Source of the DNA: a virus
Lineage: Duplodnaviria > Caudoviricetes
DNA length: 64,000 nt
Direction: 5' to 3' (one strand)
Virus record (IMG/VR): IMGVR_UViG_3300011008_000021
Coordinates: 1 to 64,000 of that record
Shown: positions 1-64,000 of the stretch, piece after piece
Numbering within the stretch: the first letter of the stretch is position 1
How the letters are laid out: each line of letters begins with the position of its first letter
Made by a program: the position numbers and the translations under genes
The notes under the pieces: generated by a model
Told to the model about the DNA's origin: nothing
Database searches by the model: none
What the model saw: only the letters and a program-made list of their open reading frames with translations

Positions 1-78
1 ATTTTCTCTATATACATTTTCATCTATGTAGATACACATCTGAGTATAACTGACATCTTTGGGTTTCTTATAGAACAT
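1..78 (-). CDS. 5' end of a hypothetical gene running off the window (MFYKKPKDVSYTQMCIYIDENVYREN...)
   Basis: ATG at 78-76 abuts the stop of the SbcC-like gene; frame is open to base 1. Confidence 0.6.
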   Translation of the reverse strand, partial: MFYKKPKDVSYTQMCIYIDENVYREN

Positions 79-1938
79 TTATATCTGTATTCGACTTATT
101 CCGTCTACTCCTTTATTAATAATTAATTGATAATCAACAGGTAATTGAAGATCTGAGTGGTGTGAAATTATATAGATATTCTCTACATCTTTTAGCCTTG
201 TTGAAATTAAATTAAATACATTTTGACATCCAACGATATCAAGATTATCTGTTATTTCATCCAGAACTAAAATATTGGATGAAAAATTTAAATAATTACA
301 CAACATATCTCTAATTGAGAATTGAACAATTAGATCTATCTTCTGCTTCTCTCCTCCAGATAAACATTCATACTCTTTATTGTCATAAGATATAGATATG
401 TTATTTCCATCCAGACAAAACTCAATTCTATCTGTATTAAAAATATCTTTACAATAGATCTTAGCTTGAGTATTGATGTAGTTAATTATATTATTAAGTA
501 GATACCCTCTAAAATTTCTTTTTACTGAGGTATCAATCTTATTAATAATAGAAATATGATTATTAAGATTATCAATTATATTATTAATATACAATAAATC
601 TTTTTCTAACTGTTCAATTTGAATTTCATTTCTATTAATAAGTTCCGTATATAAAGAAACTTTTGAATCATGCTCGTTCTTAAGAATTTGTAACTTTGAA
701 AGTTCTAATTCTTCTTGCTTTATCTTAGATTCAGCATCAGTTATTTTTGAAGAATAATCATTTCTAAATTCTTGACACTTCTTAATTAAAGATCTAATTC
801 TAAGTAGATCAGCATCGAACTCTTTTTTTATTAGTTCTTTTTCTGTTATGATTTTCTTAGTTAATTCAGTGTATCGAAGTTCTTTCTGTTCAAGTTGTTG
901 TTCTAAAGAGAACTTATCTTCTTTTAACTTATCTGTACTTGGTTTATCTACATTTGGAAGTTTCTGCCCACAGGTAGGACAAACATCTTTAATAGATTCT
1001 ATTTCTAGAATCTTTCTATCTAAGGTAGAAATTTCAATTTTATAAGAATTTATTTCTTCCTTTAAATCGTTTAAGATTAAAGAATTATTTAATTCAATTT
1101 TTTCTATTTCTTTAAAACAACATGAATTTAGATCTTCCAATTCACTATTGTATTTTTCATACGAGATATTAGTAGTGTTAAGATCCACTTTTAATTTATC
1201 AACAGTCGAGGTTAGATATTCCACATCGGAAGAAAGTAATTTTATCTTGTTATCTATCTCTGATATATCTTGCAAGGAATTCAATGAACTCTTTGAATTT
1301 TCAATATCCTGCTTACATCTTTGACATAATGTAATCTTTTCTAATTTAGAATCCTCATTCGTTCTAAGTTGATTGGTTAAAATAGATTTTCTGTGTAAGA
1401 TTTTAGATTTAATATCTTCAATCATGAAGGAAGATTTTGAAAGTTTTTCTAAAACATCTTTTCTTCCTGAAGGAGTGTTATTTGAAAATCTTGTTGGTAA
1501 TCCCTGACCAAGAATAATTACAGATCCAATTAGATCAGAATTTAAATCAGGTAAACATTCTTCTAATATTTTTTGAGTATCTCTAATCCCTTTACCGCTA
1601 ATATCTTCATTGTTTTTTAACACAATTAATTTTGAAGGAGATTTTGATCTATCAATTACATATTCATCATTATCTACTTGTAGAGTTAAAATAATTCTAC
1701 AAGTATCTTCACTACCTATTCTCTGTACTTCTTTAGTTCCTCTGATAGTTTCTCCTGTTACACACCAAGTGATAGCTTCCCAAATACTTGATTTTCCAGA
1801 TCCATTAGAAGATGAATTATCCTTCTTAAAATAGTTATGTCCTTGAACAAATGTGTACCCTTTATTATTGAATTCAAGATTTTCTTGTTCAAAAGATAGA
1901 AAATTGTATATCTTTAAGTTTTTAAATTTTAAATTCAT
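79..1938 (-). CDS. sbcC: Rad50/SbcC (T4 gp46-like) recombination ATPase
   Basis: Walker A NGSGKS, long coiled coil with CPTC zinc hook, signature LSGGEKQ, Walker B LVLDE, H-loop ISHH. Confidence 0.93.
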   Translation of the reverse strand: MNLKFKNLKIYNFLSFEQENLEFNNKGYTFVQGHNYFKKDNSSSNGSGKSSIWEAITWCVTGETIRGTKEVQRIGSEDTCRIILTLQVDNDEYVIDRSKSPSKLIVLKNNEDISGKGIRDTQKILEECLPDLNSDLIGSVIILGQGLPTRFSNNTPSGRKDVLEKLSKSSFMIEDIKSKILHRKSILTNQLRTNEDSKLEKITLCQRCKQDIENSKSSLNSLQDISEIDNKIKLLSSDVEYLTSTVDKLKVDLNTTNISYEKYNSELEDLNSCCFKEIEKIELNNSLILNDLKEEINSYKIEISTLDRKILEIESIKDVCPTCGQKLPNVDKPSTDKLKEDKFSLEQQLEQKELRYTELTKKIITEKELIKKEFDADLLRIRSLIKKCQEFRNDYSSKITDAESKIKQEELELSKLQILKNEHDSKVSLYTELINRNEIQIEQLEKDLLYINNIIDNLNNHISIINKIDTSVKRNFRGYLLNNIINYINTQAKIYCKDIFNTDRIEFCLDGNNISISYDNKEYECLSGGEKQKIDLIVQFSIRDMLCNYLNFSSNILVLDEITDNLDIVGCQNVFNLISTRLKDVENIYIISHHSDLQLPVDYQLIINKGVDGISRIQI

Positions 1939-1939
1939 T

Positions 1940-2098
1940 TTACCATTCCTTTAAAGAAATAAGTTCATGCTCCATAAACTGATATTTTCTAAATCTATCT
2001 TCCAGTGCTTTTGCAAAGTCATAATTAAATGTTTGAGCAGCTTCTATTAGATCTTCATCGGAATTTTCATTATACCAGATATCATTTATATAAATCAT
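1940..2098 (-). CDS. small hypothetical protein, 52 aa (MIYINDIWYNENSDEDL...KEW), not in ORF track
   Basis: Fills the gap exactly; ATGA overlap with the upstream stop and stop 1 nt before the next ATG. Confidence 0.55.
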   Translation of the reverse strand: MIYINDIWYNENSDEDLIEAAQTFNYDFAKALEDRFRKYQFMEHELISLKEW

Positions 2099-3162
2099 TT
2101 GAGTATCTCCTCAATTTCTTCTTTTACAATATCAAGTGATCCGAGTTCTTGTAATATATAATTTTTAAATTCTTTAATATGATCTACTGATAATTGTAAA
2201 TTATTTTCCATGACGGTTTCTTCATCAGTGTTATCAGGAACAATAATAAATCTACATTCAATTATAGAATTATGGTGTGGTACTAATTCGTCTACTTCTG
2301 ATCCAAATCTCTTTTTTAAATATTCATAATTCTTTTCTTTACACCTGATCGTAACAACTGCATTCTTCATTTTTGAAGAAATTTCATTTATATATTCAAT
2401 AGAATCATTTTCAGTAAAATCAACTTTATAGAAATTAATTGCATATGGATTCTTATATACATCTATCTTTAAAGTTACTGTATCAATTACAAATACACAA
2501 TGATCATATACGAACCCATCTTCACTAAAATTCTGACCTGTTAGATTACCAATGTTAAATATTTTCGAGGATATTCTACTCTCATTATGAATATGTCCAT
2601 TTATAAATAGATCGCAACAATCTTCTATTTCACTAATAGAAAATCCATTTTTTGTAATGAACTTTCCAAGAGTGATACCTGCAATGTCATTGTGACTAAA
2701 AATAATTCTTTTTTTATTTGTATCCACAAAATAAGAATTTAAAGGTTCTCTATTATATTCAAGTATATAAGGCAAAAAACAGAGTTGGGTATCTTCGTCA
2801 AGCTCCAAAATTCTTGGTTCGTTAATAATACTAAAAGTATCTTTTAATCCAAATAAATGTGTGGAACTAAATTCAGAAGTATTTATACCAATTTCATGAT
2901 TACCTACAAGCATTATATGCTCTGCATTATCACAGAAAAACAGATCATTTAAGGCTGTAATTTCCATTGAATTAAGGGATTCTTTATCGAAGAAGTCTCC
3001 ACAATGAACAATCATCCTACAATTTAATTTTTCTGCAAGGTCTTCTGCCCAATTAATAGATTTAATTTGATTATCTAGACGTAAAGAATACTCATCTCCC
3101 CTTTTTCGTAAGATAGATGAGTATTGGCACCAGTGATTATCTGAATAACATAATATTTTCAT
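2095..3162 (-). CDS. sbcD: Mre11/SbcD (T4 gp47-like) metallophosphoesterase nuclease
   Basis: SDNH, GDFFD, GNHE, SHN and GHIH motifs; adjacent to SbcC. Confidence 0.9.
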   Translation of the reverse strand: MKILCYSDNHWCQYSSILRKRGDEYSLRLDNQIKSINWAEDLAEKLNCRMIVHCGDFFDKESLNSMEITALNDLFFCDNAEHIMLVGNHEIGINTSEFSSTHLFGLKDTFSIINEPRILELDEDTQLCFLPYILEYNREPLNSYFVDTNKKRIIFSHNDIAGITLGKFITKNGFSISEIEDCCDLFINGHIHNESRISSKIFNIGNLTGQNFSEDGFVYDHCVFVIDTVTLKIDVYKNPYAINFYKVDFTENDSIEYINEISSKMKNAVVTIRCKEKNYEYLKKRFGSEVDELVPHHNSIIECRFIIVPDNTDEETVMENNLQLSVDHIKEFKNYILQELGSLDIVKEEIEEILK

Positions 3163-3247
3163 ATTTTATATAAGACCATAGAAAAACAATAAAGAAATAT
3201 AAATAACTGCTGATACAATTATAAATCCAAATAATGTTTTAAATTCA

Positions 3248-3559
3248 TTACTCATTTTTTGTACCCCAATAAACCGACATTCTTTCTTTCATAGCGTTAC
3301 GTTGTTCTTCTGACATCTCACGTTTCTTACGATAAGGATTTTTTCCAAACCTAAAAGGCCACAAAGCACAGTTTGTACAAGAACAATATTTAACCTCATC
3401 ACGCTGATATGCACAACAATCTAAACATCGTTTTCTAACTGCTTTTAAAACACTTGTAATTCTTTCTCCTGTATAACCATCTACCACAATATCAGAATCT
3501 TCATCATCCGTTTCGTCTGCTATGTTTAAATTAATATCTTCCAATGATGTCCTCCTCAA
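3248..3559 (-). CDS. hypothetical Cys-rich (putative Zn-binding) protein
   Basis: CLDCC...CSCTNC cluster; tightly packed in operon. Confidence 0.6.
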   Translation of the reverse strand: MRRTSLEDINLNIADETDDEDSDIVVDGYTGERITSVLKAVRKRCLDCCAYQRDEVKYCSCTNCALWPFRFGKNPYRKKREMSEEQRNAMKERMSVYWGTKNE

Positions 3560-4464
3560 TTAAGAATATTTATCAATAAATAATCAATTAGAATATCAAT
3601 TGATATTGTACCTGTTTTTATCTTCTTGTCAATATCACACAATAATTTAAAAATCTCAATTAATTTATCATTAGTATAATATCCGCAACTATATTTAATA
3701 GCCCAAAATCTACTCTTTTGAATTCCAGAAGTTTCTGGAGTAAGTCTTGGATCAAATTGAAGTGTAATTATATCTCTAAATGAATTTAGTAAGATTGTAA
3801 CAACACCTAAAGGTTCAATATCTATATTTTCTTTCTCATTATAGATAGACTTTAAAGTCTCAAAGTCTTTTTTTATAATCGCATTTGTAAAATCAAAAAT
3901 TGAATATTTACTAATATCGCTAAAAATATTATCGTCAAGAAAACTATTAAAAGCATGTAATCTTTCAGCCTCGTTGAAAATACATATTTTTGAAATTTCA
4001 TTGTCTAGACGATAAATATTATTCTTACATTTTTCTATTAATATATCAAGTTTCTTTTGATCAATACCCTCTAGAGTAGAGTACACATAATCTTTTATTT
4101 GCCAATCCTCTAATTTAGGTATTTCATATATATATTCAGTGTACTGATCTTTAATTGATTTTTCCACTCTATTTGTAATAATTATAACATTTTTTCTTGA
4201 AAAAATCAACTCATTAAGTTCTGATAATCTATCGCATCTATGAACTTTAATAGACAAATCATTAAATTCTGTTTCTCCAAATATGTTAGCAGAAAATAAA
4301 GATTCAATAGAACTAAGATACTCAATTACTTGATTTTTAATTTTTGCAATATATTCGATGTATTGTAAAGCAACAAAATCAATATCAGATAGTTCAAATA
4401 TAATTAGTTCATCTGATATTGATTTATTTTCTATTTCTTTTTTTAACTTTTCGAGATTATTCAT
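3556..4464 (-). CDS. holA: DNA polymerase III delta-like clamp-loader subunit
   Basis: RLDNEISK, IFDFTNAI and LCDIDKKIKTG segments typical of delta; clustered with delta' and DnaX. Confidence 0.75.
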   Translation of the reverse strand: MNNLEKLKKEIENKSISDELIIFELSDIDFVALQYIEYIAKIKNQVIEYLSSIESLFSANIFGETEFNDLSIKVHRCDRLSELNELIFSRKNVIIITNRVEKSIKDQYTEYIYEIPKLEDWQIKDYVYSTLEGIDQKKLDILIEKCKNNIYRLDNEISKICIFNEAERLHAFNSFLDDNIFSDISKYSIFDFTNAIIKKDFETLKSIYNEKENIDIEPLGVVTILLNSFRDIITLQFDPRLTPETSGIQKSRFWAIKYSCGYYTNDKLIEIFKLLCDIDKKIKTGTISIDILIDYLLINILN

Positions 4465-5240
4465 ATTGAATATTTTAAATTTATTATATACTTTTCAAAC
4501 AACAATTTCTTATTAATATGAGGTATAGATAGAGCGTTATTTAACTCATTCGTTAAGATGTAGATATTTGGAGAAATTGATTTTGAAATATGTAACAATA
4601 CCTTACAAAATAAATCAACATTATAATTATTATCAATAGAATTATCAAAATATAATTTATTGCTAATAGTTAAACAATTTGAAAGATTTGCGGTTTTAAT
4701 ATACTGAAATACCTTATTGGCGAAATTATACATGCTAACAAAATCAACATTTGAAAACTTTATAACATCTCCAGGAGTTCTAGAAATCTCAATAATTAGA
4801 TCAAGCGATCTTTCATCTGCTGTATCTGAAGTTAAAAAAGTTCTTAAATTATCTTTTGTGTATCTTTGTAGATCTAAATTATAGCAACGATTTTTAATCG
4901 TATCCAAAAGTAGATTATTAGAATTTAATAACACAATAAAAATTAGGTTAGATGGTTCTTCCAAAAATTTTAAAATTACATTTTGTTCTTTTACAGAAAT
5001 TTTATCAGAATCTATTAGATACATCTGTGGTAATGGTGATAAATATATTTCTGTTATTTTTTCAAGATTTAACTCCTCAGTTATATCAACAAGTGATAAA
5101 TTAAAATAATCTGAAATATAACTACATACCAGATGCTTTCCAGATCCTTGATGGCCTTCTAATAGAATGGTATGAGGTAAGGTATTAATTGTAAATTGAT
5201 TTATATGAGATATTAGTTTATCTTGATATAAAATATTCAT
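4461..5240 (-). CDS. holB: DNA polymerase III delta'-like clamp-loader subunit
   Basis: PHTILLEGHQGSGK degenerate P-loop, QNVILKFLEEP, LLDTIKNRC (SRC-like). Confidence 0.82.
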   Translation of the reverse strand: MNILYQDKLISHINQFTINTLPHTILLEGHQGSGKHLVCSYISDYFNLSLVDITEELNLEKITEIYLSPLPQMYLIDSDKISVKEQNVILKFLEEPSNLIFIVLLNSNNLLLDTIKNRCYNLDLQRYTKDNLRTFLTSDTADERSLDLIIEISRTPGDVIKFSNVDFVSMYNFANKVFQYIKTANLSNCLTISNKLYFDNSIDNNYNVDLFCKVLLHISKSISPNIYILTNELNNALSIPHINKKLLFEKYIINLKYSI

Positions 5241-6257
5241 TTACTGTAACCTCAACATCTTACAAAAAATTACTTCGATCGTACTTAATGGATTAATATC
5301 ATTTTTTAACATGTTCTTCAATTCTAGAAGTTGATTAGTATAATAATTATAATAGCTTATAGAATTATCAAATAATGTACAACTTTTTAATTCATTTTCC
5401 ATTATCTGAGGTATTTTTGTCATTCTACAATCTTTAAATAAACAGTATTTTGATAAGTCAATACAAAAATCTAAAAACCTGTCAACAAATAATTTTAAAT
5501 CAGTTCCTTCATTATATATCTTGTCAATAATTTCGTACAACTTCTTTTCGTTACCATCAAGTAAGCAGTTCACCAATTCAAAGAAATTAGAATATGAATA
5601 ATCACCTAATGCTTCGATAACATTATTAATAGATAAATCTATATCATACGATGCACATTTTTCTAGATTAGCTATGGCGTCTCTAACCTGACCGTTACTT
5701 ATCTTACTTATATAATTGCAGGCATCGTTGTAATTTAAAAATCCCTCATTTTTACATATATCAATTAATCTTTCTTCAATGTCTTTTGGATTAATTCTAT
5801 TAAAATTAAAAATCTGACATCTATTCTTAATAGTATCAGGAATTTTATTTTTTTCTGTGGTGCAAAAAATAAATATAGTATATGCGGGTGGCTCCTCAAT
5901 ACATTTAAGAAAAGCCTGCCACGACTGAGAAGTTAAGGAATGTGCTTCATCAATTATATAAACTTTATACTCCGAATCTAAAGATCTTTCGTTTGCAGAT
6001 CTGATTATTTCTTTTACATTTTCAACTCCGTTATTAGATGCTGCGTCAATTTCTATTGGAGAACCTTTACCGTTATTAATTTCATTTGCTAATATTCTAG
6101 CACATGTTGTCTTTCCACAACCTGAAGACCCTTGAAATATATAACAGTTTTTAAATTCTTTTAACTGAACTTGTCTTGTCAAAATTTTCTTTATTGACTC
6201 CTGACCAATAACTGTATCAAATGTTGAAGGTCTACATTTCGTAGCTAAAGATGCCAT
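5241..6257 (-). CDS. dnaX: DNA polymerase III gamma/tau clamp-loader ATPase (gamma-length)
   Basis: RPSTFDTVIGQ, GSSGCGKTT, EIDAASNNGV, IIDEAH, AFLKCIEEPP, TIKNRCQ, GQVRDA. Confidence 0.95.
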   Translation of the reverse strand: MASLATKCRPSTFDTVIGQESIKKILTRQVQLKEFKNCYIFQGSSGCGKTTCARILANEINNGKGSPIEIDAASNNGVENVKEIIRSANERSLDSEYKVYIIDEAHSLTSQSWQAFLKCIEEPPAYTIFIFCTTEKNKIPDTIKNRCQIFNFNRINPKDIEERLIDICKNEGFLNYNDACNYISKISNGQVRDAIANLEKCASYDIDLSINNVIEALGDYSYSNFFELVNCLLDGNEKKLYEIIDKIYNEGTDLKLFVDRFLDFCIDLSKYCLFKDCRMTKIPQIMENELKSCTLFDNSISYYNYYTNQLLELKNMLKNDINPLSTIEVIFCKMLRLQ

Positions 6258-6361
6258 TTAATTTCAACTCCATTTAATTTAACCATATAAATAATAATAT
6301 ATTTTACGGTCTATTAACATTTAATAATATAATTTATTACCTAAACAAGTAATGAAGATTT

Positions 6362-6724
6362 TCATAATAAATTAAGTATCTTAACACAATCAATTGGTAA
6401 CCAACCAGACCAACTATTTACAGAATTAACTCCAGTTCCAGATACTTTAATCATATTTCCCATCTTCTCTAATACTTCCACATTCATTAATTTATCTTTT
6501 GGTATAATATTATTATTCCACTGAACATGAAGAATTAAAAATTCTTTTTCTGGATTAAGTAGAGTATCATTTAATTCTATTTTATAATATTTACCTTTTT
6601 CAAAGGATAGGCAGTCTACTGATCTTGTTCCTTTAAAAATAAATATTTCTGTAGTATTATTATCGTATTCCGGTAAAATTGCTACAGAAATATTTTTTAG
6701 TTCTTTTTCTATGAGTTTATTCAT
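6362..6724 (-). CDS. hypothetical protein
   Basis: ORF with overlapping start/stop junction; no motif recognised. Confidence 0.6.
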   Translation of the reverse strand: MNKLIEKELKNISVAILPEYDNNTTEIFIFKGTRSVDCLSFEKGKYYKIELNDTLLNPEKEFLILHVQWNNNIIPKDKLMNVEVLEKMGNMIKVSGTGVNSVNSWSGWLPIDCVKILNLL

Positions 6725-7392
6725 TTTTCTTGTAACTCATTAATTGATAATATCATTTCTGTACTTTCATCAACATAAGCAGATAACATATCTGCTACAT
6801 GAAGTAATACAGCTAATGGAAATCTATTATAAATTGAAGTCACGTTAAATTTAATTGAATCTTCACTCATTCCACCATGATGATGTAAAATAGCAATAGA
6901 TTCTTCAAGAGTTAATGGACAATACTGTCTTATCAGAAACTCTGAATTAATTTCATGGTTTCCATAAATGAACCTATTTTCTGAATCTCTAACCTTATAA
7001 TCAGCTAACTGCATCCAATCATATCTTCCACCAGTGTCGTATTTAGAACCACTCTCGCTGTAGACTTTCTGGTTCTTATAGTAAATCTCATAAAAATTCT
7101 TTTTTGACAAATCATGAAATAATGAGACAATCTTAACACTATCTTCATCAATTTTCATGTCTTTCATCAAAATTAATTTACAAAGATTATCGTAGACATT
7201 TAGCGTATGTTGAACAAGTCCGCCTTTAAATGAGTTATGATATTTTGTAGAGGCTGGAGCAACATACCAATCTGAATTTTCTAAATGACTCAAGAGAAGG
7301 TCTTTATTAAAACCTTCTCTTGAAATTGTTTTAACTAAATCGATAAATCTAATTTTATTATTTTCAATCTGTTTCTGTGAAAGCATTACCAC
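6721..7392 (-). CDS. HD-domain phosphohydrolase (YhaM/Cbf-like HD core)
   Basis: APASTKYH..GGLVQH, LFHDLSK, ILHHHG, LLHVADM. Confidence 0.85.
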   Translation of the reverse strand: MVMLSQKQIENNKIRFIDLVKTISREGFNKDLLLSHLENSDWYVAPASTKYHNSFKGGLVQHTLNVYDNLCKLILMKDMKIDEDSVKIVSLFHDLSKKNFYEIYYKNQKVYSESGSKYDTGGRYDWMQLADYKVRDSENRFIYGNHEINSEFLIRQYCPLTLEESIAILHHHGGMSEDSIKFNVTSIYNRFPLAVLLHVADMLSAYVDESTEMILSINELQEK

Positions 7393-7631
7393 ACCCTAAT
7401 AGAATCTAAATAATTTGTAACTACTCTAATGACATCTTTATCTTCATTGTACATAGCAAGTTTTCTGAGATACGCACCCTGCTTATGAAGCTTATATTTT
7501 GGATCTACATGGTATCTAACCGTAGCAGGTGCAATATTGTACGCATTAGACAACTGTGCAATACTAACACCACTTTCATACAGCTTCTTCATAATTACTT
7601 CATTGTTCTTCGTAACCTTCATAAACATCAA
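7386..7631 (-). CDS. small helix-turn-helix protein
   Basis: LYESGVSIAQLSNAYNIAPATVRYHV HTH pattern. Confidence 0.6.
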   Translation of the reverse strand: MMFMKVTKNNEVIMKKLYESGVSIAQLSNAYNIAPATVRYHVDPKYKLHKQGAYLRKLAMYNEDKDVIRVVTNYLDSIRVW

Positions 7632-7673
7632 TCCTTTCGTTTATAGAATATAAAAATAATGATTATAAGCTAT

Positions 7674-8042
7674 TTATCTAGGTCTATGACCATACACGTC
7701 TTTATACCAATCACTATACCAATCGAACCAATCATTATTAGCATCGTTCTTATGCTTATTATAATAAGCTCTTAATTTCTTTTTTTCGTTTTTATTTTCC
7801 TTAATTCTGGTGTCATAATTTTCAATAAATGTTGCAACAGAATTGATATTGTTTCCACCTACCCAGGGAAGGGAACAATTAACAAGGAAGTAATCAATTT
7901 CATCAAAAGAAGAAATATTAAAACCACAAGTAATAATAGTGATCTTCTCGCCAGTGTTCTTCATTTCAATAGTGATCTCTTTGAAGTTGCTCTTAGCAAG
8001 TCTTTCTGTAAGTTCCTTCACTATTCTGTCGTGCATGGTCAT
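7674..8042 (-). CDS. hypothetical protein with its own sigmaA-type promoter
   Basis: RBS AAGGAAGG; C-terminal WYSDWYKDVYGHRPR. Confidence 0.65.
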   Translation of the reverse strand: MTMHDRIVKELTERLAKSNFKEITIEMKNTGEKITIITCGFNISSFDEIDYFLVNCSLPWVGGNNINSVATFIENYDTRIKENKNEKKKLRAYYNKHKNDANNDWFDWYSDWYKDVYGHRPR

Positions 8043-8080
8043 GATTGAAACCTTCCTTTCAAACTAATTCTTACATTAAG

Positions 8081-8109
8081 ATTATAACATATATATATGA
8101 ATTTGTCAA
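8081..8109 (-). promoter_or_regulatory. consensus sigma70/sigmaA promoter
   Basis: TTGACA (8109-8104), 17 nt, TGnTATAAT (8086-8081). Confidence 0.85.
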
Positions 8110-8110
8110 T

Positions 8111-8142
8111 AAAAAAGGAAGGAGATTTTAATCTCCTTCCTT
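8111..8142 (-). terminator. intrinsic terminator
   Basis: AAGGAAGGAGAT-TAAA-ATCTCCTTCCTT followed by a T run. Confidence 0.8.
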
Positions 8143-8493
8143 ATATAAATTGCAAAGATATTCTACCAACAACGCCATTAATTTTTCCGAAATTACATAA
8201 TAATTGTCTGTGCCTGGACCAAAATTAAAACAAATACAACTATTATCCATCCGCATATCTTTGCACTCAACAATATTTTTATCAATCCACTCTTTCTTTA
8301 TAGCAAAAGAATTCTTTTCTGAAGTGCTGCATTTACATTCAATTAACATTGAAATATCTTTCTGTATACAATCCCCTTTTTTGAACTTACCTGCACCTGA
8401 GTTTGGTTGCTGCACAGCATTCAATGCTTTACAAACTGATTTTTCATGTAGATCTGAATAGTACCTGGTGGATTCTTTATTCTTTGTACTCAT
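8128..8493 (-). CDS. PD-(D/E)XK nuclease, Holliday-junction-resolvase-like
   Basis: E..V, NSGAG..KGD, LIECK motifs. Confidence 0.7.
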   Translation of the reverse strand: MSTKNKESTRYYSDLHEKSVCKALNAVQQPNSGAGKFKKGDCIQKDISMLIECKCSTSEKNSFAIKKEWIDKNIVECKDMRMDNSCICFNFGPGTDNYYVISEKLMALLVEYLCNLYKEGD

Positions 8494-9007
8494 CTAATTT
8501 ATCTATAATACTTTTAATAATTTCTTCTATAAGATTTTTTGAATTTTCATTCATTATAATCATTGATTTATGATTATTATACCAATCTTGAATTTCATAT
8601 AGATTACCTTGTTTCCAAGAAAAAGACCACCAATCTAGAATCATTTCTATTAGATATTCGTAAGGAATTTCAAGTGGTGTTGGTTTCTTAGTATCATCCT
8701 CATATAATAACCAATATTGCCAATGATGTGGATTATTATGAATATGATGAAGCCAAGCATAATTAAAAGCATTTTGAATATCTTCATCTTCTTTATTTCC
8801 ATAAAAGTATTCTCTATATGGTATCCATTCATTGCAGGAAGATTTTGAATCATCATGAGTTCTGATGTTCATTTGAATCATTGTTTCGTAATTACAATCT
8901 TCATGAATAAATATATTAGGAAGATTTTTATGTAACCACTCAAACCCAAAATTGATATTGTCTAAATGATTTTTTAAATAATTTGAATATTCTTGATTTT
9001 TGTTCAT
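8477..9007 (-). CDS. HD-like His-rich protein (DUF5662-like)
   Basis: THDDSK, AWLHHIHNNPHHWQYW, EMILDWWS. Confidence 0.65.
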   Translation of the reverse strand: MNKNQEYSNYLKNHLDNINFGFEWLHKNLPNIFIHEDCNYETMIQMNIRTHDDSKSSCNEWIPYREYFYGNKEDEDIQNAFNYAWLHHIHNNPHHWQYWLLYEDDTKKPTPLEIPYEYLIEMILDWWSFSWKQGNLYEIQDWYNNHKSMIIMNENSKNLIEEIIKSIIDKLDEYKE

Positions 9008-9081
9008 CTTAAATCATCCTCTAGACGAATAAGAGTATCAACAGCATTCTTCAAAGCTATTATTTCTTCATTACTAATCAT

Positions 9082-9110
9082 AATATAATTTGAATTATAA
9101 CTTTTGTCAA
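9082..9110 (-). promoter_or_regulatory. probable sigmaA promoter
   Basis: TTGACA, 17 nt, TATATT in intergenic gap. Confidence 0.5.
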
Positions 9111-9149
9111 CCAAATTATTTAGATATTTAATAATATCGTGATTATTCA

Positions 9150-10340
9150 TTAGATGTCCTCCAATCCCGCTGTTGTATTCAAATCAATTCCAAATACTTC
9201 TTTAGAATCTCTATAATCAAGCATATTCTTAAATGCTTCCATATTTGAAGTATCTTTCTTACTTATTAATTCATATACCTTATCATACAATCTTCTATAT
9301 TGATCAATATGTTCTTTAAAATAAGGTTTTATATTTTTCTTACCTCTTATTTTAATTTCATTACCCTCAGAATCTTTTAAAATTTCTCCAGTATCAATAT
9401 CAATTAATTTAAATGATCCTTGAACAGAATTATCAATTAAACCAAGTTTAACTGCAATATCTATAGTATCTTGTAAGATGTCGGGTCCATCAGTATATGA
9501 GAATACACAAGATCCAATCTTTCTGTCCCATCTACACACCTTGGTTTTAACAACAGCCATATCTAATCTGTAGCCGTATGGGGATTCAGCTGAAGAAGTT
9601 AATGTATTTCCATCCTCATCCAGAAACTCTCCTCGCTTAATCATTAAACGAACTGAACAACCAAATTTCCATTGATTTCCACCTGGTACAGTATAAGGTA
9701 ATCCATACCCACCAATATTGTCTCTCATTTGATTAATACCGATAAGAGTACAATCATATTTAACAAGCATACTGGTAATTCTCGCAACAAAACTTGTAAG
9801 AAGCTTGGCGATTCCACCCATTTCCTTCTTTTCAAAAGATTCATCGTATACTTGCTCACCTACAAGCATTGGAATACTATCAATTATACATAATCCAATT
9901 TCTCCTGTCTTAATAAATTCTCTTACATAATCTAGAATTATTTCTGCAGATACATCAACTGGACCAAAATAAATTGTTTGAACTTCTGCATCTTTAGACA
10001 TATCATAACCAGTCTTAATAGCCCATTCGCTATCTACAGTATGTTCCAAATCTACATACAGAATCTTCTTTCTTTCTTCAACAGGTTTCTTTATTTCTTC
10101 TCTTTGAAATGAAGCAGCTAGAAGAAATGCACAAGTTGTCTTTCCACTACCTTCTTTACCAAATATCTCTATAATTCTATCTCTAGGTAAAGAATTATAA
10201 AGACAGTAATCAAGACCTGGTGTTCCTAATGACAATGTACCTCTCTTTGTAATATCAGGAGCCCCAATAACAGCAACATTATCATTAAATTTTTTATTTA
10301 GATTTTTCAGAACTTCGTTAAGAGTTTTAACTTCAGCCAT
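9150..10340 (-). CDS. recA: RecA/UvsX recombinase
   Basis: EIFGKEGSGKTT, YVDLEH, IIDSI, GINQMR, PGGNQWKF, VVKTKV. Confidence 0.95.
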   Translation of the reverse strand: MAEVKTLNEVLKNLNKKFNDNVAVIGAPDITKRGTLSLGTPGLDYCLYNSLPRDRIIEIFGKEGSGKTTCAFLLAASFQREEIKKPVEERKKILYVDLEHTVDSEWAIKTGYDMSKDAEVQTIYFGPVDVSAEIILDYVREFIKTGEIGLCIIDSIPMLVGEQVYDESFEKKEMGGIAKLLTSFVARITSMLVKYDCTLIGINQMRDNIGGYGLPYTVPGGNQWKFGCSVRLMIKRGEFLDEDGNTLTSSAESPYGYRLDMAVVKTKVCRWDRKIGSCVFSYTDGPDILQDTIDIAVKLGLIDNSVQGSFKLIDIDTGEILKDSEGNEIKIRGKKNIKPYFKEHIDQYRRLYDKVYELISKKDTSNMEAFKNMLDYRDSKEVFGIDLNTTAGLEDI

Positions 10341-10599
10341 TAAGCATCCTCCTAATTCTTTCTAGAAAACCATTCTTTTTAACGGAAACTGAAGTAGTTT
10401 CTTTTGCACTATTCTTCAATAACTCAGCTTCCATCGAACGAACCTCTTTAAAAATTTCTTTTGTATAATACTGAATAATTTTATTATTTGACATATTCTT
10501 TAAATTATAGGAAGAAATTTTTACACAATATTCTTGAATTCTATCAAGAGATTCAATATACCTGTTCCTCTCTTCTTGTCTAATTAAAGTATTATTCAT
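10333..10599 (-). CDS. hypothetical protein
   Basis: ORF in tightly packed operon. Confidence 0.55.
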   Translation of the reverse strand: MNNTLIRQEERNRYIESLDRIQEYCVKISSYNLKNMSNNKIIQYYTKEIFKEVRSMEAELLKNSAKETTSVSVKKNGFLERIRRMLNG

Positions 10600-11143
10600 T
10601 TAACGACCTACCATTTCCTGAAAGATAGAAAGGAATATCTTTATTAGAAAGCTGCATATCAGTTATTCTTTTAGAAAGAACCTTACTAAGAGTTTGAATC
10701 ATTGTCTGGGCAGCATCAACTTTAGATCTGACAATCTTATATGCTTTATTATACATCTCATTAATTGATTGCTCATAAATTGTATTACCTTCAGCATAAG
10801 CAGTTAATTCCGCTACTGTTGGTTTTGATTTATCCAACTCAGGGTTCATATAACTTTTATTAAAAGCTTCTTTATAAGATATCTTGCTTAATGAATCATA
10901 AATGCTGAGTTTTTCTACTCGTTCCTGCATAAAATAAAGACAGTTAGTTAATTCCAAAAAATATTTTTCTATAACTTCAGTTGATGGATTGTCAATATTT
11001 ACAACATTATCACAAATTTCACAGAGTATCTTATCCATACTTCGAGTATTTTCATCAACAATTACATCTATCATATTTGTGAAATATTCCACATTTTCAG
11101 AAAGTTTATTTTTAATATCTGATACTTTTAATTCGTCAATCAT
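10592..11143 (-). CDS. hypothetical helical protein (possible UvsY-like recombination mediator)
   Basis: Helical/coiled-coil composition and position near recA; function inferred only. Confidence 0.45.
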   Translation of the reverse strand: MIDELKVSDIKNKLSENVEYFTNMIDVIVDENTRSMDKILCEICDNVVNIDNPSTEVIEKYFLELTNCLYFMQERVEKLSIYDSLSKISYKEAFNKSYMNPELDKSKPTVAELTAYAEGNTIYEQSINEMYNKAYKIVRSKVDAAQTMIQTLSKVLSKRITDMQLSNKDIPFYLSGNGRSLNE

Positions 11144-11873
11144 ACTTCTTATGTAACTCCTCTAGAATATCTTTATCTTTTACTAAATCATACTTAGGTG
11201 ATCTCTTAGTTATTATATAATTATAATACCATTCTTTTACTTTGTCAATATAATCTAATTCAAAATTTGGATATCTTTCATGAAGTCTAAATGGAATAAC
11301 TAAAGTATTATGTTCATTGGGTTTATAAAAATCAATTATGTCATAATCATCCCGCAAAAGAAATGAGACTACCATATAAACCTGTTCAATATTTAGAAGG
11401 TATGCATATAATGATGCTTGTAGAGCATAATATTCAGGAATATCTTTTTCCCAATTTTTAATATTTTTTGTGGTTTTCATTTCTAAGACAGTTTCAGGAT
11501 TTCCTTGCTTGTCAACTAACAAATAATCCCACATACCACCAAAAATATCATTTAAGAAAAAATTTCCACGAAGTCTATTAAAATAATTATCACCGTAGAT
11601 TTCAAAAGGTGTAATTAGATTATTCATACCAAGAATATTTTTACAATAATTAGCTTGTTTAGGTTCTATTATATTTCCAGCAGTCGTATATTTCGTAGGT
11701 TCGATTTTTTTAGAATAAACTTTTGTAATATCACACCACATTTCAAATTCTGTTGAATATGGATTTTTTCCTAAGATACTTGCAAATTTTGTACCAGTTA
11801 TTTTCTTTGATTTAGTATTTTGAAATGAAGTGATAGTATTATCTTCATTCCATATTATCTTATTCTCCATCAA
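11136..11873 (-). CDS. YqaJ/lambda-exonuclease family nuclease
   Basis: ITGTKFASILGKNPY, AGNIIEP, WDY..LEMKT, PEYYALQ. Confidence 0.85.
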   Translation of the reverse strand: MMENKIIWNEDNTITSFQNTKSKKITGTKFASILGKNPYSTEFEMWCDITKVYSKKIEPTKYTTAGNIIEPKQANYCKNILGMNNLITPFEIYGDNYFNRLRGNFFLNDIFGGMWDYLLVDKQGNPETVLEMKTTKNIKNWEKDIPEYYALQASLYAYLLNIEQVYMVVSFLLRDDYDIIDFYKPNEHNTLVIPFRLHERYPNFELDYIDKVKEWYYNYIITKRSPKYDLVKDKDILEELHKKYD

Positions 11874-12330
11874 TTAAATTCATTAAGCAAGAATAATCAC
11901 TATCCATAAAAACTTTCTTTTTTATGGATGGTATTATCTTTATATTATAACCTTCTTGAATTGCTTTTAACCCCACTGACTTCTTACCGTCAAGCTTCAT
12001 TTTTTTGATTGTTGAAACAGGAATATATAAAACAAGATCCTTCTCATATAACCAAAGAACAACACCAACCCTTACCCCTGGTATACCTATCTTTTTAATT
12101 AATTTATTATACTGTCTAATATTTTTAAATGGTAATGAAGCACCTTTATGAGTCTTATTCTCAATATAAAAAATATTTGGATACGAATAGCATATAAAAT
12201 CTGAAATGTTTGAAATAGAATAAAAACCGTTGGTAGGATCATATAACCTATCAACGGTAGAATTCTTAACTGTATTTAAAAAATCTTTTTTGAATTTCTG
12301 CTCGAAATTCTTTCCATAATTATCTGCCAT
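11860..12330 (-). CDS. RecU-like Holliday junction resolvase
   Basis: GKNFE, SDF, IENKT, NIRQ pattern. Confidence 0.7.
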   Translation of the reverse strand: MADNYGKNFEQKFKKDFLNTVKNSTVDRLYDPTNGFYSISNISDFICYSYPNIFYIENKTHKGASLPFKNIRQYNKLIKKIGIPGVRVGVVLWLYEKDLVLYIPVSTIKKMKLDGKKSVGLKAIQEGYNIKIIPSIKKKVFMDSDYSCLMNLIDGE

Positions 12331-12332
12331 AT

Positions 12333-13445
12333 TTAAACTGCAACAACTTCTGGTATAACATTATAAATATTACCCGAAGAAATAACAACGGCTTGGTGAT
12401 CACCGAAACATAGATTAATATATTGTTCTGAAAATCCATCAAGTACAGTTTTAACATCATTAAGATCAAGCATTGTTGAATAAGGACTTTCAATATCAAT
12501 CTCATTATTAAAATAAACTAACTCATTATTCTCACTGGAAGTATCATAAATCTTTACTGAATCTTTATAGAACTCAAACTTGCTATATAACTTATTTGAA
12601 TTTCCAGCAGGGAACAGCATTAATCTATCAATAGTTTGAATTAATTCATTCTTATTAATTACAACTGAATTATCATATGTACTAAATGCCCTACCTCTAA
12701 TTGCTTTAACTGGAACTGAGGATAGTAATGAATCGTCACAGGATAGTATAGCTGTAATTATTACATTATCAGTTTCAAATCTTACCTTGGTTTGAATAAT
12801 ATCTTCCGATATTGGATCATAACCCATTGAAAATTTAACAGTGATACCTTTAAATAAATTAAACATCTTCACAAGTTTATTATTTAAAAGCATTCTTACA
12901 GGAGTATTAAGAGTAAATTTATTTACACAAGCTCCAGAAGTAAAAGTAATTGCACCCTGCTCATCAACATAATATAACTTCTGAACAGGTTTAGATATAA
13001 TACCAACAGCAAGTTGCCTTGAATTATACTTATTAATTCCTGTTAAAATGTTACCATCAATGTCAAAATTAATTGTTACATTATTAATATTAATTCTTGG
13101 CAGCTCAAGTAATGATGTTCCATCATATATAAGTGGAATCTTATATCTTCCATTTCCTACAATAGTTAGATTATTATCAACAACATCTAATTCTACTGTA
13201 TCTGTAGTAATTTTTGAAATTAACTTTAAAAATAACGAAGCATTTACTGTTGCTTTAATTCTATCTTCATTATTCACAGGAAGCTTAACAGAAACAAAAT
13301 ATTCTTTATTTGTAACATTCATTTCAAGCAACCCGTTATCTGAAACTAATTCAAGTGTATCAGTTAATGTAGAAAATGAATTTGAATCTACAGCATTCAA
13401 GATAATTCTACATTTTTCTTGTAACTCATTAATTCGTAATATCAT
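12333..13445 (-). CDS. dnaN: DNA polymerase III beta-like sliding clamp
   Basis: 370 aa with three-domain periodicity (VTNKEY, VNASLFLKLISK, INKNELIQTIDRL, NVIPEV); clamp loader nearby. Confidence 0.8.
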   Translation of the reverse strand: MILRINELQEKCRIILNAVDSNSFSTLTDTLELVSDNGLLEMNVTNKEYFVSVKLPVNNEDRIKATVNASLFLKLISKITTDTVELDVVDNNLTIVGNGRYKIPLIYDGTSLLELPRININNVTINFDIDGNILTGINKYNSRQLAVGIISKPVQKLYYVDEQGAITFTSGACVNKFTLNTPVRMLLNNKLVKMFNLFKGITVKFSMGYDPISEDIIQTKVRFETDNVIITAILSCDDSLLSSVPVKAIRGRAFSTYDNSVVINKNELIQTIDRLMLFPAGNSNKLYSKFEFYKDSVKIYDTSSENNELVYFNNEIDIESPYSTMLDLNDVKTVLDGFSEQYINLCFGDHQAVVISSGNIYNVIPEVVAV

Positions 13446-13457
13446 TACAACTCCTAT

Positions 13458-14141
13458 TTATCTATTACTATTTTCTATATCTTCTACTATTGACTTTACT
13501 TTATATGTAATTGGAAGACATAAAGTTTCAATACATATCTGAATGAATGGACAATTAAGAACCATTATCAATTTAGTAGATAAAGGTAAGAATGAAAGAC
13601 CTATAAAAGTAAATATAGCTCCATCAACATATTTACCAGCAAGTGATGAAAGGATAGCCCTGACACCAAAAAATTTAGAACTCTGATTTCTTTCCTTTAG
13701 TTTCTTAAATACAATATCATTTGCAAGATCTCCAAACCAAAAAGCTACTATTGATCCAATAGCAATTCTTGGTGTGTTTCCTAAAATAGAAATGAATGCG
13801 TCCTGATTTACCCAAGAACTGTTTCCTGGAATTGCAATAGAAATCGTAAATAATATTGAACATAATGCTGTTCCAATAAATGCCCAAGTAGCAGTTACTC
13901 TTGACCATTTATATCCATATACTTCACTAAATACATCAGACAAAATATAAGTAATTGGAAATGTAAGAATTGAACAGGTATTAGCTAAATACGGTATACC
14001 AAATAAATCAATTGATTTAACAACTAAGATATTAGATAGAATAAGTGAAAGAACAAGTATCAATGTCAACGACATTTGTAATGACGATACATTCTTTTCT
14101 GGACTAAGAATACTAAAACCTGCTAAATCATTCTTTTTCAT
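13458..14141 (-). CDS. yhhQ: queuosine-precursor (preQ0/preQ1) transporter, YhhQ/VUT family, copy 1
   Basis: SNILVVK, FPITYILSDVFSEVYG, PRIAIGSIVAF, RAILSSLAGKYVD; multiple TM helices. Confidence 0.88.
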   Translation of the reverse strand: MKKNDLAGFSILSPEKNVSSLQMSLTLILVLSLILSNILVVKSIDLFGIPYLANTCSILTFPITYILSDVFSEVYGYKWSRVTATWAFIGTALCSILFTISIAIPGNSSWVNQDAFISILGNTPRIAIGSIVAFWFGDLANDIVFKKLKERNQSSKFFGVRAILSSLAGKYVDGAIFTFIGLSFLPLSTKLIMVLNCPFIQICIETLCLPITYKVKSIVEDIENSNR

Positions 14142-14151
14142 TTAATTAAAT

Positions 14152-14192
14152 CTCCTTTGGTTTTTTATAGTGGTATTAACTGCGGACCACTT
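14152..14192 (-). promoter_or_regulatory. preQ1-I-like riboswitch candidate
   Basis: AGUGG-UCCGCAGUUAAUA-CCACU-AUAAAAAACCAAAGGAG running into the RBS of yhhQ copy 1. Confidence 0.65.
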
Positions 14193-14196
14193 ATCA

Positions 14197-15120
14197 TTAA
14201 AATAGTTGTACTTTTTCTGCGACAGGATTATATTTACATACATAATTATCCTGCCATTCTTTTAAAACTCTGATATTAAAAATTAATCTATCTTTATCAA
14301 CACTCTTAAGATGCTCAACAGTGAATCCTCTATCTTCAACATATTTATCAATTGACTCTCTTAATGCTTTTGATCTATTTATATAATTATCATTTTTTGC
14401 GAATGATCTGTCACCAATTAAAAATGTTTTTTTTCCTACTATAATAGATCCAGTAACAGCAGTTTTTAACCATGTTGTACTATCTGCTGAAGTAATAGGA
14501 AACATTTCTAGAGCCTCAAGATCTGTACATCCAAAAGCGTGTGTTTTTACATCAGGATTTGAGCTTGATTTTATTATTTTAAACCACTCATCAAAATATT
14601 GTCTACGTTGATTATGATAAGCTCTCTGAGGAGCACCTAATCCAATATATTTAATATGATGTCCATCTTTATGAGTCCATTCAAGCAGATTATGCAATCT
14701 CTTAATATTTTCACCTGCGTGATATAGAGGTATTAATTTATCGACATATTCTGGCTTTAACCGATCTATCATGTAAAGATAATTTTCCCAGGTGTCTTGT
14801 TGACAAATTTCTTTTTCTGCGTCAGTCATATCAGGATCTTGAATATGATCAACTTGTGCAAAAATCTCTACTACATCACCGATTTCATTTATAAAATGAA
14901 TATAATCATCAACATCAACAGTCTTACCTAGATTATAAGCTGAATAAGCTCCACTGTCAATAAAAAATTTACCTTTATATTGTGGATTTTTTCTTAAGAA
15001 CTCAACCCACTCCATAATATCATTACGATCATTAAGGTTGGAGAATAAACGATTACACTCCAACCTCTTGATCTCTTGTTCTGCTATTTCAATTGAACTA
15101 CCTGCAAAATATAAATCCAT
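14197..15120 (-). CDS. TGT-fold transglycosylase, DpdA-like (7-deazaguanine insertion)
   Basis: FIDSGAYS, IPLYH, YIGLG, THAFG, SADSTTW; flanked by two YhhQ genes. Confidence 0.75.
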   Translation of the reverse strand: MDLYFAGSSIEIAEQEIKRLECNRLFSNLNDRNDIMEWVEFLRKNPQYKGKFFIDSGAYSAYNLGKTVDVDDYIHFINEIGDVVEIFAQVDHIQDPDMTDAEKEICQQDTWENYLYMIDRLKPEYVDKLIPLYHAGENIKRLHNLLEWTHKDGHHIKYIGLGAPQRAYHNQRRQYFDEWFKIIKSSSNPDVKTHAFGCTDLEALEMFPITSADSTTWLKTAVTGSIIVGKKTFLIGDRSFAKNDNYINRSKALRESIDKYVEDRGFTVEHLKSVDKDRLIFNIRVLKEWQDNYVCKYNPVAEKVQLF

Positions 15121-15163
15121 AAATTATCTACCTTAAAAATTATTATGCTAATTATAACATATA

Positions 15164-15847
15164 TTATTCAGTTTGTAAAGTCGGACTTGATGTAAAGATA
15201 TAAAATAGTGGTGTATCACATAATGCAATTATAGCTTTAACAATCCACTGTCCAATAATCATATTTATCATGATTGGAATCATTGTAGAATCAAACAACC
15301 ATCCAAATCCAAATCCAAATGCAATTACAACATATATAATGCTGTCAATAATCTGACTTGAAATCGTACCTACATTATTCCAAATCCATTTTCCTTTAAT
15401 TACATTTTCTTTTCCATACTTAGAAATAAACCAATTTCTAATACCATGGAAAACAATAAGATCGAAATGTTGTGAACAAAGATAAGCAGTAAGACTTGCA
15501 ACTACAAATACCCAATTCTGACCAAGTAATGCTACATAATGGACCTGCATTTCTGGATCTGATGGAACAAGATATCTTGCCGCAATTACAAAGAAAGTTG
15601 AGACAAGCTGACAAACAAATCCAAAACGAACTGCCATCTTTGATTCTTCTTTACCCCATATTTCTCCAATGATGTCAGTAATTAAGAATGTCACTGGATA
15701 ACAAATTGCACCTACTGTTAAAGAAACAGGAGATCCAAAAAGATTAAATGGCATTAAAAATACCTTGCTTGCAATACAATTGCATGTAACAAGACAAGTT
15801 GCAAAAATCATGTACAAAAATAATAGTGACTCATTAGTCTTTTTCAT
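15164..15847 (-). CDS. yhhQ: queuosine-precursor transporter, YhhQ/VUT family, copy 2
   Basis: NCIASK, YPVTFLITDIIGEIWG, ASLTAYLCSQHFD, WNNVGTISSQIIDS, KAIIALCDTPLFY. Confidence 0.9.
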   Translation of the reverse strand: MKKTNESLLFLYMIFATCLVTCNCIASKVFLMPFNLFGSPVSLTVGAICYPVTFLITDIIGEIWGKEESKMAVRFGFVCQLVSTFFVIAARYLVPSDPEMQVHYVALLGQNWVFVVASLTAYLCSQHFDLIVFHGIRNWFISKYGKENVIKGKWIWNNVGTISSQIIDSIIYVVIAFGFGFGWLFDSTMIPIMINMIIGQWIVKAIIALCDTPLFYIFTSSPTLQTE

Positions 15848-15858
15848 TAAATTTTAAA

Positions 15859-15926
15859 CTCCTTCGTTTAATAAGTTGGTAAGGATAAACAACTATCCTC
15901 ATTTTAGTTGGTAGGACTAAACAACA
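15859..15926 (-). promoter_or_regulatory. tandem preQ1-I-like pseudoknot aptamers (riboswitch candidate)
   Basis: GUUG-UUUAGUCCUAC-CAAC-UAAAAUG-AGGA then AGUUG-UUUAUCCUUAC-CAACU-UAUUAAACG-AAGGAG; loop UCCU(U) complements (A)AGGA, and the second is the RBS. Confidence 0.6.
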
Positions 15927-15959
15927 TGAATTAGCATAATAATATTATATACAATCTAT

Positions 15960-17069
15960 TTAAATAAACTTCATTATATGCAGGTATTTATTCCAGCTAT
16001 TATCGTGCTTATCTACGATATACTGTAATTCTTTTTTGTCAAATTCTTTATTAATAAGTTTATACAGTTTTTCTTTACAATCTTCAAGATTTCTTTTTTC
16101 ATAAAGGTATTTTGGATTACCTTTTAATTCGTACTCAAAATCTTTCCAAATAGGATATAATGGATTACATTCAAAAGTAATTGCTTCCAGAAGTGTCCAG
16201 CTGACCCAATCTTGATTAGCACAATTAAATACAACCGAAGCTCTACTAAGTAATTCATAATAAGTTAATTTATTTGAAGTATCAACAACTTCAAGATTCG
16301 AACCTTCTTTTGAAGTGATTTTATTCAATCTATCAACAACTTCTTTATTAGAAGTGATAGATCTTGTACTTCTTGGATTAACTAATTTAAATTTAATATC
16401 TGGACAAGCTTCTACCAGGTCAAGAAAGAACATTGGATCTTTTTCATCGTCAAATCTTGATGCAAATAAGACAAATGGTTCCTTATTGAATTTTTTCAAC
16501 CCAATCTCATTAAGTTGTTCTTTTAATCTCCTACTATTGTAAGGAAGACCTACATGAAAAATATTATCTTCCCTTGCAATACCAGCAACAATGCACAGTT
16601 GTCTAAGAATATGAGAACAGGTAAAAATAAAATCAAACTGCTGACCAAATCCTTGTTCAATTGGTCTCATCCAATCTTTCATCTTCCAAGCAAAATCAGT
16701 GTCATCAACTGATTGTGCATGAATGAATGTACCAATCTTAAAATGCATCTTTTTTAATTGACGAATATAAAATAGACTTTCAATGCCAGGATGCCAAAAA
16801 TCTTCAACATACACAACATCATTATCAGTTAATTCACCATTTTCAATTAACTCTATTAATTTCATGATTTGTGATAATGCAAAATAACATCTTCCAGAAG
16901 CATCCAGAACTACACCGTCTTTAATTGTATTACTAATGCTAATACCATCAACTCTTACAAAATCAATATTATTTGTTTTAAAATTATCTTCAGCCCACCC
17001 ATTGATAGAAGACATAAAATATGTATATCTTTCAATATAAGGCTCGATTGGAACATAAAATAATCTCAT
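15960..17069 (-). CDS. GT-B fold glycosyltransferase (GT4-like)
   Basis: VLFASRFDDEKDP, YYELLSRASVVFN..QDWVSWTLLEA..CNPLYP. Confidence 0.8.
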   Translation of the reverse strand: MRLFYVPIEPYIERYTYFMSSINGWAEDNFKTNNIDFVRVDGISISNTIKDGVVLDASGRCYFALSQIMKLIELIENGELTDNDVVYVEDFWHPGIESLFYIRQLKKMHFKIGTFIHAQSVDDTDFAWKMKDWMRPIEQGFGQQFDFIFTCSHILRQLCIVAGIAREDNIFHVGLPYNSRRLKEQLNEIGLKKFNKEPFVLFASRFDDEKDPMFFLDLVEACPDIKFKLVNPRSTRSITSNKEVVDRLNKITSKEGSNLEVVDTSNKLTYYELLSRASVVFNCANQDWVSWTLLEAITFECNPLYPIWKDFEYELKGNPKYLYEKRNLEDCKEKLYKLINKEFDKKELQYIVDKHDNSWNKYLHIMKFI

Positions 17070-17072
17070 TTC

Positions 17073-17537
17073 TTAATCCTCGTATAAAAGTTTATCGTTT
17101 CCTTCAAACATTCCATCTGTATTTAATTCAGATAAAGAAGTCTTACAATCATGTTGAGATAGATTCAAGACATAAACGCAGTCCTTCTTATCTTTTAATT
17201 TTAAAGAAACATTTTCCGGTATAAGTTCAGAATAATTATTTAGTTGAGTTAAAATAACATTATCAAATAATCTATAATCTACGGATGGCAAAAACCTTTC
17301 TGTAACCTCAACTATAAGTTTATAGTTATTTTTTAAATAATCTAACTCTTCATCAGTTGCACTAAGACATATTAGATTATTTTGATTAGCACCAAAATAA
17401 ATAGAAATATTAATAAGATTATTATCATTTAATATTTGAATTAATTTCGATGCAGAAACTACACTACTATCAACAAACAAGGTGAGATTTCCATAATTTA
17501 GATTATGCTCTACCTCAGTGCCTAACCAACATCTCAT
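17073..17537 (-). CDS. hypothetical protein in modification cluster
   Basis: WLGTEVE..GNLTLFV, IYFGANQ; translationally coupled to neighbours. Confidence 0.6.
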   Translation of the reverse strand: MRCWLGTEVEHNLNYGNLTLFVDSSVVSASKLIQILNDNNLINISIYFGANQNNLICLSATDEELDYLKNNYKLIVEVTERFLPSVDYRLFDNVILTQLNNYSELIPENVSLKLKDKKDCVYVLNLSQHDCKTSLSELNTDGMFEGNDKLLYED

Positions 17538-17878
17538 ACTCTATACTCCAGTACACATCCATTTTCATTATCTTCATTTACAGTTATTTCAATATCTCTA
17601 TGACACCCATAAGTATTCTGAATAACTTCTAAAAGGTCATCTGCAATTGATTCGCATGATTTATTTGAAAGTGACGATATATTTATATTATCTTCAATAA
17701 AATGTTTAAACATGATAAACTCTATTTCTCTATCATTATTGAAGACTTCTATCTTTACCTGAATATGTGCCACGTGACGATGTGGATATCTTAGATAACT
17801 TACTTCATCAGGAGCATCTTTGTATTGATGAATAAATTCAGTTTGAGTGGTTACATAAATAAATACTTTCTTACTCAT
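17534..17878 (-). CDS. QueD/PTPS-like T-fold protein
   Basis: H..(F)IH, PHRH metal-ligand motif, DREIEFI, SCESIA, VNEDNENG. Confidence 0.6.
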   Translation of the reverse strand: MSKKVFIYVTTQTEFIHQYKDAPDEVSYLRYPHRHVAHIQVKIEVFNNDREIEFIMFKHFIEDNINISSLSNKSCESIADDLLEVIQNTYGCHRDIEITVNEDNENGCVLEYRV

Positions 17879-17883
17879 ATCCT

Positions 17884-18998
17884 CTATCCTAATAATTCAA
17901 TTAATTGATCTTCAGTACATTCTAAATGATTATTTTTAAGATAATTAAATGCTTCTTCTTTGGAATATGATTTTAGCAAATCTTCATATTCTTCTTTTAG
18001 ATTTGAAGAAAACACATCTAGATACCAAGATCGAAAACTATCTGCATCACACTTCATTGGAACAATACATTCTGGCTTAGCAGAATTGATCATTAACTCG
18101 GATAATCTCTTTTTGACACCTTCTTGATTTTCAATAGGACATTCTCCTATTAATTCATCATGAACTGCAATAAGCAATTTAAATCCAAAATCTCGTAACT
18201 GTTTATCATTATAAACTGCTATCATTGCTCTTTTGGACATCGAAGCTGCACCACCCTGAACTCTAGCATTTACACATTGTCTCTCAGCCTGTGCAATAAA
18301 CCCACCATTATCATGAATCTCTATACCATCTTTCAATGCTTTTGATTTCAGTTCATCAAGTTCTTTTTTAGATTTACATGAATAACACTGCTTCTTATAT
18401 TTATCAATTATAACAGAATTTGTATTAGAATACAAGCCCTTACTTCCAATTAATGGATTAAAATTATCTACGGAAGATCCGTTTTTATTTTTTAAAACAA
18501 ATTTATCTAATTGAATATCAGGTAATCTTCGTCTTCTTCCCCAACAATCTTCAACATATCCATTTTTCTTGGCATCCAACTGAGTTTGATCAATCCACTT
18601 CTTTACCTTTGGAAATCCATTAAAGAAATCATCAGTTACTTTTTGAGCTTCTAAAATATCCTCCTTTGTAGCAGGTCCTTTATGAGTTTTAATTTGATCT
18701 GCTATTGATGCAACACCACGACCGTACATCAATCCTAACAGTAAACTCTTAACATTAGTTCTTCTTTTTTTACCTTCTGGATTCATTGTTCCATCAGGAT
18801 AGAATTCTCTATTGTCTTCATAATTATTATGATAAACATGTGAAGCAATAGTTGCGTATAGATCTTTCCCTTCTTTATAGGCGTTGATCATATTTTCATC
18901 TTGAGCATAATTCGCCAATAAACGAGGTTCCTGTTGCGCTACGAAAAGTCAGATCCAACAAGAATATTTTTCTTTCTTACCTTTACCGACTTCTTAAT
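17884..18998 (-). CDS. polA: family A DNA polymerase, C-terminal part; 19-codon leader 18998-18942 (ATT start) must be joined to 18936-17884 across a 5-nt insert
   Basis: Motif A ILVGSDFS/QQEPR, motif B RTNVKSLLLGLMYG, AERQCVNARVQG, motif C VHDE; RBS AAGGTGA 5 nt before ATT. Confidence 0.88.
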
Positions 18999-19926
18999 TT
19001 AAATCACCTTCTTTCTTATAAATCCATTTTATTATATCATCTACAAAAATATCTTTATCAGCGGATTTTTTTATATTATTTGCTAACTGATATGTATTTT
19101 TTGGTTTTTTGCGAATCCAATAATCACTATTAACCCACCAATCACATGCATCCTTTAAGGAATTAAATTCTTTTATAAAATTAGAATTTTTATCAATACA
19201 AAAAACTTTTTTATAATGACTCTCAGCTGTTATTTTAACTAATTCTTTTTTTCTTGGAAAGTTACCTTTAATCCAACCTTCAGATATCAATTTATCAATA
19301 TCTACCTCTTCAGGTTTTACTTTTATGAGTTCTGATTCCCCTCTATGAAAAAATTTAAATCCTTTACTACTTTCAGAGATTTTTTTTCTGTGTTCTTCAC
19401 TAAAGAACTCACCATTTCTAATATGTTCTTTCATAGTATTACTTATCTTGGATCTTACCTCTTCTGTTTGCATTACTTTATCGTGATAAGATTTATGAAT
19501 TTCATTCTTCATACTATTAAATTCACTCAATATCGATCTAGATTGTTCATAGTAAGCTTGAAAATCAGGTAATTTATCTAAACATTGCTGTTCGGATTTT
19601 GGAAAATTAAAATGACCAAAAATCTTGAATATTGCACAAGCATTTCCTTTCTTATATAAGGAGTTATCTGGAGAACAGAGAAATAAATAATAGTGGGCCA
19701 GAACGTGATCCTTATATAAAAGATTAACTCTATTAGACCTGGTATTATCTAATTTTTTACCAACTGACTTATAATAGTATCTTGGAATAATGTGATGAGA
19801 CTGAGTCTTTCCTTTTTGATATGTTCTGTTTAAATTACAATTAATTAATTGAATATACTTATCTAGATAACTATTCTCAATACAAATATTATTTTCTAAT
19901 AGAAAATCTTTGATATCTAAAATCAT
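18994..19926 (-). CDS. free-standing HNH homing endonuclease with NUMOD3/NUMOD1-like repeats
   Basis: QSHHIIPR..NRVNL..DHVLAHYYL; SEEHRKKISES; KVFCID..FNSLKDA; lies between the polA halves. Confidence 0.85.
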   Translation of the reverse strand: MILDIKDFLLENNICIENSYLDKYIQLINCNLNRTYQKGKTQSHHIIPRYYYKSVGKKLDNTRSNRVNLLYKDHVLAHYYLFLCSPDNSLYKKGNACAIFKIFGHFNFPKSEQQCLDKLPDFQAYYEQSRSILSEFNSMKNEIHKSYHDKVMQTEEVRSKISNTMKEHIRNGEFFSEEHRKKISESSKGFKFFHRGESELIKVKPEEVDIDKLISEGWIKGNFPRKKELVKITAESHYKKVFCIDKNSNFIKEFNSLKDACDWWVNSDYWIRKKPKNTYQLANNIKKSADKDIFVDDIIKWIYKKEGDLN

Positions 19927-19937
19927 ATCTTTCTACT

Positions 19938-19989
19938 CCTGTTAATAAAAATCTGTTTCAGTATAATTTAGCAGATTTTTATTAACAAG
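19938..19989 (-). promoter_or_regulatory. RBS-overlapping hairpin upstream of the HNH gene
   Basis: Perfect 16-bp inverted repeat 19940-19955/19972-19987 extending into AGGAG. Confidence 0.6.
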
Positions 19990-20000
19990 TTATGATTTTT

Positions 20001-21596
20001 TTAACTAAAGATAAACTCTATTTTTTTGTCATCAATTTGATTAATTGTTAAAATCTGTAAATCTTCGATATAATCACCTACACTCAAATTTTTAGCACTA
20101 ACCCAATTCTCATTAGATAAAACTTCATCATCACTTGCTAGAATTAAGGAGTTGTTGACTAATTCTACATCAAGCTCAGTATACCCTGCTGTAAACATCA
20201 TTCTTATTTCATTATTATGTGATGGTATATTCTGAAGATTCGGATCTGAAGAACTAAATCTTCCAGTATCAGCACCAATCTGATTAAAATGAGCATGAAG
20301 TCTGTTATCTTTTTTAGAAATACATTCTGGTAACTTGTCAATATAAGTATTAATAAGTTTTAACAAACCTCTGTTTTCTAAAATTAATTTACAGATATTA
20401 TATTGAGGATATTTATCACTTATTTTCTTTAAAATTTCTTCCCCTGTTCCTCTGGGAGATTTTTTCTCTATTCCTTCTTCAATACCTAAAATATCATATA
20501 AAAGAATTGCAAGTTGTGTAGGACTTGCAACATTTATTGGATCCTCAAGTTGCTCAACTTTTGATTTTCCGAAACCTTTACCTGTTTTTTTAAGAGGTTT
20601 TAAATTTGCTTCCTTTGTTAATTTCCAATTATTTATTTGATCAGTGTATTTGGATAATTCCGCCTTGATTTTTAAATTACATTCATCTAAAAGTTTATGA
20701 TATTTATTACTTAATCTTTTTGAATAATCTAAATCTAAACATATACCTGTTAATTCCATTTCTGCTGAAACAATTACAATAGGCATTTCTATATTCATAA
20801 AAAGATTAAATAATTTTTCATTACCTGGTCTGTTGAATTCTTTAACCTGATATTCATATAACTTATATGTCATAAAAGCATCAGTTGCAGCATACAAGGA
20901 AAAGATTTCTGGATCTACGATCGCATACTCTATTTTTTCAAATAGATGTTCTATATCATATTTTTCAATCGAAGAATCAATCTTTGTAATATATTGTTCC
21001 TTTAACCCAGCTCGTTCATTCTCATTTAGAATTCGAGCTCCTATCATTGTATCCCAATATATTGGCAATTCAATATCACAGGTACATTTAACTACTTGAT
21101 AATCAAATTTTCCATTATGCATTATAATCTTAACATTATTATCAATTAATCTTTGTAGTTGTGTTTGTATCTGAAATTCAGTTATTTGGGGAATATCTTC
21201 GAACTCGTTTAACGACTTTAATCTTTTATGATGAACAGGAATATATAAATTTTTACTACCTGATGTATATAAACATAAACCCATTAACTTGCAAGTTAAT
21301 GGGTCCAAGCTATTATCTGTCTCTGTATCAACAGCAATAATTCCATTTTTTATGGCATTATCTATATAAGATATAAAATCATTATATTCATATATAACAG
21401 ATGTATTTTCTTTATATGAACCTAAAATTCTATTAACTTCAGAAGAAATTGCACTCAGTTTTTGAGTGATATCTACTTTTGAACTGAGTGCTTTCTTAGT
21501 TTTAGGTACTATCGGCTTGTTTACTTTTTCTATAACTTTTTTTGTTCTAGAAACTGTCTCTTTAACAGAAAATTCTTCGCCCCATAAGGAAGACAT
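20001..21596 (-). CDS. polA: family A DNA polymerase, N-terminal part (3'-5' exonuclease, thumb, start of palm)
   Basis: VDTET, HNGKFD, YAATDA, INVASPTQL, TGRFSSSDPNLQNIP. Confidence 0.92.
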   Translation of the reverse strand: MSSLWGEEFSVKETVSRTKKVIEKVNKPIVPKTKKALSSKVDITQKLSAISSEVNRILGSYKENTSVIYEYNDFISYIDNAIKNGIIAVDTETDNSLDPLTCKLMGLCLYTSGSKNLYIPVHHKRLKSLNEFEDIPQITEFQIQTQLQRLIDNNVKIIMHNGKFDYQVVKCTCDIELPIYWDTMIGARILNENERAGLKEQYITKIDSSIEKYDIEHLFEKIEYAIVDPEIFSLYAATDAFMTYKLYEYQVKEFNRPGNEKLFNLFMNIEMPIVIVSAEMELTGICLDLDYSKRLSNKYHKLLDECNLKIKAELSKYTDQINNWKLTKEANLKPLKKTGKGFGKSKVEQLEDPINVASPTQLAILLYDILGIEEGIEKKSPRGTGEEILKKISDKYPQYNICKLILENRGLLKLINTYIDKLPECISKKDNRLHAHFNQIGADTGRFSSSDPNLQNIPSHNNEIRMMFTAGYTELDVELVNNSLILASDDEVLSNENWVSAKNLSVGDYIEDLQILTINQIDDKKIEFIFS

Positions 21597-21615
21597 GATA
21601 ATACCTCATATATAA

Positions 21616-22473
21616 TTAATAATATGATCTAACCGGTCTTGCAAGTTGCTGACCATTTTGTTCTGACATATTAACTCCGAAATTTGGTTGAGTGTACACC
21701 TGAGGAGGTACCGACTGCTGAGATTCAACTGGAGGAGCCTGATACTGAGGATTATTTACAGGAGTATTTACATAAGCAGGTTGAACATACTGAGAATTAT
21801 TTACAGGAGCAACATTATTATTCCCATTAGGAATCATGTTCGGAGTTGGATTATTCTGCTGTCTAACAGGAAGCTTACCTGTCTGGACGTACACAGCCAG
21901 ATCTTCATAAGACCTTTCGGGTACTACAGTACCTGCAACCTTCCAATTTTCAAACAGTGAAACATCTTTTACATATACATCATCTCTATAGACCTGTTTA
22001 TTAAGATTAGGAACAATTTCATATCTTGTTCTCTGATCTCCTACTTTTCCATGTCTAATAATCTTACAGATTACATCAGACAAAGGACCATAATTATCAA
22101 TGTAAGACTTTAACTGATTTGCATAGGATACACTTCTTTCCCAAACTTTTGCTTGAGGAACAATATTTCCTGACTCATCTCGAACATACTGAATTAAATG
22201 AATGTACATTCTTTGAGTAACTGGAAGATTAGCAGCACACATAGGACACTTATTAAGATCATCCTTTGCATCTCTAATACAGCTAACTCTTCCTCTATAT
22301 TTACCATCTTCTCTAATTTCATGTGTTGTAAGAATATCAAAATCGTTAATGCTGTCATGCATAATTCTTACAACTGCTTCATCGTTATCATTCTTTAAAC
22401 TGAAAAATCCTACCTGATACTGACCAGTTCCATTACTACTAAAATCAATGTCTTCAAATCTAACTTGTGCCAT
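21616..22473 (-). CDS. single-stranded DNA-binding protein (gp32-like)
   Basis: FFSLKNDNDEAVVR, H..C..CPMC Zn site, KIIRHG..TRYEI, low-complexity Q/P/N tail. Confidence 0.7.
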   Translation of the reverse strand: MAQVRFEDIDFSSNGTGQYQVGFFSLKNDNDEAVVRIMHDSINDFDILTTHEIREDGKYRGRVSCIRDAKDDLNKCPMCAANLPVTQRMYIHLIQYVRDESGNIVPQAKVWERSVSYANQLKSYIDNYGPLSDVICKIIRHGKVGDQRTRYEIVPNLNKQVYRDDVYVKDVSLFENWKVAGTVVPERSYEDLAVYVQTGKLPVRQQNNPTPNMIPNGNNNVAPVNNSQYVQPAYVNTPVNNPQYQAPPVESQQSVPPQVYTQPNFGVNMSEQNGQQLARPVRSYY

Positions 22474-22510
22474 TTCTAATCTCCTAATATCAATTTACTA
22501 TTAAAATACA

Positions 22511-23491
22511 CTAATTTTCTACATTTGTCAACCTAAAATATAATCCATTTTCATTCATTAAATTTTCTACATAATTTCTATCTAAATCATTAATATCTCT
22601 TCCTTCCGGTATATCTAATATGGTTATTATACAATTATTTTTAAAATAATTTTGAAATCTATTTCTTCCTTTATATCCTGCATTGTCTCCATCGAACGCT
22701 AATACATAATTTCTTATACCACTTTTTTCAAGTAATTTATATTGATATTCAGTTCCTGTACCAAACAATGCAACCGCTGGTATTCCATAAGACCAACAAG
22801 TTAAAGCATTTATTTGAGATTCGCATATTACTACATATGGATAATTATTATTAATAATAAAATTTAATAAATAGACAGGTTTTTCAACATTTTCTGGAAT
22901 TACAAAAAATTTTGAAGAAACACTTCTTTTAGTTATAAATAATAGATTTCCATTAATATCCCAAACTGGAAAAGTAATAGCATTTAATTCTTTATCATAT
23001 CCAATTTTAAATTTATTTATAACATAAGGTGTTAATTTTCTTTGTGTCATATAAGGATGGTAAAAATTAAATTTATCTAATACTGAAAAATCCATAAATT
23101 CAGTATTTGATTTTTTTTTGAATTGAATTTCATCTAAAAACAATCCTTCATCTAGAAAAGTATCACCAAAATTATCTACCAGCCAATCTTTTCCTAAATT
23201 ATCGTCACCATCAAGACAATGACCAACCATTGCATATAACGGTACTCTCTTACCACAAGCAAAACAATGCATGGTACCATAATATATCTTAGGATCATTA
23301 AAATCACAAAATATATGACAGCTTGGATGATTCTCTTGACCATTTGAATGATAAGGACAAGTTATCTTAATATCATTTCCTTTTTGGTTACCTATATATT
23401 TAAAATAATTATTATTAGAATCACTTCTTAATTTTAATAATATATCTCTTATAGGTGTTCTTATTACTCTATTTCTAATAATTAAATCCAT
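22511..23491 (-). CDS. dnaG: DNA primase (CHC2 Zn finger plus TOPRIM)
   Basis: CPYH..E.HPS..HCFAC; ICESQINA; AFDGDNAG; RDIND. Confidence 0.88.
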   Translation of the reverse strand: MDLIIRNRVIRTPIRDILLKLRSDSNNNYFKYIGNQKGNDIKITCPYHSNGQENHPSCHIFCDFNDPKIYYGTMHCFACGKRVPLYAMVGHCLDGDDNLGKDWLVDNFGDTFLDEGLFLDEIQFKKKSNTEFMDFSVLDKFNFYHPYMTQRKLTPYVINKFKIGYDKELNAITFPVWDINGNLLFITKRSVSSKFFVIPENVEKPVYLLNFIINNNYPYVVICESQINALTCWSYGIPAVALFGTGTEYQYKLLEKSGIRNYVLAFDGDNAGYKGRNRFQNYFKNNCIITILDIPEGRDINDLDRNYVENLMNENGLYFRLTNVEN

Positions 23492-23493
23492 AA

Positions 23494-24753
23494 TTAAAAT
23501 GGAGTATCCTCTTCAAATTCTTCTCTAAGTTCTTCAATACCTTGACCATCTACTGCATTATTCTGCTCAGGGATATATTGAAAAATACCATGATCAAAAT
23601 CAAGTGCATACTTAATATCTTTGTCATTAGAAGAATCTCTTGACTTAACAAGATGCATTGTCATTATCTTATCTTTCTGCTCAAAAAATATAACTATAGT
23701 GCTATCTTGTCCTATTCTATCTGACTGAGCTATTAATGTGGTATTAACACCATTTTCAGTAGACCCTCTGTTTTGCTGTGAAACAGATATAATAGGAATC
23801 TTTTTAAGTGTTTGTAAATTCTTTAAATCTTTAGATATATTTGCTGCACGTTCAACAGGACTTTTTGCATGATGATCATCTTCTAATAAGGAATGTTGAT
23901 CTATACATAGCATATCCAATTTTTCTTTTTCAATGAAAGATCTTAATGCTGTAACTCCTGCGGGTCCATTTATCATTGTAGGTGTTAGAACTCTTAGAGA
24001 CCCTTTAAATTTATTAGGTAATTCATCAATGTATCTTTTATAATCATTTTGTAGATCTCTATTACCCCGTAACAATCCAAAATTTGATATATGAGAAATT
24101 AATGTATCAGCTCTGTAGCCAACTTTATTTTCTGACATTTCTCCAGAATACAAACCTACGTTTAATCCTTGCTCAGCTGCTGCAATCGCAGTTTTTAATA
24201 AGATCCAACTCTTTCCTTGATTAGTTCTTGCTACTATTGTAGCTAACTCTTCATTTTTATCCCAACCTCCAATTAAGTCGTCTAATTCTTTAAATCCAGT
24301 CTTTATATAGAATTTTTGAAAATCTTCACTTTTTGAAAGATAATCATTATACCTAGAAACATCTCTGAATATATCTATGCTTTCGATATGTTTTGCTTTT
24401 ACAGCATTTTCTACATTTGAAACATAAAGATTCATAGCTTCTTCAACATTACCATTCATTAATAATGTTCTCATCTTATTGAATGTATTAGCTAAAAATC
24501 TTTTATTCTTATCTTCAAATAATGCATCTATTAAATATTCATTTGTTTCATTAACTTGAATAACATCAAAATCTGGAAATCTGTTTAAAAAAGTATATTT
24601 ATCAGGTGCCTTTCCATATTGATTTATAAAATTCTGTATATACTCAAATTCATTCTTATAATCAGAAAAATAAGAGCTATCTATATTATTCATCAATAAG
24701 AATCCAACATCACCTGTATCAAGAATTCTATTCAAGCATTGAAGTTGAATCAT
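23494..24753 (-). CDS. dnaB: replicative DnaB-like helicase
   Basis: TGFKELDDLIGG, ARTNQGKS, SGEM, CIDQ, VSQQNR, IAQSDRIGQDS, KSR. Confidence 0.92.
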   Translation of the reverse strand: MIQLQCLNRILDTGDVGFLLMNNIDSSYFSDYKNEFEYIQNFINQYGKAPDKYTFLNRFPDFDVIQVNETNEYLIDALFEDKNKRFLANTFNKMRTLLMNGNVEEAMNLYVSNVENAVKAKHIESIDIFRDVSRYNDYLSKSEDFQKFYIKTGFKELDDLIGGWDKNEELATIVARTNQGKSWILLKTAIAAAEQGLNVGLYSGEMSENKVGYRADTLISHISNFGLLRGNRDLQNDYKRYIDELPNKFKGSLRVLTPTMINGPAGVTALRSFIEKEKLDMLCIDQHSLLEDDHHAKSPVERAANISKDLKNLQTLKKIPIISVSQQNRGSTENGVNTTLIAQSDRIGQDSTIVIFFEQKDKIMTMHLVKSRDSSNDKDIKYALDFDHGIFQYIPEQNNAVDGQGIEELREEFEEDTPF

Positions 24754-25433
24754 AGAGTAATACCTCTCTTATCTTTTCCAAATAATTGAATATTCTTAGA
24801 CATATTATTTACTCTACTATATAATCTTTCTCCAATCTTTTCTTGTAACTCCACACCAAATATATTTGAAGTATAAATATTAGATTTATTCTTATCTAAT
24901 CTTGTATTAATCAAATTCAACAAATGTTCGTGTTCATAAGTTGTTAATGACTTTACTCCTAACTCATCCCAAACAACTAAATCAACATCTAGAACATTTT
25001 CTTTTATATGATTAATATATTCACTTGTATTTGTAATACTATCTTTCAGTGACAATAGAAACCTAGGTACATTTATAAAAAGACATCTACACTTTAGATC
25101 TGATTCAGGCCATATCTTATTTAAATAAGATTGAATCATCCTAATTGACCAACTTGTTTTTCCATTACCTACATTACTTGAATAGATAAAAAGATTCTTG
25201 CCAGAAGTTACAAAATCAACAATATTAACTTCAATATCGTGCAGTTCTTCAAAAGCATCTTTGTCACACAGATCAGAATCTAGAACTAAATTTGTTCTTA
25301 TACGTTGCGTATCAGACAATAAAGATAATTCATATAATTGTGTTAATTTAAATAGTTTAATGCAAAAATCATTAGTATCACAAGATTTATCTTTATTATA
25401 TTTTTTACATTGTTCTTTTACAAAGCAATTCAT
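24750..25433 (-). CDS. DnaC/IstB-like helicase loader ATPase
   Basis: VGNGKTS, LVVWDELG, IYTSN, GERLYSR, GKDKR. Confidence 0.85.
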   Translation of the reverse strand: MNCFVKEQCKKYNKDKSCDTNDFCIKLFKLTQLYELSLLSDTQRIRTNLVLDSDLCDKDAFEELHDIEVNIVDFVTSGKNLFIYSSNVGNGKTSWSIRMIQSYLNKIWPESDLKCRCLFINVPRFLLSLKDSITNTSEYINHIKENVLDVDLVVWDELGVKSLTTYEHEHLLNLINTRLDKNKSNIYTSNIFGVELQEKIGERLYSRVNNMSKNIQLFGKDKRGITL

Positions 25434-26239
25434 TCTTTAAAAATATCTAATATTATCTTATTATGTTTTAACTCAAACATACATCTATCAATTTTTAAAT
25501 CTAATTCATCTGTTGTTAAAGAAGAAATATAATCAATAGATTTTTTAACATCATTATAATCTAACTTATATGATTTAGCAAAAAAAACTGCATAATCGTT
25601 ATCCAGGTGTCTTAATCTCCATTTAAGTTTTCGATATCTATCTTCTTTGTCTATAGATTTTTCAACTAAATCTTCGTTTAAAATAAGATCAAGACAAACA
25701 GAATCAAAATATTTGTAATTATTATACAACGACATGATCAAATCTGTCAACTCATTTTCAAACAAATAATAATTATCAAATACTGGTAAAAAATAAGATT
25801 CAGAAGCTTCTTCGGATATATCTTCTAACGATATCGATGTTGAATCAATCTTTCTTTTCTGTCTTGTTAAAGATACAAAATAATTAATTTTTGTAGAATT
25901 AAAAACTACATTAATAGCTTTTTCTGGTGCTTTTTCATCTTTATAAAGAACGTGGTTTTCATCAGTCCATACATGGTGATCCAGAACATATTGTATAGAG
26001 TCTATTAACCAATTATAACATTCCTCTGGACTTGCTATTCTTACAGTTTGAGAATAATAAAATCTAACAGCTACTCCCCAGAACTTATATATGATTGCAC
26101 TTAGATAGCTATTACTAAGTGGGTCGCCTTTATTTTTTAATTCTACATATCTGAAACATAGTTCATTACCTGATAATTTTTTCCAATCTTTTAACAGATT
26201 AGCATTCTCATAATAAGCCTGTTTTATTTCATCAAGCAA
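25430..26239 (-). CDS. hypothetical protein, possibly a divergent sigma-factor-like protein
   Basis: Helical pattern reminiscent of sigma region 2 followed by SISLE; weak resemblance. Confidence 0.4.
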   Translation of the reverse strand: MLDEIKQAYYENANLLKDWKKLSGNELCFRYVELKNKGDPLSNSYLSAIIYKFWGVAVRFYYSQTVRIASPEECYNWLIDSIQYVLDHHVWTDENHVLYKDEKAPEKAINVVFNSTKINYFVSLTRQKRKIDSTSISLEDISEEASESYFLPVFDNYYLFENELTDLIMSLYNNYKYFDSVCLDLILNEDLVEKSIDKEDRYRKLKWRLRHLDNDYAVFFAKSYKLDYNDVKKSIDYISSLTTDELDLKIDRCMFELKHNKIILDIFKE

Positions 26240-26260
26240 GATAAACTCACCTCTACTTCC

Positions 26261-27940
26261 TTATAAATCAACTATTATTTGTCTTAATCTATCCATAAGA
26301 TTTGTAGGTAACTTATCATCAACTACATAGTCACTGATTAAATTTTTATCTTCTACAATTTCTTTAACATGAATATCAAAGGTATCTTTACACCATAGGT
26401 AATATATAAAAACAGGAGACTTACTTCCAATTCTATATATTCTATCCTCACATTGAGTATTTTCTGCCGCCGTCCAGGAACAATCAATAAAAATACAATA
26501 ACTTGCTCTGGTTAAAGTAATACCTGTACCCATCTTAGCAATAGAACAACACATTACTCTATTATAATCGTTATTTTGAAATTTATCAATATTTTCTGAT
26601 ATTATTTCATCTTTTACATCTCCAGTACACAATAGAGGATTGTATTTTTGAAGTGAATTCATTATTGGATCTAAGGTAGATTTAAATCTTGAAAAAATTA
26701 CAACTTTCTCTCCATTATCCAATATTTGTTGTGCAATATCAACCGCTCTTTCCACTTTGGAAGAAGAAATATTTTCAGTAGTTAATACCTGAGGACAAGA
26801 AGTTGCCTGAAGCATTCTTACAACCATAGATAATAATGAATCGTTACTAATATGAACCTTATCAATTTGAGCTAATTCACCTTTTACCAAATTATCATAA
26901 AAAATTTGTTGTTGATCATTCATTTCAACAAACTCGTGAATTATATTTTTAGGGGGTAAATCTAAGATGTCTTTAGTTCTTCTTAAAGAATAATAATCTA
27001 ACTGATTTTTAAGAATATCGATATTTTTATAACCAACTACAAAATTATTAAATGGTCCTGAAAAATTACAATAAAAATATCTATAGTTTGTATAATTAGA
27101 TTTATCAGCACCAATCCATTTTAATGGTACATAAGCATCAAGAGGACTATTTAATAAAACTGTACCTGTTAAACCTATTTTATGTTTTGCTTTATTTAAT
27201 TTAAGTAAATTCTTTCCTTGCTGTGATGAATGATCTTTACACTTATGGCATTCATCTACAACAATCATATCAAATTTATTTTCTTTTCCTGATAGTAATT
27301 CTTTTAAGATATCCGAAGAACGGATAGTTTCAATGTTAGTTATTACAAAAAATTCTTTAATTGGATTTTTAAGATCGTCTAATCTATCTTGAACTGATCC
27401 TATATATACACCATCTTTCTTTTTAAACTTTCGTGTACCTAGAATCATACAATCAAGATCGGAATGTTGTTCTATTTCTTTTTTCCAATTATATTTTAAT
27501 GTATTAATTCCACATATGATTAAACAATGTTCTATACCTTCTCTTTTTCTAATTTCCTGTGCTAAATAAATAGTTGTTAGAGTTTTCCCTAACCCAGGTG
27601 CATCTAGAAGTAAAAAATTATCATGGTTTAATCCAAATTGAATACCGTCTAATTGATAATCAAATGGTTTTGTTCTATAAGGTGTTAATTCGTATCTAAC
27701 TTCTTCTTTTGAAGAATCTTTTAGAAATTTTAATTCAAACTCTTCCTCAAGACATAATCTATCTATGAATTTTGATAATCCTTTTATTGACACTTCCCAT
27801 ATATGAGTCTTCTTATCATATGAATAACTTTCGAAACATAATTTAATAGCTTCGACTATAGTTGCCTTATAATCGAAGCTAATAAATAAGGAAGTTAATC
27901 CGGGTAATTTAATTGTTGATTTTTCTTCAATTAATATCAT
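26261..27940 (-). CDS. SNF2-family helicase
   Basis: DAPGLGKT, VVDECH, LTGT, LRRTK, GTGITLT, QCEDRIYRIG. Confidence 0.92.
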   Translation of the reverse strand: MILIEEKSTIKLPGLTSLFISFDYKATIVEAIKLCFESYSYDKKTHIWEVSIKGLSKFIDRLCLEEEFELKFLKDSSKEEVRYELTPYRTKPFDYQLDGIQFGLNHDNFLLLDAPGLGKTLTTIYLAQEIRKREGIEHCLIICGINTLKYNWKKEIEQHSDLDCMILGTRKFKKKDGVYIGSVQDRLDDLKNPIKEFFVITNIETIRSSDILKELLSGKENKFDMIVVDECHKCKDHSSQQGKNLLKLNKAKHKIGLTGTVLLNSPLDAYVPLKWIGADKSNYTNYRYFYCNFSGPFNNFVVGYKNIDILKNQLDYYSLRRTKDILDLPPKNIIHEFVEMNDQQQIFYDNLVKGELAQIDKVHISNDSLLSMVVRMLQATSCPQVLTTENISSSKVERAVDIAQQILDNGEKVVIFSRFKSTLDPIMNSLQKYNPLLCTGDVKDEIISENIDKFQNNDYNRVMCCSIAKMGTGITLTRASYCIFIDCSWTAAENTQCEDRIYRIGSKSPVFIYYLWCKDTFDIHVKEIVEDKNLISDYVVDDKLPTNLMDRLRQIIVDL

Positions 27941-28309
27941 TTATCTTGCTTGTACATATAAATATTTAAGAACACCTTCGTTTTCAGTTGGATTCTTATA
28001 ACCTGCCCAATATTTTGCGTCGTCCTCTATGTATGCAGATACTACTCTAAGTTTATAATTATCTGCTTTATGTCGTCTAATGAAATCTACTGCTACATCA
28101 CAGAAGTCTGAGTATTTCGACTTTCCTTCATATCCAAACCAATAACCTTTGAATTCAGGATCTGCTAAATAATTAGAAAGTCTGGTAATTGTTTTAGAAC
28201 AAGTTTCGTCGTTTGCTAATTCCGTAGCAAACATTTCTTTAAATCTGTTTAAAGTATCCTCACAGTCATTTCTGTTAATCCACTTCTCAAGAATCCAAAC
28301 TTTCTTCAT
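27941..28309 (-). CDS. hypothetical protein
   Basis: RBS GAGG and own promoter. Confidence 0.65.
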   Translation of the reverse strand: MKKVWILEKWINRNDCEDTLNRFKEMFATELANDETCSKTITRLSNYLADPEFKGYWFGYEGKSKYSDFCDVAVDFIRRHKADNYKLRVVSAYIEDDAKYWAGYKNPTENEGVLKYLYVQAR

Positions 28310-28342
28310 TTACATTTCCTCTCTTTCTTAATTGTTAAATAA

Positions 28343-28371
28343 AGTATAACACAAAGAGAGTGATTTGTCAA
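28343..28371 (-). promoter_or_regulatory. sigmaA promoter
   Basis: TTGACA, 17 nt, TGnTATACT. Confidence 0.75.
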
Positions 28372-28375
28372 TCGT

Positions 28376-28687
28376 TCAAATTCTTTTATTCCAATTATTT
28401 ATTGCTGAAACAGGGTCAGAATACCCAAATTGTGCTAAACCACAATCAAGACAGCTAACCCAAAAAATATCTCCTTCAAAGCTGTTAGCTTCATCTTTAG
28501 TACCGTCTTCAAGAAATGTTTCAAATCCATTATCCTGAAGAATTGCTTCCCCACCACAACATGGACAACAACTTATATTATCTAATTCAGGATATTTCTC
28601 CTTCCACTCTTGATAAGAATTTCTTAATTTTTTTACTTTTTCTTTAATTGATGATATATTATCCATTTTGCTTATACCTTTCATCAT
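28376..28687 (-). CDS. Lar-like restriction-alleviation zinc-ribbon protein
   Basis: CPCCGGEA...VSCLDCG...AINNWNKR. Confidence 0.7.
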   Translation of the reverse strand: MMKGISKMDNISSIKEKVKKLRNSYQEWKEKYPELDNISCCPCCGGEAILQDNGFETFLEDGTKDEANSFEGDIFWVSCLDCGLAQFGYSDPVSAINNWNKRI

Positions 28688-28704
28688 TATAAATACTTTT
28701 TAAT

Positions 28705-28733
28705 ATAATAACATAATTAATTACATTTGTCAA
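28705..28733 (-). promoter_or_regulatory. sigmaA promoter
   Basis: TTGACA, 17 nt, TGnTATTAT directly after a terminator. Confidence 0.65.
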
Positions 28734-28734
28734 T

Positions 28735-28768
28735 AAAAAAACAGCCGACTAAATCGGCTGTTTAAAAA
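28735..28768 (-). terminator. intrinsic terminator
   Basis: AAACAGCCGA-TTTAG-TCGGCTGTTT followed by a T run. Confidence 0.85.
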
Positions 28769-28847
28769 TGTAATAAAAAAATATTATGTTTTTTAAAAAA
28801 CAAATTAAAGACATTTAACTTCTTAAAATGTAACTTATATGAATTCA

Positions 28848-29206
28848 TTATATCTCCCCGTCCTTTAAAATATCGTCTATATCTATAGATATAATATCAC
28901 TTGCAATTACATTTCCATCTTCAAATTTTATTCTGCATTGGACTCTAACATTACTATAAGAAATATTTCTATTTGGATCAAGCCAACTCCAATTCTTATT
29001 TTTAAACAGTAATGTTTCTTGTTGTGTTAAAGGAACAGTAATACTATTTTCATTAATATCAATAGTTACATCATCTATATTTTTCTCTACTATAGTAGAT
29101 CCATTCTGATTATATGTAATATATAATTCTGATACATTTTCTAATGAAACGTCAGAATAAAAAACATGAGTTGGTGTTGTACCTCTTGTTATTGATACCG
29201 TATTCA
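28848..29206 (-). CDS. hypothetical Ig-like protein (BppU N-terminal-like)
   Basis: ITRGTTPTH..ITYNQ..LTQQETL..ILKDGEI; likely start MNTVS with RBS AAGGA. Confidence 0.55.
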
Positions 29207-29220
29207 TTAATCTTAATTCC

Positions 29221-29901
29221 TTAATAGATTGTATCTGTATTAACCTCAACACACCTATCTATCTCTTTATTAGAATTAGTAATGGTGTATGAATTATTGT
29301 AACAACTCTTTTGATTTAAATAATTTTCAAATTTATTTCCAAAGAGTGTTGTAGGTCTTAAATATTTTGACATTTCTTGATTGTTAAACCAATCATTAAA
29401 TTTATTATTAATAACAATTTTAAAATCTTCTACAGTAAACCCAGAATTCAATTTTGATACAATAAGTTTCTTTGTAGCTGTATTAGAACTTCTGTAACGT
29501 GAATTCAACTTATTATTAAGATAATTTATTATTTCATCTACTTCTGTATCGAATTGATTGTCGAGTTTTCTGCATTTTTTATTATTACATTGATTTTCTG
29601 CATTAACTGAACTAACATCGTTAATATTTTTTTCAAATGGATTTATAGTTCTATATAAATTAGTTCTTCCATCTCTTACAACTTTTTCAAGTAATCCTTT
29701 ATCTACTAATTTTTTTAAAACTTCAATCATGCATACTTCTGATGTTTTTGTCCATTTACATAAATAATTTATAGAACCATGAAAATATGAATCATTATCT
29801 TGTGAAAATCCATGTATGATTGCATAAACTAATAATTCGTTTCCTTTAATATCTAGATTAGTCATCCATCCTAAGATGGTAATATAATTATTACTTGTCA
29901 T
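29221..29901 (-). CDS. phage replication initiator (N-terminal wHTH plus conserved phage C-terminal domain)
   Basis: LKGNELLVYAII-like N terminus; IINYLN..GFTVEDFKIVI..KYLRPTTLFGNKFENYLNQ. Confidence 0.85.
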   Translation of the reverse strand: MTSNNYITILGWMTNLDIKGNELLVYAIIHGFSQDNDSYFHGSINYLCKWTKTSEVCMIEVLKKLVDKGLLEKVVRDGRTNLYRTINPFEKNINDVSSVNAENQCNNKKCRKLDNQFDTEVDEIINYLNNKLNSRYRSSNTATKKLIVSKLNSGFTVEDFKIVINNKFNDWFNNQEMSKYLRPTTLFGNKFENYLNQKSCYNNSYTITNSNKEIDRCVEVNTDTIY

Positions 29902-29960
29902 GTTTAACCCACTATATAATATAGCTATATTATATTATTTATCTTATTATATATATCGTA

Positions 29961-30018
29961 TTAACTTTTTTAACAGGTGTACTTAAAAAAGTTAAGAGGT
30001 ACTCCTTAAAAGAGTTAA
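29961..30018. repeat. three 13-bp iteron-like repeats upstream of rep
   Basis: TTAACTTTTTTAA (29961), TTAAAAAAGTTAA (29983), TTAAAAGAGTTAA (30006). Confidence 0.55.
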
Positions 30019-30030
30019 TATGTCTACTAT

Positions 30031-30339
30031 TTAATCTTCCGAAAGAAACAAACTATTTTTCTTTATTTTTAATTTAAAATCCTCATTAAAATTAATCTTG
30101 TGATCTATTGACGTAACAAATTTCGTATCAGCTTTAACTTTAAATTTTGTATTACATTTATCACAAATATAATATTCTATTGGATCCCACATCTTACCAT
30201 AACAATTTAGAACTCTACCATTAATATCCTTTTCGATATATTTAGGATGACCTACCAATGCTGATGGTACAAATATTTCTGCTGGTAAATATTCACATCC
30301 ACAATATGGACATTTAATAACTGTTAATTTATCTTTCAT
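30031..30339 (-). CDS. zinc-ribbon protein
   Basis: CPYC...CDKC. Confidence 0.65.
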   Translation of the reverse strand: MKDKLTVIKCPYCGCEYLPAEIFVPSALVGHPKYIEKDINGRVLNCYGKMWDPIEYYICDKCNTKFKVKADTKFVTSIDHKINFNEDFKLKIKKNSLFLSED

Positions 30340-30374
30340 ACTAATAGACTCCTAATATCTAATATTTTTTTAAT

Positions 30375-30403
30375 ATTATACATTATTAAAAATAAGAAGT
30401 CAA
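30375..30403 (-). promoter_or_regulatory. sigmaA promoter heading the replication region
   Basis: TTGACT, 17 nt, TATAAT. Confidence 0.7.
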
Positions 30404-30410
30404 TAATAAA

Positions 30411-30932
30411 TTAAATAATTCCACCATCAATATCGATATTCAAAGAACTTGAAATAAATTTAAATCTACTATTCTCAGGAACTAACCAAGTTGTTGAGCT
30501 TGAACTTGTTCTATATAATAATTGTAAAGAATAAGTATTTGCTGCCGCAGAACTTGTATCACTAAAGGAAACACCTTTATAAATACTTGTCTGTGTATTT
30601 CCTTGAGTATCGTCTTGACCCATCAACTCTATATAACCATTACCCTCATCAAGAGTTATAACTCCAAATATTTTTAAGGCTGTTGATGTATTAAATAAAT
30701 CTGTAATATCCTTTAACTGATTTACTTTGAAATAATAACCTTTTATATTAAATTCAAAAGAATTGGTTGAAGAAATTTTTTCAGGAGGAGTTATTATAAA
30801 ACCATCTAAATCAATAAGTTGGTTAATAATACCTGCCATTGATTTTTCAGTTAATAATCTAGCATCTTGCTGATTAGCTCCACGTCTTGTGGATGGAAAT
30901 ACGATTATTTTATCACTATTTATATATGGCAT
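30411..30932 (-). CDS. hypothetical virion/baseplate-associated protein
   Basis: Last gene of baseplate operon; ends IDGGII. Confidence 0.55.
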   Translation of the reverse strand: MPYINSDKIIVFPSTRRGANQQDARLLTEKSMAGIINQLIDLDGFIITPPEKISSTNSFEFNIKGYYFKVNQLKDITDLFNTSTALKIFGVITLDEGNGYIELMGQDDTQGNTQTSIYKGVSFSDTSSAAANTYSLQLLYRTSSSSTTWLVPENSRFKFISSSLNIDIDGGII

Positions 30933-30934
30933 AT

Positions 30935-31459
30935 TTACTCCTCTTCATAATTAACTAATTTCATACTCCAGACTAAAGTGGCTGTAATACCAGGAGTAAT
31001 TTGAGATAATACATTTGGAGAAACTAATAATCTTGCTAAATCGTGCTGTCTTTCATTTTGATTATTTTCATCATATCCAGTCATAAGATATAATGTATAG
31101 ATAGCAGTATCATCAACATTAATAGTTTCAATTAATTGTTCGGAATTAATTACTGTTGTAAATTCAGCAATCCAATCGTTTCCACTCGAATAATATCTCT
31201 TTGCAGTAACTTGAGAAAAGAATTTTAAAAATGTAAGTTCATCATCACTTCCATATTCTTTTCTTCTTAAATCAACATATTCTGGAATTCCAATAGAACC
31301 ACCTGGATAATTTCCAGTTAAAAAAACTGAAAATATATACATAAGGTAATTTAATCCTTCATTATGTGTTTTCACTTCATACTGCTTTCCATTTATTTTT
31401 AATTTAACTTTAACTTCACCTTTATAATATATATTTGTAAGATTATCAGTCATGTTCAA
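30935..31459 (-). CDS. hypothetical virion/baseplate-associated protein
   Basis: YKGEVKV..HNEG N terminus; operon context. Confidence 0.55.
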   Translation of the reverse strand: MNMTDNLTNIYYKGEVKVKLKINGKQYEVKTHNEGLNYLMYIFSVFLTGNYPGGSIGIPEYVDLRRKEYGSDDELTFLKFFSQVTAKRYYSSGNDWIAEFTTVINSEQLIETINVDDTAIYTLYLMTGYDENNQNERQHDLARLLVSPNVLSQITPGITATLVWSMKLVNYEEE

Positions 31460-32787
31460 TCTCCATCACTGTTATTTGTAACATAATATTGTTTCAACAT
31501 ATAAAGAGTATCAGAATAATTATTCCATACATTATTATTATACATATAATAATTAGCACCATTTAATATAACTAAATTATAAGATAAAGTTTCTACTAAG
31601 GTAAGAGCTAGCTTATTTTGGAGTGTAACAAAAAATCCAAGAATATATTGTCTGAAATCTCTTAAATCAATTACTGGTGCTACAGTAGATTTATATTCTT
31701 GATAAACTTGATCCGAGCTTGAAAAAGTTCCTCTGTACGCAACATCATTCCATTGTCCATCTCTATACAATTTATATGTTGTTACTGATTCCATTAGATT
31801 TATCAAATCATTTTCCTCAACATTTGGAACATCATCAGTGCTTTCATAGACACCTCTGTAATTAGAATCTATATAGGAATCTCCTACATATATATAATAT
31901 TTATTATTATTAAGGATTCCAGCAACATCATAATTTTGAGGATTAGGAATGTTTGCAAGAGTTAATTCGTTATAGTTTCCTATAAAATCTAATTTATGCC
32001 AGCCATTTTCATAATAATACATTTCATGATCCGCTATAGCAATATGACCTTTTGTTGAAGAAACAGGTAATGCAGATACTGTATCAAAAATACCTAAAAA
32101 ATTGGTTGAAGGTTTACTATCAATCGAATTTAACCAAACAGTATCAACAGCACCTAATAAATTATTTTCAAGTTCATCATCGTATAGTTTATAACTACCT
32201 CTAATTTGAGCCATTATATTACTACTTGAAAATAATAGTTTCACATCGTCATTTATATAAATTTTATCTAGAGTGTTAAGATTTTTATAAAAATAAATAT
32301 AAAAACCAAAACCGGCAGGTAAAATATATTTTGCAAGTTCGTTAAGAATTTCGGTACTCTTTAAAATTGTATCAATACCTACTATAATAGTATGAGCATC
32401 AATTAATACTCCATTTATAACAGTAGCTGAGTCTGCAACGCTTACAGTAAAACTTCCGGGAATATTATTTAACTTTAAACACATATTTAAAAGTTTCTTA
32501 ATTGCATTTAAAGATCCTTTATTTCTAACTAAATCAGGAAAGACACTTAAAATATATCTTAATTGATTGTCATCAAATTTCTTATTTGAGAAAAATCCTA
32601 ACTTCGTCTGTAATAAAGGAAGCATATTAGATTGTATTTTCCACGTATCTAATAAATATATAATGGAGTCAGTATCATACTTAACTCCATTATATATACT
32701 ATCATATAATCTACACAGAAGTTGAAAATCTCTAGACTCAGCTGGATAAGTTTCAGGTGTTAAATTTTGGAATCTTATAGTCTGCAT
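31456..32787 (-). CDS. baseplate wedge / P2 gpI-like protein with C-terminal repeats
   Basis: PETY..SRDFQ, LPLLQTKLGF, RNKGSLNAIK, YILPAG; follows the gp6-like gene. Confidence 0.65.
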   Translation of the reverse strand: MQTIRFQNLTPETYPAESRDFQLLCRLYDSIYNGVKYDTDSIIYLLDTWKIQSNMLPLLQTKLGFFSNKKFDDNQLRYILSVFPDLVRNKGSLNAIKKLLNMCLKLNNIPGSFTVSVADSATVINGVLIDAHTIIVGIDTILKSTEILNELAKYILPAGFGFYIYFYKNLNTLDKIYINDDVKLLFSSSNIMAQIRGSYKLYDDELENNLLGAVDTVWLNSIDSKPSTNFLGIFDTVSALPVSSTKGHIAIADHEMYYYENGWHKLDFIGNYNELTLANIPNPQNYDVAGILNNNKYYIYVGDSYIDSNYRGVYESTDDVPNVEENDLINLMESVTTYKLYRDGQWNDVAYRGTFSSSDQVYQEYKSTVAPVIDLRDFRQYILGFFVTLQNKLALTLVETLSYNLVILNGANYYMYNNNVWNNYSDTLYMLKQYYVTNNSDGD

Positions 32788-35700
32788 TATTTTTTATTTA
32801 AAATATAAATATTACTATTTGACACATCAAGCTGACAAATTACATAATTATTAAATATGTGATTTGTTTCTAAGAATGAAGATGGTAATAATGGATCTTT
32901 TATTGAATCATCTTCATTTACTTGATACAAATAATTAAAAACATTATCGTTATCTAAATTTATAATTTTATTTCTAATTTTATTATAATAGAAAGTAGAA
33001 ATATTATCAACTTTCTTAAAATTAAAAGGATTTAAAATTGATATTGTTGCGTTAGTAGTATGAGCTGATGTTCTAACTGTTAATGTATGTTCGGCAGTGG
33101 TAGGAATATTTAAATATACAATAGCGTTACTAACATTATGGAATGTTGTTAATAATGGATTATATATTGCTGCTAATTCTACGTCATCAACTAATACCTT
33201 TAATGAAGTAAGTTCCAAACTCGAATTATTTAATCTAAACATATAATCACCGGCAGGTAAAATAAAGTTTGTACCTATTTCTGTTGTTTCAGGATCAAAT
33301 GTATAAATTAAATCTCCATAACTATTAACTCTAATTGTTCCATCAGTTCTTGAAATATTTTCTCTGTAAATATAAATAGAATCGTATTCAATTGAATCGT
33401 CAACTAATAATTGACTAACTGTATGATCTCCACCACCATCGTAAATAGCATTTAATTTAGATTTTACAACATAAGGATAATAATATTGAGTGGAAACATC
33501 TTCATCAATTAAAGCACCAGACCCATTAATTGTTTCTGTTGTACCATCTTCTAAATACAAAGTTAAATATTGATTTTCAAGTAACCTTTGTTGCACGGTA
33601 CTGGAAATATTTAAACTAAGTAATGATCTAGCATTCCATCCTGATGTGTACGAACTATCTATATTAATAGAGTTAATATCAACCCAGGTTTCATCATTTT
33701 TTGATTGATATTGAACAGTATAATTTGAAAGATCTATTAACTCATCATTTTCATCATAAACACCATCAGATTTAAATTTAACTGTCCAGGATTGTGTTCC
33801 GTCATTTCTTGTTAATTTTATCTTCGACCCTGTACTTACAGTAATATATTGATTTTCAGTGATAATCGTTGATTGTCCTGATAATGGATGTTGCCATACA
33901 TCTTTTAATGCATTAGTTCCATTTTCTAATATATCTTCTAAATTTATAGAAGCACTAACAATCCAATTTCCTTGTCCACTGTTTCTGCTTATAGTAGTAC
34001 CAGATCCTAATATTCCTAATTCTGTTAAAGAACTATTTGAATAAAAGAAATACTCACCTGTGTTTAATAAATATGTTTGAGATTCAGCTTCTTCATCGTT
34101 ACTGAACAACACATAATTTCCATCTGTTTTATCGTTAAGTACCCAATAACAATAATAAGAAGAATCTAGACTAATTTGATTTAATCTTCTTGTTGTTATT
34201 GTTTTTACACCTGAAAGTATATTTGATCTTGAAACTAATGCTGATATACCATCAGATATTGTTGAGTTCATTGGACCATTTAATTCAGAACTTGCTACGT
34301 ATCTTGGTTCATCCTCTGTTCCAACATTAGTAAGATTTGAAGAAGAAGCTAATGATGCACCTATTGGAGTTATTTGATTATCTTCCATTGTAAAAGATGG
34401 ATGAATAATATTTCCTTCTGCATATACATAATAATTATACACATCTAGAACATCGTCATCAGTTTTCCAATAAAATATTACATATTCATTCTGCTGTAAT
34501 TGATAATCAGAATCAGCTGCTATCTTATTAAGAGTGTACCATTCGAATTTTACATAATTCGAATAAGATGTACCATTAATAAAATTCGGTGCGTAAAATT
34601 GTAAACTTTCATTTGTCTTCAGTTGATATTCAGAAAGATTATTTGTTAATGTTATATCAACACCACTCTTTACCTTATCAACTTCATCAACAACTCTATT
34701 ATATAATTGATTAAAAGTATAATCAAATTCTCCGGCTTCCTCAAATAATGGAGTAACACCTGCTAAAACAGATTTAGCAAATACCTCATCTCTTATCTGA
34801 GTTGCAGTAGAAAGAGATACTATAACATTATCATTATTTTCTGGTGTTCCATTAATTGTGATTCCATACTCACTTAATGAAATTAAAGAACCATTTAATT
34901 TCCATCCACTATCATAAATTAAAGAATATGAAGAATAATTATCATAACCAATTTTCAATGTGAATGCTTGTTCATCAACAGATACTTCAAGAACATCTGC
35001 AACCCATTTACGCTTATCAAAACTTCCTGCAGGTGCATCTATTGCAGATATACATTTATATCTTACACCTTTATACTGACAAATTTCGTCTATAATATAA
35101 CCTGAAGTATTATCATATTCTTGTGCGGCATAAATTATGTTTTTATAAACAGGTTCATAACTACTTTCAGTAATGTTGACTTCTTGAAATTGTGATCCAT
35201 CAAAGTATACTGCCCATGTCTGATATTCTATATTATCAATAATCGCAGTTTTAATTCTCTCATCTGCACTTACAATTAAATCGTTAATTAATTCAAGAGT
35301 AATTGAATCTGAAAAATCTATTTTCTTTGCATTTAGATTATCAAAAAATGCTTTTCTAACATTTTGTGAAACTTCAGCTGCCTGTGAAGTTGTTAATTGA
35401 TATTTTGTTATAATTCTACAATTGATTGGGTATTTATTTTTAAAGAAACAAACATGTGATGAAGATGAAGTTGCAGGTAGCAGATCTTCATAATCATGAC
35501 TTATGCATCTTTGATCTTCTAAATAGTATTTAATAGTTTGCTGTGCTGAATTTGATAATAAGTTAAATGTATCATCAAAATCATATGAGGAATCAATTGA
35601 AGAAACATTTTCTAATAAATATAATTTTATACTGAATGCAGATAAAGTATCCTGCGGAACATCAGCAGTTATAACGCTACCATTATAGATTACTTCTTTA

Positions 35701-36875
35701 TTTATATATTGCTGTTCTTGAACAGTTCTAATTGAATCTACTTCATTATCCAATGTCATAATTGAATACGTACATTGGATATCATTTGTTCTATCACAAA
35801 CAAAACAATTTGACACTAAACCAGATCTAATTATATAATTAATATAATCTCTTAAAGTAACTAAGGTATCAAATGTTCCAATAACTCTTTTATAATTATG
35901 ATACGCTTCATTTATAGTTTCTGGATTTGAACCACTTGAAGATGAAGAATAATTTGTTATTTTAACATTATCGGAATCAAGAACAATATTTGCTCCGCTA
36001 ACATCTGTTAAATATAAATCGTTATAAAATTTTTCAAGCATGTTAATGCCAATATTACCATTAGTACCTGTAGATTTAATATATGTAATATTAACACCGT
36101 CTTTTATAACATTTTCTGCATCGTCAGGAAACTGAATATAACAAGTTGTTCCATCTTCAGATAACCCAAACGAATAATAGGTATTATTTAAAGATTCGAC
36201 AGTTAAGTTATCTTTCTTAACCCAATCAGTATAATTATTCTGACCTACGTTAGTTATAAAGATTCCATTTTCAGCAACATCATAAGAATTAAAATATATT
36301 CTATTATTACTGTCTAGATGATTAATTCGAATGGTTGTTTCACCATTTATATCATAAGTAATAGCTATTCCTTGTATTGCTTTAAATGTTAAAAGATTTC
36401 CATTAAAATATAGATTTTGAGAACCTACTGCAAATTTATCATCATCCACTCCATCAGGAGATCCAACCAATGTATATATTACGGAATTGTCTGCATCCGA
36501 CACCATAGTAAAAGCTGGTATGGTTACATAACCATCTTTAACATCTCCATTCCATTTTATTGAAACATTTGCAATAGCAGATTTATACCAACTCATTCTA
36601 TATCCGAGTTGATCGAATAATTGTCTAGCATTCTTTTCTTGAGTTACTGATAATGGAAAACATTCAAGAACATTTTTATCTATATTATAATTTAACTTAT
36701 CTGCTATAATCGCATTTAATTTTAAAAGCACTACACCTGGATCTGATTCATTAGACATCGAAGGATCCCATCTTGAGGTAAGTACCTTTGCTAAGTCAAG
36801 TAATTCAGGAAATATTGTCTGAAAATCTTTACTTGTATATGAAGTTGATTGAATAGGATTTAAAACATCACTCAT
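32787..36875 (-). CDS. large baseplate wedge protein (T4 gp6 / baseplate J-like)
   Basis: SYTSKDFQTI, ESDPGVVLL, YIKSTGTNGN, GSNPETINEA, TLVTLRDY. Confidence 0.8.
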   Translation of the reverse strand: MSDVLNPIQSTSYTSKDFQTIFPELLDLAKVLTSRWDPSMSNESDPGVVLLKLNAIIADKLNYNIDKNVLECFPLSVTQEKNARQLFDQLGYRMSWYKSAIANVSIKWNGDVKDGYVTIPAFTMVSDADNSVIYTLVGSPDGVDDDKFAVGSQNLYFNGNLLTFKAIQGIAITYDINGETTIRINHLDSNNRIYFNSYDVAENGIFITNVGQNNYTDWVKKDNLTVESLNNTYYSFGLSEDGTTCYIQFPDDAENVIKDGVNITYIKSTGTNGNIGINMLEKFYNDLYLTDVSGANIVLDSDNVKITNYSSSSSGSNPETINEAYHNYKRVIGTFDTLVTLRDYINYIIRSGLVSNCFVCDRTNDIQCTYSIMTLDNEVDSIRTVQEQQYINKEVIYNGSVITADVPQDTLSAFSIKLYLLENVSSIDSSYDFDDTFNLLSNSAQQTIKYYLEDQRCISHDYEDLLPATSSSSHVCFFKNKYPINCRIITKYQLTTSQAAEVSQNVRKAFFDNLNAKKIDFSDSITLELINDLIVSADERIKTAIIDNIEYQTWAVYFDGSQFQEVNITESSYEPVYKNIIYAAQEYDNTSGYIIDEICQYKGVRYKCISAIDAPAGSFDKRKWVADVLEVSVDEQAFTLKIGYDNYSSYSLIYDSGWKLNGSLISLSEYGITINGTPENNDNVIVSLSTATQIRDEVFAKSVLAGVTPLFEEAGEFDYTFNQLYNRVVDEVDKVKSGVDITLTNNLSEYQLKTNESLQFYAPNFINGTSYSNYVKFEWYTLNKIAADSDYQLQQNEYVIFYWKTDDDVLDVYNYYVYAEGNIIHPSFTMEDNQITPIGASLASSSNLTNVGTEDEPRYVASSELNGPMNSTISDGISALVSRSNILSGVKTITTRRLNQISLDSSYYCYWVLNDKTDGNYVLFSNDEEAESQTYLLNTGEYFFYSNSSLTELGILGSGTTISRNSGQGNWIVSASINLEDILENGTNALKDVWQHPLSGQSTIITENQYITVSTGSKIKLTRNDGTQSWTVKFKSDGVYDENDELIDLSNYTVQYQSKNDETWVDINSINIDSSYTSGWNARSLLSLNISSTVQQRLLENQYLTLYLEDGTTETINGSGALIDEDVSTQYYYPYVVKSKLNAIYDGGGDHTVSQLLVDDSIEYDSIYIYRENISRTDGTIRVNSYGDLIYTFDPETTEIGTNFILPAGDYMFRLNNSSLELTSLKVLVDDVELAAIYNPLLTTFHNVSNAIVYLNIPTTAEHTLTVRTSAHTTNATISILNPFNFKKVDNISTFYYNKIRNKIINLDNDNVFNYLYQVNEDDSIKDPLLPSSFLETNHIFNNYVICQLDVSNSNIYILNKK

Positions 36876-36923
36876 TATTTATTTACCCTAATAAAATTAT
36901 ACTATATACAATATATACAATAT

Positions 36924-37307
36924 TTACAACTCATTTATCTGGTCTTCACCAGTCATTAATTTAATACTATACATGTTTGTTGTTAAATCTAATGAATTTG
37001 TTGCTTTTATTTCTACAAATAAAGCTGTTCCGTTTCTTGATACCTTTATATCATTTCTTGTCAATTTCAATTGTGGCATGAATTGTAGAATTGCTGTATA
37101 TATTTCATCAATTACTATATCATTTAATGCTGAGTTATTTTGGGCATAAAATAACTCCATTAATCTTGTTCCAAAATATGGATCTCCAAATAAAGAATTC
37201 TTCGATGATTTTAAAAGTAATGTTAAATTACTTAGAGTTGCTTTTTTATCGTCAACTGTTAATGTCCTTGAATTACTGAACATAACAGGATATGCTAATG
37301 ATCTCAT
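36924..37307 (-). CDS. gp25/GpW-like baseplate protein
   Basis: LTLLLKSSKNSLFGDPYFGTRL..IYTAILQFMP. Confidence 0.8.
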   Translation of the reverse strand: MRSLAYPVMFSNSRTLTVDDKKATLSNLTLLLKSSKNSLFGDPYFGTRLMELFYAQNNSALNDIVIDEIYTAILQFMPQLKLTRNDIKVSRNGTALFVEIKATNSLDLTTNMYSIKLMTGEDQINEL

Positions 37308-37362
37308 CTTTACACCTGATTTCGTTTATTTCAAATGAAAAATTATACAGTATCTTTTTTCG

Positions 37363-37779
37363 TTATTCTTCCATTAACCCATCTAATATATTATTTATTT
37401 CAGAAACATTCTGTATTATCTGTGGTAATGAATTTAAACTCTTTTTTGTATTTCCAATCTTTGTTGAATCAGGTAGAGAGGCATCTGAATCGGCAGATAT
37501 GGAACTACATCTTATATCTATTGTGGATTCACTATTCTTTTTTGAATAAAGTAGACCTATAATAACTGGTGTTCCTAATTCATCATTTTCAAAATCAACC
37601 CATACAACATCACCTACCTGATAAGAAGGACTTATACCGGGCATCGTACATACAGGTGCTATAGGTAATTGATCTTTAGGTACTGCACCAGGAGTATTTT
37701 CTATTCTATGATATATGGGTATTCTTATCTTGTAAGAATACCCATTATCTTCAATTGATTCTATAAATGCTTTAACCAT
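37363..37779 (-). CDS. baseplate spike-like protein (gpV/gp5 OB fold)
   Basis: KIRIP..YQVGDVVWVDFENDELGTPVIIG. Confidence 0.7.
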   Translation of the reverse strand: MVKAFIESIEDNGYSYKIRIPIYHRIENTPGAVPKDQLPIAPVCTMPGISPSYQVGDVVWVDFENDELGTPVIIGLLYSKKNSESTIDIRCSSISADSDASLPDSTKIGNTKKSLNSLPQIIQNVSEINNILDGLMEE

Positions 37780-37781
37780 GA

Positions 37782-40736
37782 TTAAAATTTTACTCCAAAT
37801 GGATCATAAGCTGTATTTCCACCTGGAAAACCTATGAACTTATATTTAGATCCCATAGTGTTATAAACTATTGTAACATTAGGAATCCAAATAGAAGAAT
37901 TATTTTTATTCTTTATTGTTGCTTTATCTGATATAACTGTATCATAAACAAGCAATTCTTTTATATCAGATACTGAATCATGCTCATTTGCGTTAGTCCA
38001 TCTATTCCCATTAACAATTATATCTTTAACTAAATCAAAATGTTCTTTAGTTAAGGTATAACCATCGATGTCGGCACCAATGTAAGCTGAATTTTTTACA
38101 AATTTCTTTGTTCTGGAAGCAAACCAACTACTATTAATAAAATCGTAAGGATTTGAATAAGATTTACTTTCATCTGTTAAATTAGCGATCAGTGATGCTT
38201 CCCAAGCTACACCAACCATTCCAGATCCTTGTTCCGCAATACATCCAGCAGCTATTCCTAAAATCTGAGAATCTGATACTTGATAAGATCTTCCTTTTGA
38301 TTTATTATTAGCATAAGAAGTAGAAGAATTTAAACCATAATTAACTGAATCATTTGATAACATGTCATCAGTGGTTGGGAAAATCTGTCCAGTATATCCT
38401 TCAAGATTATATGTATCATAATTTCTAGCACTTGAATATTTGGTAGTTACTTCGTCATAGCTTGGTAAAGTTGAATTCGAATTACCTGTTCGAGTAACAT
38501 TAACAGCAACTGGAAGATTAGAGGTAACTTGCGTTTTAGTTTTTACAATGTAATCATTGTCTCCAGCAATTCTTAATAATGATAGTTTGGTTCTATATCC
38601 ACTACCATCAATAGTATCAACTTGCTTTGTTATTACATACAACCCACTTGAAATATGACGCTGTCCAAAAAACAAAGCATTAACTCTAAGATATGTCATA
38701 AGCATTGCTGGTCTAACTAATCCTTTAATTCCTAATTCTGCATTAATAGGAAATTGAGTCATCTTAGTCCACCAAGTTTTTTGAGCTTCAGTCATTTCTT
38801 TATTCTTGGTTGAAGTTGCAACTGCTGGTGAATATTTTGTTATTAATTGACCTTCATTATTAATTGAGTAAGCATATTCAGTATTATTTATTTTTTCTGA
38901 ATAATTATATAAGAGTGCCCACGAACTATTATTAACAATATTAAAACTTGTTACGAGATTATCAGTTGGGTATCCAATATCTACTTCATATGTGTCTGCT
39001 GTTGCAAGTGTCTTAGTTGTACTGCTAACCTTAGTTACCCTAAAATATGGTCCGTTTAATTCATTTTCTCCAAAAACATCATCATGAATTGTAAGATAAT
39101 AAGCGGAATCTTTCAATGGACTTTCAGGGTCACTTGTATTAGAACACATGCATGTAACAAGATAATTTAAATATGATAGAGCATCCATTCCTTGTTTAGC
39201 TTCAATTTTAACAGATCTATCATCTGTTGCAATTAAGTTCAACATCCTTACTCTTGTCATATTTGACATTCCAGTAAATATATCTTGCAATCCATATTGA
39301 CTATCTTGTAACATTTGATAAATAACATCGGATGGTTTAGCAACTCTTTCTGGAAATGGAAAATATCCACTTGCTAGAACTAATGAATTACTTGTACATT
39401 TTAATGTATATGTAATTCTTGAATTTGAAAAATCTACACTCTCTGCTAAATCAGTAATAATTGCTTCTTCTTCTTTATATACAAAAGTTGGCGAAGACCA
39501 GTCACCGTAACTTATTTTAACAGCACCATAACCTACTGTACTGAATATTCTATCTAATAGATTTGGATCATCTCCAGCTTGTATTTGATAAATAAGATTT
39601 ATTGTATATTGATTAACTTGACCGTTGATCTTCTCTACAGTCATTGATTGAATGTAATTTGGATAATTTACATTAAGTCTTGTATCAATGAGTTGTTTTG
39701 AATATGTTCCAAATTTATAATCACCTACAGTTAAGATAATATATGGAGATTCAACTAAACTTGGATAACTTAATAGGTTTGCAGATCTTACTCTATCTAA
39801 ATTAGTTTCATCAACAGTTCTAATCTCATCACGTTCAATTTCTGTTGTAACTGTCTGATATGCTAATTCAAATGTGGCATCTAAAAATCCACCATTAAAA
39901 TGTTCTCCGATAGCCGATAGTACAGATGGGATATCTGTAAGTGCTTTGCCAAAGGCGTTAGCAGAATCAATAAATTCTTGAATTGGAGCAATTAATCCAC
40001 TAAAAGCTCCGCCGATAGCAGATCCAATACCTCCTAATGTATCAGTAACACCATTCCATATAGTAGATGCTGCTCCTTTTATATTTTGTGCTAAACCTTC
40101 AACTGAAAAACCTTCTGCAATACTATCAGACTCTAAAACACTTCCACCTGTATAAGGTGTTAAAGATCCAGTTCCAGTATATTTAGGTCTTCCAAACCAA
40201 GAAATATTTCCATTCTCATCTTTATGTGGTGTAGAAACTGTTATTCTATGACTCTTTGTATAAACTCCATCTCCATTCCAGTCTGAACCGGAACTTCCTT
40301 GTGGTGAGGTGTTTCCTTCTATTGTATTTATCGCAATAGTAGATCTATCAGAACTAAGAGACGCACTAATGATAATTCCAACATGACCTCCACCAGATCT
40401 TTTTCTCCACCAGATATCTCCTGGTTGAGGACTATCAACTATCTGACCAGCATTCTGGAAAGAGTCTTTCTGAGACATGGTTGATGATGTAGTTGAATTA
40501 TTACATAAAAGATAGGATGCACCTTCTTTTCCATAAGCTTGAATAAAACACCAATCAACAAAAGTTTGACACCATGCATCACCAAAAGAATGACCCATAT
40601 CTCTATGATATTTGGTATAATTACCACTTCCAGTATTAGCATGTTTATCATCAAGTTGTGAATTAGAAGATTTTTCTTGATATCCAACTTCACCTTGTGC
40701 AACTGTTAGAACTGACTGTACTAAATATTGAGCCAT
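37782..40736 (-). CDS. baseplate hub protein fused to an N-terminal CHAP amidase and a possible C-terminal cell-wall hydrolase
   Basis: WCQTFV, PQPGD, GHVGII, TIEGN (CHAP); gp27/GpD-like SGLYVITKQVDTIDGSGYRTKLSL. Confidence 0.75.
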   Translation of the reverse strand: MAQYLVQSVLTVAQGEVGYQEKSSNSQLDDKHANTGSGNYTKYHRDMGHSFGDAWCQTFVDWCFIQAYGKEGASYLLCNNSTTSSTMSQKDSFQNAGQIVDSPQPGDIWWRKRSGGGHVGIIISASLSSDRSTIAINTIEGNTSPQGSSGSDWNGDGVYTKSHRITVSTPHKDENGNISWFGRPKYTGTGSLTPYTGGSVLESDSIAEGFSVEGLAQNIKGAASTIWNGVTDTLGGIGSAIGGAFSGLIAPIQEFIDSANAFGKALTDIPSVLSAIGEHFNGGFLDATFELAYQTVTTEIERDEIRTVDETNLDRVRSANLLSYPSLVESPYIILTVGDYKFGTYSKQLIDTRLNVNYPNYIQSMTVEKINGQVNQYTINLIYQIQAGDDPNLLDRIFSTVGYGAVKISYGDWSSPTFVYKEEEAIITDLAESVDFSNSRITYTLKCTSNSLVLASGYFPFPERVAKPSDVIYQMLQDSQYGLQDIFTGMSNMTRVRMLNLIATDDRSVKIEAKQGMDALSYLNYLVTCMCSNTSDPESPLKDSAYYLTIHDDVFGENELNGPYFRVTKVSSTTKTLATADTYEVDIGYPTDNLVTSFNIVNNSSWALLYNYSEKINNTEYAYSINNEGQLITKYSPAVATSTKNKEMTEAQKTWWTKMTQFPINAELGIKGLVRPAMLMTYLRVNALFFGQRHISSGLYVITKQVDTIDGSGYRTKLSLLRIAGDNDYIVKTKTQVTSNLPVAVNVTRTGNSNSTLPSYDEVTTKYSSARNYDTYNLEGYTGQIFPTTDDMLSNDSVNYGLNSSTSYANNKSKGRSYQVSDSQILGIAAGCIAEQGSGMVGVAWEASLIANLTDESKSYSNPYDFINSSWFASRTKKFVKNSAYIGADIDGYTLTKEHFDLVKDIIVNGNRWTNANEHDSVSDIKELLVYDTVISDKATIKNKNNSSIWIPNVTIVYNTMGSKYKFIGFPGGNTAYDPFGVKF

Positions 40737-40738
40737 TT

Positions 40739-41056
40739 TTATTCCTTATAATCTATCAATGAAAGTATTGGTAACTTTATATAACTACCTACTCTTAATT
40801 CTTTAAATGGATCTTGAATTCTATTAAAATCACAAATTACCCAATAATAAGTAGGATCGTTATAACAATCTAACGCAATACTATCAATCGTATCATTTTT
40901 CTTAATTCTATATAATTGATATGCGGTGTTATTCTTAAGATGATTTGTTGTACCATACATATATTTATTATCCAAAGTATTATAATAAAATGGAAAATTC
41001 GCATATCTACTTAATCTATTATATGCTCTTAATTGTTTATCTTTTAATACATCCAT
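40739..41056 (-). CDS. LysM-like baseplate protein (gp53/gpX-like)
   Basis: YRIKKNDTIDSIALDCYNDPTYYWVICDFNRIQDPF..IKLP. Confidence 0.8.
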   Translation of the reverse strand: MDVLKDKQLRAYNRLSRYANFPFYYNTLDNKYMYGTTNHLKNNTAYQLYRIKKNDTIDSIALDCYNDPTYYWVICDFNRIQDPFKELRVGSYIKLPILSLIDYKE

Positions 41057-41748
41057 TATCTTATACCAAACAAATCATTAATTCTATTAAGACTTGTACC
41101 TGTCAATGTTGATGATGTAGCAGGTGCCCAAGAATTTCTATCTCCAAGATCCATACTAAGTCCTCTAAAACTTCCGTATTTCATAACATCATCTGCACTG
41201 TATGGCGCAACTTCTAATAAACCAAAATCAATTGCTACTCCAGCATATTTCTTACTTGACAAAATTGGATAAGAATATGTTACACCAACATTACCATTTA
41301 CAACACCTTTAATGAAGATATCGTTACCTAATCTTAAAGAAACTAATGGAGGGTTTACCATCTTACCTGTAGTGCTATATGATGGAAGTGCTGCAGCCTG
41401 AATTTCTCTTGCCATTATATCAACATAATCATCTCCGTCTTCTCCTGATATTGGAAGATTACTCTGCTTATAATTTAACTGCCACATCATATCTCTATGA
41501 AGATCAAAATGAACCTGAACAGTTCTTGGTCCTGAATTTTGATATGAATAAATTGGAGCTGACCTTGATAATGGTGTTGATTGTGCAAAAGATATTGAAA
41601 TAGAATCATTTACACTATCTGCATATGAAGGAAGTAAAATTAGAACACCATTTGTTCCTTTTATGTTTTTAACATGATGTAAAAATATATAACATTCAGG
41701 ATCGGGTAATAAATAATTATGATTTACTGCATATGTTTCATTTGCCAT
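41056..41748 (-). CDS. tail tube initiator / baseplate protein
   Basis: RSAPIYSYQNSGPRTV..F, PPLVSLRLG..IKGV. Confidence 0.6.
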   Translation of the reverse strand: MANETYAVNHNYLLPDPECYIFLHHVKNIKGTNGVLILLPSYADSVNDSISISFAQSTPLSRSAPIYSYQNSGPRTVQVHFDLHRDMMWQLNYKQSNLPISGEDGDDYVDIMAREIQAAALPSYSTTGKMVNPPLVSLRLGNDIFIKGVVNGNVGVTYSYPILSSKKYAGVAIDFGLLEVAPYSADDVMKYGSFRGLSMDLGDRNSWAPATSSTLTGTSLNRINDLFGIR

Positions 41749-41754
41749 ATCTTA

Positions 41755-43194
41755 TCACCTGCTATATCCATTAAATATCTGTTTCATTAATAATTTTTCT
41801 GTGTCTTTATCCACGAAACCATTTAAGTCTAAATTCTTAGTACCTTTTGCTGATGTGCTAAAATCATACAACATTGATCTTAAATAATTATTCCAAACAC
41901 CTGGAGTATAACTATCTGCATTTAAGTAAGGTAGCAATTCTTGTACTAATTCAACATTTTCATATATAACATCATGAGTATTAATAACATTCCATAAAAG
42001 ATACTCTATTAATCTATTGCTATATACGAAGTTCATTCTTGAATTAAATTGAAGTAAACTTAAATTTGAACAGAAAATTTTATTTAGTTCGTAATCGTGT
42101 AATTGCCATATTTCTGAATTATTTACAATCTTCTTACTATATGTATCTGAATACTCACCTTCTAAAATAACTATCGAAGAATTAAAAGATGAAGGTACCT
42201 GAATTAATAAACATAGATTTCTTTCATACTGTTGAAAATATGCACAATCAATTAAAGAAGAAGAAAAATTATTTCCAGTTGAGGTATTCTGAACTTCAAA
42301 TACAATAGGAGATTTAAAACTTGTTGAACTATAATTCTGAATATAATCTCCATAAGAATGAAGCACATCTGTCATTGCAATATCATCTTCAAAATCTTGT
42401 TTAAAAACAAGTGGAATTTCATTATTAAATAATGCAGGACACAACCACACCTCTGAAGGACAGTCAAGTGCTATTGTATATTTTTGATTATATTTAATCG
42501 GAACTTTTAATATTTTAAAAGTATTTGTATAATATTCTTCAAATCCATCATCAGAAATTCTAAAATTAGTAATATAATTATCACTGTACATATTATAATA
42601 TGGCATTAAATCAATACCTTTTACATCTCTTAAACATCTTAAAAATTTTCCAAGATATTCATGAGTTTCCATATCGTAATATCCAGAATTAGATTCATAG
42701 TTTTCAGTATATTTATTATAAAGTTGACCAAACTCATATGATCTTAATACTCTGTATGATGCGGTTTGATCTTGATATTCTTCGAACGAATCCTCAAGTA
42801 TTAAATTACCAGAATCATTAATATTAAAGTTATACCTTTCCATTAATACTTCATCTGTTTCTATTAAATCTCCAGGATCTTCTATACTGAAAGAATAATT
42901 CTGATACAGTTCACCCTCTTCGTTAGCTGTAGTCTGAATTAGATGCCCATCACTATTTATATTAAATCTAAAATTATCTAATATTTCACTTGTTCCATAA
43001 ATCTGAGGTTGTGTATATTTACCACCTATGTAGCCTGTCTTAGTACATTTAATTACATTGGTTTCATACACATAAATAAAACCTTCAATAATAAAAGAAC
43101 CGATATGAACAGTATTACATATAGGTAGATATGTATTCTTAAGTAAATTTTTTATAAATTTACTCATTATTGAATTATTAAAATATTTCTGCAT
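41755..43194 (-). CDS. hypothetical virion protein
   Basis: Between tape measure and baseplate genes; three short F.I...G.LI repeats. Confidence 0.55.
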   Translation of the reverse strand: MQKYFNNSIMSKFIKNLLKNTYLPICNTVHIGSFIIEGFIYVYETNVIKCTKTGYIGGKYTQPQIYGTSEILDNFRFNINSDGHLIQTTANEEGELYQNYSFSIEDPGDLIETDEVLMERYNFNINDSGNLILEDSFEEYQDQTASYRVLRSYEFGQLYNKYTENYESNSGYYDMETHEYLGKFLRCLRDVKGIDLMPYYNMYSDNYITNFRISDDGFEEYYTNTFKILKVPIKYNQKYTIALDCPSEVWLCPALFNNEIPLVFKQDFEDDIAMTDVLHSYGDYIQNYSSTSFKSPIVFEVQNTSTGNNFSSSLIDCAYFQQYERNLCLLIQVPSSFNSSIVILEGEYSDTYSKKIVNNSEIWQLHDYELNKIFCSNLSLLQFNSRMNFVYSNRLIEYLLWNVINTHDVIYENVELVQELLPYLNADSYTPGVWNNYLRSMLYDFSTSAKGTKNLDLNGFVDKDTEKLLMKQIFNGYSR

Positions 43195-45884
43195 TATGCA
43201 TTCCTCATACTACTCATACCAGAAAAAACATCACCACTGACTGAAACATCCATAGTTGAGTAAACTCTGTCTCTAATAGATTCAAGAGTTGCAATATGTA
43301 GATCAAGCTGACCTTGTTCCTCTACTTTTGCTAGAGACACTCTAATTGGAGTTGTCTGTTTTTCAAATAACTCTGAATACAAATCATTTATATCTCTTGA
43401 AAGTACATTTTCTTGAGACATAACATTCTGAGCAGTTGCTGATTGATATTCATCTTGTTGTTGGAAAGTGGTTAAATTAGCATCAGAAGCTGTAGTAGAG
43501 ATAATATCTGAATCAACATTATCTAATCCAAGAACTTCGAAACTTCTTGCACGACCACCGTGAACTCCTCCACCAACACTATTATAAACAGTTGAGGCTC
43601 CTCCATCGTGTCCTTCATAAACGCTTGAATCAATATCGTCTACTGATAGACCAACAAAATAATCCTCTTCCTCTTCTGGGAAGACATTTTCTAATCTGTA
43701 AAGATTAGAAGATTCTGACATTCCATATTGAACATCTTCTGTGGTATTTGAAGAGGAAACATTTGAATATGATGATCCGCCTCTTGTAAGAACTGTTTGA
43801 TAATTTGAAAAAACATTACCAAGTGAAGAATCTCCAGACCTTAATATCTCCCAAAGATTAGCTGGAATACTGAACAAATCATCTTTAAACATTACAAGAG
43901 AAGCTACACCTGAAATTAAATTTAAAAGAGTGCTTTCTCCAAGAAACTGTTCTCCAATTCCTTTTAAGGTGCTAACCAATTTCCATGCCGCATACTTTTC
44001 TTGATCATCTGCTATACCCATAGCAAAAGAAAAAACTGCATTATCAAGTGCTGTTTGAACTTGTTCTGATAAATGATATCTTGTAGGTAATATATTAGTC
44101 ATGATATTATTTATCTCAGTTTCAGCTCCTTGTTGAGTAACAGCAGCATTATATAAATTAGAAATATCTTCCATTGTTAGATTAGTTATTGCCTTCCAAT
44201 CAGACATTTCTAAATTAAGTATATCACCCCATTGAGATTTTACAACCTGACTACTTGTATTAGTAGCAATATCTTGTAAATACTCAACCATTGATTTCAT
44301 TAATTTATTAACATCGTCTGCTACTAATCCTGTTGTCAATATATTAGAATAACTTATACCAGCTCTGTTTGCAGCTAATGCTAAAAGTGTCTGTGCCTGG
44401 GAACCATTAAGTTGATTTATATCTCCAGTACCCAATAAATTAACAGCATTAGCAATTCCAGTAATTGCATTAGAAGACATACCAACTGAATATAAAGCAC
44501 CCAACCATTTTTGAACAGCAAAAGCAAATTGAGTTGATTGATCTGTATTTAATTGTGTCGATAAAGATTCAGAAATTGCTGAATATACGGTATCATATAA
44601 TCCACTATCGTTTAAATAACTTGAATCTTTAAATACCGTATTTAATAATCTTTGCAACGCTGCTTCAGAACCCATCTGAGCCAAAGTAACATCAGCTTGT
44701 TGCAATCTTATCATTCGTGTTAATGTACTATCTAACGCATCAAATGTTGGTACTAATTTATCATTCAAAGTTAATAATAAAGCTCTTTGTTCCAGATTAT
44801 AATCAATTCCAGATTGAGTAAGTTTAACAACATTTTCAATCATTTGTTTTTGATTAATATAAGGAGAAGCCTTTATGTCACTTCTGATATTATCTACTAA
44901 TCCTGTAAATGTGTATCCTTGATCTTCAAGCCCATATAAACGTGCATTTACTTTACCAACATTTTCAACAAAGATGGATGTTGCCGAATCAACACTTTTA
45001 TTTAAACCGTCAATAATCTGTGAAGATAATCCAGCAATAGTGCTTATTGCCGAGCTAAGATAAGAAAACAATCTCATTCTAAAATCAGTATTTCCACCTG
45101 ATTTTTCAATACTTGAAACTATTTGTCTGGAAATAGGATTTAAAGATTCGTCGATTGTTTCTTTTAATCTTCTATATTGTTCTTCAGTTATTCTACCTTC
45201 GTTCTTTTCTTTATTTAAGATATATAATTGTCTTGAATACTCTTTAAGTTCTCCAGAAGACTTATTAAAATTTTCGTTGAAATCTTTTGTTGATTGAACA
45301 GGACTGGAAAACAAATTTCTTGCTTCCTTAGCTACTTCTGCTCTCCTTTTTGCAATTGAATATGATTTTTCTAATTCTTTGTTATCTTCTTCTATTCTTT
45401 GTCTTTCAGTTTCTGTAAGAGAATTACTTTCAAGAAGAAGTTTATTTTGTTGTTGAAGAAGATTTATTCTTTTTAGTTCTTCTTCAGAACCTTGTATTTT
45501 ATCTTGAATATTACGTAAACCAAATTCATGAATTTCTTGTTCTCTGTCAACAACCCGTTGAAGATTGACAATTCGTTTTCTATCCTCAACTTCTTGTTTT
45601 CTAGATTGCTCATCAACAAGATTAATTTCTTCCTGTCTTTGATTTATGATAGAATTCTGTAAATTTAATTGAGTTTGCAACAGACGATTTATTTCTTTAA
45701 ATTCATCAGAATTAGGTTCTAAAGAATTTAATCTTACTTGAAGTTTATCAATCATTTGACTAACTTCATCGAACTGTCTTTGATATTTATTTTTTATATT
45801 TCCAATATCCCTGTTCCAATTTTCCTGACGTTGCAATTGCTGCCTCGTAGAAATATCAGATAATATATCTTTACTGTAAGGCAT
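43194..45884 (-). CDS. probable tail tape measure protein
   Basis: 896 aa with a long coiled coil then Ala/Ser/Gln-rich helices; downstream of the frameshifted chaperone pair. Confidence 0.6.
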   Translation of the reverse strand: MPYSKDILSDISTRQQLQRQENWNRDIGNIKNKYQRQFDEVSQMIDKLQVRLNSLEPNSDEFKEINRLLQTQLNLQNSIINQRQEEINLVDEQSRKQEVEDRKRIVNLQRVVDREQEIHEFGLRNIQDKIQGSEEELKRINLLQQQNKLLLESNSLTETERQRIEEDNKELEKSYSIAKRRAEVAKEARNLFSSPVQSTKDFNENFNKSSGELKEYSRQLYILNKEKNEGRITEEQYRRLKETIDESLNPISRQIVSSIEKSGGNTDFRMRLFSYLSSAISTIAGLSSQIIDGLNKSVDSATSIFVENVGKVNARLYGLEDQGYTFTGLVDNIRSDIKASPYINQKQMIENVVKLTQSGIDYNLEQRALLLTLNDKLVPTFDALDSTLTRMIRLQQADVTLAQMGSEAALQRLLNTVFKDSSYLNDSGLYDTVYSAISESLSTQLNTDQSTQFAFAVQKWLGALYSVGMSSNAITGIANAVNLLGTGDINQLNGSQAQTLLALAANRAGISYSNILTTGLVADDVNKLMKSMVEYLQDIATNTSSQVVKSQWGDILNLEMSDWKAITNLTMEDISNLYNAAVTQQGAETEINNIMTNILPTRYHLSEQVQTALDNAVFSFAMGIADDQEKYAAWKLVSTLKGIGEQFLGESTLLNLISGVASLVMFKDDLFSIPANLWEILRSGDSSLGNVFSNYQTVLTRGGSSYSNVSSSNTTEDVQYGMSESSNLYRLENVFPEEEEDYFVGLSVDDIDSSVYEGHDGGASTVYNSVGGGVHGGRARSFEVLGLDNVDSDIISTTASDANLTTFQQQDEYQSATAQNVMSQENVLSRDINDLYSELFEKQTTPIRVSLAKVEEQGQLDLHIATLESIRDRVYSTMDVSVSGDVFSGMSSMRNA

Positions 45885-45894
45885 TTATAATCAC

Positions 45895-46120
45895 CTATTT
45901 CTTTTGTTGATTTCTTATCTTTTCCATCGCTTCATATTTTTTCTGCAAATCATCTCGTATAAACTGAAGAAGAAGAATTCTTTCTGTAGGAGAAATTGAA
46001 GCAGTTTCTCCGTAACTTGTATTTATATGAGTTGAAATTAGATATCTTTCCTTAACAATATCTTTAAAGCGCTCTGGGGCATAAGGTTTATTTTCAGATG
46101 TCCAGCGCGGGTCGAAAAAA
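45895..46120 (-). CDS. tail assembly chaperone C-terminal extension (GT-like, reached by frameshift)
   Basis: Overlaps the 3' end of the upstream gene at TTTTTT; ends just before the tape-measure RBS. Confidence 0.6.
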
Positions 46121-46882
46121 TTCATTAGTAATAGAAAGATTACCTTTATGTTCAAGACCACACATATCACAAATAAAATCTAATCTATTATCAATTCCAA
46201 TCATTGAATTAAGTTTGTCAGAATAATTAGCAATAATGTTAGTATCCTTCATTGGTAAATTTCTAATGAATTCTTCTAACTTTGCTTCATTTATCTTTTT
46301 ACCATCAATCTTATCAATGACGCTGCTTATAGAATATATAATTGATGCATCAAGGGTCTTGTCACCAGTCTTTCTTTTAAACTCTTTTAATCTATCTCTA
46401 ATATTATCAAGCATTTTCGGAGTTGTCATTTTCAGTGTTATCTTTTTCTTTGAAACTGGCAAGGTAACTTCTTTATATTTTTCTACTTCCTCAGAATAAT
46501 TCTTAACAACTAAATCTTCTAGATTTATCTTGCTTGATTGAGTTGTTCTACAATAAGGACAAGTTGTCTGAATTGAATATTCTGGTCCATATGTAACAAT
46601 TCTAAGTTTATATAATAAAAACTGATAGTCTCCTAAGCACATATCATAAGAAGAAATTGGAGGTCCTTGAACAATACAGTCATCAATAATAGAGCACAAA
46701 TTCTCATAAGGATGATCTGTTGGGGACAATCTTCTCATTTCTTCCGCAGTTGTCATACTGCGAAGCTGTACTCGAGAGTCTATCAGTTCCGAATAGACTT
46801 TACCTTCACTCGGTAAAGTAAAAAATTCTGCAATTGTGTAATCTTTTTGATTATTCATTCTTAACCTCTTAAAATTTATCAT
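46094..46882 (-). CDS. T4 gp26-like hub/tail assembly chaperone (start likely MNNQ at 46858)
   Basis: TLPSEGKVY, LRSMTTAEE, GDYQFLLYKLRIVTYG, CPYC, CDMC, EFFRP. Confidence 0.75.
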   Translation of the reverse strand: MINFKRLRMNNQKDYTIAEFFTLPSEGKVYSELIDSRVQLRSMTTAEEMRRLSPTDHPYENLCSIIDDCIVQGPPISSYDMCLGDYQFLLYKLRIVTYGPEYSIQTTCPYCRTTQSSKINLEDLVVKNYSEEVEKYKEVTLPVSKKKITLKMTTPKMLDNIRDRLKEFKRKTGDKTLDASIIYSISSVIDKIDGKKINEAKLEEFIRNLPMKDTNIIANYSDKLNSMIGIDNRLDFICDMCGLEHKGNLSITNEFFRPALDI

Positions 46883-46969
46883 TATACATATAAATATATA
46901 TACAATAATATCTGATATTTTATCGTTTGGTTATAAATGAAAAATCAATGAGTTATCTTAATTAATTAT

Positions 46970-47158
46970 TTAATAATATATCTTATATTTCTCTTTTTCT
47001 TTAAAATATTCTGGACACCCACAACATGATTGCTGAGTTGAAAAATCACACCCGTGTTTTTTACAAAATTCTTTCATTGGATTATAATTAGAAATTTGAT
47101 CTTTTAAATACTCAGTCTTTTCTAGAATATTCTTAATCTGGTTCATCTTGCAATTCAT
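46970..47158 (-). CDS. small Cys-rich hypothetical protein
   Basis: C...C....CCGCPE; fits the gene gap. Confidence 0.45.
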   Translation of the reverse strand: MNCKMNQIKNILEKTEYLKDQISNYNPMKEFCKKHGCDFSTQQSCCGCPEYFKEKEKYKIYY

Positions 47159-47993
47159 CCTCTAATTCATCATATAAACTATCAAAGTCAAATTCTTGCT
47201 GACCTTTTATATTTTCTGATGGCCTAAATCTATATTCATTTCCTTTTTGGAATTGTCCTCTGGTAGAGGCCCACTTATTAGCAGTACTGACAATATCATC
47301 ATCAGAATTTGTAGTAAGATCATCTGTATTAAACAAATCTTGTTGATACGGTTCTTCATATGGTTTATCATATAAAGCTGGATAAATTACAGTTGCATAT
47401 AATTGTGCATAATACTTCTCCATATAATTAATGTAATTTCTAATTACATTACCCGTTCTAATTAACCATGATGTATTAGCTAAAGCAATAGCAATATGTT
47501 TACAACCGCTACCTTTAGTATCGTTTGGATTTGTTATATTTGAAGGTCTGTCTTCTTTTTCCCCAGCAATAGCATCATTCTTTGAGAGCCAGAAAGCTTG
47601 TCTAAATTGAAAATCAGGACAAGTACATCTGACATAAACATTTTTACTATTAAATGCTTTTACCAATGCTCTTGTAATACACCTTAAATTAAGTTCATTG
47701 TTTGTTTGTTTTAGTTGTTGTCTTAACTCTTTTAAAAATCCACTAAATGATATTCTTACTATGTAATCGTCAGTTTCTCCATGAACTTCTAAATTTACAT
47801 CTAAAATATCATCTTTAAACAACTTGTTCATATCAAGTCTGTTAAGTTGATTAACAGAAGTTCCTAATTTTGAATGAACTCTTCTTTCGTATCTGTTTCT
47901 GCCACGTTGACGATTCCATGGTACATAATTATCACCACGTTTATTTTTAGCATTCATTTGAGAACGATTTACTTCATATAATATTTTTTTCAT
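47133..47993 (-). CDS. SWIM zinc-finger protein
   Basis: VRCTCPDF...GCKHI. Confidence 0.75.
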   Translation of the reverse strand: MKKILYEVNRSQMNAKNKRGDNYVPWNRQRGRNRYERRVHSKLGTSVNQLNRLDMNKLFKDDILDVNLEVHGETDDYIVRISFSGFLKELRQQLKQTNNELNLRCITRALVKAFNSKNVYVRCTCPDFQFRQAFWLSKNDAIAGEKEDRPSNITNPNDTKGSGCKHIAIALANTSWLIRTGNVIRNYINYMEKYYAQLYATVIYPALYDKPYEEPYQQDLFNTDDLTTNSDDDIVSTANKWASTRGQFQKGNEYRFRPSENIKGQQEFDFDSLYDELEDELQDEPD

Positions 47994-47995
47994 AC

Positions 47996-48502
47996 TTAAT
48001 CATCCTCAAAATAAATATCGTCTTCTTCAACTTCACAATCTTTAAATTTTGGACTCTTTTTTAAAAATAATTCAGTCTCTGGATAATCATCCTTATTATT
48101 ACGACTATTAGAAGTCCAAAAAATATATAAGGGCAATGTTCTATTCCAATTTACATCTTCCTTATTTATAATGGTGGACAATAATAAATTACCAGCTAAT
48201 TCATTACTTTGATAATACAATTCTGGGTCTGTAGTCCAATGTATCCCTACATTATTGGCATCTACACCAAATGTCTCTGGGCTTGAATAAAACATTTTCT
48301 CAGATATTGTTAAAGAACGATACACCTTCATAGGAAATTGTAATGAGTTATACCATTTTTTACAATTTTTAAAAGAATTTTCTTTTATTCTCCAAAAGGC
48401 AAGTTGAGCAGATTCCTCATCTTTATAAGAATTTAATAAAGAATTATAAGTTAATTCTTTTATATCTTGTACAGTTGGAAAACTTTCTCTTAATATTTTC
48501 AT
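47996..48502 (-). CDS. putative ADP-ribosyltransferase-fold protein
   Basis: KVYRSL, GIHWTTD and PETELFL resemble the R / S-T-S / ExE motif spacing. Confidence 0.45.
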   Translation of the reverse strand: MKILRESFPTVQDIKELTYNSLLNSYKDEESAQLAFWRIKENSFKNCKKWYNSLQFPMKVYRSLTISEKMFYSSPETFGVDANNVGIHWTTDPELYYQSNELAGNLLLSTIINKEDVNWNRTLPLYIFWTSNSRNNKDDYPETELFLKKSPKFKDCEVEEDDIYFEDD

Positions 48503-48509
48503 TTGTAAA

Positions 48510-49247
48510 TTAAATCCTATTTACCATCTGTCCTCGAGTCATTGATTCTAGTGATAATTTTTTTGACGTTAATTCATCAATTTTGTTTTTAAGTTTATCA
48601 AGTAACCCTGTATTTCTTATGTCTTTAAACAATTGATTTCCTTTTCCAAATTCTCCATCACAGGCAATAGAATTATGTCTTATGAGATAGATTGTGTCGA
48701 CTGTATTAATAACAGATTCCAGATTATCTGAATTAAGTACATTATTAATATGATTTACCCACTTCTCTACTTCTTTAGAATTATCATGTTGTTTAAAATT
48801 TTTAATTGGTTTTGGCTCTTTTATCCATGCATCATCGCATACAGAATATATACCATTTGAAGTTACACCTGATCTAATATCCTGTACATACATTTCAACC
48901 TGGAGTCCTCTTATTTCTATATCGAACTTTCTATTATAAGAAGATTTTTTGGAATCGTATAAGTTCTGTAATAATTCTGTTTCGGGTGTAATAACTTCAT
49001 AATTTGATATTATGTGAACATCGATATCAGATTTATCAGTATAATTATAAGAAGCATTTGATCCAACAATTTGAACATCAACAATTTCAATTGGAACTTC
49101 TATATAATCTTCGAAATGCTTTACAATTTCTATAATTTTATCTTTTACTTCTGGTAATAATTTTTTAGTAGTTATATCCCAGATCTTTGGATTTAATGTA
49201 TCGTGTATTTGAATTTCTTCATTAAGTGTTTTCATTCTTTTGTCCAC
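48510..49247 (-). CDS. Pol-beta superfamily nucleotidyltransferase
   Basis: VGSNASYNYTDKSDIDVH and third acid in VEMYVQD. Confidence 0.8.
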   Translation of the reverse strand: MDKRMKTLNEEIQIHDTLNPKIWDITTKKLLPEVKDKIIEIVKHFEDYIEVPIEIVDVQIVGSNASYNYTDKSDIDVHIISNYEVITPETELLQNLYDSKKSSYNRKFDIEIRGLQVEMYVQDIRSGVTSNGIYSVCDDAWIKEPKPIKNFKQHDNSKEVEKWVNHINNVLNSDNLESVINTVDTIYLIRHNSIACDGEFGKGNQLFKDIRNTGLLDKLKNKIDELTSKKLSLESMTRGQMVNRI

Positions 49248-49662
49248 AAATATTTCTTAGAGCCTGCACTATATATTCTTGCTTGTGCATTACTTTTCTG
49301 CTTTAATGACTTTGTAAATGAACTCTGTTTACAAAGTTTAATATATCTATATTTAATAGTTTCTTGACTATATACTTTCTGACATATACTTTATTATCTA
49401 ATCCACCAATGGTAGATTTTATAATATTAATTATTATGTTTTTTACTTATATTTTGTTTGGTTTCTTTTTAGGTACGACATCATTTTTAGTAGAATATTT
49501 TCTGTTGTACCATTTGAATATAATTTCGATCTACGTCTAATCATATAAGCTTCTTAGATTGGTAACGGTGTGCCTACCAAGTTACCAATCTAAGTTACTC
49601 ATACTTTAAAAACATCTAACACTATATATTATACAATACTAAATGGTATTTGTATATAATTA

Positions 49663-50292
49663 TTATTCAATATCTGAAGTATCAGGCATTGCTTTATCAT
49701 ACTGAATGGTACACTGAATCTGATTAACGCTATTAGCATCTGTATCATAAGTAGATTCAGACAAAGATGAAATCCAGCAACCATATAATTTCCAAGTTCT
49801 TACAAGTTGGAAATCTGGAGTATACTCAAGCAGGTAGCAGTCATGTTTATAATCCTTAGCTAAACCTACTTTCTCTGTTCTCACATTGTATGATTGATTT
49901 TGCCATGCCATTAAAGCCATCTTAGCATCAGTTCCAATAAAATCATTAATTACAAGCTGACCTGCTTCAAATGATGGAACACCTGCATATTTAAGTGTTG
50001 AATTTCCTCTTCTAACTTCAATTACATTTTGTGTAAAATGAGGAACTGAAGTAGACTTAACTGAAAGTCTGATAACACTTTCTGGATCTGATAAATATGC
50101 ATTTTGATCTGATGTATCAAATCCTGCCTTAAGAATTGTTGTACCTAATCCAGTTACCATGAATTCAAAGTTATTTAATCTTTGTGGTTCATACATAGCT
50201 GGATTTTCAGCCATGTGATATGTACCATGTGGTATGGTAGAAGGAGTATTAATTGTTGAAGCTCTATCTACTCCATTAATAACAATAGACAT
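49663..50292 (-). CDS. tail tube protein (gp19-like)
   Basis: YEPQRLNNF, KYAGVPSF, RTWKLYGCWIS, TIQYD; follows the sheath. Confidence 0.85.
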   Translation of the reverse strand: MSIVINGVDRASTINTPSTIPHGTYHMAENPAMYEPQRLNNFEFMVTGLGTTILKAGFDTSDQNAYLSDPESVIRLSVKSTSVPHFTQNVIEVRRGNSTLKYAGVPSFEAGQLVINDFIGTDAKMALMAWQNQSYNVRTEKVGLAKDYKHDCYLLEYTPDFQLVRTWKLYGCWISSLSESTYDTDANSVNQIQCTIQYDKAMPDTSDIE

Positions 50293-50310
50293 ATTTTAAT
50301 TCTCCTTTAA

Positions 50311-51648
50311 TTATTCTTCAATGATAACTTCATCGTCTAACAGTAAAATTCCAACATTTACTGATTCAACACCATAAGTTGGATAAAGTACAATCTGGCA
50401 TTGTAATTTTGTTTTATCAGTTGATGGAACTTTTAACAATTTATAATTCTTTAATCCGCTTGCTGAAACCATTGTGTCAAGAAGTTCAGCCATGCTTGCT
50501 TTGAACTTAGTCCATAATACATCATTATTTACTTCAAACATAACAAGCTGAGCAGTCATGTAAGCCTGCTTTTTAACTTCTGAAACAAGATTTCTAAGAT
50601 TAAGGAATGTAAGTGCAAATCCAGTTGATGCAGTTGTATATTGCTTTAAGGTTCTATTTCCCCATATGGTATATCCATAAGGTCTAATATAGGTAATAGC
50701 ATTTATACAAATTGTTGGATCGCTTGAATCAGTTGTGTATCCATACTGATAAGATTCTGCTATTCTATTTGTTAAAATTCTATCTGTATGAGTTGATTTA
50801 ACAATAGTTGCAAGTCCTCTTGAAACACCTGCTACAGTTTGCCAAGACTCATTAGTTTTTAATGAATTTGCTAAGGTGCTTAAATATACAAAAGATGCAG
50901 GCATAACATAATTGTTAGTACAATTACACCATGGAGTAAACATAGTAGCATATTCGGAAGCTGGTAAGTTAGAATTAATTACTGAACCACTTCCTTCTAA
51001 TGGTCTGTGAGGATTATCTGTGTGATCGATGAGTGCAACACAATCTCCTCTCATCTGTGCTACGTTTATTACTTGTGAAGATAAAGTTGATGCTGATATA
51101 TTTGTATACTCGTGACATGGATATCCACCAGTTGTAATAAATTTAATATCATATGTTCCTTTATCTAAAATTGGTGAATCAACTGATCCATCAAAAATCG
51201 AATATAAAGTAGTATATGCTTTTGATACAGTAACATCATAATTAGCTGAAGTATTATCTGTAACATCATTCATTCTCTCATAGATAATTGTTAAACCTTG
51301 TGAAAGAAGATTTAAAGCATATATATAAGATGGATCTGGATCTCCAGCAGCAAACCATTCTACAGTTGAATAATCCTCTGAATCAGTGGAATCAAGCGGA
51401 ATAGCAGCTTGTGGGAATCCTGCAGAAGTTGCAGCCACATAATACGGATAATTCTGTGCTACTTTGAAGGTAGCAGGTTCTGTACCAAACAACGATCTAA
51501 ACTGAGAAACAGAATAGCAAATTTGTGGAGTACCAACAGCTGCAGTAGCACCAGGACCAGCAAATCCTGGAATGTACACTATATTATTCTGTTCAAAACT
51601 ACTTCCATTAGTGGTTAAATCAGTCTCACTAATAATTATTCTATTCAT
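50311..51648 (-). CDS. contractile tail sheath protein (gp18-like)
   Basis: RGDCVALID, FTPW, AGVSRG, INAI..GYTIWGNRTL, LNLRNL, FEVNNDVLW. Confidence 0.9.
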   Translation of the reverse strand: MNRIIISETDLTTNGSSFEQNNIVYIPGFAGPGATAAVGTPQICYSVSQFRSLFGTEPATFKVAQNYPYYVAATSAGFPQAAIPLDSTDSEDYSTVEWFAAGDPDPSYIYALNLLSQGLTIIYERMNDVTDNTSANYDVTVSKAYTTLYSIFDGSVDSPILDKGTYDIKFITTGGYPCHEYTNISASTLSSQVINVAQMRGDCVALIDHTDNPHRPLEGSGSVINSNLPASEYATMFTPWCNCTNNYVMPASFVYLSTLANSLKTNESWQTVAGVSRGLATIVKSTHTDRILTNRIAESYQYGYTTDSSDPTICINAITYIRPYGYTIWGNRTLKQYTTASTGFALTFLNLRNLVSEVKKQAYMTAQLVMFEVNNDVLWTKFKASMAELLDTMVSASGLKNYKLLKVPSTDKTKLQCQIVLYPTYGVESVNVGILLLDDEVIIEE

Positions 51649-51667
51649 TTAATCTCCTTAAATATTT

Positions 51668-52327
51668 TCAAGTAGTTGTATCATCTTTAAAAGTTAAATC
51701 CAAATCTTCGGTTACAACATCAGTATCTGAAGATACAATTACCAATCCACCTTCTAAGGTTAGATATGGTTTTAATCTTGTATCCCACAGATAAGCATCA
51801 ACAAGAGATATTGATAAAGATAATCTTGTAAATTGTCCTACAACTATTCTTTCTGGTATTGCTGAATTATCTTCTACTGTAGAGGATATCTCAATAGAAC
51901 AATTATGGACTATATTTGAACCGTGATAAGGAATAGTTATCTGTAATTCTGGATAATTAATTAAATTGAATACTAACTCTCTCATATATGCATCAGCTTC
52001 TCGATATTTTCTAGCATACACATTTATCTGATACTCAAGTTGAATTGGTATTCCATTTAACTGCAATGTATAGCGTTCTCCATTGTCATTGGTGGTAACA
52101 TATCTACCATCATATGTCAATGGTCTTTTATTTGTATTGATTATTTGATAACCACCCGGTCTTACTATTGTAATTATAGGAAGCTCGATTGGTTTATCTT
52201 TTTTAGTATCAGCAATTATTTCAAATAACTGTCTGGTTTGTTCAGGTCCATAAATATGAACATTTGTATTCTCTGTCCACCTATTAAATTTTTGAATTAT
52301 TGCTGAATCATATAAATAAGCAGACAA
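51668..52327 (-). CDS. tail terminator/sheath stabiliser (gp15-like)
   Basis: LPIITIVR, IPIQLEYQINVY; upstream of the sheath. Confidence 0.6.
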   Translation of the reverse strand: MSAYLYDSAIIQKFNRWTENTNVHIYGPEQTRQLFEIIADTKKDKPIELPIITIVRPGGYQIINTNKRPLTYDGRYVTTNDNGERYTLQLNGIPIQLEYQINVYARKYREADAYMRELVFNLINYPELQITIPYHGSNIVHNCSIEISSTVEDNSAIPERIVVGQFTRLSLSISLVDAYLWDTRLKPYLTLEGGLVIVSSDTDVVTEDLDLTFKDDTTT

Positions 52328-52329
52328 TT

Positions 52330-52758
52330 TTAAACCCCCAAGATATACATATTATATATATCATATATATGATTATTAAAATATCCAAACATCTCAGAAA
52401 ATATAGGATAAGGTTTTACAAATAAATTTCCATAGTTGATTAAATTAACTATGTCAATAATTCTAATAGTATCTAATCCATATATTTTTAAATCAGGGTT
52501 GACAGTTACTTTTACTCTGTTTGCCGACCTGTATATATCAAATCTTAATGTTTGAATTGCTACATAACATATTTCTTTTAAATCTATATGTTTAATATAT
52601 ATAGATTTAAAAATTGGATCACTATTTACAAATAATTGTAGTTGATTTAACTTTTCTGGATTTAAATTACTACTCATCCAAAAGTACATTTTATCAACTA
52701 AATATTTATTGAAACCTTCATCTATAAAATTAAGAATTAACTGCATTGAAATGATCAA
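52330..52758 (-). CDS. hypothetical protein
   Basis: ORF in neck/tail operon. Confidence 0.5.
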   Translation of the reverse strand: MIISMQLILNFIDEGFNKYLVDKMYFWMSSNLNPEKLNQLQLFVNSDPIFKSIYIKHIDLKEICYVAIQTLRFDIYRSANRVKVTVNPDLKIYGLDTIRIIDIVNLINYGNLFVKPYPIFSEMFGYFNNHIYDIYNMYILGV

Positions 52759-53278
52759 TATCTATAGTTTCAAAATCATCTTCTCTGTTCAGTAAATTGA
52801 AACTTGTATTTTCATAATCATAATTGGTTTCCGGTAAGAAATTATCTTGATACTCAGGTATGAGTTCACAAGTAATTGAAGCAGGATAAACAATACTATT
52901 TGTTAATCTAACAACTCTAAATAATCTACCTTTTGAATTATCCAATCCACTTGGTATCACAAACATTGCACCTTGTTGCAATCCAGGAAGATCATAATCA
53001 ACATGAATTATCGATGAATTTTCTTGAAGTTCCGCTACCCAACCAATTTTCTTTAGAGTCTGTTGATTTGGATGTTCATCAAAAATAACACCAACTTTTA
53101 TAGCATTATTGTATAATGCTTCTAATTCTCCATATTGAGTGTAATGTTTACTTTCTGGTTTAGGTGGTATATAATAGACATAAATGCCAATCAACTTAAC
53201 CATTTCTTTAAAATAATGTCTATGTAATTTTATGGAGTTGTGTAATAACAAACCATATTTATTATCCATTTCAATCAT
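52730..53278 (-). CDS. neck/head-closure protein (gp14-like)
   Basis: EMVKLIGIYVYYIP, TLKKIGW, LFRVVR; position. Confidence 0.55.
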   Translation of the reverse strand: MIEMDNKYGLLLHNSIKLHRHYFKEMVKLIGIYVYYIPPKPESKHYTQYGELEALYNNAIKVGVIFDEHPNQQTLKKIGWVAELQENSSIIHVDYDLPGLQQGAMFVIPSGLDNSKGRLFRVVRLTNSIVYPASITCELIPEYQDNFLPETNYDYENTSFNLLNREDDFETIDIDHFNAVNS

Positions 53279-54480
53279 TTTCTTACAGTTCCATATAATC
53301 TAACTGACTTACCATCTGAATCTTTTTGTCTATAATTATAATTTAAAGACTCAGTCATAAACTTCTTATCTTTTAAATTACCAGTAATAGTAAATGCTTT
53401 TCTTCCTTTGGTAATTTGAGTATTCTCTCCGATGAACTTCATCTTTCCTGATTTAGTTACTTTATAGGATTCAAATACAAAAGATGTACCTCTCTCTTTT
53501 CCAGAGTTAAATTTAATAATTCCTTCAACAAAAAGCTTATTATTCTTTCTGGTGATATTTTTAGTCTTATAAGACTCTACATTCTCATAAACTCTTCTGA
53601 GATAAGATTCACCAAGTTCATCGAAAGACTCTTCATCGAATTCATCAACATCTACGTCTACTTGATCTTCAACATCTGATTCTGTATCTTCAATTTCATC
53701 TTCCTCTGGTTCCTGGTTATCTGAAATTTCAATAGCATCCTCTATGTCGATAGGAGCCATTGTTTCTCCTTCATTAGTCTTTGGCTCAGTTGTTATTGTA
53801 ACTTTACCAGAATCAGTAGAATCCATAGACATTACTTGATCGTCAGTTTCAATAGTTGCAGATTGAAAATCTTCTTCTAAACATTCATCAGTATCTTTAA
53901 GACTATTTTGAATAGCATTACCAGCTAATGCACCAACTATAGGATGACCTACAGCTCCACCTAATAAGCCACCTGCAGCTGCACCCAGAAGTCCTTCATC
54001 ACATGATTGAAGATGTTTCTTTGATTCTCTAATTAAATTCTTATCCCCACATTCATCGATATCAACTTTTGTATCAACTTCAGCTTCAAGATTTCCATCA
54101 CCGTCTTCATCAGTAATTGTCACTTCTTCAACTTCCTCGTAAGGAACAATCTTACCAATTACTTTATATCCGTCTTGTGAAAAACAAACTGGACACTCTT
54201 CGTCAATATTGCAACAACCTGATTCATTATCAATTTTAATTTCTGATGGATCTTTATAGAACTTAGAATGACAGATGCAACATTCAGTAACAACTTTTCC
54301 AACATAAGAATCTTCTATATCGTCCTCTGTATCTGCCTGGACATCTATAATATCAATTTCATCTGACAATTCGTCAGTGTCTATAAAATTTCTTAAATCA
54401 GCAGAATCCATTGCAGAACTGATATTAAAATCTTCTGACTCAAGTAAATTTAATTTTTGAAATGCTTCGTTTAAATTCAT
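53275..54480 (-). CDS. acidic head-associated protein with CxxC pairs and a glycine-zipper insert
   Basis: CCIC, CPVC, GLLGAAAGGLLGGAVG; many L/I-x-E sites. Confidence 0.6.
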   Translation of the reverse strand: MNLNEAFQKLNLLESEDFNISSAMDSADLRNFIDTDELSDEIDIIDVQADTEDDIEDSYVGKVVTECCICHSKFYKDPSEIKIDNESGCCNIDEECPVCFSQDGYKVIGKIVPYEEVEEVTITDEDGDGNLEAEVDTKVDIDECGDKNLIRESKKHLQSCDEGLLGAAAGGLLGGAVGHPIVGALAGNAIQNSLKDTDECLEEDFQSATIETDDQVMSMDSTDSGKVTITTEPKTNEGETMAPIDIEDAIEISDNQEPEEDEIEDTESDVEDQVDVDVDEFDEESFDELGESYLRRVYENVESYKTKNITRKNNKLFVEGIIKFNSGKERGTSFVFESYKVTKSGKMKFIGENTQITKGRKAFTITGNLKDKKFMTESLNYNYRQKDSDGKSVRLYGTVRK

Positions 54481-54493
54481 TTCATTCTCCTTG

Positions 54494-55222
54494 TTAATCT
54501 ATTCCATAAGTTAATTGAGTATTCTGCCTCAAATAATCTTGTAATGTCTGATATTCACTTATACCTTCTTGTAAGATCGTCTCTCCATCTTGTGTCCATA
54601 AGGCATTAGATTGAGTATATCTTGTTCTTATTCTTCCTAAGGTAATTTTAGTTAATGCCAAAGACATTTGAGTAATAACATCAATCCAAAAATCAGATTT
54701 CACTTCTTCTACATCATCATATTTAGGAACATATTCAACAGTGATATATTGAGGTGTTCCACTTGAAATATTTACATATAAACAATTACTTGCTCTATCA
54801 AAAACAAAAGCTAAATCAGTTGATGTAGTATTTCTTATCTGAAGTAATGTATTCCAAGAAAGATAATTGTAAACATAATCTTGAAAATTATACATGTTAC
54901 CAGTTCCAGACAATAATTGCCACTGTGCTACTTGCATAGGATCCATAGTAGTAGAATTTCCATTACTTGTAAATCCTTCTGTTCTGTAAACTCTGGAAAC
55001 TGAATTAACTTTTATTTGCTTACCATTTGTATTTTCTTTATTTGAAAAATCAATACAGTTCTGAAATGGAATTGTGATGTAATTAGTATCGCAGATATAT
55101 CTTTGTACTTCTCTTAAAGCAGAATTTATAATTCTATCAAGTGTTGAGTCATCAATTTCCATTTCTAATAAATAGCCAGTAAGTTTCAATTTTATTTCAT
55201 CTCTGTATTCCTGAAGTGTCAT
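54494..55222 (-). CDS. neck / head-tail adaptor (gp13-like)
   Basis: EIKLKL..EIDD..INSAL, LALTKITLGRIRTRY, QDGETILQEG. Confidence 0.75.
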   Translation of the reverse strand: MTLQEYRDEIKLKLTGYLLEMEIDDSTLDRIINSALREVQRYICDTNYITIPFQNCIDFSNKENTNGKQIKVNSVSRVYRTEGFTSNGNSTTMDPMQVAQWQLLSGTGNMYNFQDYVYNYLSWNTLLQIRNTTSTDLAFVFDRASNCLYVNISSGTPQYITVEYVPKYDDVEEVKSDFWIDVITQMSLALTKITLGRIRTRYTQSNALWTQDGETILQEGISEYQTLQDYLRQNTQLTYGID

Positions 55223-55248
55223 TTACTTACTCCTATTTAAATTTATCA

Positions 55249-55282
55249 ATATTGGAGGATATATTAATATATCCTCCAATAT
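55249..55282. repeat. perfect 34-bp palindrome (terminator or operator)
   Basis: ATATTGGAGGATATATT|AATATATCCTCCAATAT. Confidence 0.7.
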
Positions 55283-55299
55283 ATAATAATTATACAATA

Positions 55300-55455
55300 T
55301 TATTCGTTACCTTTAACAATATCAGTTCCATCAACTTTAATAACAGTCTCATTTGATGGCTTCTCAATAACTATGTCAGGTGTTCCAGTAGTAGGAATCT
55401 GATTTTTATTATTGACTTCAATATTTAATTTTCCATTTTTTTCATAAATAAACAT
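55300..55455 (-). CDS. small hypothetical protein, 51 aa (MFIYEKNGKLNIEV...), not in ORF track
   Basis: RBS AGGAG, open frame filling the gap. Confidence 0.65.
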   Translation of the reverse strand: MFIYEKNGKLNIEVNNKNQIPTTGTPDIVIEKPSNETVIKVDGTDIVKGNE

Positions 55456-55483
55456 GTTTATATATTCTCCTATTTAAAATATA

Positions 55484-56635
55484 TTAAATTCCAAATGTAG
55501 CAAAAGATCTTAAAATATCAACACAACTATCCATGGTATCGATAGTAGCTTCATCAAAGAATTCATTCCATTTAGACATTGGATCATCAAGATATGATCC
55601 TAACTCTTCTTGAAAGTCCATTAGATCATTAGCAATCTTATTTGCTCTTAATTGTATTTTAGACTGAACAGCTTCTCTTAATAAACTTTCTTCTTTACGA
55701 AGAGCTTTATTAATTCTTCCTTGATACCTATCTAATTGGCCTGCATGATAAGATCTATCTGTTTCCTTCCTTCTTTGAATTTCTGCAATTCTGTCTTGAA
55801 GCTTTTTTATCTCATCATCTGCAGTTGAATCAATATTACCTAAGTTATTCTTGTGATAATTCCTGCTCCAAAGATCATTCTTCATCTGATTATAATTTCC
55901 CTGCATTTCAGCATTTTGAAGCTCTCTGTCTCTTTCTAAAGCATTAACTCCACCTTGATGTCCATAAGTATTTGGAGATCTTTGACCACTCACATATTTT
56001 CTAGCTCTGTCTGCAAGATTTATTTTATCATTAGACATACCTGAAGGACCTTGTGAGTGATATCTCCTACCATAATATCTACTTCTTCCTTCTGAATCAT
56101 CATCTTCGGAACGAACAATAGCATTACCCCATGAACCTGGAGTATTAGGAACTATCTTAGCATTATCATCTCTTTTAAGACCGTATTTATCAAGAACTTT
56201 CTTTTCTTCTGGTGTAAGTTTAGCATTTGATCTTTTTACAGATTTATTATATATACTTCTAAGAAGTTCAGAGTCAGCTCTATCTTCATCAGACATTTCT
56301 GCCTCATTTAAAGAATTTAATTTTTCTCTTAATTTATCTGTATCAACACATTCAGAGAAATTTTCTTCATTTCTACTTTCTTCATTTGAATAGAACTCTT
56401 TTGCTTCTTCTTCTGAAATATAATTAATTTCTTCTGGCTCTGAAGTTTCTTGATTTTCGGCTTCAACTACAACATTTCCATCTTCATCTATTTGAACATC
56501 AAGAAGTTTGTATGTTTCATCACCGTTAGTAAAAAGATCTCCTACTTCAATTTCATCTGTTTCTTTTTCAATTTCCTCAGATTCAACAAGATATCTTTTG
56601 TTAAATCCTTCGTTTAACATTTTTAGATTATTCAT
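55484..56635 (-). CDS. hypothetical probable internal head protein
   Basis: RBS AAGGA; repeated LNE/LVE/LRE sites separating modules. Confidence 0.6.
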   Translation of the reverse strand: MNNLKMLNEGFNKRYLVESEEIEKETDEIEVGDLFTNGDETYKLLDVQIDEDGNVVVEAENQETSEPEEINYISEEEAKEFYSNEESRNEENFSECVDTDKLREKLNSLNEAEMSDEDRADSELLRSIYNKSVKRSNAKLTPEEKKVLDKYGLKRDDNAKIVPNTPGSWGNAIVRSEDDDSEGRSRYYGRRYHSQGPSGMSNDKINLADRARKYVSGQRSPNTYGHQGGVNALERDRELQNAEMQGNYNQMKNDLWSRNYHKNNLGNIDSTADDEIKKLQDRIAEIQRRKETDRSYHAGQLDRYQGRINKALRKEESLLREAVQSKIQLRANKIANDLMDFQEELGSYLDDPMSKWNEFFDEATIDTMDSCVDILRSFATFGI

Positions 56636-56656
56636 TTATCAATTTTCCTTTAAAAT

Positions 56657-56685
56657 AAAAAAGATGTAGTATATAAACTACATCT
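56657..56685 (-). terminator. intrinsic terminator
   Basis: AGATGTAGT-TTATAT-ACTACATCT followed by a T run. Confidence 0.75.
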
Positions 56686-56736
56686 AATCAGTTATTATCA
56701 ATATATAATACAATAATTATTTATTTTAAAATAATA

Positions 56737-56907
56737 TTAAACATCTGAAGGATCGAAATCTATCATTTCATCAATTTCTTCCTTCGCTTGTTTGACTGTA
56801 TCTGCTTCATACTTTATATCTCTTATAAAGAATAAATCAGTATCCTGATAAAATATATATTTTCCAGTATCACTATCAAACTCAATAATAAAAGATCTGT
56901 ATTTCAT
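56737..56907 (-). CDS. small hypothetical protein, 56 aa, not in ORF track
   Basis: RBS AAGGTG; MKYRSFIIEF...DTVKQAKEEIDEM. Confidence 0.6.
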   Translation of the reverse strand: MKYRSFIIEFDSDTGKYIFYQDTDLFFIRDIKYEADTVKQAKEEIDEMIDFDPSDV

Positions 56908-56919
56908 AAAACACCTTTC

Positions 56920-57069
56920 TTAAAAAGAATGTTATAAATTATCAATTTCATTCTTTGCTTCTTCTATAGTGTCAAAAAAAGCATCTATTCTAATTGGATC
57001 CTCTTGAATAGTTATTCTATACATATCTGTATTTTCTACATATATAATATCATAACCTTTATAATTCAT
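56920..57069 (-). CDS. small hypothetical protein, 49 aa, not in ORF track
   Basis: ATGA overlap with the upstream stop; MNYKGYDI...DTIEEAKNEIDKF. Confidence 0.6.
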
Positions 57070-57380
57070 ACTTCAATTATACCCTCTTTAACATATCTAA
57101 TCATTACTTTGATATAAAGTAGAACCCAATTATTCCAACTCATTAAATCTAAATAATCAAAATCAATTTCATTTTTAGCGTAGAAACTTTCCAACCATAC
57201 TCTAAAAGAAGAATCCTTTACATTAAGAGACTTATAAAAATTATACAGAGAGTTTTTATATTCCAAAGATGTAATATCTTTTAATGGTTTCTTATCATTT
57301 GGTAATCCTATTGACGAAGTCCATCTATCAAAAGCTTCAATTACTTCATTGTATCTATCTATTAATTCAGCACTATTCAT
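57066..57380 (-). CDS. hypothetical protein
   Basis: ORF downstream of a sigmaA promoter. Confidence 0.55.
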   Translation of the reverse strand: MNSAELIDRYNEVIEAFDRWTSSIGLPNDKKPLKDITSLEYKNSLYNFYKSLNVKDSSFRVWLESFYAKNEIDFDYLDLMSWNNWVLLYIKVMIRYVKEGIIEV

Positions 57381-57475
57381 TTTTAAGAATCTATTTTCTT
57401 GTCCGTCATCATATATTTCTACGTTAAAAGTATTAGCTGTTAGAAACAGCTTGCAACCTAATGTCTTACAGGATT

Positions 57476-57504
57476 ATTATACGATATTTTTATTTAATTG
57501 TCAA
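57476..57504 (-). promoter_or_regulatory. consensus sigmaA promoter
   Basis: TTGACA, 17 nt, TATAAT. Confidence 0.8.
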
Positions 57505-57508
57505 CAAT

Positions 57509-57542
57509 AAAAAAGAGGAGTTACAGGTAATGTAACTCCTCT
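57509..57542 (-). terminator. intrinsic terminator of the capsid transcript
   Basis: AGAGGAGTTACA-TTACC-TGTAACTCCTCT followed by a T run. Confidence 0.88.
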
Positions 57543-57558
57543 GAAAACATTAAGTTAA

Positions 57559-60500
57559 TCAGTCAGTAATCTCACCTGCTACAATAAGGTCTGAATTCAG
57601 AACCTTAAGATCGTACAGAGTTGACCAACCTTGTGATGTACCACCATCAGCATACTGAAGAAGCTGAGTAGGAACAATAGGCATGTAAGGTGCATACACA
57701 GCAACTGAACTCATTAAGTCGTCACCGTTAACACCAACTAAATATCTGTTTGCAGCAATTGCTGGTGAAACAAAGACCTTTAACCCATTGAGGGTACCTG
57801 CAAAATATGGACCGTTGATTGATCCAGTAGGAGCTGCGTTCCATCCATCAATAAATGTAAGGATAGGAATAATATTAGATGCAACTACCATATAGTTAGG
57901 AGCAACATTAATCTTTAATATGATTCGCTACATCATATTGGGAATTTTTATTCCCCACTTATTTTCATAAGTGATGAGACTATATCTTCATCTTTTCGGA
58001 TGTGACTTACTTCCACTTCGCTTGAAGTGTACTCCCTTTCGGGATAGTCGTTGGGGCTGAATCCCATTAGGATTCCTGCCTGCTGATTATCCAATCCTAC
58101 AACTTTTTAAACCATCATATATTCATTACTGATATATTGTGGTATGTAGGCTCTAAGGATTTTCCAGCATATCAAGTCATTTATTATTCAAACATGTTTC
58201 CATGTAAGCGAGACTTGTTTACCTAATTGTAAACTTGATTTATCAATATATTTGTTATATATTATGCTGCTAATAATAAATCAGTTAATCTCTTTGTCTT
58301 ATCGTAGATAAGTTGTCTTGCAATCTCAACTATCTCAGTAAATCCTGCATAGTGATCTCTCTTGCTAACACCAACAGGAAGTGTCTTGCTCCATGCAAGT
58401 GCGGTCTGTGCAGTTCCTGCTGTTTCATCAAGTAACTGAACTACTTCTGTATCAATTTCATATGAAAGCTGTCCAACTGCCTTCTCAGCTAACTGATCTC
58501 CAAGATCAAATCCATAATCAGTCTTAGCTTGGAATGCTGCCATTTGGCTTGCGTATCTTACGTTTATATCGTTTCCATATAAACTCTATATATTACTACA
58601 TAGGCGGGACTATATCATATTCTTAATTTCTTTTACCAAAACTAAGAATCCATGCACTTCGATTCCACTTAGAATCTACTCTACTTTCTTGTTCACTTAT
58701 GTCTTTCTCATAAGATATGATTTCGATAGTCTCTGAACTTTACTTTCATAATAGAAAGTCTTAGCTGCTGATTGTCCTATTAGCATGGCAATTCTAATAG
58801 GAGTTTCCAGCAATTCACATGGTTTTTCATAATTTATTTCATTAAACTCAATTTGGATAAATCACTTCATAATTTAAATTATTAAGAGTTGCATAATTTC
58901 TTTTTTGAACATCCCTTTTTGTCCAAACATCTATAATCATATTAGACCAATCTGTATTATCTTTCTTTAACTGCTCTAATAATTTTAAATCGTCTGAATT
59001 ATTTTCATCAAATGGATGTCCACCATGGGATGGGTGATAATTAACTTCTATAAATTTATCTTCTGACTTAATATAAAAATCACAATCAAAAGGGTATCTC
59101 TCATCAGAATATTGTCTAACAATATCTGACTCATCATACATTTCTAATAAACACTTGTATAATTCTTCTTCAGGTTTTGACTTATTAAAAGAATTATTCT
59201 TTTTCATTGTTTCAAAATGCTGATTCCAAATATCCTTATTCTTTAAAGGATTTGTTACACCATAATTCTTTAACAATGTCTTTGTATATTTATCTCTACT
59301 TTCAGGAACTAAATTAGGTGATTTTTGACCATATCTTTCCAACATAGTATTTTCATATTTCTGTTGAGCTTCTTCGGTCTTTTTAGAATCACTTATTTTC
59401 TTCCTTATCTCTGGACTTTGATTGTGTTCTTTATAACCATATCTTTCTAAACTTGTTTGTTGTGCTTTTTCATAATTATTATAATTAGCATCTCCATATC
59501 TATCAAGCTTAGTTTGTTTTACCTTTTCAACATTTGTTAAACTCTTTTTACCATATCGTTTCATCATGGTTGAATTACGAGCTTCTCTAAAATGTTTCTT
59601 TTGTTCATCGGTTAAATATCTTCTACCCATATTTACTCTCCTAATAGTAAAAATATATAAATGTAGTAATCTAAAGAATTTAGGACTTCTTTAAAAACAG
59701 TTTGCAACCTGCTGTCCTACATTATAATCATATTATAACACAATTATAATGATTTGTAAATTGAGATTTAATTTATAAAATTAAGCTACAGCTTTTAAGT
59801 CTTTATAGTAGACTGCGATTCTTCTGGCCTTTGCAATTAATGGAATGCTCTTCATTTCAGCCTTAAGCATTGGAAGATCATTTTGAGGAATTACAACATT
59901 ATCGTAAACATAAGCAACTTTAACAGTATCAGTAGCTCCAATAGCAGTACCAGTACCATTTGAAAGAGTTAATGTTTTTCCATCGGTTGCAACAGTAACT
60001 GATGCATCATCTGCAACAGGAACTGCAACTCCAGCAGATGTGGTTATAGAAGTAATTCTTGCTTTTGATGCTGTATCAGGTCCATTATAAACTGGGAACC
60101 AAGAAGCAGTAACAGCAGCATTGGCACCTGTGAATGATTCTACCACTCTTGCAGCAGTATAATTAGGATCAACATTTCCTAATTTAAATGGGCTGTTAAA
60201 GACATCGCCGTTAGTGGTTTCGCCCTTTGTAGACCCAGCCTGATATTCAATCAATCATGTTAATCATAAATATTCTTAATATATAACTTTATAATTTAAA
60301 TTATTTTCTTTAGCAACTCTTTGTTTTTCAACATCTCTCACTGTCCATGTTTGAATAGCATTTTGATAAAATTGAGATGTTTTAGCTTTTTCTTTCCACT
60401 CATTAAGTTGCTGAATACATTCTTCATCATCTGGATTAAATGGTTTACCACCATGTGTCCAATGAGCATTTAACTCTATAAATAAATCATCTTCTACAAT

Positions 60501-63473
60501 ATAGAAATCACAATAAAATGGATATCTATCCTTATCCTTGTAATTTCTTAATATTGTTTTATTAGAATAATCTTTTAATAATGATTCATATAATTCATTT
60601 TCAGGCTTAGATGTATTAAAAGAATTATTCTTTTTTCTTGTCAAATACTGTTTATTAGTTTTAATAATGAGTCTATCTTTAGGAAGGTGTTTACCTTTTA
60701 AAGAAATGGAATTAGATTCTCCAATTCTCCTTTTATGTTCCTCAGATAAGTGTTTGCCTTTATTATAACTCGTAGAACCATATCGTTCTATTCTTGTGTT
60801 ATTGGAATGTTCGGAATAACTTCTAACACGCTTATCCGTATCCTTGGTTAAACCTTTATTCCAAACACTGATCTCATTAGTAGAATATCTTTCTTTAAGT
60901 GTTTTACTTATTTTTTCTTTTACTTCTTTTGAAACAGATTTACCTTTATTTGAAGGACTTCTACCAATACGTTTTTTTCTGTTTTCTTCCTTGTGTTTTT
61001 CAGAAACACCTTTTATCCACCCTTCATTTAGATATCTCTGTAATTCATTTGGATAAATTCTTTTTTCCAAATCATCCTTATGAATAACTATTCTACCTTT
61101 TTGAGTATTTGAACATTTTTCTGATTTATTCATTTGTTGAATTCTCCATAAAGAATATATAATTTAAAATTATTACATTATAAGTTATGGCTTATAATGT
61201 TTGAGGTCATATATCAGTAATATCAAATTCTTAATATTACTATTAAGTTCAGACTATATCATATTCCTATATCGTGTTAACCTTTATAGGAATCCATGCA
61301 CTTCGGATATTCCATAATATCCTACTCTACTCACTTACCATATAAAGTATTTCTCTTTATAATCCGTTTTCGATAGTCGTTGAACCTTCCTATTGATTAA
61401 TCATATTATAATTAGTGAAATTCGTCAATAGGCTTGGCTTCTGATTGTCCTGCTGGCTAATACAGGATATTCCAGAAATTCACATGGTATTTTTTCATAT
61501 GCATTACTGCATACGCATACTGAATTTCAATATGTGACATATCCAGACATAGAACTCATCAATTATGTTACGAATATATCGTTTCCATATATTCTCATTA
61601 TATTACTATAATGTTCAGACTATATCATTATCCTATATTCTATTACCGTTTATAGGATACCACACATTTCGAAAATACTTATTTTCTACTCTACTCACTT
61701 ACCATATAAAGTATTTCTCTTTATAATCCGCTTTCGATAGTCGTTGAACCTTCTTCTTTTTAAAGAAGCTTGGCTGCTGATTGTCCTAAATACTATGTCA
61801 TATATATATAGGGTTTTCCAGCAATTAATGTGGTTTTACATATTGTTTAATTTATTTATCTATAATAAGTCCGTTTGGATATATAATTTTAAAATTTAAA
61901 TTATTGTTTCTAAAAGTTTGAAGTTTTTTTGGATCTATTTCGGTCCACCATTTATAGATATTCCAATATCTACTTCTTGGACCTTTCTGTTCAGCTTTAG
62001 ATCTAATTTGTTCTGCTTCTTTTATATGTTCTTCATTATTAGGATCAAAAGGTCTTCCATTATGTTCTATTGTTCCATTTACTTCAATAAATAAATCTTC
62101 TGAAGCAATATAGATATCACAATTATATGGATAACGAACATCTCTATATGGATGAATTACATCTTCTTCACCATATTCTTGTATCAACTCATTTATTAGA
62201 TCTTTTTCTACTTTTGATGAGTTGAAGCTACTATTTTTCTTTTTAGTAGAATATTCTTTTTGTTTTGCAAGTTCCCAATCTTTTACAAAACATTCATGTC
62301 CTTTTAGTTTATTGCTAGCAGACATCAAAGAAGCATTTGTTTCTTTAGTTAAGCCTTTATTCCAAGGTACATGACCCATCATGGATTGAGATTGCTTTAA
62401 TTTTCTCTCTTCACTTGCAGGTATTCCTTTATTCCAAGGTTCTTTTCCTTTTCGATAAAGACTTAATTTTTTAGAAATAGTTTCTAAACTATCATTTGTA
62501 TCCTTAGTTAACCCTTTGTTCCAAGAAACATAATTTCCTTTTTGTAATCTTGTTTCCTTTGTTGCTTGTCCATTAGCTTTAACTCTTTCATCTGTTTCAG
62601 CAGTTAAACCTTTATTCCAAGGATTAGATTTAAAGGTTCTTCCTGGATAAAAACCAAGCGGTATATCATCACCAGGTTTTAACTTGATAGTTCTAACTCC
62701 ATTAGTGAAAAATTTTATTTTATCCCCTTCATAAATATCTTCTATCAACTTAAATTTAAATTTCACAATAAATAAATTAATATATGTATCATTATATATT
62801 ACTACATAATGCCCCTGAGGTTAAGGGTGAACAATTACAAGATCGTTGGCAATTAAATTCGGAAGTGCGACATTTGTTAAATTTAAACAAAATTTCTTAA
62901 ACATTCCCATGTCTGCTCTCTGAGTAGCAGAAGAAGCATCAAATGCCTCGTTTAAGAAATCTTGAGTGTTCTTTAAGCAACGAGCCAGTGTAATTTTTCT
63001 ATTATTATCCATCTTTTCTCCAAGATGTGATTTTCCGTAGACTGACTCAGCAATTTGAATTCTCTTTTTATCAAATATGTTACGAATTAATCGTGTCCAT
63101 TAATTCTCTATATGTTTCCATATAGTTCAGACTATATCATATACCTCAATTGTTTTAACCTTTTAAGGTACCCCATCACTTCGAAAATACTATTTTCTAC
63201 TCTACTTTGTTATTCATATAAGTATTTCTCTTATATTATCATTTCGATAGTCGTTGAACCTTCCGTTCAAAGAACGGCTTGGCTGCTGATTATCCCTGGC
63301 TAAAGGATTTTCCAGCAATTCAATGGGTTTTATTAAACTAATGTTTATTTATTAATAACTAAATTTTTATATATTATTTCAAAATTTAAATTATTATCTC
63401 TAAATATTAGTTCCACATATTACTATGTGGAAGCTCAAAAAATTTAAGCTTCAACTAAATTCTGATTAGCCAT
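57559..63473 (-). CDS. major capsid protein (T4 gp23-like), 453 aa, six exons: 63473-63446, 63071-62824, 61559-61530, 60251-59805, 58549-58288, 57905-57559
   Basis: Exons sum to 1362 nt and join in one frame: LPNLIANDLVIVHP|MSSMSGYVTY|IEY, AKARRIAVYY|SQMAAF, LSYEIDTE, KR|FAPNYMV, VYAPYMP (gp23-like motifs). Confidence 0.92.
57906..58287 (-). mobile_element. group I intron 5 of the capsid gene (382 nt, no ORF)
   Basis: P1 GAGAU/GUCUC with U-G; core UGCUGGAAA, AAUCAGCAGG, CAACGACUA, AAGAUAUAGUCU; ends AUG (omega-G). Confidence 0.9.
58848..59630 (-). CDS. intron-encoded Vsr-like (EDxHD/PD-(D/E)XK) homing endonuclease with YG repeats
   Basis: Repeated T..E/KRYG units; SKPE..RYPFDCDFYI..FIEVNYHPSHG. 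Confidence 0.8.
   Translation of the reverse strand: MGRRYLTDEQKKHFREARNSTMMKRYGKKSLTNVEKVKQTKLDRYGDANYNNYEKAQQTSLERYGYKEHNQSPEIRKKISDSKKTEEAQQKYENTMLERYGQKSPNLVPESRDKYTKTLLKNYGVTNPLKNKDIWNQHFETMKKNNSFNKSKPEEELYKCLLEMYDESDIVRQYSDERYPFDCDFYIKSEDKFIEVNYHPSHGGHPFDENNSDDLKLLEQLKKDNTDWSNMIIDVWTKRDVQKRNYATLNNLNYEVIYPN
59732..59760 (-). promoter_or_regulatory. sigmaA-type promoter inside intron 4, upstream of the endonuclease ORF
   Basis: TTTACA, 17 nt, TGnTATAAT. Confidence 0.65.
60252..61529 (-). mobile_element. group I intron 3 of the capsid gene (1278 nt, ORF 3' of the core)
   Basis: P1 CAUAU/GUAUG; P4 covariant UUUCUG/CAGAAG; UUCAACGACUA; AUGAUAUAGUCU; ends UUG. Confidence 0.9.
60276..61133 (-). 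CDS. intron-encoded Vsr-like homing endonuclease with NUMOD3-like repeats
   Basis: NKGK..SEEHK repeats, WNKGLT; SKPE..RYPFYCDFYI..FIELNAHWTHG. Confidence 0.8.
   Translation of the reverse strand: MNKSEKCSNTQKGRIVIHKDDLEKRIYPNELQRYLNEGWIKGVSEKHKEENRKKRIGRSPSNKGKSVSKEVKEKISKTLKERYSTNEISVWNKGLTKDTDKRVRSYSEHSNNTRIERYGSTSYNKGKHLSEEHKRRIGESNSISLKGKHLPKDRLIIKTNKQYLTRKKNNSFNTSKPENELYESLLKDYSNKTILRNYKDKDRYPFYCDFYIVEDDLFIELNAHWTHGGKPFNPDDEECIQQLNEWKEKAKTSQFYQNAIQTWTVRDVEKQRVAKENNLNYKVIY
61560..62823 (-). mobile_element. group I intron 2 of the capsid gene (1264 nt, ORF 5' of the core)
   Basis: P1 CCCU/GGGG; AAUUGCUGGAAA, AAUCAGCAGCCAAG, UUCAACGACUA, AUGAUAUAGUCU; ends UUG. Confidence 0.9.
61852..62766 (-). 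CDS. intron-encoded Vsr-like homing endonuclease with WNKG repeats
   Basis: Four (P/S)WNKG(LT) repeats; SKVE..RYPYNCDIYI..FIEVNG...H. Confidence 0.8.
   Translation of the reverse strand: MKFKFKLIEDIYEGDKIKFFTNGVRTIKLKPGDDIPLGFYPGRTFKSNPWNKGLTAETDERVKANGQATKETRLQKGNYVSWNKGLTKDTNDSLETISKKLSLYRKGKEPWNKGIPASEERKLKQSQSMMGHVPWNKGLTKETNASLMSASNKLKGHECFVKDWELAKQKEYSTKKKNSSFNSSKVEKDLINELIQEYGEEDVIHPYRDVRYPYNCDIYIASEDLFIEVNGTIEHNGRPFDPNNEEHIKEAEQIRSKAEQKGPRSRYWNIYKWWTEIDPKKLQTFRNNNLNFKIIYPNGLIIDK
63072..63445 (-). mobile_element. group I intron 1 of the capsid gene (374 nt)
   Basis: P1 GAAGCUU/GAGCUUC with U-G; full P4/P7 core motifs; ends UUG. Confidence 0.9.
63345..63407 (-). pseudogene. 3'-terminal remnant of a deleted endonuclease ORF in intron 1
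   Basis: IFRDNNLNFEIIYKNLVINK* versus intron-2 ORF end TFRNNNLNFKIIYPNGLIIDK*. Confidence 0.75.
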
Positions 63474-63588
63474 TTTATATATTTAACCTCATTTTTATTT
63501 ATTTAATTTTTAATGTGCGATATATAGTACAATAATATACTTCTTAAAATAAGCAAGCACACAATGTGCTATATCAACTATGCTACAT

Positions 63589-64000
63589 TTATTTTAAACC
63601 TGCTAAAGATATTAATCCATCATCTATCTCGTCATCGAAATTACTTGCAGGAATCGGTAAATCGATCTTAGGTGATGAAATTTTCAGTTGAGTATTTTCA
63701 GTAAGTTTTCTAAATGGTAACTTACTCATATTTAATTTATACTCTTGTAGACTTTCACAAATAGAATCTATATCACTGAAAGTATAAGAAGAAGGAAGTT
63801 TATTTTTTATCTCATTACTTGTTACACCAAGTTTCACTGCCTGAGAATCAATATATTTATCAATTGCTCTGTTAGCAATTTTCTTATATTTCTCGACTAA
63901 CTTATTAGCTGATTCTAATTTGTTGTTATACTCTGATTGTTTTAATTTAAAGTCCTTATCAAGATCAGCTAAATTTTCATTTAAAGATTTTAATTGATCA
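63589..64000 (-). CDS. C-terminal part of a prohead scaffold/protease-like coiled-coil protein (starts beyond the window)
   Basis: Frame open to the window edge, coiled coil with LNE/LES/LTE sites, immediately upstream of the capsid gene. Confidence 0.6.
   Translation of the reverse strand, partial: DQLKSLNENLADLDKDFKLKQSEYNNKLESANKLVEKYKKIANRAIDKYIDSQAVKLGVTSNEIKNKLPSSYTFSDIDSICESLQEYKLNMSKLPFRKLTENTQLKISSPKIDLPIPASNFDDEIDDGLISLAGLK

Follow-up and report, generated by a model that had tools for sequence, protein, structure and literature searches.

In this study we describe a six-gene cluster by which an uncultured low-GC phage probably exchanges guanine in its DNA for a 7-deazaguanine derived from an imported precursor along the DpdL branch, and in which a glycosyltransferase (GT) would add a sugar to the base. 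The window analysed here comprises 64,000 nucleotides of an IMG/VR record that measures 100.8 kb as a whole and is about 66% complete. Minus-strand ORF calls agree exactly with the six ORFs that had been predicted before (Table 1), and the cluster lies downstream of polA as had been stated, polA being split there. It sits inside a replication and recombination module with polymerase, clamp and recombination genes as neighbours. A GT2-type transferase is also encoded in the same record, separate from the GT-B enzyme of the cluster. We compared the window with 24 related IMG/VR loci; of these 25 loci in all, 23 have DpdL and 19 have p154.

Table 1. Genes and regulatory element of the cluster (positions in the window)
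Feature	Position	Strand	Assignment
p114 (DpdL)	17534..17878	-	T-fold QueD paralogue
p154	17073..17537	-	predicted QueE-derived domain without radical-SAM cysteines
GT	15960..17069	-	GT-B (GT4-like) glycosyltransferase that regularly accompanies DpdL and DpdA
YhhQ_a	15164..15847	-	queuosine-precursor transporter (predicted), phage lineage
DpdA	14197..15120	-	DNA guanine transglycosylase by sequence, Dp-1/Iggy type
preQ1-I riboswitch (probable)	14151..14196	-	3' tail reaches into the YhhQ_b Shine-Dalgarno sequence
YhhQ_b	13458..14141	-	second transporter, host-derived in appearance

The original prediction of a 7-deazaguanine module centred on DpdA is supported, and the identity given to DpdA stood up as well: the protein matches phrog_887 at 2e-48 in a PHROG search and is 36-39% identical over at least 96% of the length to the DpdA proteins of Dp-1, MS1 and Flasso, and tblastn recovers Flasso (8e-54), Dp-1 (4e-49, 96% coverage) and Iggy (2e-17, 86% coverage). 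Aligned with Dp-1, Flasso, Iggy and Roos, the residues D55, S56, D91, H134, H194, S211, D213 and S214 are invariant, and D55, D91, H134 and D213 remain so when 18 relatives are included. The active site of bDpdA consists of three invariant Asp and a His (D95, D130, H181 and D256; PMC10164549), to which our Asp/His set was matched by spacing only, without direct alignment. Neither single-sequence nor profile searches found a sequence match in the PDB, and the Pfam search gave no match to PF01702 at E 0.01. Judged by its sequence, DpdA belongs to the Dp-1/Iggy type of DNA guanine transglycosylases and has retained the catalytic Asp and His. Its closest characterised relatives are those of Streptococcus phage Dp-1, which inserts dPreQ1, and Pseudomonas phage Iggy, which inserts dPreQ0 (PMC6884629, PMC10484667), and both share the invariant Asp, His and Ser residues. 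As in the window, the DpdA gene of Dp-1 has a transporter gene beside it, followed by clamp, exonuclease and resolvase genes. Unlike the window, both phages encode QueC (Dp-1 also QueF), whereas DpdL, GT and p154 are all missing from them. We regard it as highly improbable that tRNA or the host queuosine pool is the target of the module in place of phage DNA, for example to rewire translation: although DpdA belongs to the TGT family, and although YhhQ and preQ1 riboswitches normally serve tRNA queuosine salvage, this DpdA groups with the DNA-modifying enzymes of Dp-1 and Iggy (PMC6884629, PMC10484667) and not with tRNA TGT, PF01702 is not matched, no QueA, QueG or QueH context was seen, and the genes keep the company of the replication and recombination genes named above.

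The gene for p114 had been labelled QueD-like, and we found it to encode DpdL and not QueD. The protein matches phrog_17812 at 3e-22 and has no PTPS match in Pfam. Its residues L29, H33, R34 and H35, invariant in 16 sequences, form the DpdL motif LxxxHRH, which stands in place of the CxxxHGH of QueD (Cui et al. 2023, PMC10516641). In tblastn searches p114 is 44% identical to PA5oct, 42% to ACP17 (5e-17) and 32% to phiST (3e-6), and the profile of its family matches the ACP17 protein (2e-30) and phiST gp040 (1.3e-28), so that homology to phiST CGPG_00067 and to ACP17 DpdL was found by profile and tblastn alike; the best PDB match is weak (PTPS homologue PH0634, E 0.064). DpdL has been proposed to decarboxylate 7-carboxy-7-deazaguanine (CDG), an activity that is an unvalidated prediction in that study too, and its usual context is DpdA, FolE, QueD and QueE with QueC absent (PMC10516641). 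The same combination, DpdL and DpdA with FolE/QueD/QueE and without QueC, was seen in 15 relatives. The window departs from it in that YhhQ replaces FolE, QueD and QueE, and is hence a variant context for DpdL. Cellulophaga phage phiST, which makes dDG with complete replacement (Cui, Hutinet et al. 2023, PMC10516641), resembles the window in its DpdL with LxxxHRH, its DNA transglycosylase, its lack of QueC and its adjacent replication genes, and its FolE/QueD/QueE genes recur in relatives of the window. It differs in having neither GT nor p154 and in making its precursor de novo, in contrast to the predicted import by two YhhQ proteins, and its transglycosylase DpdA3 does not match the profile of the Dp-1-type DpdA of the window.

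The ORF for p154, entered as an unknown in the original prediction, proved to be a real gene and can now be given a probable assignment. A structure search with its AlphaFold model (pLDDT 80) against 48,161 chains returned QueE of B. subtilis, B. multivorans and E. coli as the top three matches (Z 7.5, 7.4 and 6.6 over 125-129 aligned residues, values below 8 that are not decisive alone), followed by other radical-SAM enzymes at Z 5.0-5.5. Foldseek pointed to QueE as well (5th5, probability 0.90), and hhalign aligned p154 with the QueE of the relatives at E 1e-3 but with a probability of 20%, the cluster loop of QueE lying in a gap. Because the CxxxCxxC iron-sulfur motif is absent and none of 14 sequences of the family shares a conserved cysteine, we rejected p154 as a true QueE and see in it a QueE-like remnant. 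Pfam, PHROG and NCBIfam gave no matches to p154, and each of its 79 protein clusters is unnamed. In two relatives (L015 and L021) it is fused to DpdL. According to the structural model p154 is a QueE-derived domain without iron-sulfur cysteines, and it likely acts as a base-binding partner of DpdL.

That the module is fed by salvage, as had been suggested, also holds. Among the relatives FolE/QueD/QueE cassettes occur in 15 loci, never with QueC, and YhhQ occurs in 9, both being present only in L007; the two are alternative supply cassettes next to the same core. Three complete YhhQ-type relatives with terminal repeats have no FolE, QueC or QueF. The absence of FolE, QueE, QueC and QueF originally noted for the window was confirmed and extends to the whole record, where QueC, PTPS, FolE and QueF were not found and no ORF matches a profile built from the QueE of the relatives; with a record about 66% complete this is weak evidence, and supply genes could lie in the missing part. 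Since QueC is absent even from three complete de novo-type relatives, the base of this lineage would be of the CDG/7-deazaguanine type, as in phiST, and not simply of the preQ0 type. A salvage-type trio of DpdL, DpdA and YhhQ is also found in Faecalibacterium phage Roos, a cultured phage of the human gut that has no GT and no p154.

Both YhhQ calls were upheld, with matches to Vut_1 in Pfam (3e-38 for YhhQ_a, 5e-32 for YhhQ_b) and with TIGR00697 scores of 104.6 and 92.1 bits against an NCBIfam cut-off of 50.95; both fall far under the cut-off of the E. coli-type equivalog NF008406, and the transport substrate is predicted. The two proteins share only about 25% identity. YhhQ_a has counterparts of 58-63% identity in eight related phage loci and shares 45% identity with the Roos protein. 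The related phage loci lack YhhQ_b, which resembles many metagenome proteins (65-81% identity) and a protein of an uncultured Clostridia MAG (66%), and by these likenesses it looks host-derived. A new observation for this window is a probable preQ1-I riboswitch that immediately precedes YhhQ_b and scores 26.2 bits against Rfam RF00522 (E 0.035, full model) where the gathering score is 39; the element in the homologue locus L040 scores only 11.7 bits. The element directly precedes YhhQ_b, a queuosine-related gene, and is kept upstream of six metagenomic homologues of it. Its 5-bp P1 stem is paired in 6/6 sequences (100%) with two compensatory pairs, and its A-rich tail, UAUAAAAA..AAGGAG, is conserved and runs to the Shine-Dalgarno sequence. 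The probable riboswitch points to sensing of preQ1/preQ0, for YhhQ_b alone.

The prediction of a GT-B glycosyltransferase was borne out by fold, structural matches and donor-site residues. The AlphaFold model (pLDDT 95, pTM 0.91) has two Rossmann domains in a GT-B fold, a fold that the T4 DNA glucosyltransferases also have, and Foldseek matched it to BshA, MshA, PimA and PglA (E 3e-11 to 6e-10, TM 0.6-0.7). Against Pfam PF00534 (Glycos_transf_1) the sequence reaches 16.1 bits, below the gathering score of 26.4; as the model indicates, the GT is a divergent lineage that is recognised by structure. Its R205, E209, K210 and [D/E]287-x7-E295 are conserved and are aligned by profile to the nucleotide-sugar site of PglH/WlaC, and nine distant members share R205, E209, K210 and E295 without exception. 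In the N-terminal (acceptor) domain E9, R14, Y15, T16, Q67, D84, D90, D122, D125 and W133 are invariant in phages of gut bacteria, Synechococcus, Pseudomonas and Acidovorax, which argues for an acceptor that is common and not host-specific.

A gene-neighbourhood survey ties the GT to the module. It adjoins DpdA in all 25 loci, even at 37-55% GT identity and where polA is not adjacent, and in gene order it stands between DpdL/p154 and DpdA. It also lies beside DpdL in PA5oct, ACP17, BUCT-ZZ01, Xanthomonas X1 and BUDD, BCSR5 and Phosso, and hence in phages of unrelated hosts. In PA5oct, ACP17 and BUCT-ZZ01, phages of Pseudomonas, Acidovorax and Synechococcus respectively, a GT 23-33% identical to ours in the alignment is found directly beside a DpdL that is 40-44% identical. 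Unlike the window, these clusters carry QueD, QueE and FolE for de novo supply, have no YhhQ and no p154, and contain as candidate transglycosylase a different, larger protein that is weakly alignable in ACP17 (E 0.049); BUCT-ZZ01 has in addition a phosphoribosyltransferase and a second GT beside the first. One might argue that the GT has nothing to do with deazaguanine and modifies the cell envelope, a protein of phage or host, or a different base of the DNA, merely sharing an operon with replication genes. GT4-type enzymes for surface or other targets are frequent in phages, the fold alone does not reveal the acceptor, and the record holds the GT2-type transferase mentioned above, but the constant adjacency to DpdA, the pairing with DpdL across very different hosts and gene orders, and acceptor-domain residues that are invariant across those hosts make such independence quite unlikely. 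Moreover, a search of four complete relatives found no hydroxymethylase of the thymidylate synthase kind, and a 5-hydroxymethyl-pyrimidine acceptor is therefore not expected.

How might these proteins work together? The base would not be made from GTP; two YhhQ-type permeases would import a deazaguanine precursor, YhhQ_b and its preQ1 riboswitch having probably been acquired as a unit from a host resembling Clostridia. DpdL and the cluster-less, QueE-derived p154 would then act on the base, possibly from CDG to 7-deazaguanine as proposed in the literature, and DpdA would exchange guanine in DNA for the processed base. Finally, the GT4-like enzyme would add a sugar from a host nucleotide-sugar to the deazaguanine, most likely after insertion into DNA. 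Our working model for this last step is the post-replicative sugar transfer of the T4-type DNA glucosyltransferases and the arabinosyl-5-hydroxycytosine systems (PMC13216743, PMC13326640). Those enzymes target hydroxyls of modified pyrimidines, whereas the linked base here is a purine analogue and no hydroxymethylase or hydroxylase homologue was found. The analysis establishes what the proteins are, that their active-site residues are intact, that the genes stay linked and that de novo and salvage supply replace each other. A glycosylated deazaguanine as the final DNA base is plausible, and it is above all the GT acceptor and the structure of this base that we infer. Two points are difficult to accommodate: a GT4-type enzyme would find no obvious hydroxyl on 7-deazaguanine, which leaves the acceptor atom unexplained, and a role for DpdL is hard to place if YhhQ imports preQ0/preQ1, as the riboswitch suggests. 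It also speaks against the model that phiST and Roos lack a GT, so that base exchange does not need one.

In its most specific form, which we put forward tentatively, our reading is that virion DNA of this lineage and of PA5oct, ACP17 and BUCT-ZZ01 bears a glycosylated 7-deazaguanine, made here wholly from scavenged precursor, with DpdL and p154 as a 'shadow' QueD/QueE pair that readies the base for DpdA and GT. Co-expression of ACP17 DpdL and DpdA alone, without the intervening GT, gave no dDG, and the authors suspected missing enzymes (Cui et al., PMC10516641). A sugar-bearing base could account for this failed heterologous expression. The same result would fit a GT that works in the pathway without decorating the final base, either as an accessory of DpdA or DpdL or by glycosylating the free base only transiently, so that DNA keeps plain dDG or dCDG; the position of the gene between DpdL/p154 and DpdA and the missing hydroxyl acceptor agree with this. 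We nevertheless consider it unlikely. The GT is not needed for base exchange, because phiST reaches complete dDG replacement without a GT homologue and Roos has DpdL, DpdA and YhhQ without one; the donor-binding R205, K210 and E295 show the same conservation that functional GT4 enzymes do, and the second GT of BUCT-ZZ01 fits the building of a glycan.

To our knowledge the 7-deazaguanines described from DNA all carry small groups at position 7 (cyano, amido, aminomethyl, methyl- or formyl-aminomethyl, carboxy, amidino or hydrogen), and no description of a sugar-bearing purine of such kind in DNA was found in the literature searched. If our reading is true, deazaguanine would be the first purine analogue in DNA to carry a sugar, and this a new class of hypermodification on a purine, with consequences for DNA-labelling tools and for defences of the restriction, CRISPR and glycosylase types. 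From the salvage variant we learn that precursor supply is a modular arm of the system, and the variant predicts that phage YhhQ carries the precursor needed by DpdL. The probable riboswitch would add a case of a phage that keeps ligand-sensing control over a captured transporter gene. No chemically identified DNA base was found for PA5oct, ACP17 or BUCT-ZZ01 in the literature searched; all three are in culture, so that the idea of a sugar base is directly testable. For PA5oct, DNA is reported to show an enzyme-resistance pattern suggestive of a modified G (PMC12191111).

The window represents the opening 64 kb of an IMG/VR virus record of 100,764 bp, for which CheckV estimates a completeness of ~66%. 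Its G+C content is ~28% and the minus strand carries nearly all genes; a host among the Clostridia is hinted at. The original prediction of six genes at 13458-17878 was borne out, since these limits enclose six closely packed minus-strand ORFs. Upstream lies the gene of a family-A DNA polymerase, found as two ORFs that are interrupted by a homing-endonuclease gene. Downstream follow genes for a sliding clamp, a resolvase, a RecE-like exonuclease, UvsX, clamp loaders and SbcCD, so that the deazaguanine cluster lies within a replication and recombination module. Relatives carry polA either intact (~770 aa) or split similarly, and the PA5oct polymerase is likewise interrupted by a homing endonuclease. 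At the nucleotide level the cluster DNA matched no cultured phage, and a scan for promoters and terminators gave a result no better than that of shuffled sequence.

Coordinates of the cluster genes, the interrupted polymerase gene and three distant genes of the window's own record (G000)
Feature	Position	Strand	Remark
polA N-terminal ORF	20001-21596	-	exonuclease and beginning of polymerase domain
HNH/NUMOD3 homing-endonuclease ORF	18994-19926	-	free-standing, between polA parts
polA C-terminal ORF	17884-18918	-	
p114 (DpdL)	17534-17878	-	4-nt overlap with p154
p154	17073-17537	-	GT starts 3 nt further on
GT (glycosyltransferase)	15960-17069	-	
YhhQ_a	15164-15847	-	
DpdA	14197-15120	-	
YhhQ_b	13458-14141	-	
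Reverse transcriptase	G000 73045-74025		
Thg1-like enzyme	G000 96875-97672		
Family-2 glycosyltransferase	G000 98110-99150		

The first gene, p114, had been labelled QueD-like. Its product contains LxxxHRH, the mark of the QueD paralogue proposed as decarboxylase of 7-carboxy-7-deazaguanine (CDG; Cui, Hutinet et al., PMC10516641), and the p114-family profile matches gp040 of phage phiST at 1e-28 and an ACP17 protein at 2e-30. Judged from its sequence, p114 is a DpdL, despite having no Pfam match (PTPS is not matched anywhere in the record). For p154 no family match was found in any resource searched; the ESM Atlas held no usable match and a PDB sequence search with its profile returned nothing meaningful. 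When the p154 model (pLDDT 80) was compared with 48,161 chains, the top three were QueE from three species (Z 7.5, 7.4 and 6.6), followed by other radical-SAM enzymes, and B. subtilis QueE was matched independently by Foldseek with a probability of 0.90. Aligning p154 with genuine QueE of related phages by hhalign (E 1e-3) paired its N-terminal G-x-E-x-EG...G..F, YFGAG and IEV with GEG, TGGEP and IETNG of QueE, whose iron-sulfur loop falls into a gap; the p154 family alignment contains no conserved cysteines. In two related loci (L015 and L021) DpdL and p154 are fused into one protein, with p154 as its C-terminal half, and these natural fusions link the two. A QueE-derived, cluster-less domain is therefore a moderately supported identity for p154, which has probably retained a pocket for a pterin or deazaguanine.

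DpdA, the transglycosylase, matches phrog_887. Its nearest cultured relatives are found in Bacillus phage Flasso and Streptococcus phages MS1 and Dp-1 (36-39% identity), with Pseudomonas phage Iggy as a more distant match. Among these cultured relatives and 18 metagenomic ones, D55, S56, D91, H134, H194, S211, D213 and S214 are invariant. From their spacing, D55, D91, H134 and D213 would correspond to D95, D130, H181 and D256 of Salmonella DpdA, which serve as general acid/base, in base recognition and as nucleophile (PMC10164549). PDB sequence searches with DpdA, as a single sequence and as a profile, yielded nothing meaningful.

A gene-neighbourhood survey of the GT family, which the original prediction had named as a check, covered the profile-searched ORFs of 24 IMG/VR loci and, with the window locus, gives counts out of 25. 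GT adjoins DpdA in every locus (25/25), and this linkage persists where GT identity drops to 37-55% and where polA is not adjacent. DpdL is found in 23 loci (L009 is without it and L023 is cut off) and p154 in 19. Precursor supply takes the form of QueD-QueE-FolE in 15 loci and of the transporter YhhQ in nine, only L007 having both; in the closest relatives this supply arm sits between DpdA and the clamp. No QueC was found in three complete or near-complete genomes of the de novo type, and none of FolE, QueC and QueF in three complete genomes of the YhhQ type. The survey indicates a single core of DpdL, p154, GT and DpdA that is fed from one of two sources, synthesis as far as CDG or import. 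The cluster had been read as salvage-type. This reading is supported, as YhhQ replaces the de novo cassette beside the same core; the lineage is, however, not a preQ0 system, as the de novo relatives stop at CDG. That the cluster is a DNA 7-deazaguanine module is very likely. Import of queuine with glycosylation as in eukaryotic tRNA was rejected, because the de novo relatives reach CDG at most and have no QueC/QueA/QueG context. Some loci depart from the common layout. L009 (9524-12805) keeps p154, GT, DpdA and YhhQ with no detectable DpdL; this contig is a fragment, 56% complete, and its DpdL may lie elsewhere in the genome. Three distant relatives carry SAM-dependent methyltransferase genes within the DpdL-GT-DpdA core (L018 6292-6906, L020 8815-9432, L022 11101-11667), and the module seems to diversify by gaining tailoring enzymes.

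Both transporters, YhhQ_a and YhhQ_b, exceed the NCBIfam cut-off for queuosine-precursor transporters. Among its relatives only the window phage has YhhQ_b, to which many metagenome proteins show 65-81% identity and one protein of an uncultured Clostridia MAG 66%. The 55-nt gap ahead of it matches Rfam PreQ1-I over the full model length (26.2 bits, E 0.035, under the gathering score), and the A-rich tail of this match leads into an AGGAG ribosome-binding site. By eye and alignment the same upstream element was seen in six loci of YhhQ_b homologues; its 5-bp stem is paired in all sequences showing both arms, with two compensatory changes. Rfam gave no PreQ1 match at E <= 1 in 11 homologue loci, where the element appears to be a divergent variant. 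In a bacterial version (L040 1308-1377) the RF03081 'DUF805 RNA' model scores higher than PreQ1 (17.7 against 11.7 bits), both being far under threshold, and the folding z-score of the riboswitch region (-0.3) is uninformative. The element before YhhQ_b is probably a preQ1-class riboswitch that was captured together with the transporter gene. It suggests preQ1/preQ0 tuning of YhhQ_b, which fits awkwardly with a CDG-based pathway.

The glycosyltransferase was modelled with high confidence as a GT-B fold (pLDDT 95), nearest to the retaining GT4 enzymes BshA, MshA, PimA and PglA. Its conserved R205, E209, K210 and [D/E]287-x7-E295 align with the nucleotide-sugar site of PglH/WlaC, and the enzyme looks catalytically competent. 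In metagenomes, at least 195 protein clusters belong to this family, none of them named. Gut phages, a cyanophage and Pseudomonas and Acidovorax phages share ten invariant residues in the N-terminal (acceptor) domain, which argues against a host-specific surface acceptor. A 5-hm-pyrimidine acceptor was dismissed, as no ThyA homologue was found in four complete relatives. Among cultured phages, GT and DpdL homologues are direct neighbours in PA5oct, in ten phages closely related to it, and also in ACP17, Synechococcus phage BUCT-ZZ01, Xanthomonas phages X1 and BUDD, Burkholderia BCSR5 and Sinorhizobium Phosso, with QueD, QueE and FolE close to the pair. The transglycosylase beside GT varies by lineage: the window has the Dp-1 type, whereas that of ACP17 (and, judged by gene position, of PA5oct) is a different, larger protein to which the window-type DpdA profile aligns barely or not at all, and phiST DpdA3 is not matched by this profile either. 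Since the transglycosylase partner differs, GT and DpdL form the conserved unit. Phage phiST, whose DNA contains dDG (the deoxy-7-deazaguanine nucleoside) instead of dG, has DpdL and no GT, and cultured Faecalibacterium phage Roos has DpdL-DpdA-YhhQ, again without GT. GT is therefore an add-on to a pathway that functions in its absence, and this favours a decorating role.

Participation of GT in the deazaguanine pathway is likely. That the base in virion DNA bears a sugar added by GT is more tentative, falling slightly short of an even chance. The weak point is chemistry, as 7-deazaguanine has no hydroxyl; possible acceptors are the CDG carboxylate, an exocyclic atom, a ring atom, C7, or a product group of DpdL/p154 unlike that proposed in the literature. 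We found no description of glycosylated deazaguanine in DNA, or mention of this GT, in the searchable literature, and 'glycosyl' does not occur in the 2023 DpdL paper (PMC10516641). In that study DpdL and DpdA of ACP17 produced no dDG in E. coli, and the authors suggest that further enzymes are possibly required (PMC10516641). For PA5oct, modified G was inferred from restriction patterns and defence-nuclease targeting, with no structure given (2025 preprint, PMC12191111).

Roos, from the human gut, carries its compact trio at the genome end (5992-7890), annotated as hypothetical proteins only; this phage is a convenient GT-less salvage comparator. In BUCT-ZZ01 the deazaguanine cluster has a phosphoribosyltransferase gene (PF00156, 3e-13) lying between those of QueE and QueD, together with a second glycosyltransferase, of the GT1 type (1087-1548, 3004-4347); for this phage they hint at a route at the nucleotide level and at a longer glycan. 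Elsewhere in the window, five minus-strand group I introns all score over the Rfam gathering score (57956-58230, 58586-58870, 61230-61539, 61596-61877 and 63108-63366), and a minus-strand homing-endonuclease ORF lies at 58848-59630 in this intron region (57956-63366). The ORF beside them (57559-57891) matches positions 256-347 of the T4 gp23 major capsid protein, so the major capsid gene is seemingly interrupted by several introns. Beyond the window and far from the deazaguanine cluster, the record encodes a reverse transcriptase (phrog_1423, 2e-47), a Thg1-like tRNA-His guanylyltransferase (phrog_4717, 3e-84) and a family-2 glycosyltransferase (PF00535, 4e-24).

Follow-up and report, generated by a model that had tools for sequence, protein, structure and literature searches.

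A five-nucleotide coding gap in motif A of a split phage DNA polymerase gene, probably skipped by a translational stop-hop

How a phage could obtain an intact catalytic motif A from a polA gene that carries a stop codon and two additional bases within this very motif is the question raised by the locus described here. The locus lies on the minus strand of the window, i.e. the whole stretch of 64,000 nucleotides that was analysed (positions 1 to 64,000 of the virus record IMGVR_UViG_3300011008_000021; Duplodnaviria, Caudoviricetes). The initial annotation, made from the sequence alone, had put forward two mechanisms: (a) a hop of the ribosome from UCG over UAG onto the near-cognate triplet GCG, and (b) an excision of five nucleotides from the RNA according to group I rules. 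Natural, used bypassing is known from very few systems, namely T4 gene 60 and its topoisomerase homologues, the yeast mitochondrial byps and, as a candidate, the phiHau3 terminase. In this study, we describe the anatomy of the interrupted polymerase gene, follow the interruption through its relatives and weigh the explanations for it, of which we consider a translational hop the likely one.

Concerning the site itself, the reading of the minus strand at 18950-18922 in the initial annotation, GAC TTT TCG TAG CG CAA CAG GAA CCT CGT, held. The codons are GAC 18950-48, TTT 18947-45, TCG 18944-42, TAG 18941-39, CAA 18936-34 and CAG 18933-31, with the two bases CG (18938-37) between TAG and CAA. Translation yields NILVGSDFS and the stop in one frame and QQEPRLLANYAQDENMINAY... 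(the QQEPRLLANY... part) in another, which is -1 relative to the DFS frame. Because of this frame relation DFSQQEPR is obtained by omitting exactly five nucleotides, and the claim that their removal restores a canonical motif A held as well: taking out TAGCG (18937..18941, minus strand), the coding gap made up of UAG and CG and containing the proposed landing triplet GCG (18939-37), gives DFSQQEPR at these coordinates. The resulting spacing is that of the uninterrupted relatives (DFSAQEPR in L007, DYSQQEPR in L022 and 30 other distinct unsplit junctions). It likewise held that neither stop readthrough nor a simple -1 shift restores the motif spacing, a -1 shift adding two residues. No ATG, GTG or TTG is present between UAG and QQEPR in the window sequence. 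A start of the downstream part at TTG 18918 was considered and rejected; it would lose QQEPR, and the relative L021 has TTA at this position.

The five-base insert in polA motif A, as first observed in the initial annotation, is genuine. The junction TCG TAG CG CAA CAG is identical in L018, L019, L020 and L021, four contigs that trace back to different samples through two ENA assemblies and two Logan runs. When the window is compared with L018, synonymous sites prove to be near saturation (dS about 1.7) and the flanks are 55% and 76% identical, whereas a block of 55 nt round the gap is identical; an identical block amid diverged flanks implies constraint on the nucleotide sequence itself. For the same pair, dN/dS is 0.06 in the core of the N-terminal fragment, 0.06 in the first 68 codons past the gap and 0.11 in the mini-ORF that leads up to it. 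With values of 0.06-0.11 at a dS of about 1.7, both flanks of the gap must be translated and under purifying selection. Near the gap, clades differ by changes that are either synonymous or conservative (TTT/TTC, GTT/GTC, CAA/CAG, CCT/CCC, CGT/CGG, TTA/CTT).

Some further properties of the site concern its codons and a predicted RNA structure. TCG is the rarest Ser codon of the phage (3.1%), TAG terminates only 2 of its 101 long ORFs, and the phage encodes its own tRNA-Ser(UGA), outside the window. A hairpin is predicted at 18928..18964 (minus strand), its outer stem UUCUUGUUG (18964-56) pairing with CAACAGGAA (18936-28); the structure falls within the 55-nt block of identity, contains the D-F-S codons together with the gap between its arms, and has 9 bp at -10.6 kcal/mol (RNAfold, duplexfold). 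Gap-bearing split lineages have stronger stems here than unsplit genes do (mean -6.9 vs -4.5, MWU p 0.012, phylogeny uncorrected). This enrichment is modest, and the hairpin cannot exist while a ribosome occupies the take-off codon. The rare TCG, the rare TAG, the phage's own tRNA-Ser(UGA) and the 9-bp stem fit selection on the site.

That the rest of polA looks intact, as had also been claimed, did not hold for polA as a single gene. About 1 kb upstream of the site the gene is split by an HNH endonuclease cassette. The N fragment (20001..21596, minus strand; 531 aa in the ORF list; Pfam DNA_pol_A_exo1 and DNA_pol_A profile positions 20-148) comprises the 3'-5' exonuclease and the beginning of the polymerase domain, which reaches as far as ...IRMMFTAGY and is followed by a C-terminal extension and the stop TAA at 20003-20001. 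This extension, or CTE tail, of 59 aa (20004..20180, minus strand) is found in every split relative and is missing from unsplit polymerases (alignment A2, 17 lineages); its dN/dS is 0.4-0.7. It is predicted to form a small all-beta domain resembling the N-terminal half of an intein (AF2 pLDDT 84). In profile comparisons the gp41-1 split intein is its best match of solved structure (E 0.01), and a weaker match is the C-terminus of T4 gp39 (E 0.2), an extension that ranks third in the whole PDB for the tail profile with an hhalign probability of 67%. Foldseek also places inteins first, but with E about 1, which is not significant. With the tail of the relative L052 as tblastn query no cultured phage was matched. 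An intein origin of the tail and its kinship with the T4 element are possible; we treat both as leads, not as findings.

Between the polA halves lies a free-standing gene of 310 aa (18994..19926, minus strand) encoding an HNH homing endonuclease of the T-even Mob family. Its profile matches are PHROG 655 'homing endonuclease' (3e-16) and PHROG 12434 'HNH endonuclease' (6.5e-9), with a weak match to NUMOD3. Against GenBank phages, tblastn returned only T4-like homing endonucleases (E 1e-7 to 4e-7); mobC of Yersinia phage PST shares 28% identity over 80% of the query, and the T4 mobA remnant resembles the query in the HNH motif (E 0.002). A MobA-type cassette is expected to have a Mob-family HNH gene between gene halves that bear a conserved C-terminal and a conserved N-terminal extension (CTE and NTE), and the polA locus fulfils this criterion.

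The C fragment begins with a Shine-Dalgarno element, GAAGGTGA (19004..19011, minus strand), 5 nt before a non-AUG start codon, AUU (18998-96), which shares bases with the stop UAA of the HNH gene. In relatives the same element stands before ATG, GTG or ATA. From the AUU to the take-off codon (18942..18998, minus strand) the translation reads IKKSVKVRKKNILVGSDFS, i.e. a basic extension KKSVKVRKKN and the motif A strand ILVGSDFS, ending with UCG (18944-42) and followed by UAG. Relatives carry M(K)KS[VI]K.R... at the same place after the same Shine-Dalgarno element, 8-18 residues before the take-off codon, and this basic leader is also present in L062, a split form without gap. The remaining polA C fragment (17884..18936, minus strand; Pfam DNA_pol_A profile 159/167-380) runs from CAA 18936-34 as QQEPRLLANY... 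through motifs B and C to the stop at 17886-17884. No DNA polymerase of another family was found in the 100.8-kb record; as this is estimated to be 66% complete, a second polymerase is not excluded. A megablast search against GenBank phages gave no match.

A profile built on the 68 residues downstream of the gap led to about 80 related loci in IMG/VR. All unsplit genes among them (32/32 distinct junction sequences) lack a gap and read straight through motif A. Uninterrupted relatives had been named in advance as a finding that would refute the idea; the unsplit relatives are indeed uninterrupted, but 13 split lineages bear gaps. These 13 include the window and L103 (TCG TAG TCA), the one new lineage from a metagenome pattern scan, in which no second copy of the 5-nt form was met. 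In the alignment of the polA loci a stop directly follows the Ser codon of D[FY]S in 13/13 gap-bearing split lineages, and TAG, TAA and TGA are each represented. Gap lengths are 5, 6, 7, 8, 10, 12 and 14 nt and cover all three phases. With gaps of such different length, no single frameshift or readthrough can serve all lineages. In each of the 13, a hop joins D[FY]S directly to (Q/A)QEPR, which is the spacing seen in uninterrupted genes.

A further feature of these gaps is the triplet at their end. It is identical to the take-off codon in 6 of the 13 lineages, is TCN in 10, and matches the take-off codon in at least two of three bases in all 13. Identical TCT landing triplets are seen in TCT TAG TCT, TCT TAG G TCT, TCT TAG AAAA TCT and TCT TAG CGAGAAAG TCT, and an identical TCG in TCG TGA GT TCG. 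A TCA triplet ends the gap in TCG TAA G TCA, TCG TAG TCA, TCT TAG G TCA and TCT TAA A TCA, and the other junctions are TCG TAA GAGAAGC CG, TCG TAG TTG (the L008 clade) and the TCG TAG CG of the window. The window gap is one base away from a perfect TCG TAG TCG, a form from which the L008 clade is separated by one substitution. This level of landing-codon match was reached in 0 of 200,000 simulations using the base composition of the gaps themselves. The figure is not a strict probability, since the lineages are related and independent events are overcounted. It is also conceivable that a Ser codon duplicated by the insertion event accounts for part of the match.

The relatives also include an internal control and some variant forms. 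L066 must read TAG as a sense codon, since five in-frame TAGs occur at Gln positions in its polymerase, and it has TAA, not TAG, at the gap. L045 and L062 are split and lack any gap, and the unusual gap of L082 lies behind QQ and offers no landing triplet that matches. The endonuclease at the split is of the HNH type in the window, L082 and L103, GIY-YIG in L048 and LAGLIDADG in L059 and L079; in others, e.g. L018 and L011, none lies between the halves. In L018-L021, the closest relatives, the N fragment stop lies inside the Shine-Dalgarno element of the C fragment, and in L009 and L011 the polA halves are a mere 110 nt or so apart. Since relatives without endonuclease keep overlapping halves or halves about 110 nt apart, polA is genuinely divided, with an endonuclease that comes and goes. 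New in the window are the shortest gap of the family (5 nt), a landing triplet that is non-cognate and shares bases with the stop, and the non-AUG start.

On these grounds we propose that TAGCG is a coding gap which is likely skipped by programmed translational bypassing, a +5 stop-hop. Option (a) of the initial annotation is thereby supported, on comparative evidence only and without protein, RNA or ribosome data. In detail, translation of the C fragment of the split gene would initiate at AUU 18998 behind the Shine-Dalgarno element GAAGGUGA, probably coupled to termination of the HNH gene. A nascent chain of 19 residues, (I/M)KKSVKVRKKNILVGSDFS, would be made, with peptidyl-tRNA-Ser on UCG 18944-42 and UAG in the A site; a stop straight after the take-off codon is one criterion for bypassing, and the window meets it. 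Instead of terminating, the peptidyl-tRNA would unpair, the mRNA would slide by 5 nt, and the anticodon would re-pair with GCG 18939-37 through two G-C pairs, the first position being mismatched (UCG and GCG match in 2/3 bases). CAA would then enter the A site, and resumed decoding would give the canonical motif A ...ILVGSDFSQQEPR... As GCG is only near-cognate and overlaps the stop, the efficiency of the hop could be low. The hop product would carry the peptide NILVGSDFSQQEPR, that of a -1 shift DFSVAQQEPR. The C and N fragments would assemble into the only DNA polymerase of the phage, the basic leader and the intein-like tail probably bringing them together. By analogy with T4 MobA/gene 60, the gap probably stops the endonuclease from cutting its own carrier and leaves the catalytic motif unchanged. 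The hop itself, its efficiency and regulation, the assembly of the fragments and the role of the gap in immunity are all inferred.

Alternative explanations act on the RNA, on the reading frame or on the sequence record. RNA-level removal of the five nucleotides, either by a group-I-like trans excision U|CGUAG|CG or by other RNA editing, was option (b) of the initial annotation and is not supported; we consider it very unlikely. In its favour, the phage is rich in group I ribozymes, as had been claimed, with five group I introns at 57956-63366 (Rfam), and the window gap can be written with U ahead and G last. The latter rule fails in relatives, however: TCT|TAGAAAATCT|CAG, for example, cannot be written in any register with a final G. 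No group I ribozyme was detected by Rfam in 17000-23000 at E up to 1, while controls were found elsewhere, and in relatives the only group I intron found by Rfam sits at a different site of polA. The earlier failure to find a guide in the window extends to the whole genome, in which guide-like GGAAAGTC or GCGGAAAGT is absent, also in and near the introns. Furthermore, the polA halves of relatives without endonuclease gene lie at most about 110 nt apart, and a stop combined with a matched codon has no role in splicing. A group I intron that would comprise the HNH gene and have its splice sites behind AGT 20004 and ahead of CAA was considered separately and rejected: it has no Rfam match, the halves are about 110 nt apart in L011 and overlap as ORFs in L018, and the spliced product would lack the catalytic Asp. 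An artefact of assembly or sequencing, or a rare defective variant, must be thought of, since the contig is metagenome-derived and no raw-read check stands behind it. Against this, four more contigs, differing in sample and assembler, show this very junction, and homologous gaps are present in 12 further lineages, so that an artefact is all but excluded.

A -1 frameshift at UUU UCG, with UAG in the A site and GUA GCG CAA read next, would give DFS-VA-QQEPR with two extra residues. The QQEPR frame is indeed -1 relative to the DFS frame, and relatives of the L008 type would by simple readthrough also gain two residues (DFS-x-L-QQEPR). A stop in the A site can stimulate slippage in the P site. Yet C UUU UCG is not an X XXY YYZ heptamer, and re-pairing from UCG to UUC is poor. 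Across the relatives, -1 shifts, +1 shifts and readthrough would all be needed and would add 2-5 varied residues to the most conserved motif, the D-x-S-x-x-E-x-R spacing of which is strict in all uninterrupted relatives; the matching landing codons remain unexplained. We therefore hold a frameshift to be unlikely. We are similarly doubtful that the parts are not joined at all, be it that the gene is decaying, that the 19-aa mini-ORF peptide assembles with the N fragment and a separately started C fragment, or that a dead polymerase has been replaced. In favour of this, polA is already in two parts, the C fragment lacks an AUG start, a TTG that could permit termination and reinitiation directly follows the stop in relatives of the L008 type, and the record is only about 66% complete. 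Nevertheless, the window clade has no start codon past the stop (GUA GCG CAA), purifying selection is strong on both sides of the gap at a dS of about 1.7, the same junction is found in five contigs, matched landing codons are not explained, and no other polymerase family appears in 100.8 kb. Further readings were tried and rejected. Reassignment of TAG leaves the coding density unchanged with TAG as sense, no suppressor tRNA is present, and the gap is out of frame. For a functional split intein, Cys/Ser1, the block B His and the terminal Asn plus nucleophile are missing from tails and leaders, and tail and leader, about 70 aa together, are too small for a Hint fold; lacking both the catalytic residues and sufficient size, they are not expected to undergo protein splicing. 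A genome-wide scan for gaps of the type 'codon-stop-same codon' was crude and too noisy at 29% GC, and its one clean candidate, CCT TAA CCT at 62823, proved to be the boundary of an exon and an intron endonuclease.

If the stop-hop is true, the polA hop is a very short natural relative of the T4 gene 60 bypass, and very short hops of 5-14 nt are used in nature, in the active site of an essential polymerase. The family would then offer a compact set of natural variants from which rules for take-off and landing may be learned, with the window as the extreme case of a mismatched landing triplet overlapping the stop. It would also support the notion that homing-endonuclease cassettes use bypass gaps as a general means of self-protection that spares catalytic motifs. 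For annotation it holds a warning, as such polymerases get called broken or are listed as three ORFs. A bolder reading, which we offer only as a possibility, is that the polA cassettes and T4 MobA/gene 60 form one old superfamily of endonuclease cassettes derived from degenerate split inteins. Each cassette might carry a portable bypass module, 'stop plus landing codon', as an immunity patch in a catalytic motif; the window would be its minimal working form, perhaps helped by the phage tRNA-Ser(UGA).

No published description of bypassing in a phage polymerase was met in the full-text literature searched. Several known systems nevertheless share parts of the arrangement. Fractured genes with split inteins and free-standing endonucleases (Dassa 2009, PMC2677866) likewise comprise phage replication genes that are interrupted within a conserved motif and have an endonuclease gene lying between their two parts, and the N half of gp41-1 is the best match of solved structure to the CTE tail, at the E of 0.01 given above; unlike that set, the polA tail and leader lack intein catalytic residues. 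The terminase of the Streptomyces phage phiHau3 has 10-nt inserts with UUA (Smith 2013; Antonov 2023, PMC10732093). Both systems place gaps of roughly 10 nt in an essential gene of a phage and show a slow A-site codon, a proposed landing codon and flanking RNA structure. In phiHau3 the trigger is a rare sense codon depending on the host bldA tRNA, whereas here it is a stop, and only here are a split gene and an endonuclease cassette involved.

A further precedent is provided by synthetic constructs in E. coli, in which +5 and +6 stop-hops have been obtained (Weiss, Dunn, Atkins and Gesteland 1987, cited in PMC10732093 and PMC5009743). There, as proposed for polA, the peptidyl-tRNA gives up a codon that stands before a stop and pairs anew with a matching or merely similar triplet 5-6 nt further on. 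Those hops were low-level events in engineered reporters, whereas the polA arrangement is conserved in nature and lies in an essential gene. According to a review of 2016 (PMC5009743), no natural in-frame stop-hop was known.

In its overall design the polA locus parallels the T4 gene 39-mobA-gene 60 element with its 50-nt bypass (Huang 1988; Bonocora 2011; Manning and Atkins, 10.1101/2022.08.31.505936). The two differ in the motif concerned (polA motif A vs the topoisomerase Toprim motif), in the gap (5 nt, 5-14 nt within the family, vs 50 nt), in the take-off codon (Ser UCG/UCU vs Gly GGA) and in the length of the nascent chain (19 vs 46 residues). The short gaps of the polA family leave no room for an in-gap take-off stem-loop or an internal Shine-Dalgarno element. 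Furthermore, the landing triplet of the window is near-cognate and overlaps the stop, and bypassing in polA, unlike that in T4, is without experimental demonstration. With polA as target and a gap of 5 nt, the locus does not qualify as a homologous 50-nt bypass cassette inserted in a topoisomerase II large-subunit gene, and the polA gap has no sequence similarity to the gene 60 gap. What the two elements share is their construction. In both, the gene of an essential replication enzyme is split in a catalytic metal-binding motif, the first half bears a CTE and the second an NTE, and a Mob-type HNH gene that can be lost or swapped lies between them. Both have their coding gap only a few codons after the second half begins and right where invariant catalytic residues are encoded; the take-off codon is followed at once by a stop, and a landing codon comes later. 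Finally, some split forms of either element are free of a gap, and the bypass may outlast the endonuclease or vanish.

In the TAG-recoded relative IMGVR_UViG_3300028797_000104, the polA C fragment (from 2501) contains five in-frame TAG codons, all at glutamine positions, and TAG is thus a sense codon in this virus; the first codon of its bypass gap is TAA, not TAG. In the related locus L082 (2470-2510), the gap lies two codons later, after QQ, and reads CAA TAG CTCTT GAG. This locus breaks the rule of a stop followed by a matching landing triplet, since no such triplet is present. In the window (61852-63099, minus strand), CCT TAA CCT at 62823 resembles a stop-hop but was ruled out as one: an exon-like ORF ends there, and the ORF after it encodes an endonuclease with repeats of the NUMOD type. 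This stretch lies in the region of the group I introns.

The AUU start codon of the window's C fragment (18996-18998, minus strand) overlaps the stop codon (UAA) that ends the HNH gene, and the same position holds AUA in the closest relatives and AUG or GUG in other lineages. As inferred from this overlap and start codon variation, the C fragment appears to be translationally coupled, with a weak independent start. The nine-gene tRNA cluster of the genome (90346-100709, outside the window) includes tRNA-Ile(UAU), which reads AUA, and tRNA-Ser(UGA), a possible candidate for the hopping tRNA. No suppressor tRNA is present among the tRNA genes of this genome.

Further mobile elements reside in polA of the relatives L008 (1060-1293), L018 (about 4992-6065) and L007 (2840-3997). 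Relatives carry a group I intron between ...SSSNPNL and QNIPSH, and an intervening sequence that contains an ORF of 247-272 aa (Pfam NUMOD3 in L018) between ...SLLLG and MYGRG; neither is present in the window's polA.

The N fragment ends in a 59-aa tail (20004-20180, minus strand), which is conserved in all split relatives with the common pattern ..DE[VI].T..GWK....L.VGD.I.. and is predicted by a model to form an all-beta domain. Possibly, it is a degenerate split-intein half, reused for holding both polA fragments together; its matches, both weak, are to the gp41-1 split intein (N half) and to T4 gp39 (C-terminal extension).

Follow-up and report, generated by a model that had tools for sequence, protein, structure and literature searches.

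A major capsid gene of the Gp23 family in a rumen/gut myovirus is very probably split by five mobile group I introns, one of which probably ends in A

Introduction

How can a phage make its major head protein from a gene that lies in pieces? The question is raised by the minus strand of the window analysed here, a stretch of 64,000 nucleotides from a virus record of 100,764 bp with an estimated completeness of ~66%. Judged from sequence, the locus is the only detectable Gp23-family major capsid gene of a rumen/gut myovirus. An initial annotation proposed that five group I introns interrupt a 1362-nt coding sequence with its start at 63473 and its stop at 57559, that splicing generates one gp23-like frame, and that this number of introns is extreme. 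The analysis described here argues with high confidence for a Gp23-family capsid gene that is split by five mobile group I introns and joined by splicing into one frame, on the basis of the ribozyme cores, the exon borders, the collinearity with homologues and the presence or absence of introns at the DNA level. The word “extreme” is an overstatement, since the relative L145 has six introns in this gene and comparable cases have already been described (PMC7886860; PMC12880540).

Ribozyme Cores and Exon Layout

The Rfam covariance model RF00028 (gathering score 50 bits) gives five matches, all on the minus strand within 57559-63473, with scores of 53.5-75.1 bits and E-values of 3e-17 to 9e-11 computed for the whole window (Table 1). 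Each match covers model positions 1-253 of 253, so that none is truncated, and the full 100,764-bp record holds no further RF00028 match elsewhere. By inspection, U ends all five 5' exons and is located opposite an internal guide G, in agreement with the P1 with a U-G pair that had been proposed for each intron. P1 is formed by GAAGCUU/GAGCUUC in intron 1, with U.G at the splice site, by CCCU/GGGG in intron 2 and by CAUAU/GUAUG together with UGA/UCA in intron 3 (all by inspection), by CUAU (59808-59805)/GUAG (59789-59786) in intron 4, conserved in 9/9 alleles, and by GAGAU/GUCUC (58214-58210) in intron 5, where the P1 loop comprises 72 nt; in introns 2 and 4 the P1 helix is only 4 base pairs long. 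All five Rfam alignments (5/5) contain an insertion of 33-71 nt between the P7 5' strand and the P3 3' strand, the position at which the extra P7.1/P7.2 helices define subgroup IA. In sequence, the introns are one related family that resembles those found in myoviruses of Staphylococcus and Bacillus, with extra P7-P3' helices predicted; the pairwise identity of 74-87% among the five cores was obtained by aligning AT-rich RNA globally with permissive settings and shows only that they are clearly related. Short core stretches of introns 1-4 are 95-100% identical to introns of Staphylococcus phage Twort and related Herelleviridae. The Twort introns reportedly belong to subgroup IA2 and undergo exon skipping. 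The five introns are presumably self-splicing; production of the capsid protein, and with it the assembly of heads, would then require five RNA splicing events.

Removal of 374, 1264, 1278, 1255 and 382 nt (introns 1-5) leaves exons of 28 + 248 + 30 + 447 + 262 + 347 nt, which add up to the proposed 1362 nt and encode 453 aa with a single terminal stop. The G+C content is 38.8% in the exons vs 28.1% in the introns. Exon 6 alone reaches 40 bits on PF07068 (Gp23 family; gathering cut-off 24.4), and the capsid locus scores 44.9 bits in a genome search. The gene is placed between that of the prohead protease on one side and the head-tail adaptor, sheath and tube genes on the other.

Table 1. Features of the capsid locus, in order of transcription; functions of open reading frames and regulatory sites are predictions.
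Feature	Position	Strand	Evidence and remarks
Ribosome-binding site before exon 1	63490-63487	minus	GAGG
Interrupted major capsid protein gene	57559..63473	minus	ATG 63473-63471; stop codon 57561-57559
Exon 1, 28 nt	63446..63473	minus	MANQNLVEA + first base of Tyr codon; L008 alignment from residue 1
Intron 1, 374 nt	63072..63445	minus	no ORF; core 63366-63108, 68.9 bits; last base G
Exon 2, 248 nt	62824..63071	minus	alignment to homologues
Intron 2, 1264 nt	61560..62823	minus	endonuclease ORF upstream of core; core 61877-61596, 61.7 bits; last base G
Intron-2 ORF, 304 aa	61852..62766	minus	NUMOD3-like repeats + Vsr-like nuclease domain; phrog_21964 “HNH endonuclease”, E 1.2e-5
Exon 3, mini-exon, 30 nt	61530..61559	minus	MSSMSGYVTY; flanked by ribozymes on both sides
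Intron 3, 1278 nt	60252..61529	minus	ORF downstream of P9; core 61539-61230, 74.1 bits; last base G
Intron-3 ORF, 285 aa, homing endonuclease	60276..61133	minus	fold match; GGAG ribosome-binding site upstream
Exon 4, 447 nt	59805..60251	minus	3' end ...GUC UAC UAU
Intron 4, 1255 nt	58550..59804	minus	core 58870-58586, 75.1 bits; probable last base A58550
Promoter-like site in intron 4, upstream of its ORF	59732..59760	minus	consensus match only
Intron-4 ORF, 260 aa, homing endonuclease	58848..59630	minus	PF24308, E 8.5e-13; phrog_3339; AGGAG ribosome-binding site
Exon 5, 262 nt	58288..58549	minus	5' start AGC CAA AUG
Intron 5, 382 nt	57906..58287	minus	no ORF; core 58230-57956, 53.5 bits; last base G
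Exon 6, 347 nt, with stop codon	57559..57905	minus	PF07068, E 4.4e-10
Terminator-like hairpin (12 pairs) + T run	57514..57542	minus	directly 3' of stop codon

The Spliced Product and Uninterrupted Homologues

Excision of the introns restores a continuous gene that is colinear with intron-less homologues. Over residues 1-444 the product of splicing is 94% identical to the uninterrupted ORF of L008 with 0 gaps, and it can be aligned end-to-end with seven further uninterrupted homologues (tblastn). On PF07068 the uninterrupted homologues reach 96-108 bits, and their matches to T4 gp23 structures have E ~1e-6. At the nucleotide level the alignment is colinear over junctions 1, 2, 3 and 5, and the junction peptides IVHPMSSMSGYVTYIEYQAGSTK and FAPNYMV, which had been put forward as a check, are both reproduced by the spliced product and also present in uninterrupted L008. 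Together with the PF07068 match and the gapless alignment over 444 aa, the proposal of a gp23-like frame is upheld.

It could be argued that what is seen here is a capsid gene in decay, a pseudogene with endonuclease insertions and introns that have ceased to splice, and that the functional gene is encoded in the third of the genome that the record lacks. As the record is only ~66% complete, an intact capsid gene could lie outside it; within the 100,764 bp no second PF07068 match was detected by the profile search, and the intact copy that the initial annotation had named as refuting its proposal was thus not found there. We consider this pseudogene very improbable, since the six exons are open in one frame and match uninterrupted L008 at 94% identity without gaps or stops, substitutions relative to L008 are mostly synonymous (83% nucleotide vs 94% amino-acid identity), the gene sits at the canonical head-module position, and independent relatives keep same-site introns together with intact exons. 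Equally improbable is an assembly artefact, in which sequence from more than one phage strain, or from recurring copies of an intron, was stitched together: the five introns resemble one another, repeats may be collapsed or wrongly joined by metagenomic assemblers, and contigs of the sheep runs show many cross-joints between intron copies, but the exon order is colinear with homologues, with no exon duplicated or missing, and an architecture of the same kind with same-site introns recurs in independent assemblies of other studies (Logan, ENA, IMG/VR). The same insertion sites are occupied in L024, L025, L026 and L140-L145, all independent assemblies.

Intron Polymorphism and Intron-Encoded Endonucleases

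Among relatives the number of group I introns in this gene ranges from 0 to 6, with six in L145, and one relative has a micro-exon of 7 nt. A related sheep-metagenome contig is without introns 1, 2 and 4 at identical borders at the DNA level, as would be expected for mobile introns: the joint 63070->63445 skips exactly the 374 nt of intron 1, the intron-2 site is read through uninterrupted as VHPMSSMSGYVTY, and the intron-less intron-4 site encodes VYYSQM. The same contig keeps intron 3 with ~97% identity. In a relative, the P1 loop of intron 5 contains an insert of ~864 nt with endonuclease-like sequence at 58244-58249. No close relative of the locus is present among 50,697 phage records searched by megablast, where matches are confined to 35-240 nt of core or endonuclease sequence, and a search of viral contigs with the pattern GATATAGTCCCGCC returned ~113 stretches, almost all of them unrelated coding DNA.

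The ORFs of introns 2-4 are predicted to encode paralogous homing endonucleases with a Vsr-like PD-(D/E)XK domain, on the strength of middling Z-scores and sub-threshold NUMOD3 scores. The AlphaFold model of the intron-3 ORF (pLDDT 85) gives a Z of 8.3 to Vsr endonuclease and of 6.4 to the catalytic domain of I-Bth0305I for residues 173-285; the usable Z-scores come from structural re-alignment only, with Foldseek E-values for this fold of 0.36-1.2 and no Foldseek match at E <= 0.001. The acidic and His positions D209, E220 and H227 do not vary among 32 homologues, and at least 850 metagenomic homologues of the intron-3 endonuclease are found. The nuclease domain has no detectable sequence match in PDB or Pfam; a profile of the three endonucleases searched against PDB sequences gave a match to ferritin as its sole result, which was dismissed as chance. 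Two ORFs of the window reach 14.8 and 15.1 bits on NUMOD3 (PF07460), under the cut-off of 20.4, and many close endonuclease homologues have a precomputed PF07460 match; by sequence, the repeats are thus NUMOD3-like and not certified members of PF07460. The intron-4 ORF combines an N-terminal DUF7487 part with the C-terminal nuclease domain of its paralogues, as judged from the PF24308 match and an alignment of the paralogues. It matches phrog_3339, annotated as “homing endonuclease”, and has a single distant match among relatives searched in IMG/VR. The promoter-like site upstream of it combines TTTACA, a 17-nt spacer and TG-n-TATAAT, matching 11/12 positions plus the TG extension.

In the mechanism proposed for this locus, a single precursor of ~5.9 kb would be transcribed from the capsid gene, each ribozyme would fold and then excise itself by two transesterification steps, and the six exons would be ligated to a 1362-nt mRNA that encodes the 453-aa capsid protein. 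A search for sequencing runs containing the locus listed no RNA run. The endonucleases of introns 2, 3 and 4 presumably cleave intron-less capsid alleles of co-infecting relatives, into which the introns are then copied; such copying would lead to differing intron sets among close relatives. Intron presence and absence among near-identical phages of one habitat points to active homing. By analogy with PhiPA3, for which endonuclease-mediated competition between co-infecting phages was shown (PMC11620839), competition of this kind may be behind the polymorphism.

The 3' End of Intron 4

The last nucleotide of intron 4 is probably A58550 (omega-A) rather than G, as judged from the comparison of alleles. 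The border at A58550 is the only frame-preserving one directly after the U.G pair, with GCU (59792-59790) as the P10 guide and G58605-C58551 and C58604-G58552 as the P9.0 pairs. Among eight intron-4 alleles the terminal base at this border is A here and in three others, and G in four sister alleles; the reading frame, P1, P10 and the P9.0 covariation over the eight alleles support the omega-A border. For the UAU|AGC border the predicted peptide across exons 4 and 5 is IAVYYSQMAAFQAK, and A as the last base follows from the requirement that the conserved protein be made.

A canonical splice (U before, G last) a few bases away, with Tyr251 substituted and no omega-A, is a possible but rather doubtful alternative. 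Both available borders, 59812|58556 (...AVYASQ...) and 59807|58551 (...AVYSSQ...), preserve the frame and the 1362-nt length, the terminal G of group I introns is regarded as universal (PMC8146996, itself describing an exception), and the G-C pair of P7 that binds the terminal G is intact and unchanged in intron 4. For 59812|58556 a P1 of GCAGU/GCUGU is possible, but it is disrupted in L024 and L025 by exon wobble changes that are uncompensated. At 59807|58551 every allele would have U facing U where cleavage takes place, and a 6-bp P1 for this border, formed with a GGUAGA guide that overlaps the ORF start codon in intron 4, is conserved in neither L024 nor L025. Both borders had served as initial exon models and were dropped after the alleles were compared. 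All aligned uninterrupted homologues and the four G-ending intron-4 alleles have Y-Y-S-Q or F-Y-S-Q at the site, and P10 is in register only with an exon starting at 58549, with compensatory changes (AGC/GCU, AGU/ACU, UCUC/GAGA). Furthermore, the 2-bp P9.0 ends immediately before 58550, and the final hairpin is followed by a tail of 12 nt, just as in introns 1 and 2 and in three of the four alleles with a terminal G. With A58550 as the terminal base, the missing omega-G would be expected to slow exon ligation.

Comparison With Known Systems

A major capsid gene in five fragments was described for the crAss-like Zeta-group phage cMAG OLRF01000054 (Yutin et al., 2021, PMC7886860), likewise a capsid gene from a gut metagenome with insertions that carry endonuclease domains of the group I intron type, and one that gene callers detect only in fragments. 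That phage belongs to an unrelated order with a different capsid family, and three of its four interruptions were recognised via protein domains, whereas the Gp23-family myovirus gene analysed here has five, each with an Rfam-scored core and borders at the nucleotide level. In Staphylococcus phage Twort, orf142 is reported to contain three group I introns (Landthaler & Shub, 1999, cited in PMC6669764), and Staphylococcus phage 110 (OQ448195.2) has two adjacent Intron_gpI features after a virion structural protein gene. Like the present phage, these Herelleviridae are low-G+C myoviruses in which several group I introns fall in a single late or structural gene, but the number is three (or two) vs five and the host gene is not that of the major capsid protein. 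Jug (jumbo gut) phages have on average 18.5 group I introns per genome of ~206 nt each, and metatranscriptome reads back splicing of 37 of the 76 predicted introns (PMC12880540). They, too, come from the gut and carry numerous group I introns in genes that are essential (terL, nrdD and DNA polymerase), yet their introns are distributed genome-wide, while all five of the 100-kb record studied here are located in a single gene. The fold predicted for the last 113 residues encoded by the intron ORFs resembles I-Bth0305I (PDB 3r3p) and Vsr (1cw0), from which these ORFs differ by N-terminal parts with NUMOD3/DUF7487-like repeats. Five introns in one capsid gene is a striking number, yet other gut phages had already provided examples of the same phenomenon.

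For intron 4, the counterpart is ND5-717 of sea-anemone mitochondria, a natural group I intron with a terminal A that is still removed, with ligation of the mRNA (PMC8146996). ND5-717 is organellar, vertically inherited, obligatory and probably dependent on host factors, whereas intron 4 would be mobile and phage-borne, carries a predicted endonuclease gene of its own, and has close sister alleles at its insertion site that end in G.

Implications

On balance we favour, somewhat more cautiously than the omega-A border itself, the view that intron 4 represents a mobile phage omega-A lineage kept in at least four diverged phages and that the capsid gene of this clade acts as an intron “sink”, in which insertion sites number well over a dozen, a single gene can contain as many as six ribozymes, and micro-exons can be as short as 7 nt. 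If this is true, omega-A persists within an essential and very highly expressed gene despite the unchanged G-C pair of P7, and intron 4 is a natural system for exon ligation without omega-G, with the G-ending sister alleles as built-in controls; the probable omega-A intron, if confirmed, would be of interest to ribozyme biochemists. Spliced as proposed, the gene would mean that the most abundantly made late protein of a phage can depend on five consecutive ribozyme reactions (six in a relative), with exons as short as 28-30 nt between some of them (7 nt in a relative). Throughout this clade of rumen/gut myoviruses, the capsid gene will be overlooked or broken up by gene callers, so that marker-gene surveys and taxonomy are distorted.

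The Interrupted Major Capsid Gene

Five group I introns had been proposed for the minus-strand capsid gene in the initial annotation, and a search with the Rfam group I intron model indeed returns five minus-strand matches in the window, all of which span the full model and score 53.5–75.1 bits against a gathering score of 50; no further group I intron was found by this search in the entire virus record (100,764 bp; the window covers its first 64 kb). The open frames between and around the five ribozymes match the Gp23 capsid family, with exon 6 reaching 40 bits against PF07068 and also matching phrog_138 “major head protein.” The record as recovered, which has an estimated completeness of 66%, contains no second PF07068 match.

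To define the joins, the minus strand was read and candidate splices were tested by script. The summed exons amount to 1362 nt (453 codons and a stop), in agreement with the coding length proposed initially, and both junction peptides quoted at that stage were recovered. The G+C content is 38.8% in exons vs. 28.1% in introns. Each of the five 5′ exons ends in a U that faces a G of the guide sequence, as had been claimed for P1. The P7 strands GACUAU/AUAGUC are common to all five introns, which also carry 33–71 additional nt separating P7 from the 3′ strand of P3, where P7.1/P7.2 would be located if the introns belonged to subgroup IA. Over short core stretches, 95–100% identity is seen with introns of Staphylococcus and Bacillus myoviruses, and in Staphylococcus phage 110 the matching introns are located after a virion structural gene.

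Exon–intron map of the capsid gene, with P1 pairings and ribozyme matches
Feature	Position	Strand	Length	P1 or source
Exon 1	63473-63446	minus	28 nt	
Intron 1	63445-63072	minus	374 nt	GAAGCUU/GAGCUUC
Exon 2	63071-62824	minus	248 nt	
Intron 2	62823-61560	minus	1264 nt	CCCU/GGGG
Exon 3	61559-61530	minus	30 nt	
Intron 3	61529-60252	minus	1278 nt	CAUAU/GUAUG
Exon 4	60251-59805	minus	447 nt	
Intron 4	59804-58550	minus	1255 nt	CUAU/GUAG
Exon 5	58549-58288	minus	262 nt	
Intron 5	58287-57906	minus	382 nt	GAGAU/GUCUC
Exon 6	57905-57559	minus	347 nt	
Group I match 1	63366-63108	minus		Rfam
Group I match 2	61877-61596	minus		Rfam
Group I match 3	61539-61230	minus		Rfam
Group I match 4	58870-58586	minus		Rfam
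Group I match 5	58230-57956	minus		Rfam

With exon 4 as probe, 14 related loci were retrieved from IMG/VR. The spliced protein aligns without gaps and with 94% identity over residues 1–444 to that of L008, a short contig ending there, and end to end with the uninterrupted genes of L013, L015, and L018–L021, so that the comparison with intron-less homologues bears out the proposed frame. The nucleotide sequence of L008 runs colinear through junctions 1, 2, 3, and 5. The uninterrupted homologues score 96–108 bits against PF07068 and also match T4 gp23 structures. Splicing of all five introns is predicted from these sequences.

Intron Presence and Predicted Endonucleases

A close relative is represented by contigs from sheep metagenome runs of one study, which diverge from the window by a few per cent in the aligning pieces. 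Intron 1 is missing there, with 63070 joined to 63445 and exactly 374 nt skipped. Intron 2 is bridged, with VHPMSSMSGYVTY read continuously, as is intron 4 (GTC TAC TAT TCA CAG ATG, VYYSQM), while intron 3 is retained. The P1 loop of the relative's intron 5 (58244-58249) holds an extra insert of ∼864 nt with endonuclease-like sequence. A 121-nt segment of the insert is identical to the intron-3 endonuclease gene at its 3′ end (60278-60398). The window's intron 5, which lacks an ORF, thus resembles an ORF-bearing intron in its empty state. Presence and absence with exact borders among near-identical genomes is the pattern produced by mobile introns, and these introns are presumably capable of homing.

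Introns 2, 3, and 4 contain ORFs of 304, 285, and 260 aa, which are paralogues (31–38% identity) with a common C-terminal domain in which 51 positions are invariant. According to Pfam, one of them contains DUF7487 only, and the remaining two show NUMOD3 matches below threshold. For the intron-3 ORF, which has at least 850 unnamed homologues in metagenomes, an AlphaFold model (pLDDT 85) resembles Vsr endonuclease (Z 8.3) and the catalytic domain of the homing endonuclease I-Bth0305I (Z 6.4), both over residues 173–285 and with weak Foldseek E-values. With moderate confidence, the ORFs can be described as homing endonucleases that combine a Vsr-like PD-(D/E)XK domain with DNA-binding repeats of the NUMOD3 type, and they would be expected to be active. 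Prevotella Lak megaphages contain a stretch with 74% DNA identity to the intron-3 endonuclease gene in its 3′ part (60287-60525), and the endonuclease family is therefore common to very different gut phages.

Upstream of the intron-4 ORF lie a promoter-like site and a ribosome-binding site. A –10-like TATAAT is followed by a conserved leader with the arrangement GUAGGACAG-(stem)-GUUGCAAA-(stem)-U-rich-GUCCUA. It lies upstream of the intron-4 endonuclease gene (59695-59709, minus strand) and, in variant form, immediately after the capsid gene and ahead of the following ORF (57444-57458, minus strand), as well as upstream of intron endonuclease genes in five related loci (L024, L025, L026, L140, L142). 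The exact 15-mer GGTTGCAA[AG]CTGTTT has two copies in the window, a number reached in 4 of 100 shuffles, and a comparison of alleles suggests covariation in the inner stem (CAG/CUG vs. AGG/CCU). The element is possibly a structured 5′ leader controlling endonuclease expression.

The 3′ End of Intron 4

Canonical ends for intron 4, with U before and G as the last intron base, were modeled initially and predict AVYASQ or AVYSSQ, whereas the aligned homologues have AVYYSQ or AIYYSQ. Eight further loci in which this site is occupied by the same intron were retrieved via homologues of the intron-4 endonuclease, and this allele comparison is new in the present analysis. P1 is CUAU/GUAG with the U⋅G pair after …UAU in all nine 5′ ends. 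With the 5′ site fixed by this pair, intron 4 of the window has no frame-keeping 3′ site ending in G. Both ends are available for eight alleles (seven fetched loci and the window). Four of these (L140, L145, L142, L026) terminate in G directly before the Ser-Gln exon (AGU/AGC/UCU/UCA CAA), giving V-Y-Y|S-Q or V-F-Y|S-Q, and four (window, L024, L025, L144) terminate in …GCA before AGC/AGU CAA/CAG. P10 pairing begins in register at the first exon base in 7/8 alleles, and the compensatory changes comprise AGC/GCU, AGU/ACU, AGC/GUU, UCUC/GAGA and, in L140, a helix of 5 bp. In 10 of the 12 introns examined, the last intron base is immediately preceded by a 2-bp P9.0, which occurs as AA/UU, AU/AU, AC/GU, or GC/GC. 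In the 3′-half alignment, A-ending and G-ending alleles differ consistently at two columns only, namely the terminal base and the J7/9 base pairing in P9.0.

Since P1, P10, P9.0, the allele alignment, and the reading frame agree, A58550 is the best reading of the intron end. However, P7 retains its guanosine-binding G-C pair, which fits an A-ending intron poorly in biochemical terms and favors the canonical ends, so that we regard termination at A58550 as moderately probable and retain the canonical ends as its rival. A natural precedent for an A-ending group I intron is the sea-anemone ND5-717 intron (PMC8146996).

Gene Neighborhood, Published Cases, and Relatives

Upstream of the capsid gene lies a prohead protease gene (511 aa) and, further upstream, the portal gene and a terminase-like ORF of 1072 aa; a terminator-like hairpin follows the capsid stop codon, and head-tail adaptor, sheath, and tube genes are found downstream. 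The 1072-aa ORF beside the portal gene (L023:4468-7686; record 67967-71185, minus) combines weak terminase-large-subunit, helicase-like, and HNH-endonuclease matches and could represent a terminase gene into which an HNH or intein-like element is inserted in frame. A 326-aa ORF located a few kb away from the head genes (L023:9546-10526; record 73045-74025, minus) matches phage reverse transcriptases (phrog_1423, E 1.9e-47) and may be part of a diversity-generating retroelement or a defence-related element.

Group I introns are documented in the terminase gene of LL-H and Moonbeam (PMC4299906), and Twort orf142 contains three (as cited in PMC6669764). Fragmentation of a capsid gene into five pieces has been described for a crAss-like phage (PMC7886860), and gut jumbo phages carry a mean of 18.5 group I introns per genome, with splicing supported by metatranscriptomes (PMC12880540). 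The present case therefore belongs to a documented phenomenon. What sets it apart is that a single Gp23-family gene contains five scored ribozymes (six in the relative L145) and all introns of the 100-kb record, that internal exons are very short, and that intron 4 likely ends in A.

Among the sequencing runs queried, those with parts of the locus derive from gut or digester metagenomes (sheep, cattle, pig, and others), mostly with small shares, and no RNA run for this phage turned up. Rfam group I counts among the related loci are zero in L008 and L012–L021, two in L009, three in L010, four in L011 and L024, at least three to four in the partial loci L025, L026, and L140, and six in the L145 capsid gene, where a 7-nt exon, AUACUAU, is all that lies between two of the introns (L145:7400-8000, ENA contig k141_1064868; same as L141:900-1300). 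In L145:9080-10189, the last 40 capsid residues are encoded twice, once contiguous with the preceding exon and once after a sixth intron, a duplication possibly left behind by exon co-conversion or by a recent insertion. Alignment breaks indicate well over a dozen insertion sites in the capsid gene of the clade, and several of those in the window (after residues 92, 102, 251, and 339) occur also in relatives. As these relatives show, the capsid gene is a general intron target.

Follow-up and report, generated by a model that had tools for sequence, protein, structure and literature searches.

The terminal nucleotide of group I introns is held to be universally a guanosine (ωG), which occupies the GTP-cofactor pocket and defines the second catalytic step. 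The second step is strongly impaired in the Tetrahymena and T4 td introns when this G is changed to A, and in engineered Tetrahymena ωG-to-A mutants ligation needed the G·C binding pair to be changed to A·U. The subgroup IA2 introns of phages, such as those of Staphylococcus phage Twort, of Bacillus phages SPO1 and Bastille, and of the T4 td, nrdB and sunY genes, have a U·G pair in P1, helices P3 to P9, a GAUAUAGUC element, P7.1/P7.2 hairpins, P9.0, P10 and an inserted endonuclease ORF. A natural intron that ends in A (ωA) has been described in the mitochondria of hexacorals, where ND5-717 interrupts an essential gene and its exons are perfectly ligated in vivo (PMC8146996, PMC6545197). This intron is obligatory, vertically inherited and thought to be dependent on host factors (PMC3679873). 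It was the only natural intron with a terminal nucleotide other than G that was found in our literature search, a weak one in which the Greek letter omega could not be used as a search term.

Intron 4 of the phage capsid gene described here resembles the IA2 phage introns in each of the features just listed, and short stretches of it match introns of Twort-like and Bastille-like phages at 83-100% identity. It differs from the IA2 introns in its terminal A, in its host gene, a capsid gene with five introns, in its DUF7487 endonuclease, and in the placement of the ORF between P1 and the core. Its likeness to ND5-717 is the terminal A within an essential gene; no sequence kinship is claimed, and ligation, observed for the coral intron, is in our case deduced from sequence comparison. 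ND5-717 has features of its own that intron 4 does not share, namely whole genes within P8 and, in corallimorpharians, removal by back-splicing.

The window, that is, the whole stretch of DNA that was analyzed, consists of bases 1-64000 of an IMG/VR virus record of 100,764 bases (100.8 kb) with a CheckV completeness estimate of 66%; the G+C content is about 28%. On the minus strand, positions 63473-57559 hold a T4 gp23-type major capsid gene that is split by five group I introns (Rfam RF00028). An intronless 458-aa homologue, P0004, which carries PF07068 and is 79% identical in exon 4 (tblastn), was the guide for placing the exons:

63473 to 63446, minus strand: exon 1, by homology to P0004
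63071 to 62824, minus strand: exon 2, by homology to P0004
61559 to 61530, minus strand: exon 3, 30 nt, by homology to P0004
60251 to 59805, minus strand: exon 4, ending in GCA GUC UAC UAU (AVYY), by tblastn with P0004; contigs of intronless relatives align exactly to 59805
58549 to 58288, minus strand: exon 5, starting with AGC CAA AUG (SQM), by tblastn; AGC (58549 to 58547) is the exon strand of P10
57905 to 57559, minus strand: exon 6, by homology to P0004

Joined together, the six exons make a 1362-nt coding sequence with a single, terminal stop. In the 453-aa product, residues 6-452 are collinear with residues 3-457 of P0004 at 75% identity. The listed homologues of exon 4 carry PF07068, which places the host gene in the T4 gp23-type capsid family, and the capsid proteins of cultured phages are at best 32-38% identical (tblastn with exon 5 as query).

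RF00028 matches all five introns, and the top score is that of intron 4, with 75.1 bits over the full model (1-253) and a gathering score of 50. The parts of intron 4 on which the argument turns are as follows:

58550 to 59804, minus strand: intron 4, group I, 1255 nt, with an ORF between P1 and the ribozyme core, as proposed from RF00028, protein homology and orthologues
58586 to 58870, minus strand: ribozyme core (P2/P3 to P9) as matched by Rfam RF00028
59805 to 59808, minus strand: exon strand of P1, CUAU, in which U59805·G59789 is the U·G pair at the 5' splice site
59786 to 59792, minus strand: internal guide GCU-GUAG, with GCU (59792 to 59790) as P10 guide and GUAG (59789 to 59786) as P1 guide
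58727 to 58733, minus strand: 5' strand of P7, GAGACUA, with G58731 of the guanosine-binding pair and A58732 as the bulge
58607 to 58612, minus strand: 3' strand of P7, UAGUCC, in which C58608 pairs with G58731; conserved GAUAUAGUC element
58604 to 58605, minus strand: 5' strand of P9.0, GC in J7/9 (CCGCC), with the pairs G58605-C58551 and C58604-G58552
58586 to 58603, minus strand: P9 hairpin, a covarying helix
58562 to 58584, minus strand: P9.1 hairpin, GUUUAUAU-GGAAACG-AUAUAAAC, a covarying helix common to many ωG introns
58550 to 58561, minus strand: 3' tail, GUAAGAUACGCA, 12 nt, with G58552-C58551 as the 3' strand of P9.0 and A58550 as the proposed ω nucleotide
58848 to 59630, minus strand: putative homing endonuclease ORF, 260 aa, DUF7487 (PF24308, E 8.5e-13)

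Read along the minus strand, the sequence at the intron's 5' end is GCA GUC UAC UAU followed by AAAGACUUAAAAGCUGUAGC, and that at the 3' end is GAUAUAGUCCCGCC-P9-AG-P9.1-GUAAGAUACGCA followed by AGC CAA AUG. The RF00028 match ends at G58586, 36 nt short of A58550; comparison with other introns indicates that intron 4 continues beyond that point, through P9.1 and the 12-nt tail, to A58550. The PF24308 match of the ORF reaches 49.2 bits against a curated cut-off of 27, and the ORFs of introns 2 and 3 have no Pfam match at E 0.01. In the consensus fold of the same-site set (RNAalifold, six relatives), 41 of 65 pairs keep pairing through two-sided changes, and the fold of a set that includes paralogues gives 46 of 68. 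Two covarying hairpins lie between the 5' strand of P7 and the 3' strand of P3 (columns 136-156 and 175-192 of the same-site alignment) and correspond to the P7.1/P7.2 of subgroup IA. P7 itself is invariant in this set of sequences, which makes covariation uninformative there, and it was read as G58731-C58608, bulged A58732 and G58733-C58607 by analogy with the G264-C311 pair of Tetrahymena. In every feature tested except the terminal guanosine, intron 4 is a group I intron.

The original prediction was that intron 4 ends in ωA, and A58550 indeed stands at the ω position by alignment, by P9.0, by P10 and by the protein junction, with four orthologous introns in agreement. On the 5' side, contigs of intronless relatives from public DNA runs align exactly to position 59805 and resume in exon 5 after TCA or TCACAG, the codons for Ser or Ser-Gln, so the inserted element starts right after U59805. 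The junction in the intronless allele is GTC TAC TAT followed directly by TCA CAA ATG. At the protein level, 116 of 117 motif-bearing homologues have [YF][YF]S[QN] at the junction, mostly with YY and in no case with Ala or Ser at the second aromatic position, and the same motif was present in all of the intronless loci matched in viral contigs (22/22). In the intron-bearing allele the junction serine codon is AGC, as P10 requires. The prediction had also argued that only A58550 keeps the reading frame. The resulting YY/SQM junction is right, in that it matches the intronless homologues, but the word "only" was too strong: the frame also stays open with U59805 and G58586 (12 aa added), with U59805 and G58541 (3 aa lost), and with U59812 and G58557 (same length, VYASQM). 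These other in-frame junctions are excluded because the relatives disagree with them, and not because of the frame.

Further evidence comes from the tail. P9, P9.1 and the 12-nt tail all recur in introns 1 and 2, whose 3' splice sites, as located by protein homology, fall at the end of that tail. This argues that A58550, at the end of the same tail in intron 4, is the ω nucleotide. Base for base, the tail of intron 4 aligns with the ωG tails GUAACAUAUUUG, GUAACAUAAUUG and GUAACAAUAAUG, among others. The covariation in P9.0 that had been claimed for the introns of this gene now extends to 26 introns from the window and related loci. For this table, positions 3-4 of J7/9 after GUC were compared with the two bases before the terminal nucleotide, and exon starts were set by eye and by protein homology. 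P9.0 was paired in all 26, with six types of pair (AA/UU in 12, AU/AU in 8, UU/AA in 2, UA/UA in 1, AG/CU in 1 and GC/GC in 2); the terminal nucleotide was G in 24 introns and A in only the two with GC/GC. The proposed P10 between guide GCU and exon AGC was borne out in the same manner, with guide and first exon 5 codon covarying among same-site relatives (GCU/AGC, ACU/AGU, GUU/AGC, AUU/AGU and AGA/UCU).

Orthologues were sought through exon 4 gene-caller fragments that end in intron-derived residues and through homologues of the DUF7487 endonuclease. Four orthologous introns were recovered at the same UAU/Ser site in other phages, and every one of them ends in A:

L142: tail AUAAGAUAAGCA before exon AGU, guide ACU, terminal A
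L166: tail GUAAGAUAAGCA before exon AGC, guide GCU, terminal A
L170: tail GUAAGAUAAGCA before exon AGU, guide ACU, terminal A
L171: tail GUAAGAUAAGCA before exon AGC, guide GCU, terminal A

All four have CCGCC as J7/9, a GC/GC P9.0, and GCA immediately before the AGY serine codon. All stem from samples other than that of the window, and identity to the window's endonuclease is 81, 70, 67 and 64% in the order listed. The endonuclease ORF was called as an intact gene in each of the five ωA introns (window plus four), and among these introns P10 has undergone a two-sided change, exon AGC going with guide GCU and exon AGU with guide ACU. Aligned over 1242 positions, the introns of the window and L142 have 82% identity; the flanking exon 4 DNA has only 63%, a difference that fits horizontal spread by homing. 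Together with the covarying helices, the conservation of the intron argues for a ribozyme that is functional and moves from phage to phage. An ORF-less version of the intron (L143) has the same 5' guide and the same 5' strand of P7, with its 3' end off the contig. When the diagnostic bases were masked, a tree of ribozyme cores united four of the five ωA introns (88/96 support) and placed L166 in a polytomy, a topology compatible with a single origin of the ωA introns. The endonuclease tree lacked resolution, and the ωA introns were not grouped in it.

Five sister introns at the same site have a terminal G:

L169: J7/9 CCACC, UGUG before exon AGC, P9.0 AC/GU
L168: AAACG before exon AGU, P9.0 unpaired
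L167: J7/9 UGAUC, AAAAUG before exon UCA
L172: J7/9 CGAAC, AAUAAUG before exon UCU, P9.0 only half-paired
L145: J7/9 CGAUC, AAAAUG before exon UCU

These ωG sisters share with intron 4 the UAU/Ser site and the architecture of P9, P9.1 and tail, and most have the same endonuclease family. Their J7/9 is CCACC, CCAAC, CGAUC, CGAAC or UGAUC, in contrast to the CCGCC of the ωA introns, and their P9.0 is AC/GU or AU/AU (unpaired in L168, half-paired in L172) in place of GC/GC. The P1 pairing CUAU/GUAG is common to all nine same-site introns tabulated and is the same in all five ωG sisters, while the P7 strands CAGAGACUA/UAGUCC are the same in all except L167. Since the P7 strands are the same in ωA and ωG members, the guanosine-binding pair G58731-C58608 is canonical, just as had been claimed, with no difference between the two classes. 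Intron 4 is in this respect unlike the engineered Tetrahymena ωA mutants: its binding pair stays G·C. The phage ωA introns also differ from ND5-717, in that they are small, optional, endonuclease-borne and horizontally spread, and have ωG sisters at the same site.

Other searches were less productive. A pattern search with P9.1 gave one useful match, a further ωG relative (L163). Exact matches to GATATAGTCCCGCC in viral contigs numbered 113 stretches, mostly apparent unrelated coding sequence and none like intron 4, and exact matches to GATATAGTCCCGCCTAT in metagenome contigs gave 16 stretches with no intron of the intron 4 kind. None of the exon 4 relatives matched in viral contigs had an intron at the exon 4/5 site. 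Searches of cultured phages with megablast and blastn found only short matches to the conserved core and no annotated close relative. No RNA sequencing run with the locus was found, as the runs that matched were all of DNA contigs and shared few of the query words; the contigs of four DNA runs contained intronless relatives and pieces of other introns, and none carried the window's intron across position 58550.

We put the probability that the 3' splice site of intron 4 lies after A58550, at the end of a group I intron of an ωA lineage, at roughly 0.8. From the intact spliced frame and the conservation of the intron, we infer that intron 4 is spliced with exon ligation, and this ligation would take place after A because an intact capsid protein is needed. 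As judged from the sequences, only the A junction leaves all five phages with an intact capsid protein.

Competing junctions were sought by enumerating all pairs of a U at the 5' site and a terminal G that keep the frame open, and four of these merit attention in the window. One moves both sites 7 nt upstream, to U59812 (P1 GCAGU/GCUGU) and G58557 (GUAAG/AUACGCA), and makes an ωG intron with the protein IAVYASQM and no change in length. This pair keeps the frame with no stops, the P1 would have 5 bp rather than the 4 bp at U59805, and in relatives (L144 and L169) another, common intron is inserted at U59812, after GCN GU. It is nevertheless very unlikely, in that it puts Ala where 116 of the 117 motif-bearing homologues have Tyr or Phe, it makes intronic a 7-nt sequence (CUACUAU) that is identical to the intronless alleles up to 59805, and it leaves the intron without P9.0, without P10 and with the conserved 12-nt tail cut to 5 nt. 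Furthermore, L142 and L166 have a disrupted version of the alternative P1, and the tail GAUAAGCA of the four ωA orthologues (L142, L166, L170 and L171) contains an in-frame UAA that closes the sites equivalent to both G58557 and G58586. That stop also bears on the use of a G with the U59805 5' site, either G58586, which adds SLYGNDINVRYA (12 aa), or G58541, which deletes SQM. Both are in frame and stop-free in the window, and G58586 is the terminal G of the Rfam alignment. However, with a junction at G58586 the tail and the covarying P9.1 hairpin would become coding, and neither intron 1 nor intron 2 has its splice site at the homologous G. Among the homologues examined, none has a 12-aa insertion and none is without SQ[IML]. 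Against the deletion, AGC CAA in the window and AGU CAG in L142 differ at synonymous third positions only, as expected of translated sequence, and we consider either use of G with U59805 to be extremely improbable.

The alternative named at the outset, ligation at G58552 to give YSSQM, would require a 5' site after U59807 (VYSSQM). It preserves the length of the protein, with a frame that is open in both the window and L142, but U59807 has no G to pair with, and P1 would be reduced to 1 bp and lack its U·G pair. G58552 is also needed for P9.0, and Ser would replace a Tyr/Phe that is absent from only 1 of 117 motif-bearing homologues, so that this junction is scarcely credible. A different kind of explanation would make the terminal A a disabling mutation or a fault of the assembly, with intron 4 unproductive and the record that of a defective genome. 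The record is indeed a metagenome assembly, 66% complete according to CheckV, and no reads from the source sample covered position 58550. Such a defect is highly unlikely, given that the same A occurs in five introns that are diverged and stem from different samples, and that the endonuclease ORF is intact as called in all five. In the window and L142, the intact ORF goes with compensatory changes in P10 and in the helices of the ribozyme, and the intron is conserved above the flanking exons, as expected of an actively homing element. Base-call error, which the original prediction had named as a possible flaw, is excluded by the four diverged orthologues from other samples that likewise end in A.

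Splicing after A58550 could be modeled as follows. The lineage would consist of mobile, endonuclease-carrying phage introns of subgroup IA type that interrupt a T4-type capsid gene between its Tyr-Tyr and Ser codons. The first step presumably proceeds with free GTP as usual, in a canonical core with a G·C pair in P7. The 3' splice site would be bracketed by the 2-bp P9.0 (GC/GC) and the 3-bp P10 (exon AGC, guide GCU), and in the second step these two helices may position the scissile phosphate, with the tethered A lying in the G pocket and making fewer contacts. Ligation would probably be slower than with G and yet sufficient in vivo, and the stronger GC/GC P9.0 may partly offset the lost contacts. 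The link between GC/GC and A suggests compensation of this kind, but it may reflect a single evolutionary event. A protein helper from host or phage, also raised in the original prediction, is possible, with no indication of one from the sequence here. On the other side, the G-binding pair is identical to that of the ωG sisters, and no change in the pocket that would favor A is visible. ωG is required both for 3' splice-site hydrolysis and for making full-length intron circles (PMC3679873), and one might speculate that ωA reduces these reactions in a highly expressed late gene.

On balance, we lean toward the broader proposal that a lineage of mobile phage ribozymes ligates after a terminal A with its canonical pocket retained, recognition having moved to a GC-strong P9.0 and to P10. 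Within the literature searched, this would be the first natural ωA outside hexacoral mitochondria, and the first in a small, bench-tractable phage ribozyme that has natural ωG sisters as controls. ωA is already known from ND5-717; the A of intron 4, shared with four relatives, looks like a real, maintained exception. There are at least five diverged natural phage ωA introns, with P7 strands that match those of four of the five same-site ωG sisters. The combined ωA/ωG set offers a comparison of how far P9.0 and P10 alone can carry the choice of 3' splice site and its docking, and it would also probe the effect of ωA on ligation rate, side reactions and protein dependence. Such work appears tractable at the bench, with a ribozyme part of about 300 nt and a natural ORF-less form in L143 (3' end off the contig). 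Where a terminal G is expected, ωA junctions will be misplaced by annotation pipelines and intron databases, as occurred here with Rfam, which stops 36 nt early at G58586. A minor ambiguity concerns the exact register of the two splice sites: intron 4 and exon 5 both start with A, so the mRNA is unchanged when the two sites are moved together by one base, and the terminal base of the intron is still an A.

The capsid codons ...IAV/YY/SQ... (slashes marking intron positions) are a hot spot for intron insertion (window 59805-59812 on the minus strand; L144:4558 and L169, both on related phage contigs). In many relatives another intron is found 7 nt upstream of the site between UAU and Ser that is occupied by window intron 4, as judged from exon-4 fragments that terminate in RRIAV followed by EKYAA, ERYAA and similar residues. 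The guide region of the window intron, GCUGUAG, is also able to pair with the upstream site, GCAGU.

The Ser codon at the junction (window 58547-58549, minus strand) is AGC or AGU, which pairs with the guide, in seven of the ten alleles with an intron at this same site; UCU or UCA is found in L145, L167 and L172. Most of the intronless alleles compared have UCN instead, and this difference could reflect either a constraint imposed by P10 or homing events in which the neighbouring exon sequence was co-converted.

A same-site intron without an ORF was found in the related contig L143 (891-1161), which stops short of the 3' splice site. Its guide, GCU-GUAG, and the 5' strand of its P7 are identical to those of window intron 4, and it retains an apparent remnant of the final endonuclease codons (..AUUAUGAUUUAUCCAAAUAAG), which suggests that the endonuclease gene was lost through deletion.

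Where the endonuclease gene is present, it can be preceded by a conserved leader, UAUAAUGUAGGACAG...(variable hairpin)...GUCCUAA, found at the following places:

Window 59695-59735, minus strand: leader of the intron 4 endonuclease
L142:4500-4560: the same leader
L166, L168 and L169: the same leader, upstream of the endonuclease ORF

The outer stem of the leader, GGAC/GUCC, is conserved and the inner part differs among relatives. The element could combine a promoter with a structured translational control element.

Two other introns of the window capsid gene also contain ORFs:

60279-61163, minus strand: intron 3 ORF
61855-62820, minus strand: intron 2 ORF

Neither product had a match in a Pfam search at E 0.01. 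Both share the C-terminal motif ...NNLN[FY]K[IV]IY with the DUF7487 protein of intron 4. The position of the ORF differs, being 3' of the core in intron 3 and 5' of the core in introns 2 and 4.

Adjacent group I introns are separated by very short exons in the window, L144 and L169, which would have to be shared by the P1 and P10 helices of the introns on either side:

Window 61530-61559, minus strand: exon 3 of the capsid gene, 30 nt, encoding MSSMSGYVTY
L144, about 5006-5027: exon of 22 nt, GUUCUAUUCACAAAUGGCGGCU
L169, about 1780-1800: exon of apparently only 7 nt (AUACUAU)

The L169 exon apparently lies between two introns, one whose insertion point follows GCN GU and the one at the UAU/Ser site.

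A stop codon appears to be recoded in some relatives of the window phage, because the called genes of three related phage contigs (L145, L146 and L171, the last a member of the ωA group) match the database protein only when TAG is read as Gln. A capsid-exon fragment (P0146) and a DUF7487 endonuclease (P0265) of this phage group are filed by NCBI under a Methanobrevibacter sp. MAG, with the locus tags J6S67_19925 and J6S67_19920. This filing may mean that a phage contig was binned with the archaeon, or it may be a hint of the host.
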